From IMG/VR virus record IMGVR_UViG_3300018082_000009, positions 1,646 through 65,645 of that record: DNA of 64,000 nucleotides. The stretch is one strand, 5' to 3'. Below the pieces are notes generated by a model. The model had not been told where the DNA came from and did not search any database. It was given only the letters and a program-made list of their open reading frames with translations. The position numbers and the translations under genes were made by a program. This document shows positions 1-64,000 of the stretch, in pieces (the stretch's first letter is position 1; the number at the start of each line of letters is the position of its first letter). The stretch comes from a virus.

Positions 1-2
1 AC

Positions 3-1121
3 AAGGACGCACAGGCTATCAACGGCTATGCAGGTTTCGGCTACCACGACATCAACGATTTGCGGCGAGGGACGTATAAGACGCCGGTCAAGAACCATTT
101 TGTCCGAGCCGCGACGGTCGAGGAGATGAAGCGCGTCGGGTGGGATCCTGAGAAGAACGAGTGGGTGCCCAGCATCAAAGTGCGAGAGGGTGAATTCAAA
201 ACGGGATATCCGATTGATCCACGGGATGCGATTACTCCTGAATCCATTGCCCGTTTTGGGCATCCGATGGGTAGACGGAATCCGAGTGATTTTGATCCGG
301 AGGATCCTTACCATCGGGTGGATGACGGGCGTATTGTCGTTAACCAATACTATCGTCCGGTGGAGGGTGGCCCGCCGATGATGTTCAGCATCCAGAAGGC
401 GGGTCCGGATCTGGAGCAGTTGCAGCAAGTGCAGAAGGCCGCAGACGCGCTGGATGACCTGATCACAAATCGGGGCTATGTCTTGCCGGAGGCTATCACG
501 GTGGAGCGTGGAGCCTACCTCCCCGGCATTTCGTATGAAGACCTGAAGGCGATGGAAGACCCGTGGCCGGATGAGAGCAAGGCCATCTGGGAGGAGAAGG
601 GATTCACGTCCACGATGGTCGGTGATGCGGGAGGACGCGCCAAGAGCTACCCGGCACTGGGTAAGTGGGAGAGCATCAGCCACCGGCACGGGTCAGCCTC
701 TGGGGTGCTGGTGAAGCATCAGGACGAGGTGGGGTCAGCGGTGCGGTTCCACATCACCCTCCCGGAGGGCACCAAGGTGGCCCCGGTGGAAGGCGTGCGA
801 CGGTTGCGGCACGAGTTTCCTCGTATTCCGAATCCTGAGCCGATGGGGCCGAAAGAACTGGCCGATCCGTTTTGGCAGGAACATCCGGACCTGTGGCAAG
901 TCACGGACTACACGCAGGCCCCCAAAGTGAATGCTGAGGATCTGACCGACAAGGGACGACGCACGGAAAGTGAGTTGTTGCTGGGCAGTGGAGCCCGGTT
1001 CCGGGTGACGAAAGTTCACCACGGGCAGAAATACCTCGTGGGTGACCCCACGCTGAAAGACGTGCCGATTGTCGAGGTATACTTGGAATATATCGGTGGC
1101 GGCAGTAGCCAAGGAGACTGA
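3..1121 (+). CDS. 5'-truncated R-S-E (VIP2/Alt/Mod-like) mono-ADP-ribosyltransferase
   Basis: Frame is open from nt 3 (KDAQAINGYAGFGYHDINDLRRG, the VIP2 'Y..GY..IN..LR' helix). Catalytic motifs: VERG (R at 507), GFTST (603-614), ESE (966-974), then LLLGSGARFRVTKV. Confidence 0.85.
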   Translation, partial: KDAQAINGYAGFGYHDINDLRRGTYKTPVKNHFVRAATVEEMKRVGWDPEKNEWVPSIKVREGEFKTGYPIDPRDAITPESIARFGHPMGRRNPSDFDPEDPYHRVDDGRIVVNQYYRPVEGGPPMMFSIQKAGPDLEQLQQVQKAADALDDLITNRGYVLPEAITVERGAYLPGISYEDLKAMEDPWPDESKAIWEEKGFTSTMVGDAGGRAKSYPALGKWESISHRHGSASGVLVKHQDEVGSAVRFHITLPEGTKVAPVEGVRRLRHEFPRIPNPEPMGPKELADPFWQEHPDLWQVTDYTQAPKVNAEDLTDKGRRTESELLLGSGARFRVTKVHHGQKYLVGDPTLKDVPIVEVYLEYIGGGSSQGD

Positions 1122-1292
1122 ATGGCCCTGAAATTCGTGGAAAAAGCGGAAAAACCACAAGAAGACCCGAAAAAACTGCCGGAAGGGGCAGATCGGTTCA
1201 TGTGGACCGAGGTGCCGGAGTCAGCCCAGCGACCGGTGATCAAGAAGACGGATTACGCATGGATTCTGAAGGGGGAGAAACCGACTGCTTGA
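1122..1292 (+). CDS. 56-aa small protein directly after the ART (possible cognate inhibitor)
   Basis: ATG at 1122 after AGGAG, abutting the ART stop. Reads MALKFVEKAEKPQEDPKKLPEGADRFMW... to TGA at 1290-1292. Below the ORF-track length cutoff. Confidence 0.6.
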   Translation: MALKFVEKAEKPQEDPKKLPEGADRFMWTEVPESAQRPVIKKTDYAWILKGEKPTA

Positions 1293-1317
1293 CAAACCAA
1301 TTCCCCCGTGCTATCGT
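1289..1317 (+). promoter_or_regulatory. sigma70-type promoter P1
   Basis: TTGACA-17nt-TATCGT with TG extended -10. Confidence 0.75.
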
Positions 1318-1361
1318 GGGTGGAGTAGCAGAGGTGACGACGGGACGGCAGGCAGTAGGGC

Positions 1362-1391
1362 TTGACAAACCGCAGTGTCTGGTGCTACACT
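1362..1391 (+). promoter_or_regulatory. sigma70-type promoter P2 (PPDK-like cassette)
   Basis: TTGACA-18nt-TACACT with TG extension; followed by TCCAATGGAGTGG RBS leader. Confidence 0.8.
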
Positions 1392-1435
1392 CGTTCTAGG
1401 TTAGATTTTCTCCAATGGAGTGGGGGCACACGACA

Positions 1436-3391
1436 ATGCAATTCTTCTCATTCGGATTCGGCAACGAAGGCACAGGGTCTGTCGATGAACTCGGCGGCAA
1501 GGGTGCGGGCCTCCTGTGGCTGGCCAAGGAAGGCGTCCCGGTTCCTCCGGGGTTCGTCATCCCCACGTCGGTCTGGGCGGAGTACGACAAGAAGCCGAAG
1601 GGCACGATGAAGGCGATTGCCAAGGCCCTGCCCGCGTATCTCTACAAGCTGGAGGCGCACTTCGGCTATCTGCCGCTTCTCTCCGTCCGCTCTGGTGCCC
1701 GTGTCTCATGTCCCGGCATGATGGACACGATCCTCAACGTGGGGATCGATGACTCCAACGTGGCGGAGTGGGCTACTCGTCTTGGCCCGAAGTGCTTCGG
1801 TGATTCGTTCCAGCGTCTGGTCGAGATGTACGGCTCGGTGGTCAAGGGTCTGCGTCGGGAGTCGCTGAGTGGCACCCTGAAGGCTTCGCTGGAGTCTTAC
1901 GAGGCTCAGACGGGTGAGACGTTTCCCGCTGCCGAGGCGCAGTTGCTGGGTGCGATTGAAGCGGTCTTCAAGTCATGGGACAACAACCGTGCGGACGAAT
2001 ACCGCAGGATGCATGGCTACGACCGCTCGTGGGGTACGGCCGTCACGGTGCAGGCCATGGTCTTCGGCAACATGGACGAGCAGAGCGGGTCTGGTGTCCT
2101 CTTCACCCGGAACCCGGACACAGGCGGCATGATCGTCACGGGTGAGTGGCTTCCGAATGCACAGGGCGAGGATATCGTGGCGGGCATCCGTACTCCTCAG
2201 CCGCTGGAGACGATGAAGCTGTGGAGCCCGGTGGTCCACGATGCTCTGCTCGATACGGTCATCAAGCTGGAGAACCTGAAGCAGGATATGCTGGACATCG
2301 AGTTCACGATTCAGAGCGGGGCGCTCTATCTCCTGCAGGTTCGCAGTGGCAAGCGCAGTGCGACGGCGGCTCTGAAGATTGCGGTGGACATGGTCAAGCA
2401 GGGGCTGATTGATGCTCCGACCGCTGTGAAGCGTGTCTCAGCGAAGCAGTTCGACTTGGCCCAGATGGCCTCGATTGACCCGAAGTTCACCAAGGAGCCC
2501 GCGTATCAGGGCATCGGAGCCTGCTCTGGTGTGGTGACGGGCAAGCCAGTGTTCAGCCGCAAGGATGCAATTGAGTGCAAGGAACCCTGCATCCTCGTGA
2601 CGCACGAAACCACGCCGGATGATATCGCCGGAATGGCGGCAGCGGTGGGCGTGCTGACGATGGTCGGCGGGCTCACGAGTCACGCGGCAGTCGTTGCACG
2701 AGCGATGGACCGGGCCTGTGTCGTGGGCGTGGGTGCCTCTATCGAGGCGTTCAAGGACATCGAAGTCCTGAGCCTCGACGGAGCCACGGGCCGCATCTGG
2801 GCGGAGGTGGTCCCTATCATCAACGGGCAGACCAACGGGGTGGTGCGAGACTTCAACGCGCTGGTGTCGGATGCACTGGGCATCGTGCCGGTCATCTTCT
2901 CAGCCCCAGAGTATCCGATGAAGGAAGCCCTGCTCTACTTGGGCGACCAGATTCTGGACCCCATCAAGGCGGCGGAGACGGTGGTCAATGCCACAGCCAA
3001 GGTCGGCAAGCTCTATCTGGATCTGGTGCCCTCGACGGAAGAGACACGCTTCCTGAATCTCGTGACGGCGCACGACCACACGGCCAAGGTGCTGGACATC
3101 CTTCACGCGGTGATGCCCGATGGCAATGATGGTCTGGTGTTGGTGGTGAGTGACAAGTACGCGACCAAGTTCTCACGCATCGTGCCGGGTGCGGATCTGC
3201 GAAGCATCGTGATGTCAGGGGCTGAACTGGTCCTCGACGGGATCGATACGACGGACCCGGCCGTCCAGCGGGTGCTGGCGTGGCGGCAGGCGGAGGGTTG
3301 CACGGTGGTATCCATCGGCAAGTACCTCGCAGGTAGCAAGTCCATGATTTCAGTGTCGCAGGCACTGCAGGTTCTTGGGGAGGGTGCATAA
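1436..3391 (+). CDS. PPDK-like phosphotransferase: ATP-grasp and phospho-His swivel domains, lacking the PEP/pyruvate TIM barrel
   Basis: GGKGAGL, PVPPGFVI, LLSVRSGA, PGMMDTILNVG, AVTVQAMVFGN, SGSGVLFTRNP, NAQGEDIVAGIRTP, DIEFTI..LYLLQVR; GGLTSHAAVVAR (His at 2681). The last ~185 aa do not resemble the PPDK C-terminal barrel. Start placed at ATG 1436 by RBS. Confidence 0.9.
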   Translation: MQFFSFGFGNEGTGSVDELGGKGAGLLWLAKEGVPVPPGFVIPTSVWAEYDKKPKGTMKAIAKALPAYLYKLEAHFGYLPLLSVRSGARVSCPGMMDTILNVGIDDSNVAEWATRLGPKCFGDSFQRLVEMYGSVVKGLRRESLSGTLKASLESYEAQTGETFPAAEAQLLGAIEAVFKSWDNNRADEYRRMHGYDRSWGTAVTVQAMVFGNMDEQSGSGVLFTRNPDTGGMIVTGEWLPNAQGEDIVAGIRTPQPLETMKLWSPVVHDALLDTVIKLENLKQDMLDIEFTIQSGALYLLQVRSGKRSATAALKIAVDMVKQGLIDAPTAVKRVSAKQFDLAQMASIDPKFTKEPAYQGIGACSGVVTGKPVFSRKDAIECKEPCILVTHETTPDDIAGMAAAVGVLTMVGGLTSHAAVVARAMDRACVVGVGASIEAFKDIEVLSLDGATGRIWAEVVPIINGQTNGVVRDFNALVSDALGIVPVIFSAPEYPMKEALLYLGDQILDPIKAAETVVNATAKVGKLYLDLVPSTEETRFLNLVTAHDHTAKVLDILHAVMPDGNDGLVLVVSDKYATKFSRIVPGADLRSIVMSGAELVLDGIDTTDPAVQRVLAWRQAEGCTVVSIGKYLAGSKSMISVSQALQVLGEGA

Positions 3392-3392
3392 A

Positions 3393-3659
3393 ATGGCGCT
3401 CAGCATCGGAGTCTCAGTTGGGAGTAAGATTGATGTGGGGGGCCATATGCTGCACGTGAAAGCATTGGTCCACCCCAACGTCGTGGTGGTCACGCTGGAC
3501 CGGGGAGAAGAGATTGTCATCAGCGAGGCCAGAGCCGTGGAGATTCTCCCCGGCGTGAAAGTGCAGTCTGGGTCCGGGGGCAACCGGTTGGCCTTCCATG
3601 CGGCCAAGTCGATTCGGATTTCCCGTGTTGGGGAACCATCGACACCTAAAGGGGAATGA
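3393..3659 (+). CDS. small beta-rich protein, weakly CsrA-like
   Basis: N-terminus MALSIGVSVGSKIDVG and C-terminus RLAFHAAKSIRISR resemble the two ends of CsrA. Confidence 0.4.
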   Translation: MALSIGVSVGSKIDVGGHMLHVKALVHPNVVVVTLDRGEEIVISEARAVEILPGVKVQSGSGGNRLAFHAAKSIRISRVGEPSTPKGE

Positions 3660-3985
3660 CCGTGCAGATCAATGACAAAGTCCTGCGAGTGTTGCAGGCC
3701 GAGAAGATATCCGCAGATGAGTTGTACCACATGCTGGACGAGGTGGCGTTCACCTCTCTGCGGGGCTGCAACCGGCGCTACTTCCAGTGGCTGTTCCTCG
3801 TGAAGGACAACGTCCTGCAGGACATGCAGCGAGTAGAATTGGTGGAGGTGGGCCGAGGCCCCCATCGCATGCTGGAGGAGCACGAGCCGTGTAACGGCGC
3901 AGGCTGTAGATCCTGTGGCTGGATCGGGTCCGTGTCGCGGGCCATCGAGGATACGACCGAGCGAGCGATGCACGCGGCTCGTTGA
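3656..3985 (+). CDS. hypothetical protein with C-terminal Cys cluster (CNGAGCRSCGWIG)
   Basis: Overlapping start/stop with the upstream gene; GGGGA RBS. Confidence 0.7.
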   Translation: MTVQINDKVLRVLQAEKISADELYHMLDEVAFTSLRGCNRRYFQWLFLVKDNVLQDMQRVELVEVGRGPHRMLEEHEPCNGAGCRSCGWIGSVSRAIEDTTERAMHAAR

Positions 3986-4011
3986 CAAATTCACAGGTGA
4001 CGTGGTAGGAT
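3982..4011 (+). promoter_or_regulatory. sigma70-type promoter P3
   Basis: TTGACA-18nt-TAGGAT with TG extension; followed by CAAGGAGTG RBS. Confidence 0.75.
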
Positions 4012-4044
4012 CAAGACCGGTCACAATCTCAAGGAGTGAGGCAG

Positions 4045-4524
4045 ATGGCGTTAGGACAGTTGAGAATCCCGCTGAACAGGCGGCAGTATTTCGTGGTGAC
4101 AGGCGGGCCGTTCTTCGATTGCCCAAAGACCATGGTCGGCGTCAAGATGGCGAAGGAGATTCGGCAGACGTGCGCTGTCGATATCCCGACCGAGGATTTC
4201 AAGACGCCCGACCGCAAGGTGCTCACCAGCGGGCTGGAGAAGGCCCTGAACCTGTTGTTGGACGGTGAGCCCCTGTATGTGGGCTGCATGGGCGGCAAGG
4301 GGCGTACAGGGCTCTTCATGGCGGTGCTGGCGAAAGCCTTCGGGGTCAAGAACCCGGTCGAGTACGTGCGGAAGCACTACTACGCACATGCGGTCGAGAC
4401 GAAGGACCAGTACGCGTTCGTGGAGCGGTTCCCCATCACCCCCGAGGTGCAGGCGAAGATCAAGCGGGCCAAGCGGTGGGCGTGGACCCGGTTCTGGAAA
4501 ACAAATCTGACCGATGCCGTTTGA
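4045..4524 (+). CDS. CX5R protein-tyrosine/dual-specificity phosphatase family protein 1
   Basis: LYVGCMGGKGRTGL P-loop; YVRKHY..HAVET.DQ tail; start at ATG 4045 after AAGGAG. Confidence 0.88.
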   Translation: MALGQLRIPLNRRQYFVVTGGPFFDCPKTMVGVKMAKEIRQTCAVDIPTEDFKTPDRKVLTSGLEKALNLLLDGEPLYVGCMGGKGRTGLFMAVLAKAFGVKNPVEYVRKHYYAHAVETKDQYAFVERFPITPEVQAKIKRAKRWAWTRFWKTNLTDAV

Positions 4525-4549
4525 CAAACGGTTCAGGTGCTGGTAAACT
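4521..4549 (+). promoter_or_regulatory. sigma70-type promoter P4
   Basis: TTGACA-17nt-TAAACT with TG extension; followed by TCCAAGGAGTGG. Confidence 0.8.
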
Positions 4550-4586
4550 CTCTGTAGTCACGTTTTTCCTCCAAGGAGTGGGGTTC

Positions 4587-5681
4587 ATGAAGTTTCTTCC
4601 AAACAATACGCTGGCGTACTTCAACGCGGCACCGCAGACGCACCAGCACAACCTGTCGGAACTGCCGACAGCGGTCTTCGCCCAGTCCACGCTGGAGTAC
4701 AAGAAGAATTGCGACCAAGCCTCTCCCAACAATGACGCCGTCTCGTTCTACACGCTGAACCACTGCGCCTCCATCGTCCGGAAGCTGTTCACGGCAAACG
4801 AACCGCTCCCGGCGTGGGCACAGTCGATCATGCAGACCTATACGGACGTGGCGATGGCACAGGGTGAGCGGATGTTGCATTACATCCTCTGCATCACGAC
4901 GCGTGAGACGCGTCACCTGAAGTCCTGCACCACGCCGTTCTGGAATCAGGTCAAGGCCAAGTGGGGCCAGCAGGGAGTGGACATCCTCCGGCACATCTCC
5001 AGCAATGGGGGCGAGGATACGGCGATGAACAAGTACCTCGTGACGCCACCGGACATCTCGATTGGCGACTACACGAAGCTCCTGTCCTACGCGTTCCACA
5101 ATGCGGGCCACTCCGGCTGGAGCGGCGGCTACGGCGGGCACCCGTGGGGCGACGTGACCGATGCATGCATTGCCATGCTGACGGGCGTCACCTCGATGGA
5201 GATGCTGGTGGATACCGGCTATACGCTGGCCCACAACGGTGGTCCCATCTTCAACAAGGGCATGATGTACTCGCATTACGACGGGCACTTCATGACCATC
5301 CTCGACGTGCAGAGGTCGGGGCAGATGCTGGACCTGATGTTCGAAACCCAGACGCTGGGCATCAAGAAAACGGTAGAGGCGGAGGGGGCAGCACAGTTGA
5401 TCAAGATGCACCGTCCACAGGAGTGCAAGGGGTATCTCGACTGGAAGCTGGTCGATGAACTGCGTCCCCAGAAGGACAAGGATTCGAATCCCGGCAAGTA
5501 CGCCGCGCAGACGAAGGCTCAGAAGCAGGCGACCGTGAAGCCGAAGGCTGTCAAGGCGGCGGCGAAGGCTCCGAAGGTCGAGCCCACAATGACGACGCTG
5601 CTCGGCAAGAAGGTCAAGGTAACCGGTGCGTGGAAGGTGGCCCCCCATCAGACCGTGACCGTGGTTGAAAGGGCGGAGTAG
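4587..5681 (+). CDS. hypothetical protein (GGYGGxxW and DxxxxLAHNGGPIFNK motifs; Lys/Ala-rich tail)
   Basis: 364-aa ORF with strong RBS directly after P4. Confidence 0.8.
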   Translation: MKFLPNNTLAYFNAAPQTHQHNLSELPTAVFAQSTLEYKKNCDQASPNNDAVSFYTLNHCASIVRKLFTANEPLPAWAQSIMQTYTDVAMAQGERMLHYILCITTRETRHLKSCTTPFWNQVKAKWGQQGVDILRHISSNGGEDTAMNKYLVTPPDISIGDYTKLLSYAFHNAGHSGWSGGYGGHPWGDVTDACIAMLTGVTSMEMLVDTGYTLAHNGGPIFNKGMMYSHYDGHFMTILDVQRSGQMLDLMFETQTLGIKKTVEAEGAAQLIKMHRPQECKGYLDWKLVDELRPQKDKDSNPGKYAAQTKAQKQATVKPKAVKAAAKAPKVEPTMTTLLGKKVKVTGAWKVAPHQTVTVVERAE

Positions 5682-5685
5682 TCAC

Positions 5686-6447
5686 ATGTCTGTATGGAAT
5701 TTCAAGGACAAGGGCGTCGATGACGCCTTCTCCGGCACCAACTTATCGGTGCGGTGTTACGAGTCGCACCCACGGTTGAAGATCGGCAAGGGCACGCTGT
5801 GCGGCGGGAGTGCCAGTTACCCGGTGGTGAAGGATGCCCACGTCTACGTGGCCCTGCAGAGCGGCAGCACCAGCGGGCGCATCTCGGACCCGTGGGAGAC
5901 GCAGACGGTGGTGGAGGTGCAGTACAGCATTCAGGACATGCACGCGCCCACCAACGTCACCCGGTTCAAGAAGATGATCACGTGGCTGTGCAATCAATTG
6001 CACGAGGGCAAGACGGTCCATGTGGGCTGCATCGGGGGCCATGGCAGGACCGGCACGGTGTTCGCGGCGATTGTCGCGGAGGCACTGGGAGAGAAGGACG
6101 CCATCCAGTGGGTGCGGAAGCACTACTGCAAGAAGGCCGTGGAGGCACGGGAGCAAGTCAAGTTCCTGATGAAGCACTACGGGGTGTCTGAGGCCGAGGG
6201 GGCGAAGAGTGCGCCCGCCGTCAAGTGGACGACCAAGCATGGCCTGAGCAAGCCCACAGAGGCCGTGGGCCTGTCCTTGGACGAGTGGGAGGCCAACATG
6301 AAGGCCAAGCCCAAGCCCAAGGAGAAGTCGTCTCCGGGGCGACGTGTGATACTCTCAGTGGGGGCGGCGAAGGCCACCAAGGCGTTCGAACCCATGGCTT
6401 CTGACCGGAGCCTGTGGAAGCTGAAGAAAAAGTCCAAGGCGGTTTGA
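5686..6447 (+). CDS. CX5R phosphatase family protein 2
   Basis: VHVGCIGGHGRTGT P-loop; WVRKHYCKKAVE..EQ; basic C-terminal extension. Confidence 0.88.
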   Translation: MSVWNFKDKGVDDAFSGTNLSVRCYESHPRLKIGKGTLCGGSASYPVVKDAHVYVALQSGSTSGRISDPWETQTVVEVQYSIQDMHAPTNVTRFKKMITWLCNQLHEGKTVHVGCIGGHGRTGTVFAAIVAEALGEKDAIQWVRKHYCKKAVEAREQVKFLMKHYGVSEAEGAKSAPAVKWTTKHGLSKPTEAVGLSLDEWEANMKAKPKPKEKSSPGRRVILSVGAAKATKAFEPMASDRSLWKLKKKSKAV

Positions 6448-6473
6448 CAAACCCGGAGACGACGTGTTACACT
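6444..6473 (+). promoter_or_regulatory. sigma70-type promoter P5
   Basis: TTGACA-18nt-TACACT with TG extension; followed by TCCAAGGAGTGG. Confidence 0.8.
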
Positions 6474-6506
6474 GTCTCCAGTTCAATTTCGTCCAAGGAG
6501 TGGGCA

Positions 6507-7502
6507 ATGCCAGTCACGATTAGTTCAGAGGCGCAGTTGGTGTTCTTCAACAAGGTTTTCGGGATCACGCACCCGGTGACCCTCAAGGCCAAGGTCTTGT
6601 TGACACAGGGAGTGGCGTTCGAAGTCTCCCTTTACAACGTCCGGGCACAGGTCAAGGGCAAGACCCAACAGGTCAACCTGACCTACGGGACGACGGCTCT
6701 GATGAAGGGCACGGCAGACGCCGTGGTCCTCTCGCAGAACAAGAAGCTCATCGAGGAATGGGTGACCGGGCTCTACGTGAGCATGGGTTCTCCGGAGGCC
6801 CAGAAGGCCACCCTGAAGGCACCTGTGCAGACCGCTCCGATTGCCTACAGAGTGGTCTTGCTGGGCGTGACGCACCCGCTGCCGCATCTTCTAAAGCTGG
6901 TCAAGGCGGTGCATTCGGTGACCGGTGGTACCGTGGCAGCGGCCAAGAAGAAGGTCGATGATGCGGTGGCCGGAGCGACGGTGGAGATTGGCACGTATCC
7001 GTCGTTGGAAGCGGCGAATATCGCGGCGGCACCCATCACAGCGGCGGAAGGCCATCTGCAGTTCGTACCTCTGGTCCCTCCGACCGTGACGGTGGCCCCA
7101 CCACAGGTGGTGGGGGGTCCGGGTCCATATGCGTGGGCCAAGCCGGTGGACCAAGTCATCGACCTGAAGGCGGCGAAGGCTCTGGGCCAGAAGGTCCACG
7201 GCACGAGCACCGGCAGCGTGTATCACACGATTGCCATCAGCGAGCACGTGAAGGTGGCGGCACGGCTCTATACGACCGGGTCCATCTCGATCCGGGCGGA
7301 GTGGACGGACAATCCCACGGGTGACCTGAAGCTGCTCGCGGAAGCGGGCCTGCAGATGAAGCCCAGCTACGGCAGCATCCATTTCGACGCGCAGGACGTG
7401 CCGCTCCAGCGGGTCATCGGGGCCTTCCTGCTCGGCACGGGCATCGAGTGGCAGCAAGTGGTGACCAAGGGTGCGGATCTGGTCATCGGGGAATACAAGT
7501 GA
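6507..7502 (+). CDS. hypothetical protein with an internal ribosomal L7/L12 C-terminal-like domain
   Basis: LLKLVKAVHSVTGGTVAAAKKKVDD...LEAANIAAAPITAAEGHLQFV (~6860-7070) resembles the L7/L12 CTD pattern. Confidence 0.55.
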   Translation: MPVTISSEAQLVFFNKVFGITHPVTLKAKVLLTQGVAFEVSLYNVRAQVKGKTQQVNLTYGTTALMKGTADAVVLSQNKKLIEEWVTGLYVSMGSPEAQKATLKAPVQTAPIAYRVVLLGVTHPLPHLLKLVKAVHSVTGGTVAAAKKKVDDAVAGATVEIGTYPSLEAANIAAAPITAAEGHLQFVPLVPPTVTVAPPQVVGGPGPYAWAKPVDQVIDLKAAKALGQKVHGTSTGSVYHTIAISEHVKVAARLYTTGSISIRAEWTDNPTGDLKLLAEAGLQMKPSYGSIHFDAQDVPLQRVIGAFLLGTGIEWQQVVTKGADLVIGEYK

Positions 7503-7756
7503 CGGCCACCGATAGCCTGCGAGTCGAGGCCCCGGCCGCGCAGGCAGAGTTGACGTGGCTGTTGGCGGTCAAGGTGGGGGACACACGCTCCGGCGTGCTG
7601 TTCCCGGCCTTTGAGACGCCCGTGGAGTGGGTCTGCACGGAGGTGGGCATTGCCCACTGGGAGTTCACAGCACAGTTCTGTGGCCTGCCGCTGTGCGGCG
7701 TGAGGATAGAACCGCGAGAGGGCATGCTGGTGCTCACGATGAAGGAGTCTGTATGA
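7499..7756 (+). CDS. hypothetical protein
   Basis: GTG start overlapping the upstream stop; coupled operon structure. Confidence 0.6.
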   Translation: MTATDSLRVEAPAAQAELTWLLAVKVGDTRSGVLFPAFETPVEWVCTEVGIAHWEFTAQFCGLPLCGVRIEPREGMLVLTMKESV

Positions 7757-8028
7757 CGAAGAAGCGTGCCGTGTTGACCGTTACCGTGCGGGCCAGCACT
7801 CTGAAGCGGGCGTTCTTGAAGTTGTTCCCCGGCAAGACCGCGCAGGAGATGTACCCGCACTGGCTGAAGTTCTGGGGGAACCTTTCGCACAGTGACTTCA
7901 CCACGGTGCAGTACGTGACACCGGAGTCTCCGGTGGAGGCCGATGGTCCGCTCGATCCAGCGTTGCTGGCAGCGGCGTTGAAGGATCTGGAAGTCGCTCG
8001 GTTGGAACGGGAAGGTGAGGACGTATGA
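7753..8028 (+). CDS. hypothetical protein
   Basis: ATG 7753 after AAGGAG; ATGA overlap. Confidence 0.65.
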   Translation: MTKKRAVLTVTVRASTLKRAFLKLFPGKTAQEMYPHWLKFWGNLSHSDFTTVQYVTPESPVEADGPLDPALLAAALKDLEVARLEREGEDV

Positions 8029-8426
8029 ACCTCCCATTCTTTGCAGCCGACACGCTTGGCTGCACGCTTTACGCGGTGAAGGGCGGGCTCGTCGCCAACG
8101 AAGTACATCGCATGGACTTCGGCCCGTGGCATGTGGACTTGGCCATCGACGTGACCTCCGACTTGATGTCCGGGTCCGAGATTGGCCTATGGGTGACACT
8201 GGCCAAGAAGCTGCAGACCTATCTCATCGTCCGGGAGAAGGAAAGCTGGTTGCTCGTGCTGGATGACACGCTCCTGAAGGAGTGCGGGGCTCGCACCGGC
8301 TTCGGCAGCACCACGGTGAAAGAGCGGGTGGTGGAAGTCAAACCAGCGGTGAAGGGGGTTTTCCGATGGTCTGGTGACGCGTGGTCCCGTGTGCAGTATG
8401 ATGGAACGCATACCATGGGAGGGTAG
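8025..8426 (+). CDS. hypothetical protein
   Basis: ATGA overlap, GAGG RBS. Confidence 0.65.
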   Translation: MNLPFFAADTLGCTLYAVKGGLVANEVHRMDFGPWHVDLAIDVTSDLMSGSEIGLWVTLAKKLQTYLIVREKESWLLVLDDTLLKECGARTGFGSTTVKERVVEVKPAVKGVFRWSGDAWSRVQYDGTHTMGG

Positions 8427-10805
8427 ATGCTCGTCATCTGGTCCAAAGCTGCGCCTGCGAAAGTCTTGAAGAGCCTGTCCCCGGTCCTCCGGACAGTGCC
8501 CAATCTGAACGTGACGGTGTCCAACGGGTACGAGGTGCCGGAGGGCACCACCACCATCCTCGCACTCGGCTCAGATGCCCTGAAGCAACTCCAGACAGAG
8601 AAGATCGTCGCCAAGAACCGGACTATGACTTCCTTCCGCACGCTCCCCCAGATGCGCGGGGGCGTGCCGGTCCTTATCAGCTACAGCCCAGATATCGGAG
8701 AGATTGACCACGGCTATTACGTGGACCTCCTGACGGATGTCAGCCTCTCCATTCGCTATTGCCTCACCGGGAAGTGGCAACCCTCCTACGGCAAGTACCG
8801 CTACGTCCATGACTTCTCGGAGTTGTGTGCGGACATCCAGCAGCAATACCAAGACACTGAAGACCCGGTGGATGTGGCGATGGACTTGGAAACGCTGGGC
8901 CTTGACCCTTATGCAGAGCCATCACTGGTGCCTCCCTACCCCGGTGCCTACATTGTCAGTATGCAGGCGTCGTGTCGGTATGGCACGGCTGATGTGGTCC
9001 GGTTCGTAGACCGCATGCACGAGAGCCAGCGGCTGTCAGACTCAGCCTTCCGAGAGCAGATTGAATTCTTGCTCAACTGTCCCTATGTGCGGCTGAAGGG
9101 GGCCAATTTCAAGTACGACCTCCACTGGCTCTGGAGGCGTGGTGCATTCAAGTGCAGCACGTTCAGCTTCGACACCACCATTGTGGGCTCGTTGCTCGAT
9201 GAGAACCGGAGTAACGCCCTCGATGTCCACGTCAAGATTTACGCCCCGTCGTTGGGCGGCTACAGCGATACCTTCGACCGCACGGTGAAGAAGGATCGGA
9301 TGGACAAGGTACCACCGGACCAACTCCTGCCCTATGCTGGTGGCGACGTGGATGGGGATCTGCAAGTCGCCTCTGCCATGAAACAGGAACTGTTGCGTGA
9401 CCAGAAGCTCACCAGTTTCTACGTGAACATTCTTCATCCCGCTGCCCGCGCCTTTGAGTGGGTGGAGCAGGGTGGCATCCTCGTAGACAAGCAGGCGTAT
9501 GCGGAACTGAAAGCGGACTTGGAGGCGGAGCATATCCGTCTCGTGAAGGAAGCCAGTAAGATCATGGGTGGCCGCATCGTGGCGAAGCACGGGGATCCCC
9601 GGCGTCCCGGTGGCATGAACCTCACCAAGGCCAGCATGCTCTGTGACTTCATGTTTGGACCGATGGGTCTGAACCTGAAGCCCAAGATGTCCACGGAGAA
9701 GCCTGACAAGGATGGCATCCAACGGCCCAGCACCGCCATGCAGCATCTGGAGATGTTCGCAAACGTGCCGGAGGCCAAGGCATTCATCGACATCATCCGG
9801 CAGGACAGTGGCGTGATGAAGACCCTCAACACCTATGTGGTGGGGTTCCTTAGTCATCTCCGCTCCGATGGTCGTTACCACCCGAACTACTACCTCTACG
9901 TGGGCAATCAGGAGGAGGGTGAAGGAGGAGCCAAGACCGGTCGTCTGTCTTGCAAGGCTCCTGCATTCCAGACCGTCCCCAAACACACCTTTTGGGCTCA
10001 GCGCATCCGGCGTTGTTTCCCCGCTCCTCCCGGATATGTCGTCGTGGAGCGGGACTATAGTCAAGGTGAACTGCGTGTAATTGCCTGTATCGCGGATGAG
10101 ACAAACATGATCGCTGCCTACAAGGCCGGTCGTGATTTGCACATCGAGACAGCGGCACCGTTCGCTGGGTTCACCTACGAGAGTCTGGTGGCACTGGAGA
10201 AGACGGACTTACACACGTTCGAAGAAACCCGGCAGCTTGGCAAGGCGGGAAACTTCGGACTGGTCTTCGGGATGCGAGAAGACGGATTCGTGGTCTATGC
10301 CCGTGTCAACTATGGCGTGAACCTGTCGTGGGAAGACGCACACACGTTCCGAAACACGTTCTTCAAGAAGTATCCACGGTTGTTGGGGTATCACACGGCG
10401 TACAAGGACTTCGCTAAGCAGAACCGGTTCGTCAGGACACCGCTGGGGCGCATCCGGCATCTGCCGCTGATCAAGTCTCCCAACCAAGAGGTGGCGTCGA
10501 AGGCGGAGCGGCAGGCCATCAACAGCCCTGTGCAGGGGACGTTGACGGACATGGTTCTCTGGACCATCGGGCTGGAGCATAAGTCTGGACTCTCAGAGAT
10601 TGCTCCGTGCTTCGGTGCGTGTCACGATAGTATCCTCAACTATGTGCCGGAGGATCGAGTCGATGAGATTGTGACCAAGCAACTGGAGCAAATGGAGAAC
10701 CTGCCCTTCAATAAGGTCGAGTGGACTCCCCAGTTGAAGTTCGTAGCGGACGCCAAGTTTGGACAGAACTGGGGTGCGCTGCAGAAATTCCAGAGGTCGT
10801 CATGA
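8427..10805 (+). CDS. polA: family A DNA polymerase with 3'-5' exonuclease and N-terminal UDG-like remnant
   Basis: Exo motifs MDLETLG, NFKYDLHWL, YAGGD; Pol motifs KTGRLSC, DYSQGELRV, RQLGKAGNFGLVFG, CHDSI. Confidence 0.95.
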   Translation: MLVIWSKAAPAKVLKSLSPVLRTVPNLNVTVSNGYEVPEGTTTILALGSDALKQLQTEKIVAKNRTMTSFRTLPQMRGGVPVLISYSPDIGEIDHGYYVDLLTDVSLSIRYCLTGKWQPSYGKYRYVHDFSELCADIQQQYQDTEDPVDVAMDLETLGLDPYAEPSLVPPYPGAYIVSMQASCRYGTADVVRFVDRMHESQRLSDSAFREQIEFLLNCPYVRLKGANFKYDLHWLWRRGAFKCSTFSFDTTIVGSLLDENRSNALDVHVKIYAPSLGGYSDTFDRTVKKDRMDKVPPDQLLPYAGGDVDGDLQVASAMKQELLRDQKLTSFYVNILHPAARAFEWVEQGGILVDKQAYAELKADLEAEHIRLVKEASKIMGGRIVAKHGDPRRPGGMNLTKASMLCDFMFGPMGLNLKPKMSTEKPDKDGIQRPSTAMQHLEMFANVPEAKAFIDIIRQDSGVMKTLNTYVVGFLSHLRSDGRYHPNYYLYVGNQEEGEGGAKTGRLSCKAPAFQTVPKHTFWAQRIRRCFPAPPGYVVVERDYSQGELRVIACIADETNMIAAYKAGRDLHIETAAPFAGFTYESLVALEKTDLHTFEETRQLGKAGNFGLVFGMREDGFVVYARVNYGVNLSWEDAHTFRNTFFKKYPRLLGYHTAYKDFAKQNRFVRTPLGRIRHLPLIKSPNQEVASKAERQAINSPVQGTLTDMVLWTIGLEHKSGLSEIAPCFGACHDSILNYVPEDRVDEIVTKQLEQMENLPFNKVEWTPQLKFVADAKFGQNWGALQKFQRSS

Positions 10806-11095
10806 CTACTACTCCATGGTGGGCGGGTGGCAGCAAGATAGAACACCAGCATCAGTGCCCGGTCTGCGGGTATGTGATGGACTCGGTCTGCACAGCTTAC
10901 GTGGACGGTATGGGAGAGGCGTCACAGCCCAAGGCCGGAGACTTGTCCATCTGCGTGGGGTGCTGGTCCATCGGGATGTTCGAAGAGGGAGGCACGTTGC
11001 GGGTGGCTACGTCCGAGGAATGCGAGCAGGTTCCTGACTGGGTGCGAGCCCGGATTGCGTTGCGGGAGTCGGAGACGATGGATCGTCCGTCTTGA
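10802..11095 (+). CDS. small zinc-finger protein
   Basis: CPVCG and ICVGC motifs; ATGA overlap with the polymerase stop. Confidence 0.7.
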   Translation: MTTTPWWAGGSKIEHQHQCPVCGYVMDSVCTAYVDGMGEASQPKAGDLSICVGCWSIGMFEEGGTLRVATSEECEQVPDWVRARIALRESETMDRPS

Positions 11096-11121
11096 CAAAC
11101 GAAACTCCCGTGTGCTAAGCT
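11092..11121 (+). promoter_or_regulatory. sigma70-type promoter P6
   Basis: TTGACA-18nt-TAAGCT with TG extension. Confidence 0.75.
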
Positions 11122-11160
11122 AGAGCCTCACAGTCAATGGAGTGATCAGGAGCACCACAC

Positions 11161-13152
11161 ATGCAGTTACCAGTAGGATTTACGCCCGCAACGTTGGATC
11201 GGGTAACGGAGTTTTTTGCCGATGAAAAGCTCGGAGAGTTGCTCTTTGCCCACATGGGGGATCCCGAGGCCAAGACGAAGATCGTGGACTTGGAGTCGCG
11301 GAAGCTGATTCAGTTCGCGTTTGCCCCCAACGGTGAACCGGCGTTGTTCATTGCTTCCAAGGAGCGATACGCCACGGTCGAGGAGCACGCCTTTGCTGAG
11401 AAGCTGGTGTCGTTCTGGGACCGTGGGGGGAAGTTCGATTCCCGTGACGGACGCATCATCACGAACGATGACATTCCGCCGCACGTCTACCGCATCTCGA
11501 CGCCGGAGGGCGAGGTGGCCGTGGTGGAGTCGGTGGCGTCGAAGCTCCTGAAGCTGGGACTGATTCACGAGCACGATGGCAAGTTGTATGGACCCTCCAA
11601 GTTGCTCGTGGAGCAGTGGATCCATGAGAACGGCGTCTGTGACTTCTGCTCAGAAGAGCACCCGAAGCATGCGGTGATGATCCCGGAGTTTTCTCTCGGT
11701 GATGGTATCACCCAGAGTGTCGGCGGGTGGGCGGCATGCGATACGTGCCACACGATGATCGTGGAGAGCCGGAAGACAGACCTCCTTCGGCGGGCCATCG
11801 AGGCCAGCAGCGGTGGACGGTTCACGGCAGCGGCCCTACAGGGCCTCCACAAGCGGTTCTGGAATGCCTATGAGGCGAAGATCGATGCCGCAGGCATCGG
11901 GGCGGGCTTGTTGGATTTCGTGGAAGACCGCATCAACCCGGAGAGGGAGTTCATCAATCCCAAGCTGAAGGACCGTGACCGTCGCGTGGAGGCGATTCGT
12001 CGCCTGACCGGCCTGACCACCGGGGAGTTCGCGGCACTGGAGCGTGGAGACGTGCTTCAGAACGACGTGGTCAACAAGCTCGTGGCATGGCGGAAGAAGT
12101 TTGGCATCAACGATATTGGAGAGCGGAAGGTGGCCGAGATGCTAAACAGCTTCGACCGTCCTCTCCCACCCAGTAATGTGCCTCACTGGCAGGTTGCGCT
12201 GGACCAGAAGTTCGCTGCCATCAACAAGCTGAAGTACATTGAGCACGCACCGGGGATGAAGAACAACCCCATCTTCTCTGATTTGATGGGTGACTTGTCG
12301 GCGCTCCGGGCGGCAGACGCCTACTCCTTCAGTGCCGAGACGATGCACGCCATCCTGATGGGGGCACAGACCATCCCGCATGAGTCCACGCTGGACTCCG
12401 TGGAACTACCATCCACGATGGCTGGGTGGTACTGGTTTGCAGAGCCCTTTCCGGTCACTGCAGCCCCGCTGACTTCCGATACCACCGCTGCCCTGCTCTG
12501 GTCATGGGATCGCCACAGGAAGACGCCCACGCTGTGCTTCTCGGCCTACGTGGTGGAGGAGCGGGATCCGGAGCGGAAGGGGGAAATCAATCCCTCCGCG
12601 AAGTGGATCTGGCCGCTGGAGATGTCCTTCCACGAGATGATCGCCCTGAACACCCAGCTATACCGGAATGCCTACGGACCCGGTGGTCCCTACGCGAATC
12701 AGGAGCCGGAGTTCTTGATCGGGGAGGAAGGCACCATCAAGGTTGTCTCGGAGATGAGCCTGTTCTTCCTGATGTCCTGCGTGTGGTTCCGGCAGACGGT
12801 CCCCGGCAGCAAGCGGAAGATCGAACCCAAGCTCACCCAGACCCCCGGTCACATCGAACGGCACGCCCGCAAGCGGTATCAGCGGGAGCAGAAGCTGAAG
12901 GAGGTTCCGACCGTCCGGGTCATTGCGCTCCGCAAGAGTGCTGTGACAGAGTATGTGGAGCCGCACACCTCGCTGGAGACTTCGGTGCGTCACCTGAAGG
13001 TCCGCTTCGTGGTCAGTGGGCACCCGAGGCTGCAGCCGTGTGGTCCCGGCCGGAAGGACAAGAAGCTGATCTGGATTGACCCGTACCCCAAGGGTCCGGA
13101 GGATGCGCCGTTCAAGGGTCCGGACGACAAGGTGTTTGCGGTGGTGCGGTGA
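11161..13152 (+). CDS. multidomain hypothetical protein with CDFC/CDTC zinc finger and C-terminal VSGHPR..GPG..IWI.P..KGP domain
   Basis: 663-aa ORF; the C-terminal VxGHxR motif recurs in uncharacterised phage proteins. Confidence 0.8.
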   Translation: MQLPVGFTPATLDRVTEFFADEKLGELLFAHMGDPEAKTKIVDLESRKLIQFAFAPNGEPALFIASKERYATVEEHAFAEKLVSFWDRGGKFDSRDGRIITNDDIPPHVYRISTPEGEVAVVESVASKLLKLGLIHEHDGKLYGPSKLLVEQWIHENGVCDFCSEEHPKHAVMIPEFSLGDGITQSVGGWAACDTCHTMIVESRKTDLLRRAIEASSGGRFTAAALQGLHKRFWNAYEAKIDAAGIGAGLLDFVEDRINPEREFINPKLKDRDRRVEAIRRLTGLTTGEFAALERGDVLQNDVVNKLVAWRKKFGINDIGERKVAEMLNSFDRPLPPSNVPHWQVALDQKFAAINKLKYIEHAPGMKNNPIFSDLMGDLSALRAADAYSFSAETMHAILMGAQTIPHESTLDSVELPSTMAGWYWFAEPFPVTAAPLTSDTTAALLWSWDRHRKTPTLCFSAYVVEERDPERKGEINPSAKWIWPLEMSFHEMIALNTQLYRNAYGPGGPYANQEPEFLIGEEGTIKVVSEMSLFFLMSCVWFRQTVPGSKRKIEPKLTQTPGHIERHARKRYQREQKLKEVPTVRVIALRKSAVTEYVEPHTSLETSVRHLKVRFVVSGHPRLQPCGPGRKDKKLIWIDPYPKGPEDAPFKGPDDKVFAVVR

Positions 13153-13487
13153 TGGGCACTGTCAGAGTGGACCATTGCCCGGACTGTGGTCAGATGGTGG
13201 GTGACCTGTATTTCCACCAACAGAAGCAGTGTTCAAAAAGAATCATGGAAGACAAACGCCTGTATCCACGGGCGTCTCCCCTGAGTCGGGCCTTGCGGGA
13301 GATTGCCAAAGGCAAGAAGCTCTCGTCTCTGCAAGTGCCCATCGTGGAAGACGCGGCCAGCCACATCGAGGAGTTGGAAGACCGGTTGCGTGACTTCTCC
13401 AACGTGGTGGAAGAGGTGATGCCTGACGTGTTTCCAGACCAGCAGGCCAAGTTGCGAGAGGCGATTGCCTCTGCTCGGAAGTGGTAG
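13149..13487 (+). CDS. hypothetical protein with N-terminal CPDC..H...C knuckle
   Basis: GTGA overlap with the upstream gene. Confidence 0.65.
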   Translation: MMGTVRVDHCPDCGQMVGDLYFHQQKQCSKRIMEDKRLYPRASPLSRALREIAKGKKLSSLQVPIVEDAASHIEELEDRLRDFSNVVEEVMPDVFPDQQAKLREAIASARKW

Positions 13488-13519
13488 TCCATCACAAGTG
13501 CAATTAATTGCAGGACGGT

Positions 13520-13690
13520 ATGTGGAAGATCCGAAGTACTACCAAGCTCGATAACCACAAGAAGCCCAAGTACTGGTCGCGTGAAGTAGGGTGGACGTGG
13601 AAGGACACCTCAGATAGTTATACCACCGAGGAAAAGGAGGCGATGTACACGCCAGTCGGGGGTGTGTGGGAAGAGCAACAGAACGAGTAA
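13520..13690 (+). CDS. small Trp-rich hypothetical protein
   Basis: ATG 13520 after AGGA. Confidence 0.55.
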   Translation: MWKIRSTTKLDNHKKPKYWSREVGWTWKDTSDSYTTEEKEAMYTPVGGVWEEQQNE

Positions 13691-13718
13691 CGCACGATTC
13701 TTCTGAAGGGAAAAGCTC

Positions 13719-14432
13719 ATGTTTGACATGTCTCGTTGTCCGCAGAATGAGGAAGAAGCTAAGGCGTGGTTCTTCGCTGGCATAGGCCAGCAGATCGGCG
13801 CACCGGCCACCAATTGGGAAGCCATCATGACCAACTGTGGTCTGCCTCCCGGCTATGGTCCCGGTATCAAACCCACCGCCGCGATGCCGTACTTCGCGTT
13901 CACCCAACAGTTCTCCGGTGGCCCGAAGGGCCGCATCTTCCTCCCCTCCAACCAGCCTGATGAACTGGGCTACTACACGAGGTGCATTCAGTACCTCGAT
14001 GACGCCGCGCAGACGTATTCGACGCAGGCGGCAGCGGCCAAGAAGCAGGGCAAGAAGGTCGAACTGCCTGACTTCACGAAGCTCGCTTCCCAGAAGAGCG
14101 CAGGCGGCGGGCTGGTGTGGTCGTGGTACTGGGTGGCCGGGAACGAGTACTCCCCGGTGCAGGGGGCTGACGGTGCGCCCGGAACGGGAACCGGTGGCGG
14201 CGGTGGCGTCTCCGGCCTGAGCGAGCAGCAGGTACAGGCGATGATCGACAAGTCGCTGGAGGGCTACGTCAAGGTCACGGATACCGTGGCCATGAAGATG
14301 GCGAGCGGCCTGTACGTGTCGTTCGTGGGTGGCGGTCCCACCAAGGACGGGGATGCCATCGACTTGGTCGGCAAGAAGGAAGTTCACGACTGGGAGTCGG
14401 TCAAGCTGGAGAAGGGCGAGCGGGAAGGCTAA
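13719..14432 (+). CDS. protein carrying the same novel ~100-aa domain as two tail proteins, plus a C-terminal fascin/beta-trefoil-like repeat
   Basis: WFF..IGQQIGAPA..SGG.KGRIFLP aligns to tail domains at 51580 and 54471; C-terminus VAMKMASGLYVSFVGGG..WESVKL. Confidence 0.75.
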   Translation: MFDMSRCPQNEEEAKAWFFAGIGQQIGAPATNWEAIMTNCGLPPGYGPGIKPTAAMPYFAFTQQFSGGPKGRIFLPSNQPDELGYYTRCIQYLDDAAQTYSTQAAAAKKQGKKVELPDFTKLASQKSAGGGLVWSWYWVAGNEYSPVQGADGAPGTGTGGGGGVSGLSEQQVQAMIDKSLEGYVKVTDTVAMKMASGLYVSFVGGGPTKDGDAIDLVGKKEVHDWESVKLEKGEREG

Positions 14433-14624
14433 GCACTCGTCGTCCAGACGTTGGTGCGTCCGCACAAGTCCGATCTAGCCCTTGACTGGATAGCGACTGG
14501 GTATACACGGTCGCGGTGAAGGTTTCCAAGGGGGTGGCAGACGATACCCGGACAAGATCGCCAGCTTGTTTCCTTTTGCCCTGTCAGTGAGCAGGTTAAC
14601 GGCTTCCACGTTGGGCGGCATACA

Positions 14625-14695
14625 AGGTTGGGGGTGGCTTGGGGCATTTCGCAGATGCCCCAGTCCAATACCGGATGAAGGGCCATCCCCAACTT
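14625..14695 (+). ncRNA. candidate structured RNA (three-way junction) upstream of the HNH gene
   Basis: 14627-14638 pairs with 14682-14693; hairpins 14640-14662 and 14663-14676; GAAG linker; lies in a 280-bp non-coding gap. Confidence 0.35.
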
Positions 14696-14711
14696 ACGTT
14701 ACGATGACCCT

Positions 14712-15035
14712 ATGGTTGCTCGTCTTCAGTTCGAAACCCCAGAGCGTATCGCCCAACGGTTCTGGAAGCGGGTCAACAAAGAGGGTCCAGTCCATCCGAT
14801 ACTGGGCACTCGGTGTTGGTTGTGGACGGGAGCCAAGGCCACGCAGTGTCGAGGGCAGGCGGGACGCTACGGCACGTTGAAGGTGCTCGGTATCTCTACG
14901 CGAGCCCACCGCTACGCATGGACCCTCTTCTTCGGAGAAATTCCTGAAGGCAAGTGCATTCTGCAAGTGTGCAAGGTCAATGAGTGTGTGAACCCGGCGC
15001 ACCTGTTTATCGGCACCCGCACACCCAACGGTTGA
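14712..15035 (+). CDS. HNH_3-type homing endonuclease, probably inactive
   Basis: RFWKRV..CWLWTG..YG..AHRYAW...CVNPAHL; the usual LH-x-C His is Gln (ILQVC). Confidence 0.75.
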   Translation: MVARLQFETPERIAQRFWKRVNKEGPVHPILGTRCWLWTGAKATQCRGQAGRYGTLKVLGISTRAHRYAWTLFFGEIPEGKCILQVCKVNECVNPAHLFIGTRTPNG

Positions 15036-15061
15036 CAAATCCTTCACGTTGGTGCTACACT
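15032..15061 (+). promoter_or_regulatory. sigma70-type promoter P7
   Basis: TTGACA-18nt-TACACT with TG extension; followed by TTCAAGGAGTGA. Confidence 0.8.
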
Positions 15062-15086
15062 GGTTTTCTGTTCAAGGAGTGAGCCG

Positions 15087-15323
15087 ATGACGAAACCAGC
15101 GATGCGGATGCAAGTGGCCCTAACGACACCCGAGGGTTCGTTCCTGCAGGCCGAGGTGGTGGGAGAATTTGAAGCCTTCCAGACCTTCCAAAAGGCCGGT
15201 GGTTACTGGGAACGCTTCGCCAATGCGAAGTATAGCGCAGGGAAGCCCTGTGGCGGAGTTGTAATACAGCGGGCAGATTTGCCAAGGGTGTGGGATGTGC
15301 CGGTTGGGGGCCGGATTCGCTAA
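15087..15323 (+). CDS. hypothetical protein
   Basis: Promoter P7 and strong RBS directly upstream. Confidence 0.7.
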   Translation: MTKPAMRMQVALTTPEGSFLQAEVVGEFEAFQTFQKAGGYWERFANAKYSAGKPCGGVVIQRADLPRVWDVPVGGRIR

Positions 15324-15427
15324 AAATTTGGTGCCCAGCACCGTAAAATCTCCGTTGCAATTGAGTGCAGAAGTCCGTAGACTGTCAGCATCCGGAATCC
15401 AAGCAGACGATTTGCTAAGGGGTTGGC

Positions 15428-17287
15428 ATGCTGAAGTTGACGGAAGGCACCCAGAAAACGGAGCGGCCGGAGCCTAAGATCACGTTCATTCAGAAGGTCA
15501 TCAAGAATGAAACGTGGATGGTCATGGCGCAGTCGGCGGTGGAACTGGAGGATGAATTCTCCAGCCTCTATTACACCGCAGGCCAACAGAACAACCTCTT
15601 CCTCCAGCCCCCCTTCGAACCCAATGTCCTATTGAGTCTCGTCCAGACGAACAACGTCCTGAACCAGTGCATCGAAGCGATGGAAGTGAACATCGACAGC
15701 ACAGGTCACGAGTTCGTTCCGACCGAGGAGGGCAAGGATATCGACAAGTCCGAGGAGAAGATTGCCCAGTCCTTCTTCGATGAGCCCTACCCCAACACCT
15801 CCATGACAGAAATCCGGCGCAAGCTCCGCCGCCAGATGGAATCCATCGGCTATGGGTTCATCGAGGTGCTGCGGAATGTGGCCGGGGATGTCGTGGGTAT
15901 GCGGAGCGTAGAGACAGCCCACATCCGGATGGTGAAGCTGGACAAGCCCATTCAGGTGAAGAAGAAGGTCGAGCGGGATGGGAAGGAAGTGGAGTTGACG
16001 CTCTGGGAGCGTGAACGGCGCTTCGCTCAGACCGTGGCCCTGAACCAGTTGGTGTATTACCGTGAATTTGGCACAACCCGAGAGGTCCACCGGGACACCG
16101 GGGAGTGGGAGACGGAGGAGAAGAAAGTCCCGCCTGAGAAGCGGGGGTCGGAGTTGCTGCTGTTTGGTATCAACCCCGATATCACCACACCGTATTATCT
16201 CCCCCGTTGGATCAACCAACTGCCATCGGTTATAGGCTCCAGAGCCGCAGAGGAACAGAACCTGCAGTTCTTGGATGCCGGAGGTCTACCGCCCGCTATT
16301 GTCTTCATTCAGGGAGGCACGCTGATCAAGGACACATCCGACCAGCTACGGATGTACCTATCAGGTCTGAACAAGAACAAGAACCGGGCGGTAGTCGTTG
16401 AGGTCCAGTCCTCCAGTGGTTCGCTGGATGCGGCTGGCAAAGTGGATGTGAAGGTCGAACGCTTCGGCTCTGCTCAGAGTCAGGATGCGATGTTCACGAC
16501 CTACGATGAGACGACCAAGGAGCACATCCGCATCGGCTTCCGTCTCCCCCCGCTCTTTCTTGGCTATGCAGCGGACTACAACTTCGCTACGGCCCAGACC
16601 AGCTACATGGTGGCCGAGGCACAGGTCTTCCTCCCCGAGCGCACGGAATTCGATGAGGTGATGAACAAGACCATCATCAAGGAACTGAAGCTCAAGACGC
16701 TCCTGTACAACTCCAAGCCCATCACCCTGAAGGATGTCGCCACGCAGTTGCAGGGGTTGGAATTGGCCATGACCGTCGCCACGCGTGAATCCTTCCTGAA
16801 GGAGATGAATACCATCACCACGATGAATTTGGAGATGGCGGAAGTCCCGGCACAGGGTGCGGGCGACATGCATGAACCGCTGAAGAACACGCCAACCGCT
16901 GATGAGACGCCGTCTGGAGAACTACCCGCTGCGATGGAGTCGGTGCAACCCGCACTCAAGCCTGCTCCTCCGGAGAAGAAGGACGGACCCAAGGAAGTCG
17001 GGGCTATGGAAGAAGCCAAGGCTATGGCACGGGAGAAGGCCAAGGCCAAGTATCGCAAGGCGGCAGGCGATCTGATGTCTTTGGTGCAGGAGTACGCCAT
17101 CTATCAGGGCCTCCTCCCACAACTCGCACAGAAGCAGGAACTGACGGCGGAGCGAGCCGCAGAAATCAACCGTGACATCGAGACACTGACACCCGAGGAT
17201 GCCCGCGCCTTCAACAGTCTGTTGGCGATGTATGTCTTCGGGTCTGATGACGCAGACTTGTCGTCGCTGGTTGCGGCCACGAGATGA
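15428..17287 (+). CDS. portal protein, PBSX (XkdE-like) family
   Basis: L.PP....L..LV..N..L.QCI, GYGFIEV.R, YYLPRW, I..GFRLPPLFLG...DYNFATA; located at the start of the head module. Confidence 0.9.
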   Translation: MLKLTEGTQKTERPEPKITFIQKVIKNETWMVMAQSAVELEDEFSSLYYTAGQQNNLFLQPPFEPNVLLSLVQTNNVLNQCIEAMEVNIDSTGHEFVPTEEGKDIDKSEEKIAQSFFDEPYPNTSMTEIRRKLRRQMESIGYGFIEVLRNVAGDVVGMRSVETAHIRMVKLDKPIQVKKKVERDGKEVELTLWERERRFAQTVALNQLVYYREFGTTREVHRDTGEWETEEKKVPPEKRGSELLLFGINPDITTPYYLPRWINQLPSVIGSRAAEEQNLQFLDAGGLPPAIVFIQGGTLIKDTSDQLRMYLSGLNKNKNRAVVVEVQSSSGSLDAAGKVDVKVERFGSAQSQDAMFTTYDETTKEHIRIGFRLPPLFLGYAADYNFATAQTSYMVAEAQVFLPERTEFDEVMNKTIIKELKLKTLLYNSKPITLKDVATQLQGLELAMTVATRESFLKEMNTITTMNLEMAEVPAQGAGDMHEPLKNTPTADETPSGELPAAMESVQPALKPAPPEKKDGPKEVGAMEEAKAMAREKAKAKYRKAAGDLMSLVQEYAIYQGLLPQLAQKQELTAERAAEINRDIETLTPEDARAFNSLLAMYVFGSDDADLSSLVAATR

Positions 17288-19219
17288 ATGGCTAAAACCG
17301 TTGATCTTCGCACGTATCTCCTGCTGGAGCGAGCCTTCGTCCGTCGTCTGCAACGGTCGTGGCGGATGCTTTCCGCCCCCACGTATGCCCTGATTACCCA
17401 AGCCTGTCTCGACCACAAGTGGGATGAAGCCCGCCGTCTTGTGCCAGAATTGGACATGACCGAGGTGGGCACGGAGAACCGCGAGTGGATTACCTACATG
17501 CTCCTCTCCTGCGCGGTCTTTGGTGCAGGCACCGTGAGGAAGGGGAGGCCGTCCTTTGTCGGTGTGGGCACCTTCGATACCTTCCTGAAGCAAGTCACCA
17601 ACAACATCCTGACTTATCTGGAACTGTCAGCCACGGCACAGGTGCAGGAAGAGGCCCTGCAATCAATTGCAGAAGACGAGGCCAAGACCAAGGCCCAGAA
17701 GCGAGAGTATGTCCGTGATAAGGCCGGGAGGTTTGCCGAAACCGAGGGAGATACCGCACAGGAAGAGAGCACGGATACCGCTATTGGCCTGATCCATAGG
17801 GGCGTGGTGCGGGTGCGAGATTTGAAGGGACGGGATCCCTATGCCTCTGAGCACCGCCAACTCTGGATGACGGATGCATTTGCGACCGAGCGGTTTCGGT
17901 ACAATCGCGGCAGGATTGTGTGGTTGGATACGCCGAATGCCGAGGATTATTTTGCCGTAGAGAACCACTTTGTCCATCGAGGGTGGCCGGTCATCGGACA
18001 CTTCGGCCAGACCCGTGGCAATCGGTTGCCGGAACCCACACCCACTCTTAAGTGGGATGAGCACAAGCACCCACGGGACAAGGAGGGGCAGTTTGCGGCG
18101 ACCGGGGCTACCACCGAGGTGCTGGACGTTACGGACCCAGAGGGCAGTGGGCCGGAGCGGTTGAAGTGGAGGACGTTGAGCAGGGAAGCCGGGGAGGCGT
18201 TCGATGTCTTCATGGAAGCCAAGACTGCCCATCGAGCCAACGTGAACAAGGCGACGGATCGGTTGGAGGAATACTCCAAGACGCACCCAGACGCCTCCGT
18301 AGAGGAGATAGAGGCCGAGATTTGGAGCGATCCCGAATACCTCCGGACGAAGAAGATCGCCCAAGCGGCTGAAAAAGCGAAGAACGAAGCGGACGCCAGA
18401 CTCCGGTATCAAGAACCGGAAATGATGAAGGAAATAGTCCGGAACGTGGCCTACGGCGTGGCCGTGGACATGGGCGTGGATCCCTACATCATCAGCGTAG
18501 TGCATAAGAACCCTCCTGAATTCATGGTTGGGGAGAGGCAGTTCACAGAAGCTGGCCATTACACGCCGTCCAGCCGGTTGATTGAACTGAATGCCAAGAA
18601 CATCGGGTATGCGGACACACCCATGTTGAAGGGCCTCGTGTCGCACGAGGTGTCGCACTTTATCTATCACCGGCTGAAGGACGAAGTCGAGCGGGAGAGT
18701 GAACGCTACAAGATGCAGTCGGATCATTACCACGACAAGAAGAATGCGTGGTTCTACGAACGATTTAATCAACCCGGCGAGTTTGGGCTCAGCGGGTATG
18801 GTCCCATTACCGTAAAGCCGGAGTGGCGGGAGCGAGTGGAACAGGAGTTCCCCGCCTCCGCTGTCTGGTCGAAGCTCTCTGGTGGTGAGATGTTCACCGG
18901 CATCTCCGATGAGATGAAGGCGGAGAACGGTCATAGCGCATACGCCAAGTCCTACTGGGAAAAATCCGCTGTGAATAAGGCGGGATCCTATGACAAGGCC
19001 ATCAACGAGACGGTGGCCGAGGACACCCGGTATCTGGTGCATGAGAAGAACAAGGGGAAGGGCGGAGCCGGGTGGCATGAGCCGTCCAAGCCGTCACCAG
19101 ACTCCCAGTGGTTAGCGTTCACCAAGGCCATGCACACGTGGTATTTGGAGGGCAGTGAGTTTCGACGGGCAGGCGTTGAGCGCATTCGGGCGGAGTATGC
19201 CAAGCGGAAGGCCATATGA
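17288..19219 (+). CDS. head-associated polyprotein: putative MuF N-terminal segment, tagged unknown module, tagged zincin metalloprotease
   Basis: Tags at 17702 and 18053; HEVSH (18644-18658) plus downstream NETVAE. Confidence 0.75.
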   Translation: MAKTVDLRTYLLLERAFVRRLQRSWRMLSAPTYALITQACLDHKWDEARRLVPELDMTEVGTENREWITYMLLSCAVFGAGTVRKGRPSFVGVGTFDTFLKQVTNNILTYLELSATAQVQEEALQSIAEDEAKTKAQKREYVRDKAGRFAETEGDTAQEESTDTAIGLIHRGVVRVRDLKGRDPYASEHRQLWMTDAFATERFRYNRGRIVWLDTPNAEDYFAVENHFVHRGWPVIGHFGQTRGNRLPEPTPTLKWDEHKHPRDKEGQFAATGATTEVLDVTDPEGSGPERLKWRTLSREAGEAFDVFMEAKTAHRANVNKATDRLEEYSKTHPDASVEEIEAEIWSDPEYLRTKKIAQAAEKAKNEADARLRYQEPEMMKEIVRNVAYGVAVDMGVDPYIISVVHKNPPEFMVGERQFTEAGHYTPSSRLIELNAKNIGYADTPMLKGLVSHEVSHFIYHRLKDEVERESERYKMQSDHYHDKKNAWFYERFNQPGEFGLSGYGPITVKPEWRERVEQEFPASAVWSKLSGGEMFTGISDEMKAENGHSAYAKSYWEKSAVNKAGSYDKAINETVAEDTRYLVHEKNKGKGGAGWHEPSKPSPDSQWLAFTKAMHTWYLEGSEFRRAGVERIRAEYAKRKAI

Positions 19220-22200
19220 TTCCCGAACCCATCACTATCGACGGTAAGTCAGGCACCGTTGTCTATCTGGACAACGAGTGGCATCCGGTATCTCCGGAGC
19301 AGGCCACGATGGCGAAGGTGTTGTTCAATGACGGCACCGCTTCGTTCTTCTTTGCGGAGGAGCCGTCGAAGCCCGAGGGCATCGGTGGCCTGACCCGGAA
19401 GTTCGATGAGGCTCAGCACCCCAGAGGGGAGGACGGGCGGTTCAAGGAAGCCTCCCAACCCCGTGTGTTCAATCGTCCATCGGATGTGAAGTCTTATGAG
19501 TCGTGGGGCGGTGGGACTCGATGGGGGTGGGTTGATCCTAAAACTGGTGAAACCACCGGGATGCTGTTGACCGGTGAGCCTATTCCACGTGAAGGGATTC
19601 CTCCGAAGCTGTATCACGTCACCACGAATGCCCCAGCCGTGGAGTCGTCAGGAGTGCTCCTTGGGCAGCTAGGCGACACAGGGTTGGGTGGAGGGCAGGC
19701 CCAAGGGGTGTCGTTCACGGCGAGCCCAGAGGATGCGGTGGTCATCCAGCGGGAGTTGCGGCGAGCCGTCAGGGTGGCCAGAGGGGAAGACCGTATTGAG
19801 GATCTAGACCGGTATGCGCGGGAGGATGAACAGGAAGCTGGACTGCCTCCGCACACGCTGGATGATGCGGTGCAGTTCGCCAAAGACCAGTGGGGACCGA
19901 ATCAGCAGTCGATTGAACACACTTTCATCTGGGACAAGGATCTGCCCGAGGACAAGCGAGGATATGTCGGTCCTCCGCCACCTCCCGAGGAACAGGAGCG
20001 GTTGCGTCGTAGTTCGATGAACGATGCGTTGAAAGCCTACCTGCAGATTCGTGGCAAGCACGATGTGGAATACCCGCTGCTGAAGAATCCACTGCTCTTC
20101 GGGCGGCAGGAGCATCTGGCGAAGCTGAAACCAGAGGACGTGCAGATTCTGGAAGCGTCTGCAGAAGACATTCCGCTTGAAGCCTTGGTCACCACCGGCT
20201 CCGACAAGTTCCTCCATGAAGTCCGGGTCTATGCGGATGTCCCGAGGCGGCGGAAGGCGGCACGGGATTATGTCCGTGAACCTGCAGGCACGTCTGAGGG
20301 TGGGCAGTTTGCCTCCACAGGGACATCAGGTGTCTCTGCCTCCGATCCCGTGTTGGCCGTACAGGCTAAGGCTGGGATTGCCGCCGTTGAGAAGCTGTTA
20401 CCCGAGGCCATCAAGACCGCCGAGTATTCTTCTGGAGAACCGCAGGACTGGGATTCGGTGTCCGAGGAAGGGCAGGAGGAGGCGTATCACAAATACGTTG
20501 AGAATGCCTATGACGACATAGAAGTGGACACGTCATCGTTGAGTATGGATATCAAAGATGACTTGAAGAAGGACAACCAGAAGGTCTTGGATGAAGCCGT
20601 GGAGGACGTGGAGCGGCAGTTGTCCTACGAGTCGTTCATAGACGAATTTGGGGCTCAACGGGCATTGCCTGTCGAAGGGGAACGGTATACCACCACCCAT
20701 GAGGGTGAGGTTCAAGAGTATGTGTATCCGGCCAAAGTAGAAGAACAGTTCCAATTAAAGAGGACGTTGGACATTGAGACGTTGGACTATGGCTACGGCG
20801 ACGATGAAGACGGTGTGGTGGCGTTGGATTGGGACAAGCTCCGGTTCACCAACGGACAGGAACTGAACGAAGACCAGAAGGAAATCGTCAGACGAGCGTG
20901 GGATACGGCATACGAGAAAGCCTTTGAAGACAAGTTCCAAGAGGAGCTTGATTCTGATAGCTACATGGAAAAAGTCTCGGAGATGCGGGATGAAGCCGCC
21001 AGAGAACAATGGAACAACCTCGATGACGATGAGAAGCTGCAGTACTTCCAAAACTATGTTTCTGGACGGTATGGTGGGCGCAATTGGCAGCGGCAGATGC
21101 GGGAGGGAGAGCCCAAAGAGTGGGTCACCGGAGTGGAGACGGGGAAACACTCCGATGAGAACTATGCCCGCACCCATGCCATTGCCCTGAAGCTGGCGGA
21201 GCTTCGCACGGAGCAAGTGCTGGAAGAGCGTGGGTTAACAGGAGCTAAGAAAAAGCCTGAGTATGAAATTCGGGAAGTGACGGTTGATTACGATTCAGGC
21301 AGCAAAATCGAATGGCACGTCTTCGACAAGGAATCTGGAAAGCTGATCACCGGCACGGATACTGAGGGTGGGGCCGAGGCGGATGCCGAGGAGTGGGCGA
21401 GGACTGAGCAGCTACGAGGGAACATCAAGACCCCCCAGATGATTTCTGATGTGTGGGACCAGTGGAAGCGGTCGTCCAGCGATGGGCTGTCGATGTCCGT
21501 GCAATTGGCTGCAGCCCGAGAGTTGGGCGGGCACCATCGGATGACCCCCGAGGAAGTCATTGAGGCCGAGGCAGAAGCCAAGCCGTATGGGGGTATCCCC
21601 GTCATCCAAGCCTATGTCCGAGCCCAGTGGGAAACCACGCAGATGGTGATGGATAAGGCAGGAGCCGACAAAATCGAGGTCTACCGTGGCTTGATGTTGC
21701 CCGGAAACATGGTCAATGCCACCACACGGGTGTATCTTGATGAAGCAGGTAACAAAGTCACCACTTCTAACATCACGACAGGCATCGACAAAGTTGTGAG
21801 TAGGCCCTATGTGGGTTTCGATTTTGACGGTGAACACTTCGTGGTGCATAAGGAGCGGCGAGAACCCAAGAGCATCACGGAAATCGCACCGGAGACGTGG
21901 CATCAGGTGGATGACGCCACAAAGGCTAAGGTGAAGGAGCAGTGGGACAAGGATGCGGCTGACACACTGGTGGATCCGGAGATAGCAGCGTTAGATCCGG
22001 AGCGGGGCAAGCAGATCATTGACAAGCTGTATCAAAAGCTGGGGGATGATGGTCGATTCGACCTGATGCACACGTATGCCGCGCAGGGTAGGATTACGCT
22101 CCCGAAGTTCGACCTTCTACCCTATGAGACGGATGAGGAAGCCATCGAACGCCGGTTGACCAATTATCTCGGTAGCTACAGCGGGAACACCTACGTGAGA

Positions 22201-22656
22201 CTCCCTGATTTGGTCCTGCAACGGTCGGGAGCCCAGTCCACGACGGGCACACCCTCTGTCGCCAACTCGTGGGGTGGTGTCGGGGGCTTGCCGGAGAATC
22301 CCACTCGTGTGGTCATCCGTATCGAGGCCCCACCCACATCGGTCTTCTCGCTCCCCGTCTACGGACAGAATTCGCAGGAAGAGCACGAGACGGTGGTGCT
22401 GGGCACCAAGGACAAGTGGCTGTGGGATGCATGGCAGCACCGAGCCCCCACGTTTGAGACGCACACTATCACGGGAGCACCGATGCCGAAGAAACCACTG
22501 GAAGTGGAGTGGCCCAAGCCTGTTGATTATGACACCGAGCAGGCCCTGAAGGCCGAGAAGAAGCCGCTCGTGATAGACATGCAGGCGGAAGACCGTGGCA
22601 AGCCCCACTGGATGAGCACGGTGGATTGGGCCAAGGTGGAAGAGACGGAGAAGTAA
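19216..22656 (+). CDS. head-associated polyprotein: tagged H-type ART-fold module, then tagged acidic region and R-S-E ADP-ribosyltransferase
   Basis: Tags at 19402 and 20257; LYHVT/GVSFT/HEVRV; YRG (21682), STT (22237), EEHE (22378). Confidence 0.75.
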   Translation: MIPEPITIDGKSGTVVYLDNEWHPVSPEQATMAKVLFNDGTASFFFAEEPSKPEGIGGLTRKFDEAQHPRGEDGRFKEASQPRVFNRPSDVKSYESWGGGTRWGWVDPKTGETTGMLLTGEPIPREGIPPKLYHVTTNAPAVESSGVLLGQLGDTGLGGGQAQGVSFTASPEDAVVIQRELRRAVRVARGEDRIEDLDRYAREDEQEAGLPPHTLDDAVQFAKDQWGPNQQSIEHTFIWDKDLPEDKRGYVGPPPPPEEQERLRRSSMNDALKAYLQIRGKHDVEYPLLKNPLLFGRQEHLAKLKPEDVQILEASAEDIPLEALVTTGSDKFLHEVRVYADVPRRRKAARDYVREPAGTSEGGQFASTGTSGVSASDPVLAVQAKAGIAAVEKLLPEAIKTAEYSSGEPQDWDSVSEEGQEEAYHKYVENAYDDIEVDTSSLSMDIKDDLKKDNQKVLDEAVEDVERQLSYESFIDEFGAQRALPVEGERYTTTHEGEVQEYVYPAKVEEQFQLKRTLDIETLDYGYGDDEDGVVALDWDKLRFTNGQELNEDQKEIVRRAWDTAYEKAFEDKFQEELDSDSYMEKVSEMRDEAAREQWNNLDDDEKLQYFQNYVSGRYGGRNWQRQMREGEPKEWVTGVETGKHSDENYARTHAIALKLAELRTEQVLEERGLTGAKKKPEYEIREVTVDYDSGSKIEWHVFDKESGKLITGTDTEGGAEADAEEWARTEQLRGNIKTPQMISDVWDQWKRSSSDGLSMSVQLAAARELGGHHRMTPEEVIEAEAEAKPYGGIPVIQAYVRAQWETTQMVMDKAGADKIEVYRGLMLPGNMVNATTRVYLDEAGNKVTTSNITTGIDKVVSRPYVGFDFDGEHFVVHKERREPKSITEIAPETWHQVDDATKAKVKEQWDKDAADTLVDPEIAALDPERGKQIIDKLYQKLGDDGRFDLMHTYAAQGRITLPKFDLLPYETDEEAIERRLTNYLGSYSGNTYVRLPDLVLQRSGAQSTTGTPSVANSWGGVGGLPENPTRVVIRIEAPPTSVFSLPVYGQNSQEEHETVVLGTKDKWLWDAWQHRAPTFETHTITGAPMPKKPLEVEWPKPVDYDTEQALKAEKKPLVIDMQAEDRGKPHWMSTVDWAKVEETEK

Positions 22657-24492
22657 ATGCCCCGGAACATGCGGCAATTGATTGCAACTGTCCGGGCCAT
22701 GCTCCGGCCCCCGTATGCCACGGTGCTCAAGTGGAGTGAGAGTCAGCCACGTGGCCCAAAGGGCTCTCCGACTGGTGGGCAGTGGGTGAAGGGTGGCGGG
22801 AATGCGTCGATGTACGGGACACGGATTCTTCCGTCGTCTACGGAAATTGATCGAATGCCGCAGGGCACCCCCAAAGTCATCGCTCGTGGGCGACACGCGG
22901 GGCGAGTAGGGCGAGAAGAGAGAGAACGCCGGGAAGAGCGTGAAGCAGCGGAAGCGAAGGCCAGTGGCGGGGTGGCTGGGTATGCCACCATCATGAATGC
23001 TCCCATGGGCACGGGATTCAAGAATCGCCCCCGAGCAGCGGGATTTGATCCCGCAAAAGTTGCACCACCACCCAAAGATCCTGTCAATAAAGAGGTATTG
23101 CATGCTCTCACCAATGCTGAGGTGAGTCGAGTAGTCAAGGGCCTCAATGACGGTGTGAACGTCTCCGTCAAGGTGGAGATGGACGACCCGAACCACACCA
23201 AGGCCGTGTACAAGCCAGAGGCCGGGGAGCAATGGGGTTCAGGCTTTGCCAACGGGCAAATCGAAGACTGCATTACCAACAAGGATTTCTCTCTCGCAGA
23301 GCGGGAGGCCATGGCTTCTGAGGTGGACCGAGCCCTTGGTCTAAAGTTGGTGCCCACGACGGTCCTCCGCACGTCTCTCGATGTTGAAGGTATGGATACC
23401 TCCAGTGAGAACGAGGTGGTCTGGGACACCTATGAACTGCGGGGGATGTACGACGAGTACAAGGAGAAGGCCCAAGAAGACGCCATGGATGCGGTCGGCG
23501 GCGAGATGGCTGACCTGTATCAGGAGGCCCAAGGCGAGCACGTCAAGGACATCGAGAACCGCGCCCAAGAGATGATGGACATCTGGAATGAGGAGGTCAA
23601 GGACTTCCCCGACGAAGGCCCCTACGGAGCCGTGGAGGAGCTACAGAGGCACCCCAAGCTCCCTATGGGGTCAGCCCAGTCCTTCAGGCGACAGGAGCCA
23701 CAGGAGAAGGCCCTGAACCCGCTGGAGGTGTTGGACGAGGCAGGCGTGGATGTCAGTGCAGGGATGAGCAACCACGAGAAGGACCGGGTCCGTGCCATCC
23801 TCCGCCAGCGGCTGGAGGAGGGGTATCAGGAACTAGCCGATGTGAGTCGGCAGGAAGCCCGTGACCACCTCGACTACGACCAGTGGATGGAAGAACATCA
23901 GGATACTGAAGGCCGGTTGTACGAGAGCAAGATCAAGACCTTTACCCGGTGGGCCGAGGATAACGGCTACAACCGGGGCGAGGGTGATTCTGATCGGGGA
24001 GACAGGAATTCCGAGGCCCCCCATCCCAATGGGGGTTCCCTCCAGCACTTCATCTCTGGGCTGGACGGGTATGGAAGCCCGTCCACGGATGACATCACCA
24101 AGCTGGCGGTGCTGGACTACGTTATCGGGACCATGGACCGCCACGGCGGCAACCTGATGTACCACGGGGATAGCCCAGTGGCCATTGACAACGGCTACAG
24201 CATGCCCGCCCCCAACGATCCGGATGAGCCCGACGACTTCACCTATCGGTCCCGTGCCGTCAGGGATTGGAGGGACGGAGGACGAGGGGTGGACGGTGTG
24301 TCTGAGGACCAGCGTGCGCCCATCCTGCAGGCCCTAGAAGCCACGGACTGGAAGGCACTGGCAGACCGCCATCCCAACATGTCTCAGGGGGAGCGAGACG
24401 CCTTCTTGGGGCGTGTGGAGCGTATGCGGGACGCTCTCCAGACGGATTTGGGCCTGTATCGGCTGTGGAAACAGCAGGATTTAATGGGTTAA
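22657..24492 (+). CDS. tagged PI3/PI4-kinase/HipA-like kinase with a large acidic insertion
   Basis: Tag at 22732; VYKP, EREAMA..VD..LG..LVPTTV, GSLQ, LDYVIG.MDRHGGN, IDNG. Confidence 0.85.
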   Translation: MPRNMRQLIATVRAMLRPPYATVLKWSESQPRGPKGSPTGGQWVKGGGNASMYGTRILPSSTEIDRMPQGTPKVIARGRHAGRVGREERERREEREAAEAKASGGVAGYATIMNAPMGTGFKNRPRAAGFDPAKVAPPPKDPVNKEVLHALTNAEVSRVVKGLNDGVNVSVKVEMDDPNHTKAVYKPEAGEQWGSGFANGQIEDCITNKDFSLAEREAMASEVDRALGLKLVPTTVLRTSLDVEGMDTSSENEVVWDTYELRGMYDEYKEKAQEDAMDAVGGEMADLYQEAQGEHVKDIENRAQEMMDIWNEEVKDFPDEGPYGAVEELQRHPKLPMGSAQSFRRQEPQEKALNPLEVLDEAGVDVSAGMSNHEKDRVRAILRQRLEEGYQELADVSRQEARDHLDYDQWMEEHQDTEGRLYESKIKTFTRWAEDNGYNRGEGDSDRGDRNSEAPHPNGGSLQHFISGLDGYGSPSTDDITKLAVLDYVIGTMDRHGGNLMYHGDSPVAIDNGYSMPAPNDPDEPDDFTYRSRAVRDWRDGGRGVDGVSEDQRAPILQALEATDWKALADRHPNMSQGERDAFLGRVERMRDALQTDLGLYRLWKQQDLMG

Positions 24493-24495
24493 CCG

Positions 24496-24504
24496 TGCTA
24501 TAAT
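24496..24504 (+). promoter_or_regulatory. extended -10 promoter for the small gene after the kinase
   Basis: Consensus TGCTATAAT 19 nt upstream of ATG 24523, with GAGG RBS. Confidence 0.6.
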
Positions 24505-24522
24505 AGGGCATGTGAGGAAATC

Positions 24523-24744
24523 ATGCATGTCAATTTGAACGATTATACGGAATTTGGCAAGGTCAAGCTGATGGCGACGATTCGGGTGTCGAAGGGTCAG
24601 CTTCAGGTGGAAGGCAAAATTCCACCGGGTATTCGTGGGGAATTGGAAGACCAGCACCAGCGGGTGACCGAGGATGAAGCGTTCCTCCGGTCCCTGCCCA
24701 AGGTCTTCTCCGGCACCTACGTCCGAGCGCAGTTCGTGGCCTGA
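24523..24744 (+). CDS. 73-aa protein, candidate immunity/antitoxin for the kinase
   Basis: Untagged, directly downstream of the kinase, has its own promoter. Confidence 0.6.
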   Translation: MHVNLNDYTEFGKVKLMATIRVSKGQLQVEGKIPPGIRGELEDQHQRVTEDEAFLRSLPKVFSGTYVRAQFVA

Positions 24745-25649
24745 TGCTCAGGATCCTGACGGAGCCCGTGCAATTAATTGCACCCTCGCTGGTGGGGGTG
24801 CTGAAGTACGCCCCTACGCAGACCCGAGCCCCCAAAGGCACGTCAACCGGAGGGCAGTTTACAGGTGATCCCACGCATGCCCGAACTGCTGATGTCACGC
24901 AGATGCAGTCGGCGTTTACTGGGGAAGCTGAGCGTATGGCCCCCGGTATCACGCCCCGAACTCCGGGACAACGTGCCACCGTGAAAGAACAGATCCAGCG
25001 GGAGTTGACGACGCGATTGTACGCACACTCGGCGTTTACAGGCATGTCACTGGAAGACGTGTCTGCTTGGGTTAAGGGTAAAATTGATTTGTGGGCGGAG
25101 ACATCAGGTGATAGTGACGTGGATGCCGGGGTCATGCAGTTGGCGGTCCAAGCGGAGTTTGGACTGCACGGTGCCGCCACGGACCACATTACGAGTGCCA
25201 TCAAACAAATGCACGGGGTGGGGATCAAGCTGCCGGAGAGAGAAGGCGCACGGCTCCGAGCCTTTGCACGCGCTGAGTATGAGCGCACGCAGGAGTGGTT
25301 CAAGTCTCAAGGCATTATGCACGTCACCGCGTTTCGGGGGATGGACGATCCTGATGATGCACTGGGCTACGGTTACGAAGACATCACGATGCAACCGGCG
25401 TCGTCATGGACCACAAATTTAGAGATTGCGTTTGCGTTCACGGCGGAGAAGGAGCGGCCCAAAATTCTCTCGGCGCGAGTTCCGGTATCTCAGGTGTTGA
25501 GTACGTGTGTGACCGGGCGTGGGTGTTTGATTGAGCATGAAATAATCCTGATGGGCAAGCCGCAACGCGCCCGTGTGTTTGGCGTGAGCGGGGATACGTT
25601 TTATGTGGATGGTCCTGAAGTCCAAAAGATTCGACGGACATTGGAATGA
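24744..25649 (+). CDS. tagged R-S-E ADP-ribosyltransferase
   Basis: Tag at 24807; FRG (25332), SSWTT (25401), IEHEII. Confidence 0.8.
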   Translation: MLRILTEPVQLIAPSLVGVLKYAPTQTRAPKGTSTGGQFTGDPTHARTADVTQMQSAFTGEAERMAPGITPRTPGQRATVKEQIQRELTTRLYAHSAFTGMSLEDVSAWVKGKIDLWAETSGDSDVDAGVMQLAVQAEFGLHGAATDHITSAIKQMHGVGIKLPEREGARLRAFARAEYERTQEWFKSQGIMHVTAFRGMDDPDDALGYGYEDITMQPASSWTTNLEIAFAFTAEKERPKILSARVPVSQVLSTCVTGRGCLIEHEIILMGKPQRARVFGVSGDTFYVDGPEVQKIRRTLE

Positions 25650-26344
25650 ACATCGACGCTATCCTCACGAACGCCGATTGGCCGAAGCGGACTCCAGACA
25701 AGTTTGCGGATCTGGTCCAAAAGTACGATCCCAATCAGCCCCGTGGACCGAAGGGCTCACCAGAGGGCGGGCGGTTCACCAAGGCTCAGATGGCGTTTCT
25801 GGAGCAACATGGGGTGCAACGCCGAGGCACACCCGCCGCTGAGATGCAACGGGAGCCCTTGCCGAAGACACTGGCAGAGGCCGAGGATCGCATTCGGAAT
25901 GAACCCAACGAACATGCGTTTCTGATCCGAGATGGGAAACCCGTCAAGGTCACAGGTGATGACGATTCGCACCACATTCGGATGGGGGGCATGACGGAGG
26001 CGGATCTGAAGGATGTCGTGTTCACGCATAACCATCCGTCTGGGTTTGGGCTGAGTAACAAGGACGGGATTTCAGCCGCTCGTTTCAATATGCTGGAGAT
26101 GCGGGCGGTGACAAATCTCGGTACTCATATCATTCGACGGACAGGGACGGAGTGGCCCCCGAATTTTGCGGAGGAGTTGAAGGAACTAGACGGCATGCTT
26201 CGTGGCATGTTGGGCATGCAGATCCATGATCAGGAAATTACCGCTGACGAAGCGAATGCGCTGCATCATTTTCTCATTTACGAGCGATTGCAGAAGAAAC
26301 TAGGCGGCTTCGTGTTCACTCATGAGTCCAAGGGTCATGGCTAA
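25646..26344 (+). CDS. tagged JAB/MPN (RadC-like) metalloenzyme
   Basis: Tag at 25724; NEH...THNHPSG..LS.KD, EMRAV. Confidence 0.8.
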   Translation: MNIDAILTNADWPKRTPDKFADLVQKYDPNQPRGPKGSPEGGRFTKAQMAFLEQHGVQRRGTPAAEMQREPLPKTLAEAEDRIRNEPNEHAFLIRDGKPVKVTGDDDSHHIRMGGMTEADLKDVVFTHNHPSGFGLSNKDGISAARFNMLEMRAVTNLGTHIIRRTGTEWPPNFAEELKELDGMLRGMLGMQIHDQEITADEANALHHFLIYERLQKKLGGFVFTHESKGHG

Positions 26345-26429
26345 GGGGCTGTGGCTTCTGACCCTCCCATTCTTCTTAGGCTGTGCTTTGTTCGTGACCG
26401 TGCGGGAACTGGTGAGACATGACTCCTGA
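26337..26429 (+). CDS. 30-aa single-TM peptide
   Basis: MAKGLWLLTLPFFLGCALFVTVRELVRHDS; overlaps both neighbouring genes. Confidence 0.35.
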   Translation: MAKGLWLLTLPFFLGCALFVTVRELVRHDS

Positions 26430-29400
26430 AGAACTGCTGATTGACGACCACGAGTTTGAGACGCCCATCTACGTCTCCGTGCAGGAATTCACACGGAAGT
26501 GGGAAGAGGCGAAGCACCGTCGAGACAAGGCAGGCCGGTTCGCAGATACCGCCTCCGTCACGGTCGGGGACCGCCAGATTGCCGTGGTCAAACCCCGTCG
26601 AGCCGCCAAGGCTGGGGATGTGATGGTGCCGCTGGACGTGGTCCGGTTCGATGAGGAATTCCAGCGGGAGGAAGGGTTCTATCTTGGAGTCGGAGGCCAT
26701 GGAGGCATCGGCAACCGCTACGAACGCTTCGGGCAGTTCATCGGACAAGCAAACTCCATTGAAGCCGCCGAGGTTACGGTCCAAGAGAATGGCCGGGTAG
26801 GGTTCACCAACGGACGCCACCGGTATGCATGGCTTAGGGACCAAGGGCTCACCTCCATCCCCGTGGCGATGACCCCGGAGTCAGCCAAGCACGCCAAGCG
26901 GTATGGGCTCCTCGCTCCAGTGAAGAAGGCGTGGGATGAGAGCCAGCATCCACGGGATGCCGAAGGGCAGTTTACCGCACAAGGTTTGGTGGCGTTGTTC
27001 GCAGAAGGCAAGAGCCCCACAGGCGCACAGATTCTTGTATCAGCAGAAGACTGGGGTTACGGGTCTACTAAGTTCATTCTCCCCAGCGGGAAACGACTCG
27101 CTCACATGCAGGATACCCACGCTGCCGCCGCGCATGCGTTGGGGGTGGATCTGGATGATGTGATGCGGGCGGGGATCCTGCGGTATACCCCCGGCTCTGG
27201 CGCAGAGATTGGTGCGCCGATGACGAAGGCGCAAGCGCAGCATCTGGTGGATTCCACCATCGAGTCTGGAGGTAATCACCCGTTGTTTGTGGACGTGTTC
27301 CATGGAAGGGAACGCTTCGCCAAGGTCTTTGACCCTGATCGGACGAATGCGAATACTGTCCGGAACTGGGTGAATTCGCACTTCAAAGTGCAGAAGGGCG
27401 AGCATGCCTTCGGCAATACCCAGATCCAGATCGCCCCTACCAGTTCAGCCGCCATGAGTCTGAACATGGCCCGAGACGCCATCAGCGATGATGACGTGAT
27501 GGCCAGCGGCAAGGACGTGGATCCCAACCACTTGACCGTCCGCTTCGGCCTCCTTAACGAGGACTTGAACAAGCTTCGCACCTTCATCACCGAACAGACG
27601 CCGTTCACTGCATATGTGGAAGGCGTGGAGTTGTTCCCGGTCAGCGATCACAGCGATGGAGCCGTGCCGGTGGTGGCGGTCATCGAGAGCCCGGAACTAC
27701 GGGACATCGAGGCGGAGATTGGGAACTACGCGGACTTCAAGGAGAAGTCGTTCCCGGTTTACAAACCCCACTGCACACTGGCGTACTGTAAACCGGAGGC
27801 CGCACCCAAGTACAAGGACTTGGCTGTGGGAGGCTCTTTTACGGTCCAGAGCATCACCATCAGCCACCAATCTGGGGTGTTGGAGACGATTCCCTTTGGC
27901 ATGGTGGCCAAGCGGGAGTGGACAGAGGCCCAACACCGTCGTCAGCCCAAAGGCTCTGCCCACGGTGGGGAGTTCGTGGCAGGGCCGAAGGACGCACTGG
28001 AGTCCATGCTCCATGGGGAGAAGGTCGGCATCGCACGGGGAGACGTGCGTAAGCTCTTGGAGAAGGTGCTGGAACAGAAAGAGGATCCCAACCTCACCCA
28101 CCTTCAAGTCGAGGGGATGACCATTTTCGGTGGGGAGGGGTTGGGTATCAAGCGGGAGGACATGCCGCAGGTTCCCAAGGTGCATCGTCGTCAATTTCTG
28201 CAGGAAATGGAGGCCAATGGTGTCAAGATTCTGGAGGAGACAGTTGATCCTCTGACACTCAAGCCTACGCAGAAGGAGATTGGTGCCCGGAACGTGGCGG
28301 AGAAGCTGGAGCGGTATGAGAAGGGGGGTAAGGTGTTTCCTCCTCTGCTCGTCTCCAGTGAGGGACGCATCCTCGACGGGCATCATCACTGGGGCATGAT
28401 GGCGGCATTCGCCGTGGACGTGCCAGAGGCCAGAGTCCCCATCTACCGGCTGATGGTCAGCACCAAGAAGGCGCTGGCCCTGATGCATGCCTACAACAAG
28501 AAGCATGGTATCGAACGGAAGGCACTGGGACAGAAGAAGGATCCGGTATCGGGAAGGTATGTCACCCCGTTCGTGGACTTCAGCCAGCATGGCAGTCAGC
28601 AGTTGCAATTGATTGCCAGCCTGAACAGCAGTCGTCTGGCGACATGGGGCTTCACGGCGGAGGCCGAGGTGCTGGGCATGGCCCGGTACAAGCTCACAGC
28701 GGTGTTGGATGGGCGCACCAGTCAGTTCTGCCGGTTCATCGACGGGAAGATTTTCAATGTCCCAGAGGCCCGCAGGAAGGTCATTGAGGTGCTGGAGGTG
28801 CAGAACCCGGAAGACCTTCGGGTGGTGCAACCATGGCCCAAACAGACCCGAGCCGCCATGGCCGCGTATGCGGAGATGTCATCAGCCGAATTGACCGAGC
28901 GTGGTCTGCATATTCCCCCCTACCACCCCTACTGCCGCACTATCTGCCGAGCCATTGCTTCCAGTGCGGGGAAGGTGCTGAGCACGGTGCCCACCATCCC
29001 CGCAGAGGTGGAAGCCTTTCAGCAAGTCACCGCAGCGGACCTGAAGGAGATGGGTGTCGAGGCCACCCCCGAACAGGTAGCCCAGTGGAACGAGCACGTG
29101 GGCATGACCCCCGTGGAATTGCTCTCCAAGCTCTCACAACTCCCTCCGCAGGAGGTGATGACCAAGGGGCAGGGAGTCGGGACCAGACCTGTCACCTTCG
29201 ACGCAGATGGAGACATTGGGTTCAAGGTCAACGGAGAGACACCGTCTGGAGTGGAGTTCAAGCTGAACGCCATACTGGAGCCCTTCACCGGCACGTATTA
29301 CCTGACACAGGCGGAGTTACTGGCAGGCAATCCCAAGGCGGAATTGCAGTTCCTGAAGACGCTTTTCATGAACTTCATAGAGATGGGGATGAAGTCCTCT

Positions 29401-29748
29401 GCCACGTCTCTCGCCATCGGAGTGGCAGGCAATGCACCCTATTATGCTCAATTGGGTTTCCTCCCAGACGAATTGGAGTGGGACTCCCTCCGGCTCTATG
29501 CCCAAGGGCAGTTGGAGAGTGAGGTGCTGCAGCCGGTGTTGGCGTCATTGACGGCCGAGGACCGACTGCTCGTGGAGCATCTGCTCCAAGACCATTCACC
29601 ATGGGCGATGTCAGCCCTCGTGGAACTGCCCTTCACCTATGAAGGGAGGACCATTGGGGAGTGGTTATTTGCAGAGGCATCTGGCACGTGGGCGCTGGAT
29701 CTGACGGATGATTTGCTGGTGGCACAAGCCAGAGGACATCTCGCATGA
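26419..29748 (+). CDS. head polyprotein: ParB-like, unknown, 2H phosphoesterase, ParB-like, MuF (SPP1 gp7-type) core, GNAT-like tail
   Basis: NGRHRY (~26810); HLT (27529) and HCT (27769); DGHHHW (28375); AVLDGRTSQFC (28699) and PPYHPYCR (28915); YYAQLGF (29440). Confidence 0.85.
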   Translation: MTPEELLIDDHEFETPIYVSVQEFTRKWEEAKHRRDKAGRFADTASVTVGDRQIAVVKPRRAAKAGDVMVPLDVVRFDEEFQREEGFYLGVGGHGGIGNRYERFGQFIGQANSIEAAEVTVQENGRVGFTNGRHRYAWLRDQGLTSIPVAMTPESAKHAKRYGLLAPVKKAWDESQHPRDAEGQFTAQGLVALFAEGKSPTGAQILVSAEDWGYGSTKFILPSGKRLAHMQDTHAAAAHALGVDLDDVMRAGILRYTPGSGAEIGAPMTKAQAQHLVDSTIESGGNHPLFVDVFHGRERFAKVFDPDRTNANTVRNWVNSHFKVQKGEHAFGNTQIQIAPTSSAAMSLNMARDAISDDDVMASGKDVDPNHLTVRFGLLNEDLNKLRTFITEQTPFTAYVEGVELFPVSDHSDGAVPVVAVIESPELRDIEAEIGNYADFKEKSFPVYKPHCTLAYCKPEAAPKYKDLAVGGSFTVQSITISHQSGVLETIPFGMVAKREWTEAQHRRQPKGSAHGGEFVAGPKDALESMLHGEKVGIARGDVRKLLEKVLEQKEDPNLTHLQVEGMTIFGGEGLGIKREDMPQVPKVHRRQFLQEMEANGVKILEETVDPLTLKPTQKEIGARNVAEKLERYEKGGKVFPPLLVSSEGRILDGHHHWGMMAAFAVDVPEARVPIYRLMVSTKKALALMHAYNKKHGIERKALGQKKDPVSGRYVTPFVDFSQHGSQQLQLIASLNSSRLATWGFTAEAEVLGMARYKLTAVLDGRTSQFCRFIDGKIFNVPEARRKVIEVLEVQNPEDLRVVQPWPKQTRAAMAAYAEMSSAELTERGLHIPPYHPYCRTICRAIASSAGKVLSTVPTIPAEVEAFQQVTAADLKEMGVEATPEQVAQWNEHVGMTPVELLSKLSQLPPQEVMTKGQGVGTRPVTFDADGDIGFKVNGETPSGVEFKLNAILEPFTGTYYLTQAELLAGNPKAELQFLKTLFMNFIEMGMKSSATSLAIGVAGNAPYYAQLGFLPDELEWDSLRLYAQGQLESEVLQPVLASLTAEDRLLVEHLLQDHSPWAMSALVELPFTYEGRTIGEWLFAEASGTWALDLTDDLLVAQARGHLA

Positions 29749-29921
29749 AGACCCTCAAACCCCTGACCGTGAAGAACATGGATGAGCCGGTGGCGGCGGT
29801 CATCACTGCCTCGACCGCTCCGAAGGCCAAAGTTACACAACGGGCGTATCAGCAACTGGTGACTCGTCAAAATGTGACCCCTGAGCGAGCCAAGCAGTTG
29901 TTAGGCTGGGGTGAAAAATAG
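29745..29921 (+). CDS. 58-aa hypothetical protein
   Basis: ATGA overlap with the MuF polyprotein stop. Confidence 0.5.
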   Translation: MKTLKPLTVKNMDEPVAAVITASTAPKAKVTQRAYQQLVTRQNVTPERAKQLLGWGEK

Positions 29922-29993
29922 TTGTTGCATTGCCCAGACCTCCTGTAAAATAGCCCCGGCCTTCGTGCAATCAGTTGCAATATAGGAGAGAGC

Positions 29994-30419
29994 ATGCCTC
30001 TGCACCATACGGGTCTGGTGTCTCGCCGGGAACTGGACCATCCGGAGGAGAAACCTCGTGAGGTGCCTACCTTTGAACACGTCCTGAAATACAATCCTCA
30101 TCATGGTCCCGATGGACGCTTCACGAGTGGTGGGAGCAAGCGTGGGCACATTCAGGGACTCAGTAAGCTGCCCGTTCGTGATTGGCCTTCACTTCAAGGC
30201 CCGACAGGTGGACGACACATCCCCGGACTGAGTCCCCTCGCTGTTCGTGATTGGCCCTCACTCCAAGCCAAGGGAGTGCAGCGGGCACTGGATGCTTCTG
30301 TGAGTGGACCCGCTACTCCTGAAGCGGCCCATATCCGCCGACAGGCGCACACGTCGTTCCAGACCAAGAGTGGACAGAAGCACACGCTGAACCCGGCCAA
30401 GAGCACCTTCCGGATTTAG
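29994..30419 (+). CDS. small tagged basic protein
   Basis: GGAGAG RBS; HVLK|YNPHHGPDGRF. Confidence 0.7.
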   Translation: MPLHHTGLVSRRELDHPEEKPREVPTFEHVLKYNPHHGPDGRFTSGGSKRGHIQGLSKLPVRDWPSLQGPTGGRHIPGLSPLAVRDWPSLQAKGVQRALDASVSGPATPEAAHIRRQAHTSFQTKSGQKHTLNPAKSTFRI

Positions 30420-30421
30420 TC

Positions 30422-30901
30422 ATGCCCCTCACGACGGGATTCACGACCCGTGGGTTGGCCCTGAAAGGGAAGGGTCATATCCATACGGACAAGTGGCATC
30501 GGTGCATCGAGCACGTGGAGGCCAAGGGCGGCGGCTATGAGCCGCATGCCGTCTGCACCCACGCCATCGGCTACAAGGAATCGATCAATCCGGAGCACCG
30601 CACGCCCGGACCCCATGCCTCCGCCAACACACGACGGTTCAAAGAGTCTGCAAAGAGACGCCGGGAGGCGAAGGAAGCTCAGGATTACGCAGCCATTTTG
30701 AAGCTCGATGTGCATCGTGTGTTGAAAGACCATAAGTGCTGGGGACATGAGTGCGGTGGAAAAAAGCGTCATCCCTCTGATCCCGCCCCGAATGCGGATG
30801 CCAGACCAGCACGGGATGCCAGTGCTAAGCCAGCGGCAGATGCGGACGCTAGACCGTATGACGTAGCCGAGCGGTTGAAGCGGAAGTACTTCAAGAAGTA
30901 A
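30422..30901 (+). CDS. His/Cys-containing small basic protein
   Basis: KWHRCIEHV..HAVCTHAIG; HKCWGHEC; several xLK sites. Confidence 0.65.
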   Translation: MPLTTGFTTRGLALKGKGHIHTDKWHRCIEHVEAKGGGYEPHAVCTHAIGYKESINPEHRTPGPHASANTRRFKESAKRRREAKEAQDYAAILKLDVHRVLKDHKCWGHECGGKKRHPSDPAPNADARPARDASAKPAADADARPYDVAERLKRKYFKK

Positions 30902-30903
30902 CC

Positions 30904-31113
30904 ATGCCGTCTTACGTAGCAGTGCTGAAGTTCAATTCGAACCATGACCAGACAGGTCGGTTCGCAGCGGGGAAGTCCAAGGGTGGTACCCTGCACTTCA
31001 GGAAGTCACCGGGAAAAGCCAAAGCCCAAGGCGGGTTGTTTGATCTGTTGGACATGTTGCGTGGAAAGAAGACCCCGAAGCCGAAGCTGGGGCCAGTCGT
31101 GAAGATCAAGTAG
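30904..31113 (+). CDS. small tagged Lys-rich protein
   Basis: AVLK|FNSNHDQTGRF. Confidence 0.65.
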   Translation: MPSYVAVLKFNSNHDQTGRFAAGKSKGGTLHFRKSPGKAKAQGGLFDLLDMLRGKKTPKPKLGPVVKIK

Positions 31114-31115
31114 CC

Positions 31116-32087
31116 ATGCCACTCACCGAAGGATTGGTCAGCAGGAAGATGTGCATCGGTCCCCCGACGCAGGGGTATGCCGAGAAGCGCAAGAAGAAGC
31201 CTGCCTTTGCGGTGACTTTGAAGTTCAACCCCCACCATGACAAAGAGGACGGGCGTTTTACCTTCGGGTCTGGTGGTGGGAAGAGTGGTTCGAAGCGCAC
31301 CCCTGCTCAGCAGGCCATACAGGATGCATTTGCCAGACAGGAGAAGAAGCCCGTCCACAAGGTGAAGACCGCCGAAGAGGCCGTCGCACTGGTCCTGAAG
31401 GGAGAGAACGTCGAGATTCAGGACACCAAGGACGTGCATACGGTGCTGAAGAAGCTGGGAGAAATGGCTATCGAGGCTAAGAGCAAGGGCTCTAAGGCCC
31501 CGAACTTTGATCCCTGCACCATCACCGTCAAAGGCGTCAGCCTCTTCTGCACGGAGAAGATTCGCACGGAGGAATTCCCCCACGGCATCCCTCGCATTGA
31601 GATGCCACAGTTCAAATCCTTGACGCCCATCGAGGGAACAGACGCGGACAAGCTCCCACGGGATGATCAAGGAGAGGTGGATGCGAGCGGAGCCTTTCTC
31701 TCGCACCTCAAGGAGTTGGGTGTCGCCACTGAGGTGAAGTCCGTGCTTGCCCGGAAGTTGAAGGCCAGTCAGGCCGAGATGGAAGGGTCTAAAGTCGCGG
31801 GGATGATGCTCAATGAGAAGCGGAACCCCAAGGAAGCGCACATCTGGGTGTCCAAGGACAACTACGTCATCGACGGACATCACACGTGGGCGTCAGCAGT
31901 CGGTCGAGACGCAGAAGACGGCAACCTTGACAACGACATGAAGATGAAAGTCGTCGTAGTCGATATGCCCATGTCCGAGGTCTACCACTTGGCGAAGAAG
32001 TGGACTCGTGCGTATGGGTTGCCGGGACATGGGGTGGCAAAGCGTGAATTCAGGCACGTGTTAGCTGGTAGCCAAAAAGGAGAGTAG
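31116..32087 (+). CDS. tagged ParB/Srx-like domain protein
   Basis: Tag at 31224; GIPRIEMPQ, LKASQ, IWVSKDNYVIDGHHTW. Confidence 0.75.
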   Translation: MPLTEGLVSRKMCIGPPTQGYAEKRKKKPAFAVTLKFNPHHDKEDGRFTFGSGGGKSGSKRTPAQQAIQDAFARQEKKPVHKVKTAEEAVALVLKGENVEIQDTKDVHTVLKKLGEMAIEAKSKGSKAPNFDPCTITVKGVSLFCTEKIRTEEFPHGIPRIEMPQFKSLTPIEGTDADKLPRDDQGEVDASGAFLSHLKELGVATEVKSVLARKLKASQAEMEGSKVAGMMLNEKRNPKEAHIWVSKDNYVIDGHHTWASAVGRDAEDGNLDNDMKMKVVVVDMPMSEVYHLAKKWTRAYGLPGHGVAKREFRHVLAGSQKGE

Positions 32088-32092
32088 AAGAC

Positions 32093-32725
32093 ATGTCAAG
32101 ACTCGCAATCATCACGTTCCTCGATCAGCGGACAGGCGGGGACATCGACAACACCCTGCCGGGTGGGCCGGTCTATCCGGGGCAGGGACTGCCCGGTGGT
32201 CCGAACTATCCCAGTCAGGGACTGCCCGGTGGCGGGTATCCCTCGCAGGGCCTCCCCGGTGGACCGAACTACCCCTCGCAGGGGCTCCCCGGAGGCGGCT
32301 ATCCGTCGCAGGGACTGCCGGGACATGGACACCCCGACAATTCGCTGCCCGGATTCCCCGGCTTTCCTGTTCACCTTCCCGTATACCCCTTCGACCCGAC
32401 CGATCCCGGCTTCGGTGTGGGCCGTCCCGACCGTCCCGATCAGGGTCTTCCCGGCAGCGGTGCTCGTCCCGATCAGGGATTGCCCGGTTCAGGTGCGCGT
32501 CCCGATCAGGGCCTGCCGGGTCAGGGTGGACACCCCGACAACACCCTGCCCGGTGGCGGTGCTCGTCCGTCGCAGCCGATTCACGACATCCGTCCCGGCA
32601 TGCGGTTCATGGTCAAGTGGCTCGTGTGCGGGGGACTGATTCTGGTTCCCGACAACGAACTGCCGTCAGGACCGCCGCCCACGGCCGGTCAGCCGCTGCC
32701 GCCGACGCCCGAGCCGAAGAAGTAA
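32093..32725 (+). CDS. Pro/Gly-rich repeat protein
   Basis: 8 copies of QGLPG and 3 of DN[TS]LPG; strong RBS. Confidence 0.75.
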   Translation: MSRLAIITFLDQRTGGDIDNTLPGGPVYPGQGLPGGPNYPSQGLPGGGYPSQGLPGGPNYPSQGLPGGGYPSQGLPGHGHPDNSLPGFPGFPVHLPVYPFDPTDPGFGVGRPDRPDQGLPGSGARPDQGLPGSGARPDQGLPGQGGHPDNTLPGGGARPSQPIHDIRPGMRFMVKWLVCGGLILVPDNELPSGPPPTAGQPLPPTPEPKK

Positions 32726-32738
32726 GTCGCTAGACAGG

Positions 32739-32774
32739 GTTGGCAACTGGTTGCACGAAGGACCAGTTGCCAAC
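32739..32774. promoter_or_regulatory. 13-bp perfect inverted repeat upstream of the protease gene
   Basis: GTTGGCAACTGGT-10nt-ACCAGTTGCCAAC; overlaps a variant of the dispersed palindrome. Confidence 0.55.
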
Positions 32775-32791
32775 TTCGATTGAGAAATCCT

Positions 32792-33373
32792 ATGTCCATC
32801 GTTCTCAAATCAGATGACCAGCACCTCGTCTATGGCGAGGTGTATGCGCCGAACCGCCCGGATGCACAGGGCGAGTACATGACGGCGTTTGAGATTCGGA
32901 AGATGGCGCATGAGTTCATCCGCTCCGGGAAGATGGGGCAGATTGACCTGATGCACGGCAACAAGGTCGTCAAGGGTGCGAGTGTGGTCGAGTCGTTCGT
33001 CGCAGACGAGACAGACTCCCGCTTCCTCCCCGAGTCATGGGTGATTGGTGTTCACATCCCTGACGATGCCCTGTGGGCCTCCATCAAGAAGGGTGAAATC
33101 AATGGTTTCAGCATGGAAGCCTTGGTGACGCGGCATGACATGGAGTGTGAAGTCGAAATTCCTCCGGTCGTGACCGGCCTCACCAGCAAGCATGAGGATT
33201 TGCACCAGCACAAGTTCTTTGTCACGTATGATGAGAAGGGGCAGTTCAAAGGTGGCATTACAGACACGGTGAACGGGCACTATCACAGCATCGTGGCAGG
33301 GACTCATACTCAAGACGCCGCAGGCCATCGGCACCGCTTCTCTTCCGTAGACAATGTCCGAATTTTAGGGTAA
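32792..33373 (+). CDS. XkdF-like prohead serine protease
   Basis: LVYGEVY.P...DAQGEYMT..EI.KMAH.F, IDLMH, VVESF, SWVIG, W..IKKGEINGFSME. Confidence 0.9.
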   Translation: MSIVLKSDDQHLVYGEVYAPNRPDAQGEYMTAFEIRKMAHEFIRSGKMGQIDLMHGNKVVKGASVVESFVADETDSRFLPESWVIGVHIPDDALWASIKKGEINGFSMEALVTRHDMECEVEIPPVVTGLTSKHEDLHQHKFFVTYDEKGQFKGGITDTVNGHYHSIVAGTHTQDAAGHRHRFSSVDNVRILG

Positions 33374-33377
33374 CGTC

Positions 33378-34454
33378 ATGGCGACAATTAAGACGAAGTT
33401 GAAGCAGTTGCGGAATGCCGATGTCCGGTACATTTCACTGGTGGACCGGGCGGCGACTCGCATCCCGTTCCGAGTGCTGAAACGCAATAAGGAGAGCAAG
33501 ATGGGCATTGATCTGACGAAGGTGTTCAAGTCGGAGAACACAGACAAGCCGTACGTCTCTGCCTTGGTGGTCTTTGCCCAGAAGAACGAAGCGGCTGGCA
33601 ACCAAGTGCAGGACGCCATCAAGAAGTACGGCTTCAAAACGGACAAGGTCCAGAAGTCCGATGATGGCGAAACACTGGTCTACGCCCAGCAGGAAGCCAA
33701 GGGTGAGACGATGGTCGTGCGCCTGAGCGACCAGTTGCTGGTCACCGTGGGCGGGCTCCGCACCCCTGAAGGCTGGGTGGGCGCACTGGTCGAGGAGAAT
33801 GGATTCTTCCCCGACCTGAAGTTGGCCACCTCCGCCCTCCACGAGCAGATGGCGCTCGTGGCCAAGTCCGACAGTCCGCAGGAAGAGGCGCAGGCGGCAT
33901 TGGAGCACTACGGCTCCTACCTCCAGCAGATGTTCGTCCTCCCGTCCAATGCCTACGCACTGGACGAGGCCATCGGGGAAGTCATCAAGAAGTGCTCCTG
34001 CGAGGAGAAGACCGAGGTCACGGACGAGACGAAGACCGAGGTCACGAAGGAGTCGGAGGAAGACGAAGCGGCTCGCAAGAAGCGTCAGAAGAGCCATCCT
34101 CCCGCCGAGATGGCCCCCGCCGACGAGGATGCTGATCAGGAACCCCCACCTCCCGACGAGGACGCGAAGAAGGCGGATGTGGCTATCCTCGCCGCCCTGA
34201 AGGACATCGGCACGACCGTGGCCGGTCTGTCCACCAAGTTGGAGACGGTCGTCACCGAGCAGGCCAGCCAGAAGAAAGTGCTTGACGAGGTGGTACAGAA
34301 AGCTGACACTCTGGGGACCAAGTTGGGCACGACGCTGACCGCTCCCCCGGTGTCCGAAGATCGTCCTGCCCCGGCGCGGATGCGGGTCACGAAGGACGAG
34401 GATCCTCGCACGGGGAATTTTGACACTGCGTTCCTGCGTCGTCGCAGGAGCTAG
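33378..34454 (+). CDS. capsid scaffold protein with N-terminal ISLVDRAA segment
   Basis: Lies between protease and MCP; acidic/helical; many V-x-K-[SA]-[DE] sites. Confidence 0.75.
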   Translation: MATIKTKLKQLRNADVRYISLVDRAATRIPFRVLKRNKESKMGIDLTKVFKSENTDKPYVSALVVFAQKNEAAGNQVQDAIKKYGFKTDKVQKSDDGETLVYAQQEAKGETMVVRLSDQLLVTVGGLRTPEGWVGALVEENGFFPDLKLATSALHEQMALVAKSDSPQEEAQAALEHYGSYLQQMFVLPSNAYALDEAIGEVIKKCSCEEKTEVTDETKTEVTKESEEDEAARKKRQKSHPPAEMAPADEDADQEPPPPDEDAKKADVAILAALKDIGTTVAGLSTKLETVVTEQASQKKVLDEVVQKADTLGTKLGTTLTAPPVSEDRPAPARMRVTKDEDPRTGNFDTAFLRRRRS

Positions 34455-34501
34455 TCCGCAGGAGTTCTTAACGCGGCGTTGATTTTTGAGCAGGAGTAGC
34501 C

Positions 34502-35443
34502 ATGACGAACGAGGAAGTCATTCGAAAAGCGGATCTGGCCCTGTCGGATCTGGAGACAGCCGGGAAGTTGAATCCCGAGCAGACGGATCGGTTCATCAGA
34601 ACGCTGATCGATCAGCCGACGCTGCTGGCTTCCGTTCGCACGGTGGCCATGGGCGCTCCGCAGATGAACATCAACAAGATCGGCTTCGGGACGCGCATCT
34701 TGCACCCGGCCGTCTCCGCCACGCCGCTGCCGGAGAATCTGCGGTCGAAGCCTGACCTTGGACAGGTCAAGCTGGAAACCAAAGAAATCATCGCGGAAGT
34801 CAACATCCCCTACGACGTGCTGGAAGACAACATCGAGCGGGGCAACGTCAACGTGCCGCTCCAGACCGGCGCGGGTGGTCTGCACCAGACCATCGTGGAC
34901 CTGATCGCAGAGCGTGCGGCTCTCGATCTGGAGGAGTTGGCCATTCAGGGCGACACCACCAACGTGGGGGATCCGTATCTGGCCCTGAACGACGGCTACC
35001 TCAAGATGTCCACGGCGAACGTGGTCAACGTGGGGGGTTCGTTCGACAAGGCGGCGGTAAAGCAGGGGCTGAAGACCATGCCCACCCGGTACCTCCGCAA
35101 CCGGGCGGCGATGTCCCACTTCGTCTCCATCGACAACGAGACGGAAATCCGGGACCAGTACGGTGCCCGTCAGACGGCACTCGGTGATCAGCAACTGCAG
35201 GGCATGCTGCCGGTGTACATCTACGGTTCACGGGTGGTACCCGTGGCCCTGATGCTGGGCACCAGCGGTCTGTTCACCGACCCGATGAACCTCATCTTCG
35301 GGATCCAGCGCAACATCATGATCGAGTACGACAAGGACATCCGGGCGCGGGTGTTCATCATCGTGCTGACATGCCGCGTGGATTTCCAGATCGAGGAAGT
35401 GAACGCCGTCGTCAAGTACATGGGCATCACCGGGAGCCGGTAG
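34502..35443 (+). CDS. major capsid protein, PBSX XkdG-like
   Basis: MTNEEVIRKA..G.LNPEQ..FI, KIGFG.RIL, L.TKE.IAEVNI.YD.LE.NIE, AERAA.DLEEL...GDT, KDIR.R.FIIVLT. Confidence 0.92.
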   Translation: MTNEEVIRKADLALSDLETAGKLNPEQTDRFIRTLIDQPTLLASVRTVAMGAPQMNINKIGFGTRILHPAVSATPLPENLRSKPDLGQVKLETKEIIAEVNIPYDVLEDNIERGNVNVPLQTGAGGLHQTIVDLIAERAALDLEELAIQGDTTNVGDPYLALNDGYLKMSTANVVNVGGSFDKAAVKQGLKTMPTRYLRNRAAMSHFVSIDNETEIRDQYGARQTALGDQQLQGMLPVYIYGSRVVPVALMLGTSGLFTDPMNLIFGIQRNIMIEYDKDIRARVFIIVLTCRVDFQIEEVNAVVKYMGITGSR

Positions 35444-35507
35444 TCTCCCTCTGGCGTTTGGCTGGCTGGCGTTAGCCTTGCACATTTCTGCAGCGGGAGG
35501 TAGTACC

Positions 35508-36059
35508 GTGGCCGAAGACAAAAAGCCCTTGGAAAAGAAGATGGAAGAGCGGACGGAGATTGTCGGTGGAAAGCCGATGACTCCCGAAGAGGCGCAGGAG
35601 AACAAGCGGCAGTTGGAGGAAGAGCAGAAGAACATCGCAGAGCCACAGGTGGACCGGAACGTGCCACCCGACTCCGCGATGAACCAGCCGCCGCAGCCGT
35701 CGAACCCCGAAACCGTCCGCTCCGCCCGAGCGACCGAGAAGGAAAGCGGTGCGTCGAAGGCGAAGCGCGTGGACACCGCTGATGTGGACCCGGCAGGCGA
35801 GAAGGCCCCGGCAGGCTGGGGCAAGAAGCCCACGGTCTACGTCATGACGAACGTGGACGGCGAGAAGCTGCACGTCACCGTCAAGCAGTGGGCCAAGTAC
35901 GGCCAGAAGTTGCGGGAGAAGGGGTGGACTACCCCGGAGTTCGCGGAAGGCGATCCCGGAGGCAGCGAGGAGATTCCACAGGACGTGGACTGGGGCAAGG
36001 ACAGCCCGGACGAGACGCTGTACCCGGCCAGCGGTGGTAACCCGCCGCCCAAGAAGTAA
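35508..36059 (+). CDS. hypothetical virion-associated protein (acidic, Pro-rich)
   Basis: GGAGG RBS and GTG start; directly after the MCP. Confidence 0.7.
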   Translation: MAEDKKPLEKKMEERTEIVGGKPMTPEEAQENKRQLEEEQKNIAEPQVDRNVPPDSAMNQPPQPSNPETVRSARATEKESGASKAKRVDTADVDPAGEKAPAGWGKKPTVYVMTNVDGEKLHVTVKQWAKYGQKLREKGWTTPEFAEGDPGGSEEIPQDVDWGKDSPDETLYPASGGNPPPKK

Positions 36060-36075
36060 CAGCGGGAAGGAACAC

Positions 36076-36104
36076 GAGGGGGCCGCTGGCCCCCTCAAGT
36101 TTTT
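36076..36104 (+). terminator. rho-independent terminator
   Basis: GAGGGGGCC-GCT-GGCCCCCTC followed by AAGTTTTT. Confidence 0.75.
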
Positions 36105-36139
36105 GCAATCAAGTGCAATCAAGTGCAAAGGAGTGCGAG

Positions 36140-36526
36140 ATGGCGTTGAAGACGGAGAAAACCGTGGAAGCATCAGCCCCGACAACTGCCAGCAGAGTCG
36201 AAACGACGGTCTTGGAACTGGCCCTCTACAAGAACTACACGTGGGGCAACGTGACCTACGAGAAGGGGAAGCCCTATCGGTTCCGGAACAGCGATGCTAT
36301 GGTGTTGCTGGCGGAGCACGATACCGGTCGGCCTATCTGGCGGATCTACCAGAAGCCCAAGCCCCGGCAGGCACCCCGCAACGAGATTGTGGATGCCACA
36401 TCGGTGACGGCCACCCTTCCGGTCGAAGAGCCCATGGGCCTGAAGACCGAGAAGCGCATCGACGTGGGCACCGATGATGAGATTGCGGACATCCTGAACC
36501 GGGATGGCGGCGATATTACGGTGTAA
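36140..36526 (+). CDS. hypothetical protein
   Basis: AAAGGAG RBS. Confidence 0.7.
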   Translation: MALKTEKTVEASAPTTASRVETTVLELALYKNYTWGNVTYEKGKPYRFRNSDAMVLLAEHDTGRPIWRIYQKPKPRQAPRNEIVDATSVTATLPVEEPMGLKTEKRIDVGTDDEIADILNRDGGDITV

Positions 36527-36533
36527 CGATGTG

Positions 36534-36644
36534 ATGGCCGGAGAGTTCCGGGGCTGGCAGTTCTTTGTCACATGGGTGATCTTGATGCTGTTCGTGCTCT
36601 GGGTCTGGTATAGTCTGATCAAACTCGTGTTCATGGTGGGATGA
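36534..36644 (+). CDS. 36-aa single-TM peptide
   Basis: MAGEFRGWQFFVTWVILMLFVLWVWYSLIKLVFMVG; ATGA-coupled to the next gene. Confidence 0.5.
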   Translation: MAGEFRGWQFFVTWVILMLFVLWVWYSLIKLVFMVG

Positions 36645-37438
36645 TGGCCAGACTACCTCCGCCGTTGTTCGTGGACCCGCAGGATGTGATTCTCCGGATG
36701 CAGCTAGACAAGGATCTGGCGGGCATCGTGGATGTCATCACGTCTGGCATCATTGCCGCCCAACTCCACGTCGAGCGCATCATTGACGGGCATCTGGCTC
36801 GCCGCTCCCAGCGGTGTGGATACTTCATTGACGCCGAAGCCTTCTCCGGCATCGCGCCGGGAGGGTTGTACCGTCTGGAGGTGCCCAGTGGGTTGGTGAG
36901 ACAAGATGTCCCACAGGTGGTGACCGCCTCCTACGGAGCGATCAATGGTCCGTTCTCGGACTCCTACTCCGCTGTGAATGCAGGGCTGATGCAGTTCGAC
37001 TACAACCGTGGCTACCTCTATGTGGATGCGGCTACCTACGGCAACAACCACATCAAAATCCAGTGTGACACGGGCTTCGAAGACGGCACCAAGCCTCTCC
37101 CTGTGGAGGGGATGGCTGACTGGTCAGCCTCCCAGCAGTATCACGTGGGGGATCAGGTGGCCTATCAGGAAAAAGCCTACGAGGTTGTCACCGAGCCTCC
37201 CATCGGCACGTCACCAACCAATGCCCTCTACTGGAAGCCTGCCACGGTGCCACAGGAGCCCATCCCTGACGCCATCTACGAGGCCATCATGGCGTTGGTG
37301 CCCATGGTGTTCAACGCCAACCAGACCACCAACCGGAGCGATGAGGCGAAGCAGCAGTACCAGACGCTGACGGACCACGCCAACCTCCTGCTCCAACCAT
37401 ATACTCGCACGCAAGGCTTCACGTTTCGGTCGATATGA
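36641..37438 (+). CDS. head-tail adaptor-like protein with an inserted CBM5/12-like module
   Basis: Position in the module; WSASQQYHVGDQVAYQEKAYEV..P...YW. Confidence 0.65.
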   Translation: MMARLPPPLFVDPQDVILRMQLDKDLAGIVDVITSGIIAAQLHVERIIDGHLARRSQRCGYFIDAEAFSGIAPGGLYRLEVPSGLVRQDVPQVVTASYGAINGPFSDSYSAVNAGLMQFDYNRGYLYVDAATYGNNHIKIQCDTGFEDGTKPLPVEGMADWSASQQYHVGDQVAYQEKAYEVVTEPPIGTSPTNALYWKPATVPQEPIPDAIYEAIMALVPMVFNANQTTNRSDEAKQQYQTLTDHANLLLQPYTRTQGFTFRSI

Positions 37439-37899
37439 GACTCCTCTCTGTTACCGTGCAGGGTCAGCCGGGGCTGATCAAGGCCATGACCGGGATGGTG
37501 AGTGCCTTGGACCCGGTGAAGATCCTTGATGAGGGAGCCGCCGTCATCTATAACCGCATGCGAGCCCGGTTCTTGGTCGAGACAGACCCGATGGGGCAGA
37601 AGTGGCCTCCGAGCCAAGCCGCTCTCCGAAGAGCCAGAAGTGGGAGAGGTGGAGGCACGCTGTTCGATACAGGCAATTTGTTTCGAAGCATCCAGTTGTA
37701 TGCGGATGGTCCGAACACCCGTGCCATCGGCACCAATGTTACGTCTCCCACAGGGTATCCCTACGCAGAGAAGCATCAGTTTGGCATTGGCTTCCCACAG
37801 CGGCAGTTCTTGGGCTTTGCCTCTGAGGATTTGGATGTCATGAAGAGCGTGATCATTCGACGGGTGGTTGAAGGACTGCGACAGGGGATGACTCCATGA
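37435..37899 (+). CDS. virion morphogenesis / tail completion protein (Mu gpG/P2 gpS-like)
   Basis: L.DTG.L..SI, IGTNV, YA..HQFG, P.RQFLG. Confidence 0.85.
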   Translation: MRLLSVTVQGQPGLIKAMTGMVSALDPVKILDEGAAVIYNRMRARFLVETDPMGQKWPPSQAALRRARSGRGGGTLFDTGNLFRSIQLYADGPNTRAIGTNVTSPTGYPYAEKHQFGIGFPQRQFLGFASEDLDVMKSVIIRRVVEGLRQGMTP

Positions 37900-38393
37900 G
37901 TGATACCTGCACCACCTCCCTCCCGGCATCGAAGCTCATACGGGTCATCGAAGAGGCCGAGCAGAAGCTGTTGCAATTGAATGCACCTCCGGTCAACCTC
38001 ACCGGCAAGGTGGTCGTGGCCTATGACGAGAACGATCTGCTCGATGTTCTGAAGGGTGTCCGGTCCTTCCCGGCCGTGGGGATTGTCTACGAAGGGATGC
38101 GGTCGGCATCTGAAGAAGGCCCCACGGCCCGAGTCGGCCTTTCCGCTGAAATCGTGCTGGGCTTCGTGTTGGTGGAGCGTGGGGACGAGATTCATCGCAC
38201 GGGCGAGAAGAAGGTCCGGGCTATTGAATACTTGGATGCGATGCGCTACCAATTTAGTGCGAAGAAGAGTACAGTGACGGGGCACTTCTGGAAGTTCATG
38301 GTGGAGTCTCCTGCCGCCCTTCGGACGGGAGCCGTGTGTTGGGTGCAACGATGGTCACTCCCGGTTCAACTGCCACACAATCCTCGCCCCTAG
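37896..38393 (+). CDS. putative tail terminator protein
   Basis: Position, size and PAVGIVYEG strand pattern. Confidence 0.5.
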   Translation: MSDTCTTSLPASKLIRVIEEAEQKLLQLNAPPVNLTGKVVVAYDENDLLDVLKGVRSFPAVGIVYEGMRSASEEGPTARVGLSAEIVLGFVLVERGDEIHRTGEKKVRAIEYLDAMRYQFSAKKSTVTGHFWKFMVESPAALRTGAVCWVQRWSLPVQLPHNPRP

Positions 38394-39067
38394 TCTCGTG
38401 CATTTTACCCACGAAAAACCGAGCGGCGTTCATTCCGCAGGCTATCGCCAGTTATCAATCCCAGACCTATCCCAATAAAGAACTGGTCATCTTCGACAAC
38501 GGAGATGATGAGACAGAAGCGATCCTCCCAACGGACTTGTCGATTCGGTACTACCGGATCACTGGTAACCGCACCACGGGGGAAATGCGGAACTTCTGCG
38601 CCAAATACTCCAAGGGTGAATTCATCTGCCATTTTGACTCTGACGATTGGAGTGCGCCCAGACGTATCACGGATCAGGTGACTCGATTGGGAGAGCATGG
38701 GGTAGTGACGGGGTATCACGCCATGCTGTTCTATGACGAGCGGGATGGGAAGTTGTACTGGTGGCGGATGCCCAGTCATTCTGCGATACGGTATGCTCTC
38801 GGCACCTCTCTCTGCTACCGTCGTGTCTGGTGGCACTACCATCCGTTTCAGGCCCTGCGGATTGGGGAGGACATGAAGTTCGTCCAGCAAGCTCTCCGAG
38901 AAGCCTACCGACTGGTCACCACAGTGTCTGCAGAGCAGTTGATGGTGGCGCGGGTGCATCACCAGCAAACCAGTCGTAAGACCCTGAATCCGGCCAGCTA
39001 TCAACCGGTGTCTCGTACTACCTTGCCACAGGCATTCCCGTGCTCTTCAATATTGTCAGCAACCTGA
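38351..39067 (+). CDS. glycosyltransferase family 2
   Basis: LVSCILPT.NR, QTYPNKELVIFDNG, FICHFDSDDW; start position uncertain. Confidence 0.88.
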   Translation: MVTPGSTATQSSPLVSCILPTKNRAAFIPQAIASYQSQTYPNKELVIFDNGDDETEAILPTDLSIRYYRITGNRTTGEMRNFCAKYSKGEFICHFDSDDWSAPRRITDQVTRLGEHGVVTGYHAMLFYDERDGKLYWWRMPSHSAIRYALGTSLCYRRVWWHYHPFQALRIGEDMKFVQQALREAYRLVTTVSAEQLMVARVHHQQTSRKTLNPASYQPVSRTTLPQAFPCSSILSAT

Positions 39068-39912
39068 CCAATGGTGTCGGACTCCAGCGGGATTATGAAC
39101 TGCTACGCAGGGAGTTGGAAATCCGTGGTCACATCGTCAGAGGTGTGCAGTTCAATGCGAGGCCGTTCTTGGTGCATGGGGCCGATGTGAATATCTTTCT
39201 GGAGGTGGTGAACCCCGCTGCCTTCGGAGCCGCCACCAAGCAGTGGGCCATCCCGAACCCTGAGTGGTGGTTCTCCGGATGGGATAGCTACCCATGGGAT
39301 GTGATCCTCGCTAAAACGAGAGATTGCGAGCGAATCTTCAAAGCCAAGGTGGGAGACAAGTGTCGGTATTTGGGGTGGATTGCTCGTGATTTATACGATT
39401 CCACCATTCCTAAAGAACGAAAATTCCTGCATGTGTCAGGTAAATCACGGTTCAAAAATACGGCAGCGGTGGTGTTAGGATGTCACCGGGCGGGTGTCCG
39501 GTTGACGCTCATCGGAGAGCACCACCCAGCGATGCGGCAGCGGGTGAATGAACCTGAACTCATACGGCTGATGAATTCGCATTTCTGCCATATCATGCCC
39601 TCTGCCTACGAAGGCTACGGTCACGTCCTGCATGAAGCCATGGCATGTGGACAGGTGATTATCACGACCAATGCTCCTCCGATGAATGAGATTATCCCGT
39701 CTGTGTTGGTGCCGAGCATTGGGACTGCTACCCACCATGCGGGACTCCTGCACCGGGTGTCTCCGCTGGATCTTGCGAGGGCTATCACCACGGTGTTGAA
39801 CTTCCCTCCAGAGCAGATTGAGGCGTTTCAGCAGGAAGGACGAGCCCAGTATGAGCAGGAACGTGGGGAGTTTCTTCAGGCGTTAGACGCCTTAGTGGGG
39901 AAGCCACAATGA
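39040..39912 (+). CDS. GT-B (GT4-like) glycosyltransferase
   Basis: PS..EGYGH.L.EAMACG..IITTN.PPMNE. Confidence 0.85.
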   Translation: MLFNIVSNLTNGVGLQRDYELLRRELEIRGHIVRGVQFNARPFLVHGADVNIFLEVVNPAAFGAATKQWAIPNPEWWFSGWDSYPWDVILAKTRDCERIFKAKVGDKCRYLGWIARDLYDSTIPKERKFLHVSGKSRFKNTAAVVLGCHRAGVRLTLIGEHHPAMRQRVNEPELIRLMNSHFCHIMPSAYEGYGHVLHEAMACGQVIITTNAPPMNEIIPSVLVPSIGTATHHAGLLHRVSPLDLARAITTVLNFPPEQIEAFQQEGRAQYEQERGEFLQALDALVGKPQ

Positions 39913-40436
39913 CATGGGCATGGTCAGGTGAGTTGGGGATGGACCTCCACGAGGCGCTGAGAGCCGCGTGTCAGCGGACCACCGTCACCAGCTATCTGGA
40001 GATTGGTGTGGACGGCGGAGGGTCGTTGAACACGGTGCTCTGTGAAGTCATCCCTGCCCGGATTGTGCTGTGTGATATCTGGAATCATGAGTATTGTGGG
40101 CACGGGGACACCAAGGTCATCGTGCAAGATATTCTGGAGTGGCATGGGGCCACAGCGGAATTTCTGGACGGTGACTCCAAGGAAACAGTCCCCGCTCTCC
40201 GGGGCCTCTTCGATTTGGTGCTCGTGGATGGGGATCATAGTGCGGCAGGCGCATTGGTAGACCTCCAGAATGCATGGCCTCGTGTGCGGCCGGGAGGCAT
40301 TCTGGTCATGGATGATATCAACCACCCGAACTACCCATGGCTCAGTGCCGTGTGGGAGGCGTGTGTGAAGGAATGGAACATGTGGGTCATCCCTGAAACC
40401 CGTGGGGGCTGTAACGCCGCGATAGCTCTCAAATGA
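39909..40436 (+). CDS. class I SAM methyltransferase (Methyltransf_24-like)
   Basis: YLEIGV..G.S, FDLVLVDGDH, L..AW..VRPGG.LV.DD. Confidence 0.88.
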   Translation: MTWAWSGELGMDLHEALRAACQRTTVTSYLEIGVDGGGSLNTVLCEVIPARIVLCDIWNHEYCGHGDTKVIVQDILEWHGATAEFLDGDSKETVPALRGLFDLVLVDGDHSAAGALVDLQNAWPRVRPGGILVMDDINHPNYPWLSAVWEACVKEWNMWVIPETRGGCNAAIALK

Positions 40437-40909
40437 ATCTTCAAATGAATCTAGAACTGGGTTGCGGGAACCACCCCACACCGGGGTATCTCCACCATGA
40501 CAAGTGGAAGCATTCTCCACATGTGGACCTCGCCTTCGATTTACAGCAGATTCCATGGCCGTTGCCGGATGAGTCCGTGATGATGCTGTTGGCTACCGAT
40601 GTCTTCGAACACCTGAAGCTCGATGTCCAGACGTGGCTCGATGAGGCATGGCGGGTGCTCACCCCCGGTGGCTCCCTCAGCATGCGTCTCCCTGCCTACG
40701 ACAACCCCTATAGCTTCCGTGACCCCACCCACCAGCGTATCTTCCACCCAGAGTCTTTCCTTTACTGGTGTCCGAATGCCAAGGGCACGGTGTGGCGGGA
40801 CTTCGGTCGGTATTACTTCGGAGAAGGGTATAACCGGTGGTGGGAGCAGCGGTCGGTCACCCGTGAAGTGAAAGATATACGGTTTCTCCTATGCAAGATG
40901 TTGTTGTAA
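40433..40909 (+). CDS. class I SAM methyltransferase (Methyltransf_11-like)
   Basis: LELGCG, DL...PWPLPD.SV, DVFEHL, RVL.PGG, DPTH. Confidence 0.85.
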   Translation: MNLQMNLELGCGNHPTPGYLHHDKWKHSPHVDLAFDLQQIPWPLPDESVMMLLATDVFEHLKLDVQTWLDEAWRVLTPGGSLSMRLPAYDNPYSFRDPTHQRIFHPESFLYWCPNAKGTVWRDFGRYYFGEGYNRWWEQRSVTREVKDIRFLLCKMLL

Positions 40910-41658
40910 TCCCCACCTTTGACCGTCCAGAGATGCTGTGGCTGTGTCTGGACTACCTGTCCTTCTGTCCGGATAGCCGGGAACTGTGCTTCCGCATCTA
41001 TGTGGACGCTCACGTGGGACAGGTCACGCCTCGTGAAGAGATTGAAGAGGTGCTGGCGAAGTTCCCCCACCTGATGGTGGAGGTGTTCTATCGAGAGCCC
41101 CACCTGTATCAGGGGAACAGTTACAACGTCCTAATGGCCTACAAGGACGTGTTCATCCAGACGATGGCGCAGTATGTCTTCATGGTCGAAGACGATGTGC
41201 TGATCCATCGGGAGTTCTTCTCATGGCACCGGTTGATGCACTCCGGCCGGAAGATTGGGTGCAGTATCGCTGTCGAGAATCCCGGCCATGGAGCCTATGC
41301 CTCGTTGGGTGTGTGCTTCAGACGGGAAGTTCTGCAGATGGTGTTACCCCACTGTCATGCGGCCTACTTCACGAATATGCGGGTGTACTGCAAGGACAAG
41401 TTCCCTCCGTCCCGCTTCGACTGTGAACAGGATGGACTCTTTGCCCGGATGCTGAAGGGTGAGCGAGTGGTTTGGGCACCAACACCCTATGCTCAGCACG
41501 TAGGGTGGTATGGATACCACCGGAGAAAGAGTATTCGACCCTTTGGGTCACTTGAAGAACGCTACGGTCAGGTCAAACACGCCTTATCGAATGGGAATAC
41601 TCTGCGAAAATGGGCCAGAGATTTCGGAGATATCCAGCCACTTCGCTCTTGCAATTGA
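40891..41658 (+). CDS. GT-A fold glycosyltransferase
   Basis: VVIPTFDRPE.L, YVFMVEDDV. Confidence 0.75.
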   Translation: MQDVVVIPTFDRPEMLWLCLDYLSFCPDSRELCFRIYVDAHVGQVTPREEIEEVLAKFPHLMVEVFYREPHLYQGNSYNVLMAYKDVFIQTMAQYVFMVEDDVLIHREFFSWHRLMHSGRKIGCSIAVENPGHGAYASLGVCFRREVLQMVLPHCHAAYFTNMRVYCKDKFPPSRFDCEQDGLFARMLKGERVVWAPTPYAQHVGWYGYHRRKSIRPFGSLEERYGQVKHALSNGNTLRKWARDFGDIQPLRSCN

Positions 41659-41723
41659 GTGCAGCTAGTGGCACAGTGTCACCGCAGCCCTACAGGTTGT
41701 AGCCGTTCACAAGGAGAACGCTA

Positions 41724-42866
41724 ATGAGTATGGTAAAGATTGAAAACCTTGGGTTTGGTGGGTCAGGGATCCCTGACGCTTTGCCCAAGGCGGTTGCCGA
41801 ACTCCAAGGCATGAGAATGCAGATTGTGGACGGAGCGGCAGCGGGGACCGTGGTGCCGGTGGCGGGGATGGACCCCGAAGACCACATCGGAGCCGCCATC
41901 GACCTGACCGCCTCAGCGAATGTCCCTCTGGGCACGCTCTCCATCGCAGAGCGGAACGCCAAGGCGACGATCACCTGTCTGACCACCGCCGTGGACGGCG
42001 ACAAGATCACGGTCAACGGGAAGACCTACACCGTCAAGGACGTGGTCGTCCACAACAGTTACAATGCCCCTCCCGGAGTCATCCCTGTCGATGTGACCCC
42101 CAGCGGCACGGACAGCGAGAAGCTGGCCAAGGCCCTCTCCAAGGCCCTCATGTCTGGTGACAGCACCATCACCGCCTCCGTGACACCGGGGGCTGGCTCC
42201 CCACCCCTGATGAACGTGGTGACCGTCAAGGTGCGTCAGCAGGGCACGGCAGGCAACAGCTACACCCTGTCCGAGACAGGCAACGGCTTCACCGTGTCCG
42301 GTGCCACCTTCACAGGCGGCACGTCCGCTGGCAGCGGGGGCTTCGTGAGCAGTGCTTCGCTGGCGGGCAAAAAGATCCTGCTGGTCTGGTACGACAAGCG
42401 TCCGGGACAGGTGACGAACCCCCTGATGATGCAGGTTCTGCAGGGCATGGAAGAGCCTCCGGAGTTTGAGGAACTGACCGTGACCGAACTGGAGCCCGAG
42501 TCAGCGGTCATCGGTGAGCCCAGCTTCACGCTCCACGTTCACGGCACGGGCTTCGGTCCCGACTCCAAGATCATCTTCAACGGCTACGAAGAGCCCACGA
42601 CGTTCGTGTCCCGCAACGAACTGACCACCGGGGTGGATATGAAGGTGTGGACCGCGCCTTCGGAACCGCTGCCGGTGTTCGTGCGGACGGGTCTGGGGGA
42701 TGCCAGCGAGCCGATGGATTTCCAGTTCAATGCAGCCGAAGGCGGAGCACTGGGAGCACGTGGGGCCGGTGGACCCGGTGGGCCGGGAGGCCCCGGTGGT
42801 CTTCGTGGACCCGGTGGTCCGGGTGGACCCGGAGGGAATTTGACGATCAAGCGTAGGGGCCGCTAG
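41724..42866 (+). CDS. virion structural/decoration protein with IPT/TIG-like domain and collagen-like GPGG tail
   Basis: VTELEPESAVIG..FTLHV.GTGF...S.I.FNG..PTTFVS..ELT; GPGG repeats at ~42760-42835. Confidence 0.7.
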   Translation: MSMVKIENLGFGGSGIPDALPKAVAELQGMRMQIVDGAAAGTVVPVAGMDPEDHIGAAIDLTASANVPLGTLSIAERNAKATITCLTTAVDGDKITVNGKTYTVKDVVVHNSYNAPPGVIPVDVTPSGTDSEKLAKALSKALMSGDSTITASVTPGAGSPPLMNVVTVKVRQQGTAGNSYTLSETGNGFTVSGATFTGGTSAGSGGFVSSASLAGKKILLVWYDKRPGQVTNPLMMQVLQGMEEPPEFEELTVTELEPESAVIGEPSFTLHVHGTGFGPDSKIIFNGYEEPTTFVSRNELTTGVDMKVWTAPSEPLPVFVRTGLGDASEPMDFQFNAAEGGALGARGAGGPGGPGGPGGLRGPGGPGGPGGNLTIKRRGR

Positions 42867-42893
42867 TACTAGCCGCTAACTGAGGAGAAGAGC

Positions 42894-43736
42894 ATGAGTA
42901 CTTTTGATGCGGCCAACTGGTACTTCAGTGGCCAAGGTGTAATCATGATCGGTCGGCGTGACCCGGTCACGGGGAACCCGATTGGTCTGCGTCCCGTGGG
43001 CAACTGCCCCGAGATGCGACTCACGATGGGCACGACCGTCGTCAACCACAAGGGGTCACAGGACGGCCAGCGTGCCACGGACGCCCGCCTCCAGACGGAA
43101 GTCAACGTGACGGCCTCCATCACGGTGGAAAACTGGAACGCTGCAAACCTTGCGGAAGCCACCCGAGGATCGGACACGTTTATCCCGGCAGGCGTGGGTT
43201 ACAGCGAAGAGGTGATGGGCTTCCCCGGTCTGGTCACCGGGCTCCGCTACCTCAACCTCTCCAACGTCGTGGTCCGCAAAGGCGGCACCGCACTGGTCGA
43301 GTACAGCACCACGGTGGAACCGGGCAAGGATCCGTGGGACTACAAGCTGAATCAGGCGGCGGGTTCCATCATGATGAACGACGGCGTCTTGGCCCCCTTC
43401 GCTGCCTACGTGCCGGAGTCCCCGGCGCTCCCCGAAGGGGACATCTTGACAGCCGGATACGACTACGAAGAGCACTACATCGTGGACGCGCTGACGCGCC
43501 CGATCACCGACAACTGGCTCCGCTTCGAAGGACTCAACACCATCGAAGAGAACTCACCTGTCATTGTGGACGTGTTCAGGTTCAGCAATGACCCGCTGAA
43601 GGAACTGGCGCTCCTGTCAGACACCTTCGGGCAGTTCGTCATTGAAGGCTCGGTGCTCAAGGACGACACCCGCCTCATGGGCAGCAATTACTTCAGCATC
43701 AAGAAGCTGAAGGCAGCGGCAGACGCTGCTCTCTAA
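42894..43736 (+). CDS. major tail tube protein
   Basis: YFSGQG...IG.RD, RPVGN.PE..L; located upstream of chaperone and tape measure. Confidence 0.8.
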   Translation: MSTFDAANWYFSGQGVIMIGRRDPVTGNPIGLRPVGNCPEMRLTMGTTVVNHKGSQDGQRATDARLQTEVNVTASITVENWNAANLAEATRGSDTFIPAGVGYSEEVMGFPGLVTGLRYLNLSNVVVRKGGTALVEYSTTVEPGKDPWDYKLNQAAGSIMMNDGVLAPFAAYVPESPALPEGDILTAGYDYEEHYIVDALTRPITDNWLRFEGLNTIEENSPVIVDVFRFSNDPLKELALLSDTFGQFVIEGSVLKDDTRLMGSNYFSIKKLKAAADAAL

Positions 43737-43760
43737 CGCCGGTCAGAGCTAGAGGGTTAC

Positions 43761-43797
43761 GGTGGGTGGTGATGGGAGTCGCCACCCACTGTTTTTC
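43761..43797 (+). terminator. rho-independent terminator after the tail tube gene
   Basis: GGTGGGTGGTGAT-GGGA-GTCGCCACCCACT followed by GTTTTT. Confidence 0.75.
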
Positions 43798-43822
43798 GTA
43801 AACGGCCAGACAAGGAGTGGAC

Positions 43823-44284
43823 ATGGCCAGCAAAGTTGTCAAGATAGCGGACCTCGCTCAACTCAGCAGACCTGTCGATATCTCTGAAGACCAGCACATC
43901 ATGGTGCGGGCGTTGAACCTGCGTGAGATGGTGGGGTTGTTCGTGGAGTCACGGGACGTATTTCTTCCGTTATACGCGGCGTCGTTGGAAGGTTCGAACG
44001 TCACAGAAGTTCTGGCTCCTTTCCTGTTATCAGCCCCTGAAGTGGTGGCGAAGATTATCGCCATGGCCTCTGACGACCCGGACTCTGCTCTGGTCGTGGA
44101 GAAGAATATGGCGGCGACCGTGCAATTGATTGCACTGGCTGAGATATGGAAAGTCTCAGTACCGGATCAAAAAAAAGCGAGAGAATTGTTATCCGAGGTG
44201 ACCAGTCTGTTGCAAAAGCTCTCCGAAAGAAGCGGAAACGTGACCCCGCAGACAGCTTCTCAGACGAGCTTGCAACCGCTATAG
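43823..44284 (+). CDS. tail assembly chaperone (gpG-like)
   Basis: Between tube and tape measure; CAAGGAG RBS. Confidence 0.75.
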   Translation: MASKVVKIADLAQLSRPVDISEDQHIMVRALNLREMVGLFVESRDVFLPLYAASLEGSNVTEVLAPFLLSAPEVVAKIIAMASDDPDSALVVEKNMAATVQLIALAEIWKVSVPDQKKARELLSEVTSLLQKLSERSGNVTPQTASQTSLQPL

Positions 44285-44481
44285 AGTTGTTGATCGCCCA
44301 CGGGCACCGGCCCAGTGACATCTGGGGGTATACGTTACCAGTGGTGCAAATCTACGTGGACTTGATTACGACTCGTCAACAGCAGGAATTGTATGCGTTA
44401 ACCGTCGCCGTTCGTCATACGCAGGGCACAGACGCGAAGGTCTTTCGGGAGTTTCTGACGAGTTTGCAGGGAGACGAGTAG
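44170..44481 (+). CDS. tail assembly chaperone frameshift extension (gpT-like)
   Basis: Open -1 frame entered at the A_AAA_AAA slippery site (44170-44176); ends 1 nt before the tape measure start. Confidence 0.65.
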   Translation, partial: KKSERIVIRGDQSVAKALRKKRKRDPADSFSDELATAIELLIAHGHRPSDIWGYTLPVVQIYVDLITTRQQQELYALTVAVRHTQGTDAKVFREFLTSLQGDE

Positions 44482-44482
44482 G

Positions 44483-47400
44483 ATGCCCCCAACTACAGCG
44501 GCGATGGAACTGAAGGTTCTGATCAGCGTTCTGCAGAGCGGCACGGCTCTCCAGAACCTCTTGAATCAGACCAAGCAGTTGACGACGGCGCTGACGCAAC
44601 TGCAGCAGCAAGCCGGAAAAGTTCCGCAGAATCTGCCTGCTCCTCCGATTCCTCCCAAAGAGAAGATTGACGATGCCACCAAGGCGCTGATGCGTCTGGA
44701 TGGGGCCTTGAATTCGGTGGTGAGGGGCCTGAAGTTCCTCGCCGGAGGATTCCTTGCTCTGGAGGGTGTCCGGTTCCTGAAGGATTTGGCGGATACCGCT
44801 GCCCGTGCAGAAGTGCTGTCCACCGTGTTGCACGTGGTGGGTAACAACGCTGGGTATACAACGGCCGCTCTCGATAAGGCAGACCGCCAGATCCAGTCGT
44901 TGGGTATTACGGCTTCGGCGGCTCGCCAGTCGTTGACCCAGTTCATCCAAGCTGAATTGGAACTGTCCAAAGCCCCAGAATTGGCTCGTGCTGCACAGGA
45001 TGCAGCCGTCATTCTCGGCACGAATTCATCAGATGCCTTTGAACGGTTGGTGACGGCGGTTCAGACGAGTAACACGCTGATGCTCCGTCACATGGGCATC
45101 ATCGTCTCTGCCGATGCTGCCTACCAGAAGTATGCCCAGTCGATTGGGAAGTCAGTCAGTCAGCTAACCTCCGCGCAGCGAGCCCAAGCCTTCCTGAATG
45201 CCACCATCGAACAGACGAAGCGGATTCAAGGGTCGTATACCGCTGCTATGGGTGATGTTGGTAAGCAGCTAACATCCCTTGACCGGTTGACGACTGATTT
45301 GAAAACGTCGCTGGGCAACAACCTGCTCCCGGCGTACCTCGCCGTCGTGGAGGAGTTGACGCTGTTCCTGCAGCATATGGGGTTGGCAGCGGATGAGATG
45401 TATGGGCAGGGGCAAGGAGCAAAGAAACTTGGAGAAGAGGTCAAATCCCTTGTCAGCAATCTTCGCATCTTGCTGGAATTCTTTGTGGAGTATCGCAAGG
45501 AGCTTCTGTATGTCCTTCTGTTGTGGGCTGGGGTTGGGAAAGTGTTGGTCCCAGTCATCGGGTGGATCTTCAAACTGAAGGATGCGTTTAGCGGAGCGGC
45601 TGGGGCTGGAGTCTTGGGACGGCTGATTACGGGAGTAGGATTGTTGGGCTCAGCCATGATCCTCCTTGGAGCCGCATTAATTGGGGCGATGTTTGTTTTT
45701 GACCGGTTCAATGCCGCTGTGGGAACGGTGGTTGGAGCCATCTGGACACTGTTGGAAGTCGTAGATTTGGTGATGGGGGCCTTTAGCACGGGTGTCCTTG
45801 CTGCCTTCAAAACAGTCCTCGCTATTATGTCGAATCCCTTTTCCCCATCTACGTGGCTGAAGCCATGGAAAGAGTGGGCACAAGGGGTTGTGGATCAAAT
45901 CAATTACATCAAACAAGTGTGGGATAACACTAAGGCTCGGTTTGGTCAAGCCTTCGGGAAAGATGCGGGGAAACCTACCCCAGAGCAGGATGCTCAAACG
46001 GCACGAGCGAAACGGTTTGCAGAAGAAGCCAATCTGTTGACCGATATCATGCTCAAGACACGGGAATTCAATGAATTGAAGAAGGGGGCGTCAGCAGAGG
46101 CGACCAAACAAGCAGAAAAAGAACTGAAGTTGATGAAAGACAAGGCCGCAGCTATGGCTGAGGCCCGTAAGGCTGAGCAAACGGCGCTCGGTTTCAGTCA
46201 ATCAGCAAAGGATCTGGAAGAAGAGCGGCTCAGGATTGCTGTTGACGCAAATGCTGAGCGTAGACTGACGCAGAAGCTGGAAGACGCCCGAAAGGATGCT
46301 AAGTTCCGTTATCCAGAGGGGGGTGGAGAAGTCGGGGTAGCGTTTCAGACGCAACTGGGTCAGTTCAACGATATGTTGGACATCTATAACACCAGTAGTA
46401 ATAAGGCCAAGATCAACACGATGGAGTTGTTTCGTAACCTGAAAGAATCTGCTGGTTTAGCCAAGACCAGCGGGGATTTTCAAGCGTTGGGTAAGGCGGT
46501 TACGGATTTTGCTCAAACACCGGGAATACCGCGAGCACTGATTCAGCGGGCGAGAGGGTTACTCGCTACGGCGGGCCTTCAGGTTCGTGATGAGACGTTG
46601 GCTGAAACGAGTCGGCTGGAGAAGGACCGGGAAACGCATTTCCGTGAGATGGAGAAGCGCCAGTCTGATCATCTGGAACACGAACTCAATATGCTGCAAT
46701 CGGCCTTCGATATTAGACAGGCCATGGATGAGCAGGCATATACTCGACAGGGGATGGATCTGGATAAATACTTCGACCGGCGATTGGCCCGGTTGGAGGA
46801 AGAAACCGCCCAAGAACTTCTCATTGCCAAGAATAACTTGGCGTCTTTGGAAGAAGAACGACAGAAGAAAATCCCAAGAACTCCTCAAGAAGTGGAAGCT
46901 CTGGATACGAGGATCCAAAAAGCCACGGATGCGTTGGCTGAGTTGCAGGGAGACACGGGAACCATTCAGGCTCGGATTCTTAAATTAGGGATTGAACGGG
47001 AAGATGCACGCGCCGATAAGCTGTTGAAATCCAAGCAAACGTTGCTGGATATCGCGGCAATTTATGGTGGTGAAGAGGCGGCTCTGACAGCGGTCAATAA
47101 CAAGTTCAATGAGCAGTACAACAAGGCCAACACGGCGGAAGAGCGAGCGGCGATTCAAGCGGAGCGGAGAAAAGAGGTTTTTGAGACAGAACTGAAGTAT
47201 CGGGAGCAGTTGCTGCAACTAGATTTGCAGCGGATCCATCGGGGTCAAGATGCGCTGGAGCTAGAGCAGGCTCGGATTGATGCCACTCGCTCGCACATCG
47301 CCACTGCCGAAAAACGTGGGGATATTACAGAGTTTGAGGCACAGACGCAGCGGAATGCGTTGCTTCGCCAACAGGTGGCCCATGACGAGCAATTGGTCAT

Positions 47401-48271
47401 CTCTAAGACGGTGGAGATGCGGCGGTTGCTGTTGGAACTGGCCAAGGAAGAACAGCGAATTCGTGAAGACATGGCGGGGAAGTCCGAGGAGTTGATCCAA
47501 GCACGTCTTGCGACGGATTTGGAAGCACGACGGCAACAGGTCCAAGGACTGGCCAAAGACATCTATAAGTTGAATGAGGGGATTGCAGATACGGCGGCTC
47601 AAGCAGAGTCGTATAGCAAAACTCTCAAAGAACACTTCATCGACGGGTTTGCGAATGCACTGACCACCGCCATCACTGACTACAAGAATGCGGGTGAAGC
47701 GTTCGTGTCGTTGTCTAAGTCCATCACGAATGAAATCGTGGGGATCTTCACCAAGGCATTCACCCAGAATCTGTTCAAGAAGCTCAATCTCTTTGGATTT
47801 GCTGACCAGTTGATGGCTGGGATTTTTGGGAATAGGGGTGGGAGTAGTATGAACACCCCGTTACCGGGAGCGATGTCGCTTAGCTCGTTGGGTCTAGGCA
47901 AGGCAGAAGGGGGTCCAGTTCATGGTCCGGGGACCGGCACCAGTGACTCCATCCCGGCCTTCCTCTCAGCCGGTGAGCACGTCATGCCTGCGAATAAGGC
48001 TCAACGGTATATGCCCCTCTTGGAGGGCATCAGGACCGGACGGATTGTGCCGTACTCGACTGGTGGTCCGGTGCAATCAATTGCACTGGGCTCGGTCATC
48101 CCTCGATACTACGCGACGGGTGGAGTGGTGGTCGCGGATGGTGGAGCCTCCTCCGTCCAGACCGGTGGAGGCATGGGGAATATGATGGTGACGATGCACC
48201 CCGACACCCTGAACATGACCATGCGGGAGTGGTTGGAACACGAAGTCGTCCGTCAACAAGGGAGACGGTAG
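44483..48271 (+). CDS. tail tape measure protein
   Basis: 1262 aa, helical Ala/Leu/Gln-rich, central hydrophobic segment, C-terminal GGPVHGPGTGTSDSIPA.LS.GE.V motif. Confidence 0.92.
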   Translation: MPPTTAAMELKVLISVLQSGTALQNLLNQTKQLTTALTQLQQQAGKVPQNLPAPPIPPKEKIDDATKALMRLDGALNSVVRGLKFLAGGFLALEGVRFLKDLADTAARAEVLSTVLHVVGNNAGYTTAALDKADRQIQSLGITASAARQSLTQFIQAELELSKAPELARAAQDAAVILGTNSSDAFERLVTAVQTSNTLMLRHMGIIVSADAAYQKYAQSIGKSVSQLTSAQRAQAFLNATIEQTKRIQGSYTAAMGDVGKQLTSLDRLTTDLKTSLGNNLLPAYLAVVEELTLFLQHMGLAADEMYGQGQGAKKLGEEVKSLVSNLRILLEFFVEYRKELLYVLLLWAGVGKVLVPVIGWIFKLKDAFSGAAGAGVLGRLITGVGLLGSAMILLGAALIGAMFVFDRFNAAVGTVVGAIWTLLEVVDLVMGAFSTGVLAAFKTVLAIMSNPFSPSTWLKPWKEWAQGVVDQINYIKQVWDNTKARFGQAFGKDAGKPTPEQDAQTARAKRFAEEANLLTDIMLKTREFNELKKGASAEATKQAEKELKLMKDKAAAMAEARKAEQTALGFSQSAKDLEEERLRIAVDANAERRLTQKLEDARKDAKFRYPEGGGEVGVAFQTQLGQFNDMLDIYNTSSNKAKINTMELFRNLKESAGLAKTSGDFQALGKAVTDFAQTPGIPRALIQRARGLLATAGLQVRDETLAETSRLEKDRETHFREMEKRQSDHLEHELNMLQSAFDIRQAMDEQAYTRQGMDLDKYFDRRLARLEEETAQELLIAKNNLASLEEERQKKIPRTPQEVEALDTRIQKATDALAELQGDTGTIQARILKLGIEREDARADKLLKSKQTLLDIAAIYGGEEAALTAVNNKFNEQYNKANTAEERAAIQAERRKEVFETELKYREQLLQLDLQRIHRGQDALELEQARIDATRSHIATAEKRGDITEFEAQTQRNALLRQQVAHDEQLVISKTVEMRRLLLELAKEEQRIREDMAGKSEELIQARLATDLEARRQQVQGLAKDIYKLNEGIADTAAQAESYSKTLKEHFIDGFANALTTAITDYKNAGEAFVSLSKSITNEIVGIFTKAFTQNLFKKLNLFGFADQLMAGIFGNRGGSSMNTPLPGAMSLSSLGLGKAEGGPVHGPGTGTSDSIPAFLSAGEHVMPANKAQRYMPLLEGIRTGRIVPYSTGGPVQSIALGSVIPRYYATGGVVVADGGASSVQTGGGMGNMMVTMHPDTLNMTMREWLEHEVVRQQGRR

Positions 48272-48679
48272 ATGCTGCAATTCAGTGATACGTTGCGGAA
48301 CAACCGCATCAATCAGTTCGAAACGACGCTCGGCACCAGTCCGCATCTGTTCATTCGGTCGGGGCCTCCCCCGGCCAACTGTGCGGCTCCGGATACTGGC
48401 ACTCTGCTCTGCGACATCACCCTCCCCTCTGACTGGTTGACGACGGCGGCACTGGGCAACAAGACCAAGCTGGGGACGTGGCAGGGCATCGCAGATGCGG
48501 CAGCGGGTCCGGGTACCAATGCAGGGCACTTCCGGATGAAAACCGGGACCACTACCCACTGTCAGGGCACGTTGACCATGACTGGCGGTGGCGGCAACAT
48601 GACCATCGACAACGTGACCATTATCTCCGGTCAGCCGGTGAACGTGACCGCCTTCGCTATCACAGACGGCAATGCCTAA
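48272..48679 (+). CDS. minor tail/virion structural protein
   Basis: Directly after the tape measure; L.IRSG..PA..A....GTLL..ITLP pattern. Confidence 0.65.
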   Translation: MLQFSDTLRNNRINQFETTLGTSPHLFIRSGPPPANCAAPDTGTLLCDITLPSDWLTTAALGNKTKLGTWQGIADAAAGPGTNAGHFRMKTGTTTHCQGTLTMTGGGGNMTIDNVTIISGQPVNVTAFAITDGNA

Positions 48680-49181
48680 CCTCGCCTTTGACCAGACGTG
48701 TGCGGATGCCACCTTAGTGGCGACGGCTGCGTTGAAGAGCCATGATCTGGCTCTGACCGCTACGCTGGATAACATCACGTTCGTGGCGCAGGCGGTAGGC
48801 TGGCGGTATGTCGCCTTCAACCAGACGTGTGACCCGGTGGGGCTGGTGATGACCAGTATCCGGGGTCATGCGGTGAAGTTCGAAGCGGCCACGGCCTCCG
48901 CCAAGATGACGGCGCATGTGGGGTTGGGCACTCCTCCACCCCCGGTCTACACGTACATCCCACGCATTTACAACGTCACGGGACAGGTGCGGCAGACCAG
49001 TGGAGCCATTCTCTGCTTCGTGGGACCACCGAACAAGAGCGTGGACTGGCGTATCCTCCAAGGGGATGGGACACTGACTCCCTTTTCGACGTTCACGGAT
49101 GCTCAAGGCCGGTGCTCGTGCCGGTTTGATTCGGCAGGAGCCGTAGGACGTGTGGTGATTGGAGCCGCGTACGTACCATGA
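48672..49181 (+). CDS. tail protein with C-terminal Ig-like segment
   Basis: V.W....G.G.L......TDAQG. Confidence 0.6.
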   Translation: MPNLAFDQTCADATLVATAALKSHDLALTATLDNITFVAQAVGWRYVAFNQTCDPVGLVMTSIRGHAVKFEAATASAKMTAHVGLGTPPPPVYTYIPRIYNVTGQVRQTSGAILCFVGPPNKSVDWRILQGDGTLTPFSTFTDAQGRCSCRFDSAGAVGRVVIGAAYVP

Positions 49182-50212
49182 GTGTTCGACTCCTCGCAGG
49201 CCCGTTTCAATGCACCACCCCGTATGGGAAAGTTCTAGGTGTTGGTCCGGACTCTGGGTCGTTGAGTTTCGGGAACAATTCTGCGTGGTGGCCCAACGTG
49301 GGGTTGATCACCATGGGGTACTTTAGTGCCTATGATTTGTCGGGCACGCAAATCGTGACACTAGATGGTGTAGCTTCTGGAGGCATGTGCCGGTACAACC
49401 CGTACTGGTCGTGGTGGCCAGCACGCCAACAAATGGTGTCTTTGTACGGTGGTTATTACGTTCCAGATACTCCCGGCGCAGAAATTGTGTTTGAGTCGAA
49501 GTCATTTTCGTATCAATATGTCGATCCTGCTGAGTTTATTGATGATCCCGCCAATGAACTGGGTTACAACACCTATGTGAAGTTGGATGACCGGAGAATT
49601 TATCTCGCAGGGTGGAATCAGGTATGGAGACAAACCAAAGGACTTCCGAATGCGCCAGAAGCTGACATCCCTGCGGGGTTGAACCGCATGTATGCAGGTC
49701 GATCAGATACCGATGTCTTCTTGAGTGGAACGTGGTGGGATGGGCATCGGAATAGACTTCAGGGGTGTTTTTACGATACGGTCGCCAAAAAGATTGCATC
49801 ACCCATGTATATCGTCGCGGATACGCCGGGAGAGCGCACTTCTACGTTGGTGTATGCTCCTGAATTTGGGGTATTGATGACGGCTGGGTATTTCGACGCT
49901 GATAGTAACGGGTATTCTGAGGGTTTTTTTACGAGAGTATGGAGTCTGGAAGTCGAACCAGCCGTGCTTAGTGCGCCAGCCATCGTGGGTGGGATTGCGC
50001 GGTCAGGCCAGATCGTGACGTATCGTGTGCAGTTGATGGGAGCCGACAATGACCCGGCTGAAGACGAGTTGATCGACTGGGCCGTAACGGGAGCCGGTGT
50101 TCTGTTGGACGTGCAGACGAAGACCGATGCCAATGGCTACGCCACGACTCGGGTGCAGTACCGGGTGGGAGAGACGGGTGATTCGACCGTCACCGCGAGT
50201 GTCGCATGCTGA
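49178..50212 (+). CDS. tail protein with C-terminal Big_1-like domain
   Basis: YRVQLMGA.NDP...ELIDW...TKTDANGYATT. Confidence 0.65.
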   Translation: MSVRLLAGPFQCTTPYGKVLGVGPDSGSLSFGNNSAWWPNVGLITMGYFSAYDLSGTQIVTLDGVASGGMCRYNPYWSWWPARQQMVSLYGGYYVPDTPGAEIVFESKSFSYQYVDPAEFIDDPANELGYNTYVKLDDRRIYLAGWNQVWRQTKGLPNAPEADIPAGLNRMYAGRSDTDVFLSGTWWDGHRNRLQGCFYDTVAKKIASPMYIVADTPGERTSTLVYAPEFGVLMTAGYFDADSNGYSEGFFTRVWSLEVEPAVLSAPAIVGGIARSGQIVTYRVQLMGADNDPAEDELIDWAVTGAGVLLDVQTKTDANGYATTRVQYRVGETGDSTVTASVAC

Positions 50213-52260
50213 AAGAGATTTTTCGCACCGTCACCGTCCCGTACATGCTGATCAGTGAGTATAAGGGCGGCTACGGGTTTGGCATATCGTACAACGGCAA
50301 CAAGCCGCCCTACGTGGAGAGCCTATATTACTTTTCGGGGTTATGTGTCGGAGCCTATTCCACTCGTGATAGTCCGAGTAGCATTTATTTGTTTGGCACC
50401 ATGAGCACCAACTACTGGCCCAGTTGGGATTCGGCTTTTTGGCGGTTTGATGGGAAGACCGGAAAATGTATTAAGCGGATTAATCAGCAAGGAAATCTCG
50501 GGTCGATTACCCTTGGGAATAAGCATAGTGCCAGAAGCGGGAAAATGTGGGCCAAAACTTACTGGCAAGATGGCTTGGTCCGCTTCGATTTAGGAAAAAC
50601 CGCGAAATCCTTACTGGGAGATGAACCGAAGACAGAAGAAGGCTACTGGTGGGCCGCAGGTTCGCTGGGTGCCAATGGGGATGAAGCGGGGTCTGTTCCT
50701 GTCGAACATTTTGAGGGAGGTCAGTGGCCCGGAGGTGATCCGGACTCTAATGCACCGCATATCGGTGGTATTGGGATCGGAGGGGATTGGGCGATTGATG
50801 ACCTCAATAATCGCTTCCTCAACGCGCAATTTGAAGAGTTGAGTGTGTATGTGTGGAGTACGGGAAAATTCTTGTACACCATTCGCCTACCGGAAGTCGT
50901 GGTGTCGATTTGCTTGGAAGATAGCAGTCGAGCATACATCTTGATGGGCAATCAGATTGTGGTGCTGTTGGACTATATCCGGGGGGAAGTCTTGGGATCA
51001 TCGAGAGTCCCGCCCGTCAAGGTTGGACGTTCCTACTGGAACAACACCGAAGTTTCGATGGCCTATGATGAGACGTTTCGTCGGTTGTTGGTGGTGGAAC
51101 ACACGCCTGATAATCCGGATGGGTCTTCCTCGATATACATCCGAGGCTTTCGACAGGTGCCAGAGCCCGTGCGTCTTTCGACGCCCATCCCGTTGAAAGC
51201 TCCCCGGCAAGGGCGGGTCATTCCGGTGTTGGTGCAGTGCGTGGGAGGTATGAACGAAGGCGTGGGCGGCTACGTGATCAATGCCAAAGTGGAAGGCGCA
51301 GGGTCGCTGGCAGGATTACCTGTCTCGGATTATCGAGGGAATGCGCGTATCCCGGTGGCGTGTGAAGGGTCACGGCTGTTTGTTCCCTCCCCCGCCGATC
51401 CGTCATCTGACTGGGAGACGACCGGGTCACCAGATGCTACGCCCCCGCATACCGGGTTGGTGGTAGTGACCGCGTCAGCCCGCATCTATGCACCTGACCC
51501 TGCTGATATCCCGGTGAGTGGGGCATCTGGAGAGGTGAGAGGTGGCCCCGGAGAGCCGGGATTTGGTGGGGACCAGACCAAGCATTACCTGTGGACGTGG
51601 TACGACCAAGTCGCTGGAGCCCCACCACCGCAGTCTCCGAATCCCGGTGGTCCGCAGAGTATGCAGGCGTGGTACGACTACTTCTGGTCCATCACCAACC
51701 AAGAAATAGATACCCCTGCGGATGACTTCAATGATGTGTTGATGGGGTTGGTGAACCAAGGGTGCCATACCAATCCTGCACAAGGCGAGAAGCCTCAAGC
51801 CGATTGGCCCTTCAATGGGTTGATGATCATGGTATCGGGTGGAGAAGCCAGAGGCCGTATCTGGCTCCCTACCGCTACGACCAATGCGGCGTCAGGGGGG
51901 TGGTATACGCATGAGATGCAAGTCATCAAGGATGACCCCAGTGGCGGAGCCGCCAACGAAACGTCTCCGAACATGTTCTATATCGTGCAGGAAGTCAAAA
52001 ATTCAAGAGTCTGGCAGTTGAATGATCCGCAACAGGCCAAGTTCTTCGTAGAGCAGTGCGTCACGAAAATGCATGATGTGAATGCCCTGTTTGGTCATCT
52101 GAAAGAGGATGCAGGCGGGCATTCGGCGCACTCGGTGCTGTACAAGGCGGATACCACGACGGCGGAGCAGATTCAGATTATCAGTGACAGTGGTGCAGCC
52201 GTGTGGACGTGGATTAAGCGGTCGAAAGACCTGTATGCGAAGTGGTATTACCCGGCGTAG
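50206..52260 (+). CDS. tail protein: beta-propeller-like N-terminus, Ig-like middle, novel repeated domain
   Basis: Aromatic/Gly-rich; the domain at 51580-51936 is duplicated in the 52863 gene. Confidence 0.7.
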   Translation: MLKEIFRTVTVPYMLISEYKGGYGFGISYNGNKPPYVESLYYFSGLCVGAYSTRDSPSSIYLFGTMSTNYWPSWDSAFWRFDGKTGKCIKRINQQGNLGSITLGNKHSARSGKMWAKTYWQDGLVRFDLGKTAKSLLGDEPKTEEGYWWAAGSLGANGDEAGSVPVEHFEGGQWPGGDPDSNAPHIGGIGIGGDWAIDDLNNRFLNAQFEELSVYVWSTGKFLYTIRLPEVVVSICLEDSSRAYILMGNQIVVLLDYIRGEVLGSSRVPPVKVGRSYWNNTEVSMAYDETFRRLLVVEHTPDNPDGSSSIYIRGFRQVPEPVRLSTPIPLKAPRQGRVIPVLVQCVGGMNEGVGGYVINAKVEGAGSLAGLPVSDYRGNARIPVACEGSRLFVPSPADPSSDWETTGSPDATPPHTGLVVVTASARIYAPDPADIPVSGASGEVRGGPGEPGFGGDQTKHYLWTWYDQVAGAPPPQSPNPGGPQSMQAWYDYFWSITNQEIDTPADDFNDVLMGLVNQGCHTNPAQGEKPQADWPFNGLMIMVSGGEARGRIWLPTATTNAASGGWYTHEMQVIKDDPSGGAANETSPNMFYIVQEVKNSRVWQLNDPQQAKFFVEQCVTKMHDVNALFGHLKEDAGGHSAHSVLYKADTTTAEQIQIISDSGAAVWTWIKRSKDLYAKWYYPA

Positions 52261-52269
52261 AGGTGCAGG

Positions 52270-52863
52270 ATGGCGATGACACGCACGGTCGAGGAAAACG
52301 GGACGGTCATTCTCACGAATGATGGGATCTTTGGGGTTGCTGCCGCCGCCGAACGGGTGGTGACCCTCCCCTTGGATATTGCCCCGTCGTTTCCCGTGGG
52401 GAGTGGTCGAGGACGCATTGTCCATCCCGTGCTGGGGATGTTTGACTACGAGACGAAGCCGGATGAGTGGGTGAACATCGACGCCGAGGCCATCGTGGCA
52501 CCTACATGGGCGTCCTCACGGACGTTGACCAGTGCCGCCAACGTCCTGTGGCAGGGGAACCTCCGGGACGTGGTGGTGGAAGAGCGGTGGAAGGCCCTTG
52601 GCGGGCTCGCCATGCCCGCTACACAGTTCCGGATGCTGTTGGCCATCTGGACGAACCCGATGGACCCTGACGTGGGCTACGTGCAGTGGTATCCGAACTA
52701 CATCACGCAAGCTGGGTTCCGGGTGTTACCCGTGGGCCTAACAGCCGGAGGACAGGGCATCACGTTCGATGACGTGGTCAATTACGTGGACGAGCACGAC
52801 AACCCCATTGGATGGATGACGGCCCCAGTGACGCTCACGCTGAAGATGGTGGAACGGCTGTAA
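52270..52863 (+). CDS. putative distal tail protein
   Basis: Position and size. Confidence 0.5.
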   Translation: MAMTRTVEENGTVILTNDGIFGVAAAAERVVTLPLDIAPSFPVGSGRGRIVHPVLGMFDYETKPDEWVNIDAEAIVAPTWASSRTLTSAANVLWQGNLRDVVVEERWKALGGLAMPATQFRMLLAIWTNPMDPDVGYVQWYPNYITQAGFRVLPVGLTAGGQGITFDDVVNYVDEHDNPIGWMTAPVTLTLKMVERL

Positions 52864-62042: not shown

Positions 62043-62675
62043 ATGTCAGCAACAGCAACCAGTCCCCTGCGGTATCGCGGATGGCGCAGCACCTACGCGG
62101 ATGTCGCCAGCCGCAACGGCAACGAATTTCTCGGCCTGTCCATCGAGTACGCCGCGCATCCTTCCGGCATCGGATGCTTCATCCTGCGCTTCATCGTCCA
62201 CGGCAAGGGTGTGGACCCGAAGAACTACAAACACCTCACCTACCGTGAGATGGCGGAGTTCGTCATCCCCGGTGGCGAAGGCAAATCGTCCGAGAAGTTC
62301 AAGGGTTTGCGTCTGAACAAGATCGCCGTCCCTGTGTTCTCCCCGGCCGTCTTCCGTCACGAGGTGGATGAGTTTGCCACCAAGTTCAACCTGTGGCCCG
62401 TCCTGACCGAGTGGATCGCGGAGCAGATTGCCGCCGAGGGTTTCACCGTGACGGTGGAGAACCTGCAGGAGACGATTCGGAGTTTGGCGATTCTGCCATC
62501 GTCGGAGGCCGGGGCGGTCAAATCCGTGCTGGAGTTCCCCGACCTGAACGCGCCGGAGCAGAAGGTCTTCGCCATGAAGCAAGCCAAGAAGCCTGCACCC
62601 GAACCTACTGAGGACGAAGACCTCGATGACGAGGACGGCGACGGCGACGAAGAGGACAAGGAGTGGCTGAACTAG
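62043..62675 (+). CDS. hypothetical protein with acidic C-terminal tail
   Basis: ATG 62043 after AAGGAG; ends EDEDLDDEDGDGDEEDKEWLN. Confidence 0.8.
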   Translation: MSATATSPLRYRGWRSTYADVASRNGNEFLGLSIEYAAHPSGIGCFILRFIVHGKGVDPKNYKHLTYREMAEFVIPGGEGKSSEKFKGLRLNKIAVPVFSPAVFRHEVDEFATKFNLWPVLTEWIAEQIAAEGFTVTVENLQETIRSLAILPSSEAGAVKSVLEFPDLNAPEQKVFAMKQAKKPAPEPTEDEDLDDEDGDGDEEDKEWLN

Positions 62676-62677
62676 CC

Positions 62678-62932
62678 ATGCCCGACCACGATGAACGGTA
62701 TCAGGTGCGGAACGCCGAGATTGAACGGGCGCTCCGCACCCTCGCCACCCTCATCAACGACCAAGTCCCCGAAGGGTGGGGCTGGGGACTGTTCATGGTC
62801 CCTTTCGGGGAACACAAGGCCGCGCCTGAAGGTATGGGTGCGGTGTTCTGGATTTCCAACAGCGAGCGGGCAGGCATGATCGAATCCCTGAAGGGGTGGA
62901 TTGCCGATACCGAGAAACGCAACAAGACCTAA
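62678..62932 (+). CDS. hypothetical protein
   Basis: Coupled ORF. Confidence 0.65.
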   Translation: MPDHDERYQVRNAEIERALRTLATLINDQVPEGWGWGLFMVPFGEHKAAPEGMGAVFWISNSERAGMIESLKGWIADTEKRNKT

Positions 62933-63083
62933 CATCTCGCTGGTTTATTCGCATCGTCGCCTGCCCTATTGGGGTCAGGAGTGCGTGGAAAACGCCAACC
63001 GCCAAGAGGCTCGCTACCTTCTAACGATTGGCCAATCACACGGGCGGTAGACTGGCTGGCCAATCGCAACGCAAGGAGTGTGT

Positions 63084-63899
63084 ATGAAGGAGAAAGTCAC
63101 GCTGGCAGATCGCCTGCTCAAGCGTCTGAAGGCGCTGGGGGTGGGGGATCGTAAGGCCAAGGCACTGGTCAAGGATCTGGCCCCCACGGCGGCACGGCAG
63201 AAGGTGTCGGGCACCGTCACGGAGAAGCTGACCGTTAAGCTGGTCAAGCTGGGCCTGTCGGAACGGAAGGCCAAGGAATTGGCCAAGGGCCTCGCCCCGA
63301 CCGTCCGGACGGCCATCAAGGCCAAGGCCAAGACGGCCAAGAAGAAGCTGGACGATGTCACGGACGAAGACGTGAACGCCGAGGTGGATGGCGTCGTGGA
63401 CCTCGCTGAGGATATCGAGTTGGACAAGGTGGCCCCCCGCGTCAACGGCCATCGGGTCCGTCTGGACCTCCCGGTGGTGCTGCGGAGCACGTGGCAGAGC
63501 AAGCCTGTCAAGGGCATCGAGTTGCTGCGGGTCATGGACGGCCTGAGCACCACAGCCACCTACCTCGTGGCGGCGGTCAAGAGCGACGAAGGCATCGTGG
63601 CGGTGCGGCAGTTGGGATCGGACTTCTACAACGTCAAGTTCTACCCGCACATGGGCTACTGGGGCAAGACGCAGGAAGAACTGGCCAGTCTCGGAGCGCA
63701 GGAGTATTTGGCGCGGGAGTGGTACCAGCGCATGCACATGAACCGCGCCACGCTGGAGCAGGTTCTGTTCCGGCTGGAGGCGGAGGCCAAGCCCCGGTCC
63801 CGCATGCGAGCGTTGCTCGACCGCATGACGGCGGTCACGGCGGCACCGCTCATCAAGGCGTTCGACTACCTCCACAAGCGGGTGGGTGTTGCCGCTTGA
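63084..63899 (+). CDS. hypothetical protein with Lys-rich internally repeated N-terminus
   Basis: CAAGGAG RBS; KLGL.ERKAK.L.K.LAPT occurs twice. Confidence 0.75.
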   Translation: MKEKVTLADRLLKRLKALGVGDRKAKALVKDLAPTAARQKVSGTVTEKLTVKLVKLGLSERKAKELAKGLAPTVRTAIKAKAKTAKKKLDDVTDEDVNAEVDGVVDLAEDIELDKVAPRVNGHRVRLDLPVVLRSTWQSKPVKGIELLRVMDGLSTTATYLVAAVKSDEGIVAVRQLGSDFYNVKFYPHMGYWGKTQEELASLGAQEYLAREWYQRMHMNRATLEQVLFRLEAEAKPRSRMRALLDRMTAVTAAPLIKAFDYLHKRVGVAA

Positions 63900-64000
63900 T
63901 GACACGGCTCGTCTGTCGTCCGTTGACGATAACGAGTTGCTACGCGGCGTGAGGATTGGTGATGGGATGGCGTGGAGGTCGATAGACCTTCCCGGCCATC

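Follow-up and report, generated by a model that had tools for sequence, protein, structure and literature searches.

The 64,000-nucleotide stretch of viral DNA analyzed here (the window; positions 1,646 to 65,645 of IMG/VR record IMGVR_UViG_3300018082_000009) carries a block of plus-strand genes that opens with a dikinase gene (1436-3391, 651 aa) and is closed by the gene of a family-A DNA polymerase (PolA, 8427-10805). Between them lie two small ORFs, the genes of two DSP-type cysteine phosphatases, PTP1 (4045-4524) and PTP2 (5686-6447), and two further genes, U364 (4587-5681, 364 aa) and U362 (6507-7502). Placing the start codons by the positions of ribosome-binding sites most likely gives ATG 4045 for PTP1 (159 aa) and ATG 5686 for PTP2 (253 aa); for U362, the most likely start by the same procedure is ATG 6507, which yields a protein of 331 aa and not 362.

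A search of the whole window for the promoter pattern TTGACA-N16-19-TAnnnT gave eight matches, all on the plus strand, versus 0.72 expected, and none of 100 shuffles reached eight. All eight read TTGACAAA, and TG precedes the -10 element in all except the match at 3982. Five of the sites, at 1289, 1362, 3982, 4521, and 6444, are inside the block, each just 5' of a gene. Two are located upstream of the kinase (1289-1317 and 1362-1391), both with a TG-extended -10, a perfect -35, and 10 of 12 consensus matches, and the others precede PTP1 (3982-4011), U364 (4521-4549), and U362 (6444-6473). PTP2 has no promoter-like site of its own. The block genes share the ribosome-binding leader AAGGAGTG, positioned 3' of these sites. 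The related promoters described in an earlier note on this DNA hold as a consensus match.

The N-terminal part of the dikinase (1436-2788) comprises an ATP-grasp domain and a swivel phospho-His domain of the pyruvate phosphate dikinase (PPDK) type, as indicated by the Pfam matches (PPDK_N, 1.2e-39; PEP-utilizers mobile domain, 8.4e-22) and by the 45-47.5% identity of residues 1-455 to genuine bacterial PPDKs. The kinase also matched phrog_18609 (1.2e-152). The catalytic residue H416 lies within GGLTSHAAVVAR, the motif TSHAAVVAR spanning residues 414-422 (window positions 2675-2701), and the two domains and the motif previously recognized in this protein were thereby confirmed. Among the PPDK-invariant columns, 115 of 282 are kept in at least 90% of 21 family kinases, including GGxTSHAAVVAR.

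In the phage literature, the gene is labeled "pyruvate phosphate dikinase", and a Vibrio phage homologue was modeled as PPDK (PMC12038007); on this reading the phage would carry a real auxiliary metabolic enzyme, a PPDK converting pyruvate and PEP into each other and so boosting host energy metabolism. The high identity of the N-terminal part to real PPDKs fits such a role. However, the PEP-utilizers_C family (PF02896) was absent from the kinase in the Pfam search, and only about 235 residues separate the His motif from the C-terminus, whereas the genuine PPDKs retrieved have about 430 there and the whole set of PEP-utilizers retrieved has 380-430. The tail after the motif was 179-296 aa long in 67 of 67 relatives. 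A search for PF02896 in five cassette-bearing genomes returned above the cut-off only proteins of ordinary PPDK, PpsA, or enzyme I size, as judged by size. Judging by its sequence, the cassette kinase is not a canonical PPDK and not a glycolytic auxiliary gene, in agreement with the earlier assessment based on the letters of the DNA.

The C-terminal ~200 aa of the kinase (2789-3391) were modeled by AF2 as a small beta/alpha, TIM-like domain with eight strands alternating with helices, the confidence being moderate (pLDDT 72). In a VIA search, the best match was the PEP-binding barrel of PEP synthase (9dae_A, Z 9.8), and the top matches were all TIM barrels, led by those of PEP synthase, PTS enzyme I, and PPDK; unrelated barrels reached Z 8.4. 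Foldseek returned no significant match for the model, and hhalign comparison gave a probability of 0.1-0.2, with no PEP-utilizer sequence signature. Since the leading VIA matches are all TIM barrels with the PEP-utilizers first, the domain looks like a shrunken barrel remnant (~200 aa versus ~290-340 aa in PEP-utilizers). Given the pLDDT, the Z-scores of related and unrelated barrels, and the Foldseek result, we consider it only probably a decayed PEP-utilizer barrel used as a docking platform. The earlier description of a novel ~185-aa domain replacing the pyruvate barrel is not supported by this TIM-like model; the modeling and fold search that had been suggested for the C-terminus gave a barrel-like fold that lacks the PEP-utilizer signature.

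Only four positions of the C-domain, G452, W455, P460, and D529, are conserved in at least 80% of 56 diverse members of the family, which argues against this domain as the substrate site; D529 is the sole one inside the barrel proper. In the close subfamily, the domain does retain the polar invariants Y501, D504, D529, R589, D607, and K635, so it may still have a local catalytic role. The domain itself is rare: among 1.84 billion representative proteins, only 25 contain it.

Inspection of 80 related viral loci revealed a conserved order on one strand: kinase, PTP1, U364, PTP2, (U362), and PolA. PTP1 and PTP2 were found in all 80 loci, the kinase in 73, and PolA in 74, most misses falling where the locus ends. 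PTP1 was always 5' of U364, and PTP2 was 3' of it except in a few end-truncated loci. PolA followed the cassette in the same orientation, and the six loci without a PolA match end no farther than about 1-2 kb from PTP2. U362 was present in 60 of the 80 loci. The annotations of phages DLP5 and RcZahn show the identical gene order, and U364 occurs in 39 isolate phages, with the same four host genera as the kinase carriers; the hosts of the cassette range from Vibrio to Acidobacteria. The co-occurrence of these genes in other phages, on which the earlier note had made its reading depend, is thus evident. PPDK (EC 2.7.9.1) and PEP synthase share with the cassette kinase the order of ATP-grasp and swivel phospho-His domains and a beta/alpha domain at the barrel position, but the cassette kinase gene is invariably accompanied by the genes of two phosphatases and PolA. 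Such obligatory company, U364 included, has no evident purpose in glycolysis, and the residues of the barrel are almost unconserved across the family. A metabolic PPDK is therefore highly improbable, even with a TIM-like C-domain whose best structural match binds PEP.

U364 has an all-alpha region (residues 1 to ~315) that a linker rich in K, A, and P joins to a small basic beta domain (residues ~334-362, pI 9.7). This protein, an unknown in the earlier note, has no Pfam family, and the aGPT-Pplase families also gave no match. Its AF2 model was of high confidence (pLDDT 91.6), fold searches with it matched no known fold, and by this model the all-alpha fold is new. About 24 residues, many of them polar, are invariant at pairwise identities of 30-40%, including R106, E107, R109, H110, G183, G184, W187, H216, N217, K224, D240, and Q242.

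A complex of kinase residues 340-651 with U364 residues 1-330 was predicted in three runs alongside three controls. The ipSAE was 0.80 (0.81, 0.80, and 0.77 in the individual runs), versus 0.00 for the best control; among solved complexes, 58 of 80 attain the mark used for this score, and among mismatched pairs, 2 of 110 do, a rough guide here, as own alignments were used. The contacts agreed between runs by at least 81%, and the partner pLDDT was at least 83. The predicted interface includes the H416 loop (residues 410-416) together with D529, Y501, G503, and D504. The predicted contact of U364 with both the phospho-His loop and the small barrel, combined with its ~24 invariant residues, makes this protein the probable provider of the acceptor site in trans. 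Thus, U364, which the earlier note had left as a bystander, becomes the best candidate for this function. Coverage of the barrel by a separate new-fold protein that meets the His loop would also set the cassette kinase apart from PPDK and PEP synthase.

Both phosphatases reported earlier in the neighborhood of the kinase were recovered at or above the Pfam gathering scores of DSP-type families, PTP1 with PTP-SAK (4.6e-9, 36.9 bits) and PTP2 with Tc-R-P (1.5e-7, 32.3 bits). PTP1 (pI 9.8, charge +12) contains the general-acid loop IPTEDFKTP (4183-4209) and the motif CMGGKGR (4285-4305), followed by TG; the corresponding motifs of PTP2 are IQDMHAP (5929-5949) and CIGGHGR (6028-6048), also followed by TG. 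PTP2 is extended at the N-terminus and ends in a Lys-rich tail (pI 9.6, net charge +16 for the protein), and its CIGGHGRTG is near-invariant among relatives. The Cys, Arg, Thr, and general-acid Asp of the D...C-x5-R-T signature are kept by both enzymes in the family loci inspected, and both are predicted to be intact, active cysteine phosphatases. The solved structures nearest to PTP2 are protein tyrosine phosphatases: the archaeal-type PTP 5z59 (7.4e-9), SsoPTP, and DUSP23.

Since DSP/PTP enzymes act mostly on proteins, the cassette may have a protein target. In such a phosphorylation system, the modified protein (a translation factor is one example) would belong to the host or the phage, with U364 as adaptor or relay and the DSPs as protein phosphatases. 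The protein tyrosine phosphatases closest to PTP2 fit this scheme, and PTS enzyme I provides a precedent, as its swivel His can phosphorylate a docked protein. A weak lead comes from U362, in which residues ~109-190 resemble the C-terminal domain of bL12 (Atlas structures, TM-by-hit 0.54-0.56), the ribosomal domain that recruits translational GTPases, but the resemblance rests on a low-confidence model (pLDDT 0.44); the protein has no Pfam match. Moreover, the conservation of U364, in which Arg, His, Lys, and aromatic residues are numerous among the invariant positions, resembles an enzyme pocket rather than a carrier, and we know of no PPDK-type dikinase that phosphorylates Ser, Thr, or Tyr. 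We therefore regard protein phosphorylation as unlikely.

The starch cycle of plants has the same parts list: the product of the His-swivel dikinase GWD (glucan, water dikinase) is dephosphorylated by two DSP-family phosphatases, SEX4 and LSF2. By analogy, the cassette could run a glucan or polymer dikinase cycle; alternatively, it could act on a small metabolite or defense signal, as rifampin phosphotransferase (RPH), built on the same chassis, takes small molecules. However, no carbohydrate-binding module or other Pfam domain of this kind was detected in any cassette protein, and the cassette differs from GWD/PWD in its phage replication context and in the apparent location of the acceptor site on a separate subunit. 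Accessory or anti-defense genes are not typically conserved so strictly across hosts as different as Vibrio and Acidobacteria, nor tied so constantly to PolA, and this group of explanations appears quite unlikely.

In our assessment, there is about an even chance that the block specifies a phosphotransfer system private to phages, with a split dikinase and its trans-acting acceptor subunit at the core. By homology, the ATP-grasp domain would load H416 of the swivel while converting ATP to AMP, the gamma-phosphate passing to Pi or water and the beta-phosphate staying on the His. The barrel, reduced to a ~200-aa docking platform without a conserved active site, would carry U364, which would sit against the phospho-His loop and supply the acceptor site in trans, as the predicted complex and the conservation suggest. 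From this arrangement, the swivel would pass the phosphate either to a substrate bound by U364 or, with U364 acting as a relay, to that protein itself. The product would be a phosphomonoester, since the general-acid Asp, which is required when the leaving group is an alkoxide or phenolate, is retained in both phosphatases; these enzymes would reverse the mark or strip it after a later step.

An analogy for such a transfer is PTS enzyme I, in which a swivel His and a C-terminal barrel scaffold likewise pass phosphate to a separately encoded docked partner. However, enzyme I lacks an ATP-grasp domain and takes its phosphate from PEP at the barrel, and HPr is a small carrier docking on the N-terminal helical subdomain, while U364 is enzyme-like, 364 aa long, and of unrelated fold. 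RPH likewise joins an ATP-grasp and a swivel-His domain to an acceptor site for a compound other than pyruvate, but its substrate domain lies between those two domains on one polypeptide, and RPH has no phosphatase partners. The cassette kinase instead has the PPDK domain order, with the acceptor site probably in trans.

The acceptor could be a nucleotide or nucleic-acid hydroxyl (a dNMP-type pool, or an end or site of DNA or RNA), coupled to the adjacent PolA. This is our leading guess, held tentatively and as the weakest part of the scheme. It is suggested by the cassette and PolA traveling as one unit, by the strongly basic character of the phosphatases, the U364 tail, and U362, and by the cluster of invariant Arg/Lys/His and aromatic residues in U364.

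The fixed position beside PolA and the basic proteins would also suit hypermodification of DNA bases, in which the dikinase would activate a base hydroxyl, as 5-hmdU DNA kinase does, with U364 and the phosphatases finishing a modification that protects from restriction. The DNA of DLP5 and DLP3 was reportedly uncut by most enzymes (PMC5834331, PMC7326821), and DLP3 has 68 SmaI, 18 ClaI, and 7 EcoRI sites reported as uncut. However, the DLP3 genome contains no site for 10 of the 15 enzymes tried, and 25-28 of the 64 palindromic hexamers have been purged in this lineage. Because of this purging, the evidence for modified DLP3 DNA largely reflects missing restriction sites, and the lineage DNA appears to be exposed to restriction and not broadly protected by base modification. 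The thymidylate-synthase/hydroxymethylase and TGT/DpdA families, through which known hypermodification routes start, were not found in four complete relatives, nor was the thymidylate-synthase family in DLP5 or RcZahn, while DLP5 and DLP3 hold other candidates (a methyltransferase, sugar-nucleotide genes, and a glycosyltransferase). The module of 5-hmdU DNA kinase and aGPT-Pplase resembles the cassette in combining a kinase with an all-alpha enzyme in a phage replication region. Nevertheless, that kinase is of the P-loop type, the module needs a thymidylate-synthase-like hydroxymethylase, which was not found in the cassette relatives searched, and the cassette lineage shows strong restriction-site avoidance. 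To our knowledge, active phosphatases belong to no known hypermodification route, and we judge this explanation decidedly unlikely.

The two small ORFs between the kinase and PTP1, both on the plus strand and without a Pfam family, are conserved in closer relatives. The first (3393-3659, 88 aa from ATG 3393, the ORF opening at TTG 3375) encodes a basic protein (pI 9.4) with a tblastn match in 31 of the 80 loci, each time located between those two genes, and the second (3656-3985, 109 aa) is present in 30.

The window takes up 64 kb of an IMG/VR viral contig that is 68.1 kb long and has an estimated completeness of about 59%. Its GC content is about 59%, essentially all genes lie on the + strand, and a tRNA scan of the 64-kb window found none. 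The kinase-phosphatase block is followed by genes for a family-A DNA polymerase (PolA, 8427-10805), and a portal protein (15428-17287), and by several genes for very large proteins. Further structural genes there encode a major-capsid-type protein (34502-35443), a tape measure, a major tail protein and other tail components. From this gene content, the source of the window is a large siphovirus. Near-identical DNA was found in 20 sequencing runs from at least 12 independent soil and freshwater-sediment studies, in all cases as contigs; none of the runs listed is an RNA run.

The earlier note had described a 651-aa kinase retaining the ATP-grasp and phospho-His domains of PPDK, and such a protein, with no PEP-utilizers_C match, is indeed encoded at 1436-3391 on the + strand. 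The PPDK ATP-grasp was recognized by PF01326 (PPDK_N; 1.2e-39, with 137 bits where the cut-off is 27), and the PEP-utiliser mobile domain (PF00391, 8.4e-22) carried the GGxTSHAA phospho-His motif. H416, located within GGLTSHAAVVAR, is invariant among relatives (TSHAAVVAR corresponds to aa 414-422). As in PPDK, the His domain (aa 382-452) comes immediately after the ATP-grasp, with the last domain behind it; this order differs from that of RPH, where the ATP-grasp is followed by a substrate-binding domain and a C-terminal His domain. Over residues 1-455, identity to genuine alphaproteobacterial PPDKs is 45-47.5%, and PHROG 18609, which bears the label "kinase," matches the whole length of the protein (1.2e-152). 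When 21 diverse kinases of the family were compared, 115 of the 282 PPDK-invariant columns proved to be retained in 90% or more of them; among these are the GMMDT loop, acidic and Arg/Gln residues in the ATP-grasp site, and GGxTSHAAVVAR. Because these residues are kept, the ATP/Pi half-reaction and phosphorylation of the histidine are very probably intact. The system works like other His-swivel dikinases (PPDK/PpsA, GWD, and RPH).

The kinase shares the ATP-grasp and phospho-His domains with PPDK but not the third defining feature of that enzyme, the PEP/pyruvate TIM barrel PF02896 (about 290 positions), for which no match was found in the window kinase. Over five cassette-bearing genomes, the PF02896 matches above the cut-off were all of ordinary PPDK/PpsA/EI size. 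The stretch after the His motif comprises 179-296 residues in all 67 relatives (about 200 aa in the window kinase, 2789-3391), versus 380-430 in the real PEP-utilisers fetched. Alignment of this C-domain by hhalign with E. coli PpsA, PtsI, and an eight-sequence PEP-utilizers_C profile gave probabilities of 0.1-0.2, also when the query was a profile of 56 sequences. Among 1.84 billion representative proteins, 25 matches were found, all of them proteins of the same architecture or their fragments; the C-domain is thus restricted to the cassette kinase family. An AF2 model built from 20 sequences (pLDDT 72) contains eight strands alternating with helices. Foldseek searches with the C-domain against PDB and Swiss-Prot models yielded nothing below an E-value of 0.01. 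In an exhaustive VIA search, the PEP-binding domain of PEP synthase (9dae_A) ranked first (Z 9.8, 183 of 200 residues aligned, rmsd 4.7), PTS enzyme I ranked second and seventh (Z 8.4 and 8.0), and maize PPDK ranked 18th (Z 7.7). Nearly all remaining entries were TIM barrels with Z of 7-8.4, and the margin of the top match is small. Despite this margin, the position of the domain in the chain makes descent from the PEP-utiliser barrel the economical reading, and the modelled C-domain likely derives from such a barrel that has lost its defining signature. Iterated searches connected 63 of the 67 kinase tails, and across the linked tails only G452, W455, and P460 of the linker, together with D529, are kept in at least 80%. 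Given so few conserved positions, the C-domain looks like a decaying scaffold rather than a conserved substrate site, although polar invariants are retained among C-domains of the close subfamily.

A kinase of this type has been treated in the literature as a PPDK auxiliary metabolic gene (PMC12038007). The carbon-metabolism "AMG" label is almost certainly wrong for the block.

Two CX5R phosphatases had been noted beside the kinase, and both are of the dual-specificity type and possess the C-x5-R(S/T) P-loop and an upstream general-acid Asp. In PTP1 (4045-4524), D54 lies in the general-acid loop IPTEDFKTP, and C84, R90, and the following Thr belong to the P-loop CMGGKGRTG; the corresponding elements of PTP2 (5686-6447) are D84 in IQDMHAP and C115, R121, and Thr in CIGGHGRTG. 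PTP1 and PTP2 exceed the Pfam cut-offs for PTP-SAK and Tc-R-P, respectively. The nearest solved relatives of PTP2 are small archaeal-type PTPs (5z59, 7.4e-9) and DUSP23. In the inspected related loci, both paralogues retain the general-acid Asp, Cys, Arg, and next Thr, with the family patterns IPTxDFxxP ... YVGCMGGxGRTGLF for PTP1 and I.DM.AP ... HVGCIGGHGRTG for PTP2. By established PTP enzymology, retention of the general acid points to phosphomonoesters rather than phosphoanhydrides as substrates. The phosphatases are unusually basic (PTP1, pI 9.8 and net charge +12; PTP2, pI 9.6 and net charge +16), unlike the kinase, for which an acidic charge was computed. In the records of the isolate phages DLP5 and DLP3, one or both of these genes are labelled "thymidylate synthase" or "thymidylate synthase ThyX," and PHROG 17568 carries the same "thymidylate synthase" label, while the record of the isolate phage RcZahn names tyrosine phosphatases. 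The former label is mistaken in DLP5 and DLP3; a thymidylate-synthase family domain is absent from DLP5.

The 364-aa protein reported between the phosphatases (U364, 4587-5681) was also found; it belongs to no Pfam family and matches phrog_20946, of unknown function. Among homologues with 30-40% identity, about 24 positions are invariant, including R106, E107, R109, and H110 (TTRExRH), G183, G184, and W187 (GYGGxxWG), H216, N217, and K224 (LAHNGGPIFNK), and D240 and Q242 (LDVQRSGQ). H59, E72, R95, E205, D209, and several aromatic residues are nearly invariant. Such a combination of basic residues (Arg, Lys, and His) with carboxylates and aromatics resembles a site at which a substrate bearing phosphate, or assisted by a metal, is bound. 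The confident AF2 model (pLDDT 91.6) has an all-alpha core, which a K/A/P-rich linker joins to a small basic beta domain. Searching the PDB with a profile of 45 homologues gave 0 matches at E-values up to 1, and Pfam searches over the same homologues revealed nothing consistent and no aGPT-Pplase family. The best Foldseek match to PDB had an E-value of 0.39, the best VIA-wide Z was 4.5, shape searches of the ESM Atlas gave TM of at most 0.30, and language-model look-alikes scored at most 0.80, which is chance level. In BFVD, only four unnamed viral proteins were matched (1e-14 to 1e-17), presumably of the same family. The top AFDB cluster, DUF5636 (4.7e-18), is a U364 family member, and four more clusters (2e-4 to 2e-2) are unnamed; nothing related was found in the literature on DUF5636. 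No solved structure or named predicted family therefore matches the U364 core.

Complex prediction for kinase residues 340-651 and U364 residues 1-330 gave an ipSAE of 0.80 (runs of 0.81, 0.80, and 0.77), whereas the best of three controls scored 0.00. In calibration, 58 of 80 solved complexes and 2 of 110 mismatched pairs reached the mark used; these counts apply approximately, since custom alignments were supplied for the present prediction. At least 81% of contacts recur between runs, partner pLDDT is at least 83, and recall of a memorized complex is unlikely since no similar one is known. On the kinase side, the predicted interface includes loop 410-416 (GGLTSH, with H416), Y501, G503, D504, D529, 538-546, and 637-645; D529 is the only one of the four family-wide conserved C-domain positions within the barrel proper. 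U364 would contribute its N-terminal 37 residues, N58, H59, 86-97, 189-217 (with E205, D209, T213, and N217), and Q242-G245. The model supports binding of U364 by the kinase. If it is right, U364 would cap the former active-site region and face the phospho-His, so that the acceptor site would be supplied in trans, with U364 as the predicted acceptor subunit. The likeness to PTS enzyme I and HPr is this docking of a partner, which here is a prediction.

The genes of the block had been said to have related promoters, which holds at the level of consensus matches: eight TTGACA-N16-19-TAnnnT matches occur on the + strand of the window versus 0.72 expected, all reading TTGACAAA. Five of the eight lie at gene starts in the block (1289, 1362, 3982, 4521, and 6444), each followed by a AAGGAGTG(GGG) ribosome-binding leader, the position of which indicates likely starts at 4045 for PTP1, 5686 for PTP2, and 6507 for U362, the conserved 331-aa protein encoded after PTP2 (6507-7502). 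Three more TTGACAAA / TG-extended -10 motifs are located outside the cassette (11092, 15032, and 61968), each 5' of a gene.

Co-occurrence of these genes in other phages was confirmed in 80 viral contigs with flanks, fetched by a U364-anchored search, in which the cassette genes were located by tblastn. PTP1 lies 5' of U364 in 80 of 80 loci, and PTP2 is likewise present in all 80, 3' of U364 wherever the flank allows. The N-terminal part of the kinase was found in 73 loci, PolA in 74, and U362 in 60; most misses are cuts at contig ends, and gene order and strand are constant where flanks allow. Among isolate phage records, 41 contain the kinase (34 from Vibrio, four from Stenotrophomonas, two from Rhizobium, and one from Rhodobacter) and 39 contain U364, in the same four host genera. 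The DLP5 and RcZahn records annotate the same cassette order, with the block just 5' of the portal gene, and in DLP5 it is far from the helicase, primase, and RecA genes. In about 185,000 bacterial and archaeal species, each represented by one genome, only nine cassette loci were detected, either on phage-sized MAG contigs of about 90-96 kb or inside much larger bacterial contigs, the latter presumably prophages. It is a phage-private module, passed on together with PolA as one block. An ORF directly 5' of the kinase (3-1121), with a weak ADPrib_exo_Tox match of the ADP-ribosyltransferase type (8e-5, below the cut-off), occurs in only 5 of the 80 loci and is therefore placed outside the core module.

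The fixed coupling to PolA, the basic charge computed for every partner protein, and the Arg/Lys/His/aromatic pocket of U364 lead us to favour, tentatively, a nucleotide or nucleic-acid hydroxyl as the acceptor, at ends or in a dNMP-type pool rather than in genome-wide base modification. Dual-specificity phosphatases (DSPs) usually act on proteins, and the middle segment of U362 (aa ~109-190) resembles the C-terminal domain of ribosomal protein bL12 in a low-confidence model (Atlas TM-by-hit 0.54-0.56), a weak lead that Pfam at E-values up to 5 did not recover. Both points count against a nucleotide acceptor; a protein acceptor is nevertheless considered unlikely. Phosphorylation of a glycan, metabolite, or signal would recall the GWD/glucan phosphatase cycle, but the carbohydrate-binding modules of that cycle (CBM45/CBM20/CBM48) were not found in any cassette protein (Pfam, E-values up to 0.01-5), and we regard such an acceptor as quite unlikely. 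In its fullest form, the nucleic-acid reading would make the kinase and U364 a new heteromeric dikinase with an acceptor subunit of an undescribed fold, phosphorylating a nucleotide or nucleic-acid hydroxyl (for example, at polynucleotide ends or in a dNMP-type pool) for PolA, with the two basic DSPs completing the cycle; this proposal is somewhat unlikely as a whole. If true, it would represent a nucleic-acid chemistry known from no virus or cell.

Hypermodification of DNA bases across the genome could be suspected from published digests, in which DLP5 DNA resisted all but 4 of 36 enzymes (PMC5834331) and DLP3 DNA resisted all 15 (PMC7326821). However, for 10 of the 15 enzymes applied to DLP3 DNA, the genome contains no target at all, and the sites present are 68 for SmaI, 18 for ClaI, 7 for EcoRI, 4 for NdeI, and 1 for XbaI. 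After this count, most of the weight of the restriction data as support for DNA modification was discarded, and the published inference of heavily modified DLP3 and DLP5 DNA is corrected. The uncut SmaI and EcoRI sites nevertheless point to some modification or methylation of DLP3 DNA. The whole lineage purges 6-bp palindromes, and the avoidance is extreme: the window lacks 25 of 64 palindromic hexamers versus 40 of 4032 non-palindromic ones, DLP3 lacks 25 of 64 versus 48 of 4032, a complete 117.5-kb relative 28 of 64 versus 22 of 4032, and the first 14 kb of RcZahn 8 of 8 versus 0 of 440. Such avoidance implies that the DNA is visible to restriction enzymes, which argues against a general bulky base modification. 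The known entry enzymes of hypermodification are absent as well: neither DLP5 nor RcZahn nor any of four 100%-complete relatives has a member of the thymidylate-synthase/hydroxymethylase family (PF00303), and the four relatives also lack the TGT/DpdA family. These cassette phages thus differ from carriers of thymidine hypermodification modules (5-HMUDK plus aGPT-Pplase) in lacking a PF00303 hydroxymethylase, and U364 homologues have no aGPT-Pplase match. No literature linking phage hypermodification and a dikinase was found. Genome-wide base hypermodification is decidedly improbable. A Pfam survey of 48 ORFs of the non-structural region of the 117.5-kb relative revealed no nucleotide-metabolism families; these ORFs include RecA, DnaB, a helicase, RuvC, an AAA ATPase, HNH, collagen-repeat proteins, and a protein with a RapZ C-terminal domain.

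The block is a real, conserved, and undescribed module: no published paper presents it as a system, and the RcZahn paper does not mention the cassette. The enzymology of its phosphate-donor half is clear, and an acceptor subunit acting in trans is predicted. New here are the structural assignment and decay of the C-domain, the controlled complex prediction placing U364 at the phospho-His, the reciprocal co-occurrence counts, and the site-count correction of the "modified DNA" evidence. The block is carried beside a DNA polymerase by a whole lineage of 80-120-kb siphoviruses, whose hosts include Vibrio, Stenotrophomonas, Rhizobium, and Rhodobacter and which also occur in soil and sediment metagenomes. 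If U364 does provide the acceptor site, a PPDK chassis would have been converted into a generic phosphate donor for an acceptor enzyme of a new fold. PPDK/PpsA, GWD, and RPH would then be joined by a fourth type of His-swivel dikinase, and U364 would define a new enzyme family. Cultivable carriers exist (DLP5, DLP3, RcZahn, and many Vibrio phages), which makes these predictions directly testable.

Within the block, a CsrA-like identity considered for an 88-aa ORF (3393-3659) had no Pfam support at E-values up to 5. Elsewhere in the window, a 611-aa protein (22657-24492), encoded among the very large genes that follow the portal, matches PI3_PI4_kinase above the gathering score (Pfam, 3.7e-8, 34 bits), which is unusual in a phage. 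An 1109-aa protein (26419-29748) has a minor-head (MuF/SPP1 gp7-like) region in addition to a 2H phosphoesterase / 2'-5' RNA ligase-like domain and a weak PFIN match, and may be a multidomain effector carried in the virion.

What the first reader, a model, noticed from the sequence alone, without database searches (positions are those of the whole stretch)
17288..29748. MuF head-morphogenesis gene appears split by ~10.8 kb of inserted cargo
Seen: the ORF directly after the portal has a ~138-aa untagged helical N-terminus ending at AQK (17701). The SPP1-gp7/MuF core (AVLDGRTSQFC at 28699; PPYHPYCR at 28915) appears only in the last third of ORF 26419-29748, starting after GQK|KDPVSGRY (28537), a truncated tag. 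Inference: the ancestral gene was 17288-17701 joined to 28537-29748, and cargo modules accumulated at the internal QK/tag site, perhaps by recombination between tag-coding repeats. This differs from the usual C-terminal MuF toxin fusion.
Basis: inference. Interest (0 to 1): 0.75.

Follow-up and report, generated by a model that had tools for sequence, protein, structure and literature searches.

The report
Phage MuF head gene split by cargo
In this uncultured phage the small head protein that normally sits on the portal (MuF/gp7) has been pulled apart at its flexible hinge, and about 10.8 kb of enzyme "cargo" genes now lie between its two halves, which shows that the hinge is a natural loading site for proteins the phage probably carries in its head.

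Summary

- **Split:** a profile of 48 unsplit relatives (about 530 aa) matches this genome in two places only. Positions 1-144 match window 17300-17719, and positions 131-533 match 28507-29739.
- **Contiguous in relatives:** in Stenotrophomonas phages Summit, DLP3 and DLP5 and in many metagenomic relatives, both parts form one gene directly after the portal.
- **Family-wide pattern:** of 140 family representatives, 61 are unsplit, 39 carry an in-frame insert of 41-1502 aa at this junction, and 40 have the N-domain only. That last group includes the window's whole clade.
- **Variable cargo:** within the clade, the cargo between the two halves measures 3-15 kb and differs in content, order and copy number.
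- **Insertion point:** it is the only disordered segment in the AlphaFold2 model of the closest unsplit relative.
- **Selection:** both halves remain under purifying selection (dN/dS 0.03-0.23).
- **Refinement:** the "truncated tag" before the core is the native hinge, and the cargo tags resemble expanded copies of it. A similar K-A-D motif sits at the capsid protein N-terminus and in the scaffold-like protein, so I infer, without a test, that the head protease cuts there.

Tagged cargo arrays were noted earlier in this scan on other DNA.

The parts
15428..17287 (+). Portal protein (P0001, 619 aa). Its TGA stop directly abuts the start of the next gene.
   Evidence: phrog_12 portal, E 3.2e-25. 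50% identical to the phage Summit portal.
17288..17701 (+). MuF N-terminal all-helical domain (P0002 aa 1-138): the first half of the split gene.
   Evidence: Matches Summit MuF aa 3-143, E 7e-18. Matches profile A1 positions 1-144, E 3.9e-44. 143 homologues found, with the domain at the N-terminus in the 140 confirmed by my own domain models. dN/dS 0.03-0.23 within the clade.
17702..18046 (+). Cassette of one tag (REYVRDKAGRF) plus cargo module A. This looks like a recent gain or loss at the joint.
   Evidence: blastn shows that L003 and L004 (portal 89% nt identity) lack exactly this stretch.
18047..19219 (+). Tag (KWDEHKHPRDKEGQF) plus cargo module B, which has an HEVSH zincin-like motif.
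   Evidence: Translation. Weak SprT-like Pfam match, E 0.023, below the cut-off. The module is present in most relatives at 39-47% identity.
19216..22656 (+). Cargo gene P0003 (1146 aa): two tags and modules C and D.
   Evidence: Module D is duplicated in L041, and its content varies between relatives.
22657..24492 (+). Cargo gene P0004 (611 aa): N-terminal tag plus a PI3/PI4-kinase-like domain.
   Evidence: PF00454, E 3.7e-8, above the cut-off. Tag at 22732.
24523..24744 (+). Small untagged ORF (73 aa) that follows the kinase gene in the relatives too.
   Evidence: tblastn matches directly after the kinase module in L013, L018, L014, L019, L020, L011 and L041.
24744..25649 (+). Cargo gene P0005 (301 aa): tag plus module F.
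   Evidence: The order of modules F and G is reversed in L032 and L043.
25646..26344 (+). Cargo gene P0006 (232 aa): tag plus module G.
26419..28506 (+). Cargo part of P0007 (aa 1-696): three tags, a PFIN/ParB-like module, module I, a 2H phosphoesterase and a ParB-like module.
   Evidence: PF22162 E 6.6e-5, PF13563 E 1.2e-6, phrog_2859 E 1e-31. Tags at 26500, 26932 and 27919.
28507..28563 (+). Native-type MuF hinge kept with the core half (...GQKKDPVSGRYV).
   Evidence: The match to the unsplit profile resumes here, at profile position 131. Every clade member has (K/Q)K.DP.SGRYVTPFVSF at this position. Compared with unsplit hinges.
28534..29058 (+). MuF/SPP1-gp7 core (P0007 aa 706-880): the second half of the split gene.
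   Evidence: 49% identical to Summit MuF, E 1e-55. PF04233 E 9.1e-4, 20.4 bits, below the 29.6-bit cut-off. phrog_30193, phrog_9907 and phrog_241 match.
29059..29748 (+). Conserved C-terminal domain of this MuF subfamily, with a GNAT-like fold.
   Evidence: Present in unsplit L045, L047 and L050. Foldseek on the P0035 model gives GNAT acetyltransferases at probability 0.99 but a weak E-value of about 0.08.
29994..32087 (+). Four small ORFs downstream of the split. Three carry the other tag dialect (K-Y/F-N-P/S-H/N-H..GRF), and the last of these has a ParB-like domain.
   Evidence: Translations. phrog_2859, E 2.3e-18, for 31116-32087.
32780..33373 (+). Prohead maturation protease.
   Evidence: PF14550 Peptidase_S78_2, E 2.9e-25. 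56% identical to the Summit protease.
33378..34454 (+). Scaffold-like protein carrying VVQKAD near its C-terminus.
   Evidence: Homologous to Summit gene 005. Motif at aa 306, conserved across the clade.
34502..35443 (+). Major capsid protein carrying VIRKAD at aa 6-11.
   Evidence: 70% identical to the Summit capsid protein. The motif is conserved in 14 distinct relatives, down to 60% identity.

Best explanation
The region is a MuF/SPP1-gp7-type minor head gene pulled apart at its interdomain hinge. The ancestral protein, about 530 aa and encoded directly after the portal gene, has four parts: an N-terminal helical domain, a short disordered hinge, the MuF core and a C-terminal GNAT-like domain.

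In this family the hinge has repeatedly accepted in-frame cargo domains. In the window's clade the insert grew to 3-15 kb and broke into several tightly abutting or overlapping cistrons. In the window, the N-domain now heads P0002 and the core with the C-domain ends P0007. About 10.8 kb of tagged enzyme modules lie between them: zincin-like, kinase-like, ParB-like, a 2H phosphoesterase and several unknown modules.

Shown here: the homology and contiguity of the two halves in relatives, the variable cargo, the insertion point at the disordered hinge, and purifying selection on both halves.

Inferred, with odds:
- About 0.7: both halves and the tagged proteins are packaged into the head, as known for gp7-type proteins.
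- About 0.4: the hinge (V-x-K-A-D ... G/P-R-F/Y) is a short linear signal, the cargo tags are expanded copies of it, and the S78-type prohead protease cuts after the Lys. That would free the modules inside the capsid, and it would make a genetic split harmless because the two halves are separated during maturation anyway.

The confidence of 0.85 applies to the structural and evolutionary claim, that is, a split MuF with cargo inserted at the hinge.
For: 1. The Summit ORF covers both halves contiguously.
2. The profile of 48 unsplit proteins matches the 68-kb record only at 17300-17719 (positions 1-144, E 3.9e-44) and 28507-29739 (positions 131-533, E 2.1e-135).
3. Of 140 N-domain proteins among 1.84 billion representatives, 61 are unsplit (gap 9-39 aa), 39 are one-ORF forms with inserts of 41-1502 aa at the same site, and 40 have the N-domain only. 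Every hit at 61% identity or more to the window is N-only.
4. On the N-domain tree the window's clade (16 rows, 15 of them scored as split and one too short to score, support 99) nests among insert-bearing and unsplit forms. The state changes at least 26 times.
5. In IMG/VR relatives the N-domain start and the core start lie 3.5 to about 15.5 kb apart, with different module content, order and copy number. The joints are constant.
6. The AlphaFold2 model of the closest unsplit relative, P0035, has pLDDT 91, and its only segment below 50 is aa 131-142, the hinge. The one-ORF form P0037 folds as N-domain, then 2H domain, then core, with low confidence only at the two joints and one 3-residue loop.
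7. Foldseek aligns P0035 aa 4-270 to B. subtilis YqbB and aa 1-340 to HI_1407 at probability 0.99 (E about 0.02). So the N-domain plus core together resemble whole proteins that I recall, without checking, to be prophage MuF/gp7-type.
8. dN/dS is 0.03-0.23 for the N-domain and 0.09-0.19 for the core.
9. The homologous DLP3 gp2 was detected by mass spectrometry in virion preparations (PMC7326821, cluster link). gp7 is brought into the procapsid by binding the portal (PMC6316719).
10. The hinge Lys is present in 46 of 48 unsplit proteins although the hinge is disordered. Tags share V/L-x-K-aromatic-D ... G-R/Q-F. The K-A-D motif is conserved at capsid protein aa 9-11 and in the scaffold-like protein, and an S78_2 protease is encoded nearby.
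Against: - No experiment shows that any of these proteins is packaged or cut in this phage.
- The Pfam MuF match in the window is below the gathering score (20.4 against 29.6 bits).
- In tags the residue after the Lys is Trp or Phe, not Ala, so tags may not share the fate of the native hinge.
- The resemblance between tags and hinge rests on short motifs and was not tested statistically.
- Tagged genes also lie outside the split, so hinge insertion is not the only route for cargo.
- The record is only 59% complete, so a second intact MuF gene elsewhere cannot be excluded.
- Some N-only representatives outside the window's clade may be contig or ORF-calling fragments.
Confidence: 0.85

Rival explanations
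1. The evolutionary history is the same, but the hinge and tags are docking signals that are not cut. Each tag would bind the portal, the scaffold or the inner capsid wall, much as encapsulin cargo-loading peptides or the T4 capsid-targeting sequence do. The two MuF halves would each bind independently.
For: - Every separately translated cargo gene carries a tag near its N-terminus, at aa 23-67. This is expected for a loading signal and is not needed for a mere inter-domain cut site.
- gp7 is targeted by binding the portal (PMC6316719).
- Tags have Trp or Phe after the Lys, where the capsid protein and scaffold motifs have Ala.
Against: - The same V-x-K-A-D motif sits at the capsid protein N-terminus and in the scaffold-like protein. 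As I recall HK97-type assembly, these are the proteins the protease trims.
- 2H modules are joined directly after V-Q-K with no remainder of the tag, so the common element of all joints is the part ending in Lys.
- The two readings are not exclusive. The signal may be cut at the Lys while the rest of the tag docks.
Confidence: 0.3
2. There was never a single ancestral gene. The N-domain is an independent portal-proximal adaptor that is sometimes fused to MuF cores and sometimes to other proteins, and the window shows ordinary domain shuffling.
For: - 40 of 140 family members have the N-domain without a core in the same ORF.
- Pfam has no model covering the N-domain.
Against: - 100 of 140 members have the core downstream in the same ORF, and 61 of those have only a 9-39 aa hinge between them.
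- The deep branches of the tree are almost all unsplit.
- YqbB and HI_1407 align structurally across both parts.
- In every split relative examined, the core gene lies downstream in the same operon.
Confidence: 0.05
3. The split MuF is a decaying gene: a head protein disrupted by inserted morons and no longer functional.
For: SPP1 gp7 is dispensable for assembly (PMC6316719), so loss could be tolerated.
Against: - Both halves are kept in at least 12 distinct contigs with dN/dS 0.03-0.23.
- They are about as conserved as the portal: for L008 the N-domain is 85.5% identical, the core 79% and the portal 80%.
- The reading frames are intact and tightly abutting or overlapping.
Confidence: 0.03
4. 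The array is translated as one giant polyprotein through read-through or frameshifting, so MuF is not really split at the protein level.
For: - The portal and P0002 are in the same frame, separated by one TGA. P0003 and P0004 are in the same frame, separated by one TAA.
- One-ORF versions exist in relatives, such as P0049 with at least 1972 aa.
Against: - The seven large cistrons use all three frames, with ATGA or stop-ATG junctions typical of translational coupling.
- There are 30-74 nt gaps before the small ORF and before P0007.
- I did not search for recoding signals.
Confidence: 0.03

Closest known systems
SPP1 gp7 / Mu gpF (MuF) minor head proteins, Pfam PF04233
   Same: - Encoded next to the portal gene.
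- Shares the core motifs (LDGRTS.FC, PP.HP.CR).
- Foldseek aligns a close unsplit relative to B. subtilis YqbB over both the N-domain and the core.
- gp7 binds the portal and is packaged in a few copies (PMC6316719).
- The DLP3 homologue gp2 was found in virion preparations (PMC7326821).
   Different: - Here the N-domain and the core are on different polypeptides, 10.8 kb apart.
- The subfamily has an extra GNAT-like C-terminal domain.
- The Pfam score in the window is below the cut-off.
MuF polymorphic toxins (Jamet et al. 2017, PMC5576092; Apk2, PMC10083569)
   Same: A MuF protein serves as the carrier for variable effector domains. A small ORF follows one of the effectors, the kinase.
   Different: In those toxins the variable domain is fused to the C-terminus of an intact MuF. 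Here the cargo sits inside the protein, at the hinge between the N-domain and the core. The domain C-terminal of the core is conserved, not variable, and the carrier gene itself is broken into cistrons.
Phage-type polyvalent proteins (Iyer, Burroughs, Anand, de Souza, Aravind 2017, PMC5512222)
   Same: Strings of enzymatic domains (zincin-like peptidase, ParB-like, 2H) linked to MuF or portal genes and thought to be packaged and injected. Domain content is highly mosaic between relatives.
   Different: In the passages I read, that work treats MuF as one domain among many. It does not describe, in those passages, an N-terminal half of MuF, the hinge as the insertion site, or the hinge-like tag.
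T4 internal proteins and Alt with the capsid-targeting sequence; phage P1 Dar proteins (recalled from the literature, not tested here)
   Same: Separately encoded proteins are loaded into the prohead through a short N-terminal signal and delivered with the DNA. In T4 the prohead protease removes the signal.
   Different: There is no sequence relation. Here the signal appears to derive from the hinge of a portal-associated protein, and it also recurs inside polyproteins.
HK97-type prohead maturation (recalled: capsid protein gp5 is cut after Lys103, a few residues before the S-D-A-D-S-A-G motif)
   Same: The window's capsid protein has K-A-D five residues before S-D-L-E-T-A-G. A motif of the same type is in the scaffold-like protein and in the MuF hinge, and an S78-family protease is encoded nearby.
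   Different: Cleavage in this phage is untested. The capsid protein has no long delta domain. No PDB or Pfam sequence match was obtained for it.

Membership tests
MuF / SPP1 gp7 family (PF04233) | Match to the Phage_Mu_F profile above the gathering score | tested here: inconclusive
   The window's core scores 20.4 bits against a 29.6-bit cut-off (E 9.1e-4). The unsplit relative L047 passes at 35.9 bits, and L045 scores 28.9. The window's core is 49-54% identical to these relatives, and several head-morphogenesis PHROGs match.
MuF / SPP1 gp7 family (PF04233) | Gene located directly downstream of the portal gene in the head module | tested here: met
   The N-half abuts the portal stop codon. 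Unsplit relatives lie directly after the portal.
MuF / SPP1 gp7 family (PF04233) | Overall fold: N-terminal helical domain followed by the core, as in proteins I recall to be MuF/gp7-type | tested here: met
   Foldseek on the model of the unsplit relative P0035 gives YqbB (query aa 4-270), HI_1407 (aa 1-340) and the EFV MuF-ART protein (aa 1-439), each at probability 0.99 with E-values of 4e-3 to 2e-2. This was tested on a relative, not on the window's own split proteins.
MuF / SPP1 gp7 family (PF04233) | Binds the portal and is present in the virion at low copy number | not testable with these tools
   There is only indirect support. DLP3 gp2 was detected by mass spectrometry in particle preparations (PMC7326821).
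MuF polymorphic toxins (Jamet 2017) | Intact N-terminal MuF domain followed by a variable C-terminal toxin domain | tested here: not met
   The variable modules lie between the N-domain and the core. The domain after the core is conserved across the family.
Phage-type polyvalent proteins (Iyer 2017) | Two to fifteen effector-type domains in one polypeptide, encoded in a phage packaging context | tested here: met
   P0007 holds PFIN/ParB-like, 2H, ParB-like, MuF core and GNAT-like parts. Relatives have single ORFs of 1700 to at least 1972 aa.
Phage-type polyvalent proteins (Iyer 2017) | Zincin-like metallopeptidase as the common hub domain | tested here: inconclusive
   P0002 has an HEVSH motif and a weak SprT-like match (E 0.023, below the cut-off). 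The L050 insert has HELGH.
Protease-processed capsid cargo (T4 CTS type) | Signal peptide removed by the prohead protease after loading | not testable with these tools
   There is only motif evidence: K-A-D at the capsid protein N-terminus, in the scaffold-like protein and in the hinge, plus an S78_2 protease nearby.

The most novel reading that the evidence does not exclude
The MuF hinge is the prototype of a portable two-part capsid cargo signal. One part is a prohead-protease site ending in Lys. The other is a short peptide (D ... G-R-F) that becomes the new N-terminus of the MuF core and of every released cargo module. Under this reading, any protein flanked by copies of the hinge is loaded and freed in the head. 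The N-domain and the core work in trans as the fixed ends of an exchangeable cargo train. The widespread HPRD..G.F and NPYHD..GRF tags of phage and conjugative-element polyvalent proteins would all descend from this hinge.
Probability: 0.3. Interest if true: 0.8.

Novelty: new variant of a known kind. Interest (0 to 1): 0.62.

Why it matters
MuF proteins are known carriers of phage-delivered effectors, but the papers I read describe only C-terminal fusions. This locus and its relatives add several points.

- **A new cargo site:** the carrier has an internal, disordered hinge that has accepted cargo many times. The cargo ranges from a single 2H domain to more than 10 kb of genes. The carrier still appears to work when its two halves are encoded separately.
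- **An annotation rule:** an N-domain-only gene after a portal marks the start of a probable head-packaged cargo block, and the block ends at a MuF core. This would correct labels such as the "ParB-like nuclease domain protein" given to gp2 of the Delepquintavirus phages.
- **A testable processing hypothesis:** the same K-A-D motif occurs in the hinge, the capsid protein and the scaffold-like protein.
- **An engineering candidate:** the hinge is a natural insertion point for loading proteins into phage heads.

Tried and rejected
- **Complex prediction of the two halves** (P0002 aa 1-140 with P0007 aa 706-1109). No verdict: score 0.00, the partner folded poorly without an alignment. This counts neither for nor against binding.
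- **PDB sequence searches.** The unsplit-family profile and the capsid protein gave nothing usable.
- **Foldseek against PDB**. No MuF-like solved structure was found, only weak GNAT matches for the C-domain.
- **Pfam and PHROGs for the N-domain and most cargo modules**. No family matched.
- **BLASTP of the Vibrio phage PG28 MuF N-terminus against P0002**. Not significant, so the N-domain is recognisable by sequence only within this subfamily.
- **Literature search for the tag** (term NPYHD; MuF plus cargo terms). Nothing found.
- **Homologous recombination between tag-coding repeats.** Tag DNA is only 63-77% alike over 48 nt, too little to argue for homology-driven exchange. The idea remains open.
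- **Assembly artefact.** Rejected, because the same bracketed arrangement occurs in more than 12 independent metagenome contigs.
Full report
**Anatomy**

The window is 64 kb of a 68-kb IMG/VR virus record that CheckV estimates to be 59% complete. All the large genes in the region studied are on the + strand. These genes follow the portal gene (15428-17287; phrog_12, E 3.2e-25):

| Gene | Coordinates | Length |
|---|---|---|
| P0002 | 17288-19219 | 643 aa |
| P0003 | 19216-22656 | 1146 aa |
| P0004 | 22657-24492 | 611 aa |
| small ORF | 24523-24744 | 73 aa |
| P0005 | 24744-25649 | 301 aa |
| P0006 | 25646-26344 | 232 aa |
| P0007 | 26419-29748 | 1109 aa |

. Most junctions are of the TGA-ATG, ATGA or TAA-ATG type, and the genes use all three frames. 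They are therefore separate, probably translationally coupled cistrons and not one frame.

Pfam and PHROGs place the MuF/SPP1-gp7 core at P0007 aa 724-874. The Pfam score of 20.4 bits is below the 29.6-bit gathering score.

**The two segments are halves of one gene**

- tblastn of P0002 aa 1-145 against cultured phages found only Stenotrophomonas phages Summit, DLP3 and DLP5. tblastn of P0007 aa 700-1109 matched the same gene directly downstream, on the same strand.
- The Summit ORF runs from 1855 to 3195 (446 aa), directly after the portal. Its annotated start at 1993 is too late.
- Summit aa 3-143 match P0002 aa 7-148 (E 7e-18), and aa 138-300 match P0007 aa 706-864 (E 1e-55, 49% identity).
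- IMG/VR holds single ORFs of 536 and 542 aa (L045, L047). These align end to end with the window's N-segment joined to its core segment, including the 229-aa domain after the core.
- A profile of 48 unsplit proteins (535 positions) matches the window's record in exactly two places. Positions 1-144 match window 17300-17719 (E 3.9e-44), and positions 131-533 match window 28507-29739 (E 2.1e-135).

**How general this is**

A full phmmer scan with the N-domain against 1.84 billion cluster representatives gave 143 hits. In the 140 confirmed by my own domain models the domain lies at the N-terminus. With HMMs of the N-domain, the core and the C-domain I sorted those 140:

| Class | Number | Detail |
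|---|---|---|
| Unsplit | 61 | hinge gap 9-39 aa, total length about 515-560 aa |
| One ORF with an insert at the same junction | 39 | insert 41-1502 aa |
| N-domain only | 40 | includes every hit at 61% identity or more to the window |

Three proteins carry an insert between the core and the C-domain instead.

On an N-domain tree the window's clade has 16 rows, 15 scored as split and one too short to score, with support 99. It nests inside a mixed group of insert-bearing and unsplit forms. That group sits beside subclades that are almost entirely unsplit. The state changes at least 26 times, and at least 8 changes are forced by well-supported branches. The root is a midpoint only, and some N-only rows outside the clade may be fragments.

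One giant one-ORF example, P0049, lies after a portal gene and ahead of an S78_2 protease. It carries 2H, topoisomerase IB and ART-PolyVal domains between the N-domain and the core. The closest unsplit relative, P0035, also follows a portal gene.

**Variable cargo with constant joints**

In contigs of the window's clade (portal 68-97% identical) the distance from N-domain start to core start ranges from 3.5 kb to about 15.5 kb. Module content, order and copy number all differ:
- Modules F and G are swapped in L032 and L043.
- Module D is duplicated in L041.
- The N-domain is fused directly to a 2H domain in L022, L042 and L024.
- The module directly before the core is ParB-like in some contigs and 2H in others.

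Cargo modules are often far more diverged (39-49%) than the two bracketing halves (70-86%).

The joints stay fixed. The N-half always ends ...AEDEAKTKA, and the core half always begins (K/Q)K.DP.SGRYVTPFVSF.

Against the closest relatives, L003 and L004, the window has an extra 345-bp cassette (17702-18046, one tag plus module A). It is joined exactly at the end of the N-domain. This is a recent gain or loss at the predicted site.

**Structure**

The AlphaFold2 model of P0035 (531 aa, 48-row alignment) has mean pLDDT 91 and pTM 0.71. It shows helices at aa 4-129, then its only segment below pLDDT 50 at aa 131-142, then the core starting with a long helix at aa 143. The insertion point is therefore the only disordered hinge in the protein.

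P0037 is a one-ORF form with a 2H insert. It folds as N-domain, a confident 2H domain at aa 136-309, then the core. Low confidence is confined to the two joints (aa 132-135 and 310-334) and one 3-residue loop.

Foldseek against Swiss-Prot models aligns P0035 from its first residues to B. subtilis YqbB (aa 4-270), to HI_1407 (aa 1-340) and to the EFV MuF-ART protein. Each hit has probability 0.99, with modest E-values. I recall, without checking, that YqbB and HI_1407 are prophage MuF/gp7-type proteins. If so, the N-domain belongs to the canonical MuF architecture. No solved structure was found. The C-domain looks GNAT-like, but weakly.

**Are both halves still in use?**

Within the split clade, dN/dS is 0.03-0.23 for the N-domain and 0.09-0.19 for the start of the core. 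Both halves are about as conserved as the portal. Decay is therefore unlikely.

From the literature:
- gp7 of SPP1 is brought into the procapsid by binding the portal, and it supports infection (PMC6316719).
- The DLP3 homologue gp2, annotated as a ParB-like protein, was detected by mass spectrometry in particle preparations (PMC7326821).

**Tags and the hinge (inference)**

A strict tag pattern occurs 9 times in six frames of the window, always on the + strand. Eight matches lie between 17288 and 29748.

In 92 distinct tags from the clade, the positions before the aromatic residue read V/I/A, then L/Q/K/R, then K (67 of 92). W or F follows, then D, then E or P, and the tag ends in G-R/Q/K-F/W.

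The native hinge of the 48 unsplit proteins reads V (29), Q or K (31), K (46), A (36), E or D (34), then a variable stretch, then R (34), F or Y (38), V or L (44).

The tags therefore look like expanded copies of the hinge. The KKDPVSGRYV before the window's core is the hinge itself, not a truncated tag. In other subfamilies the tag takes the form K-A-N-P-Y-H-D..G-R-F, directly after the N-domain.

The V-x-K-A-D motif also occurs at aa 6-11 of the major capsid protein in all 14 distinct relatives examined, and near the C-terminus of the scaffold-like protein. In the window's roughly 20,700-aa + strand proteome the pattern occurs only four times, and two of those are these sites.

A Peptidase_S78_2 prohead protease is encoded at 32780-33373. 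As I recall it, HK97 capsid maturation involves a cut after a Lys a few residues before an S-D-x-D/E-x-A-G motif, and the window's capsid protein has such a motif.

I infer from this, without a test, that the hinge is a maturation cleavage site. If so, MuF would normally be cut into its N-domain and core inside the head. A genetic split would then cost little, and cargo flanked by hinge copies would be released. A docking role for the tags is a live alternative and could coexist with cleavage.

**Limits**

- Nothing here shows packaging or cleavage in this phage.
- The complex prediction gave no verdict.
- The genome is incomplete.
- The tag-hinge relation rests on short motifs.
- Tagged ORFs with the N-P-H-H-D dialect also lie downstream of the core gene (29994-32087), so cargo is not confined to the hinge.

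**Comparison with what is known, and verdict**

Published MuF toxins carry their variable domain at the C-terminus (PMC5576092, PMC10083569, PMC12226406). Polyvalent proteins with MuF domains are described without an N-terminal MuF half or a hinge site, in the passages I read (PMC5512222).

Earlier notes of this scan describe tagged cargo arrays in other genomes. None returned by my look-ups describes a split MuF.

I class this as a new variant of a known kind.

Noticed in passing
window 29994-32087: Three of the four ORFs between the MuF core gene and the protease carry a second tag dialect near their N-termini: VLKYNPHHGPDGRF, VLKFNSNHDQTGRF and TLKFNPHHDKEDGRF. The last ORF also has a ParB-like domain (phrog_2859). 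So tagged cargo continues outside the split, written in a different dialect.
   Followed up: partly
window 32093-32725: A 210-aa Pro/Gly-rich protein made of GLPGG..YPSQ-type repeats lies just upstream of the prohead protease. It matched no family.
   Followed up: no
window 32843-32878 (inside the protease gene 32780-33373): The protease contains a tag-like stretch, VYAPNRPDAQGEY, which is conserved in the Summit protease. An earlier scan note on another genome reported a cargo linker recurring in the protease.
   Followed up: partly
window 29059-29748; model of P0035 aa ~310-531: The conserved domain after the MuF core resembles GNAT acetyltransferases by Foldseek (probability 0.99, but E about 0.08). 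I did not check whether it keeps an acetyl-CoA site.
   Followed up: partly
window 17285-17290 and 22654-22659: The portal and P0002 share a frame and are separated by a single TGA. P0003 and P0004 share a frame and are separated by a single TAA. I did not search for read-through signals.
   Followed up: no
L003:3743-3923 and L004:5080-5260: The closest relatives have a 180-bp insert between the portal and the N-domain gene. It appears to encode a small hydrophobic protein and is absent from the window.
   Followed up: no
L001:1855-3195 (phage Summit); DLP3 gp2: The cultured-phage homologue is annotated "ParB-like nuclease domain protein", and the DLP3 paper discusses it as a plasmid-partition function. 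It is in fact a MuF protein with a C-terminal ParB-like domain. The Summit start codon is annotated 138 nt too far downstream.
   Followed up: yes
L059:4134-10052 (protein P0049): A single ORF of at least 1972 aa after a portal gene carries 2H, bacterial topoisomerase IB and ART-PolyVal domains between the MuF N-domain and the core.
   Followed up: partly
proteins P0051, P0063, P0098: These three family members have their large insert between the MuF core and the C-domain, not at the hinge. This is a second, rarer insertion site.
   Followed up: no
window 31116-32087 and P0007 aa 495-699: Two ParB-like modules of the same PHROG (2859) occur in the head module, one inside the split and one downstream. 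In Summit the ParB-like domain is fused to the C-terminus of MuF.
   Followed up: partly
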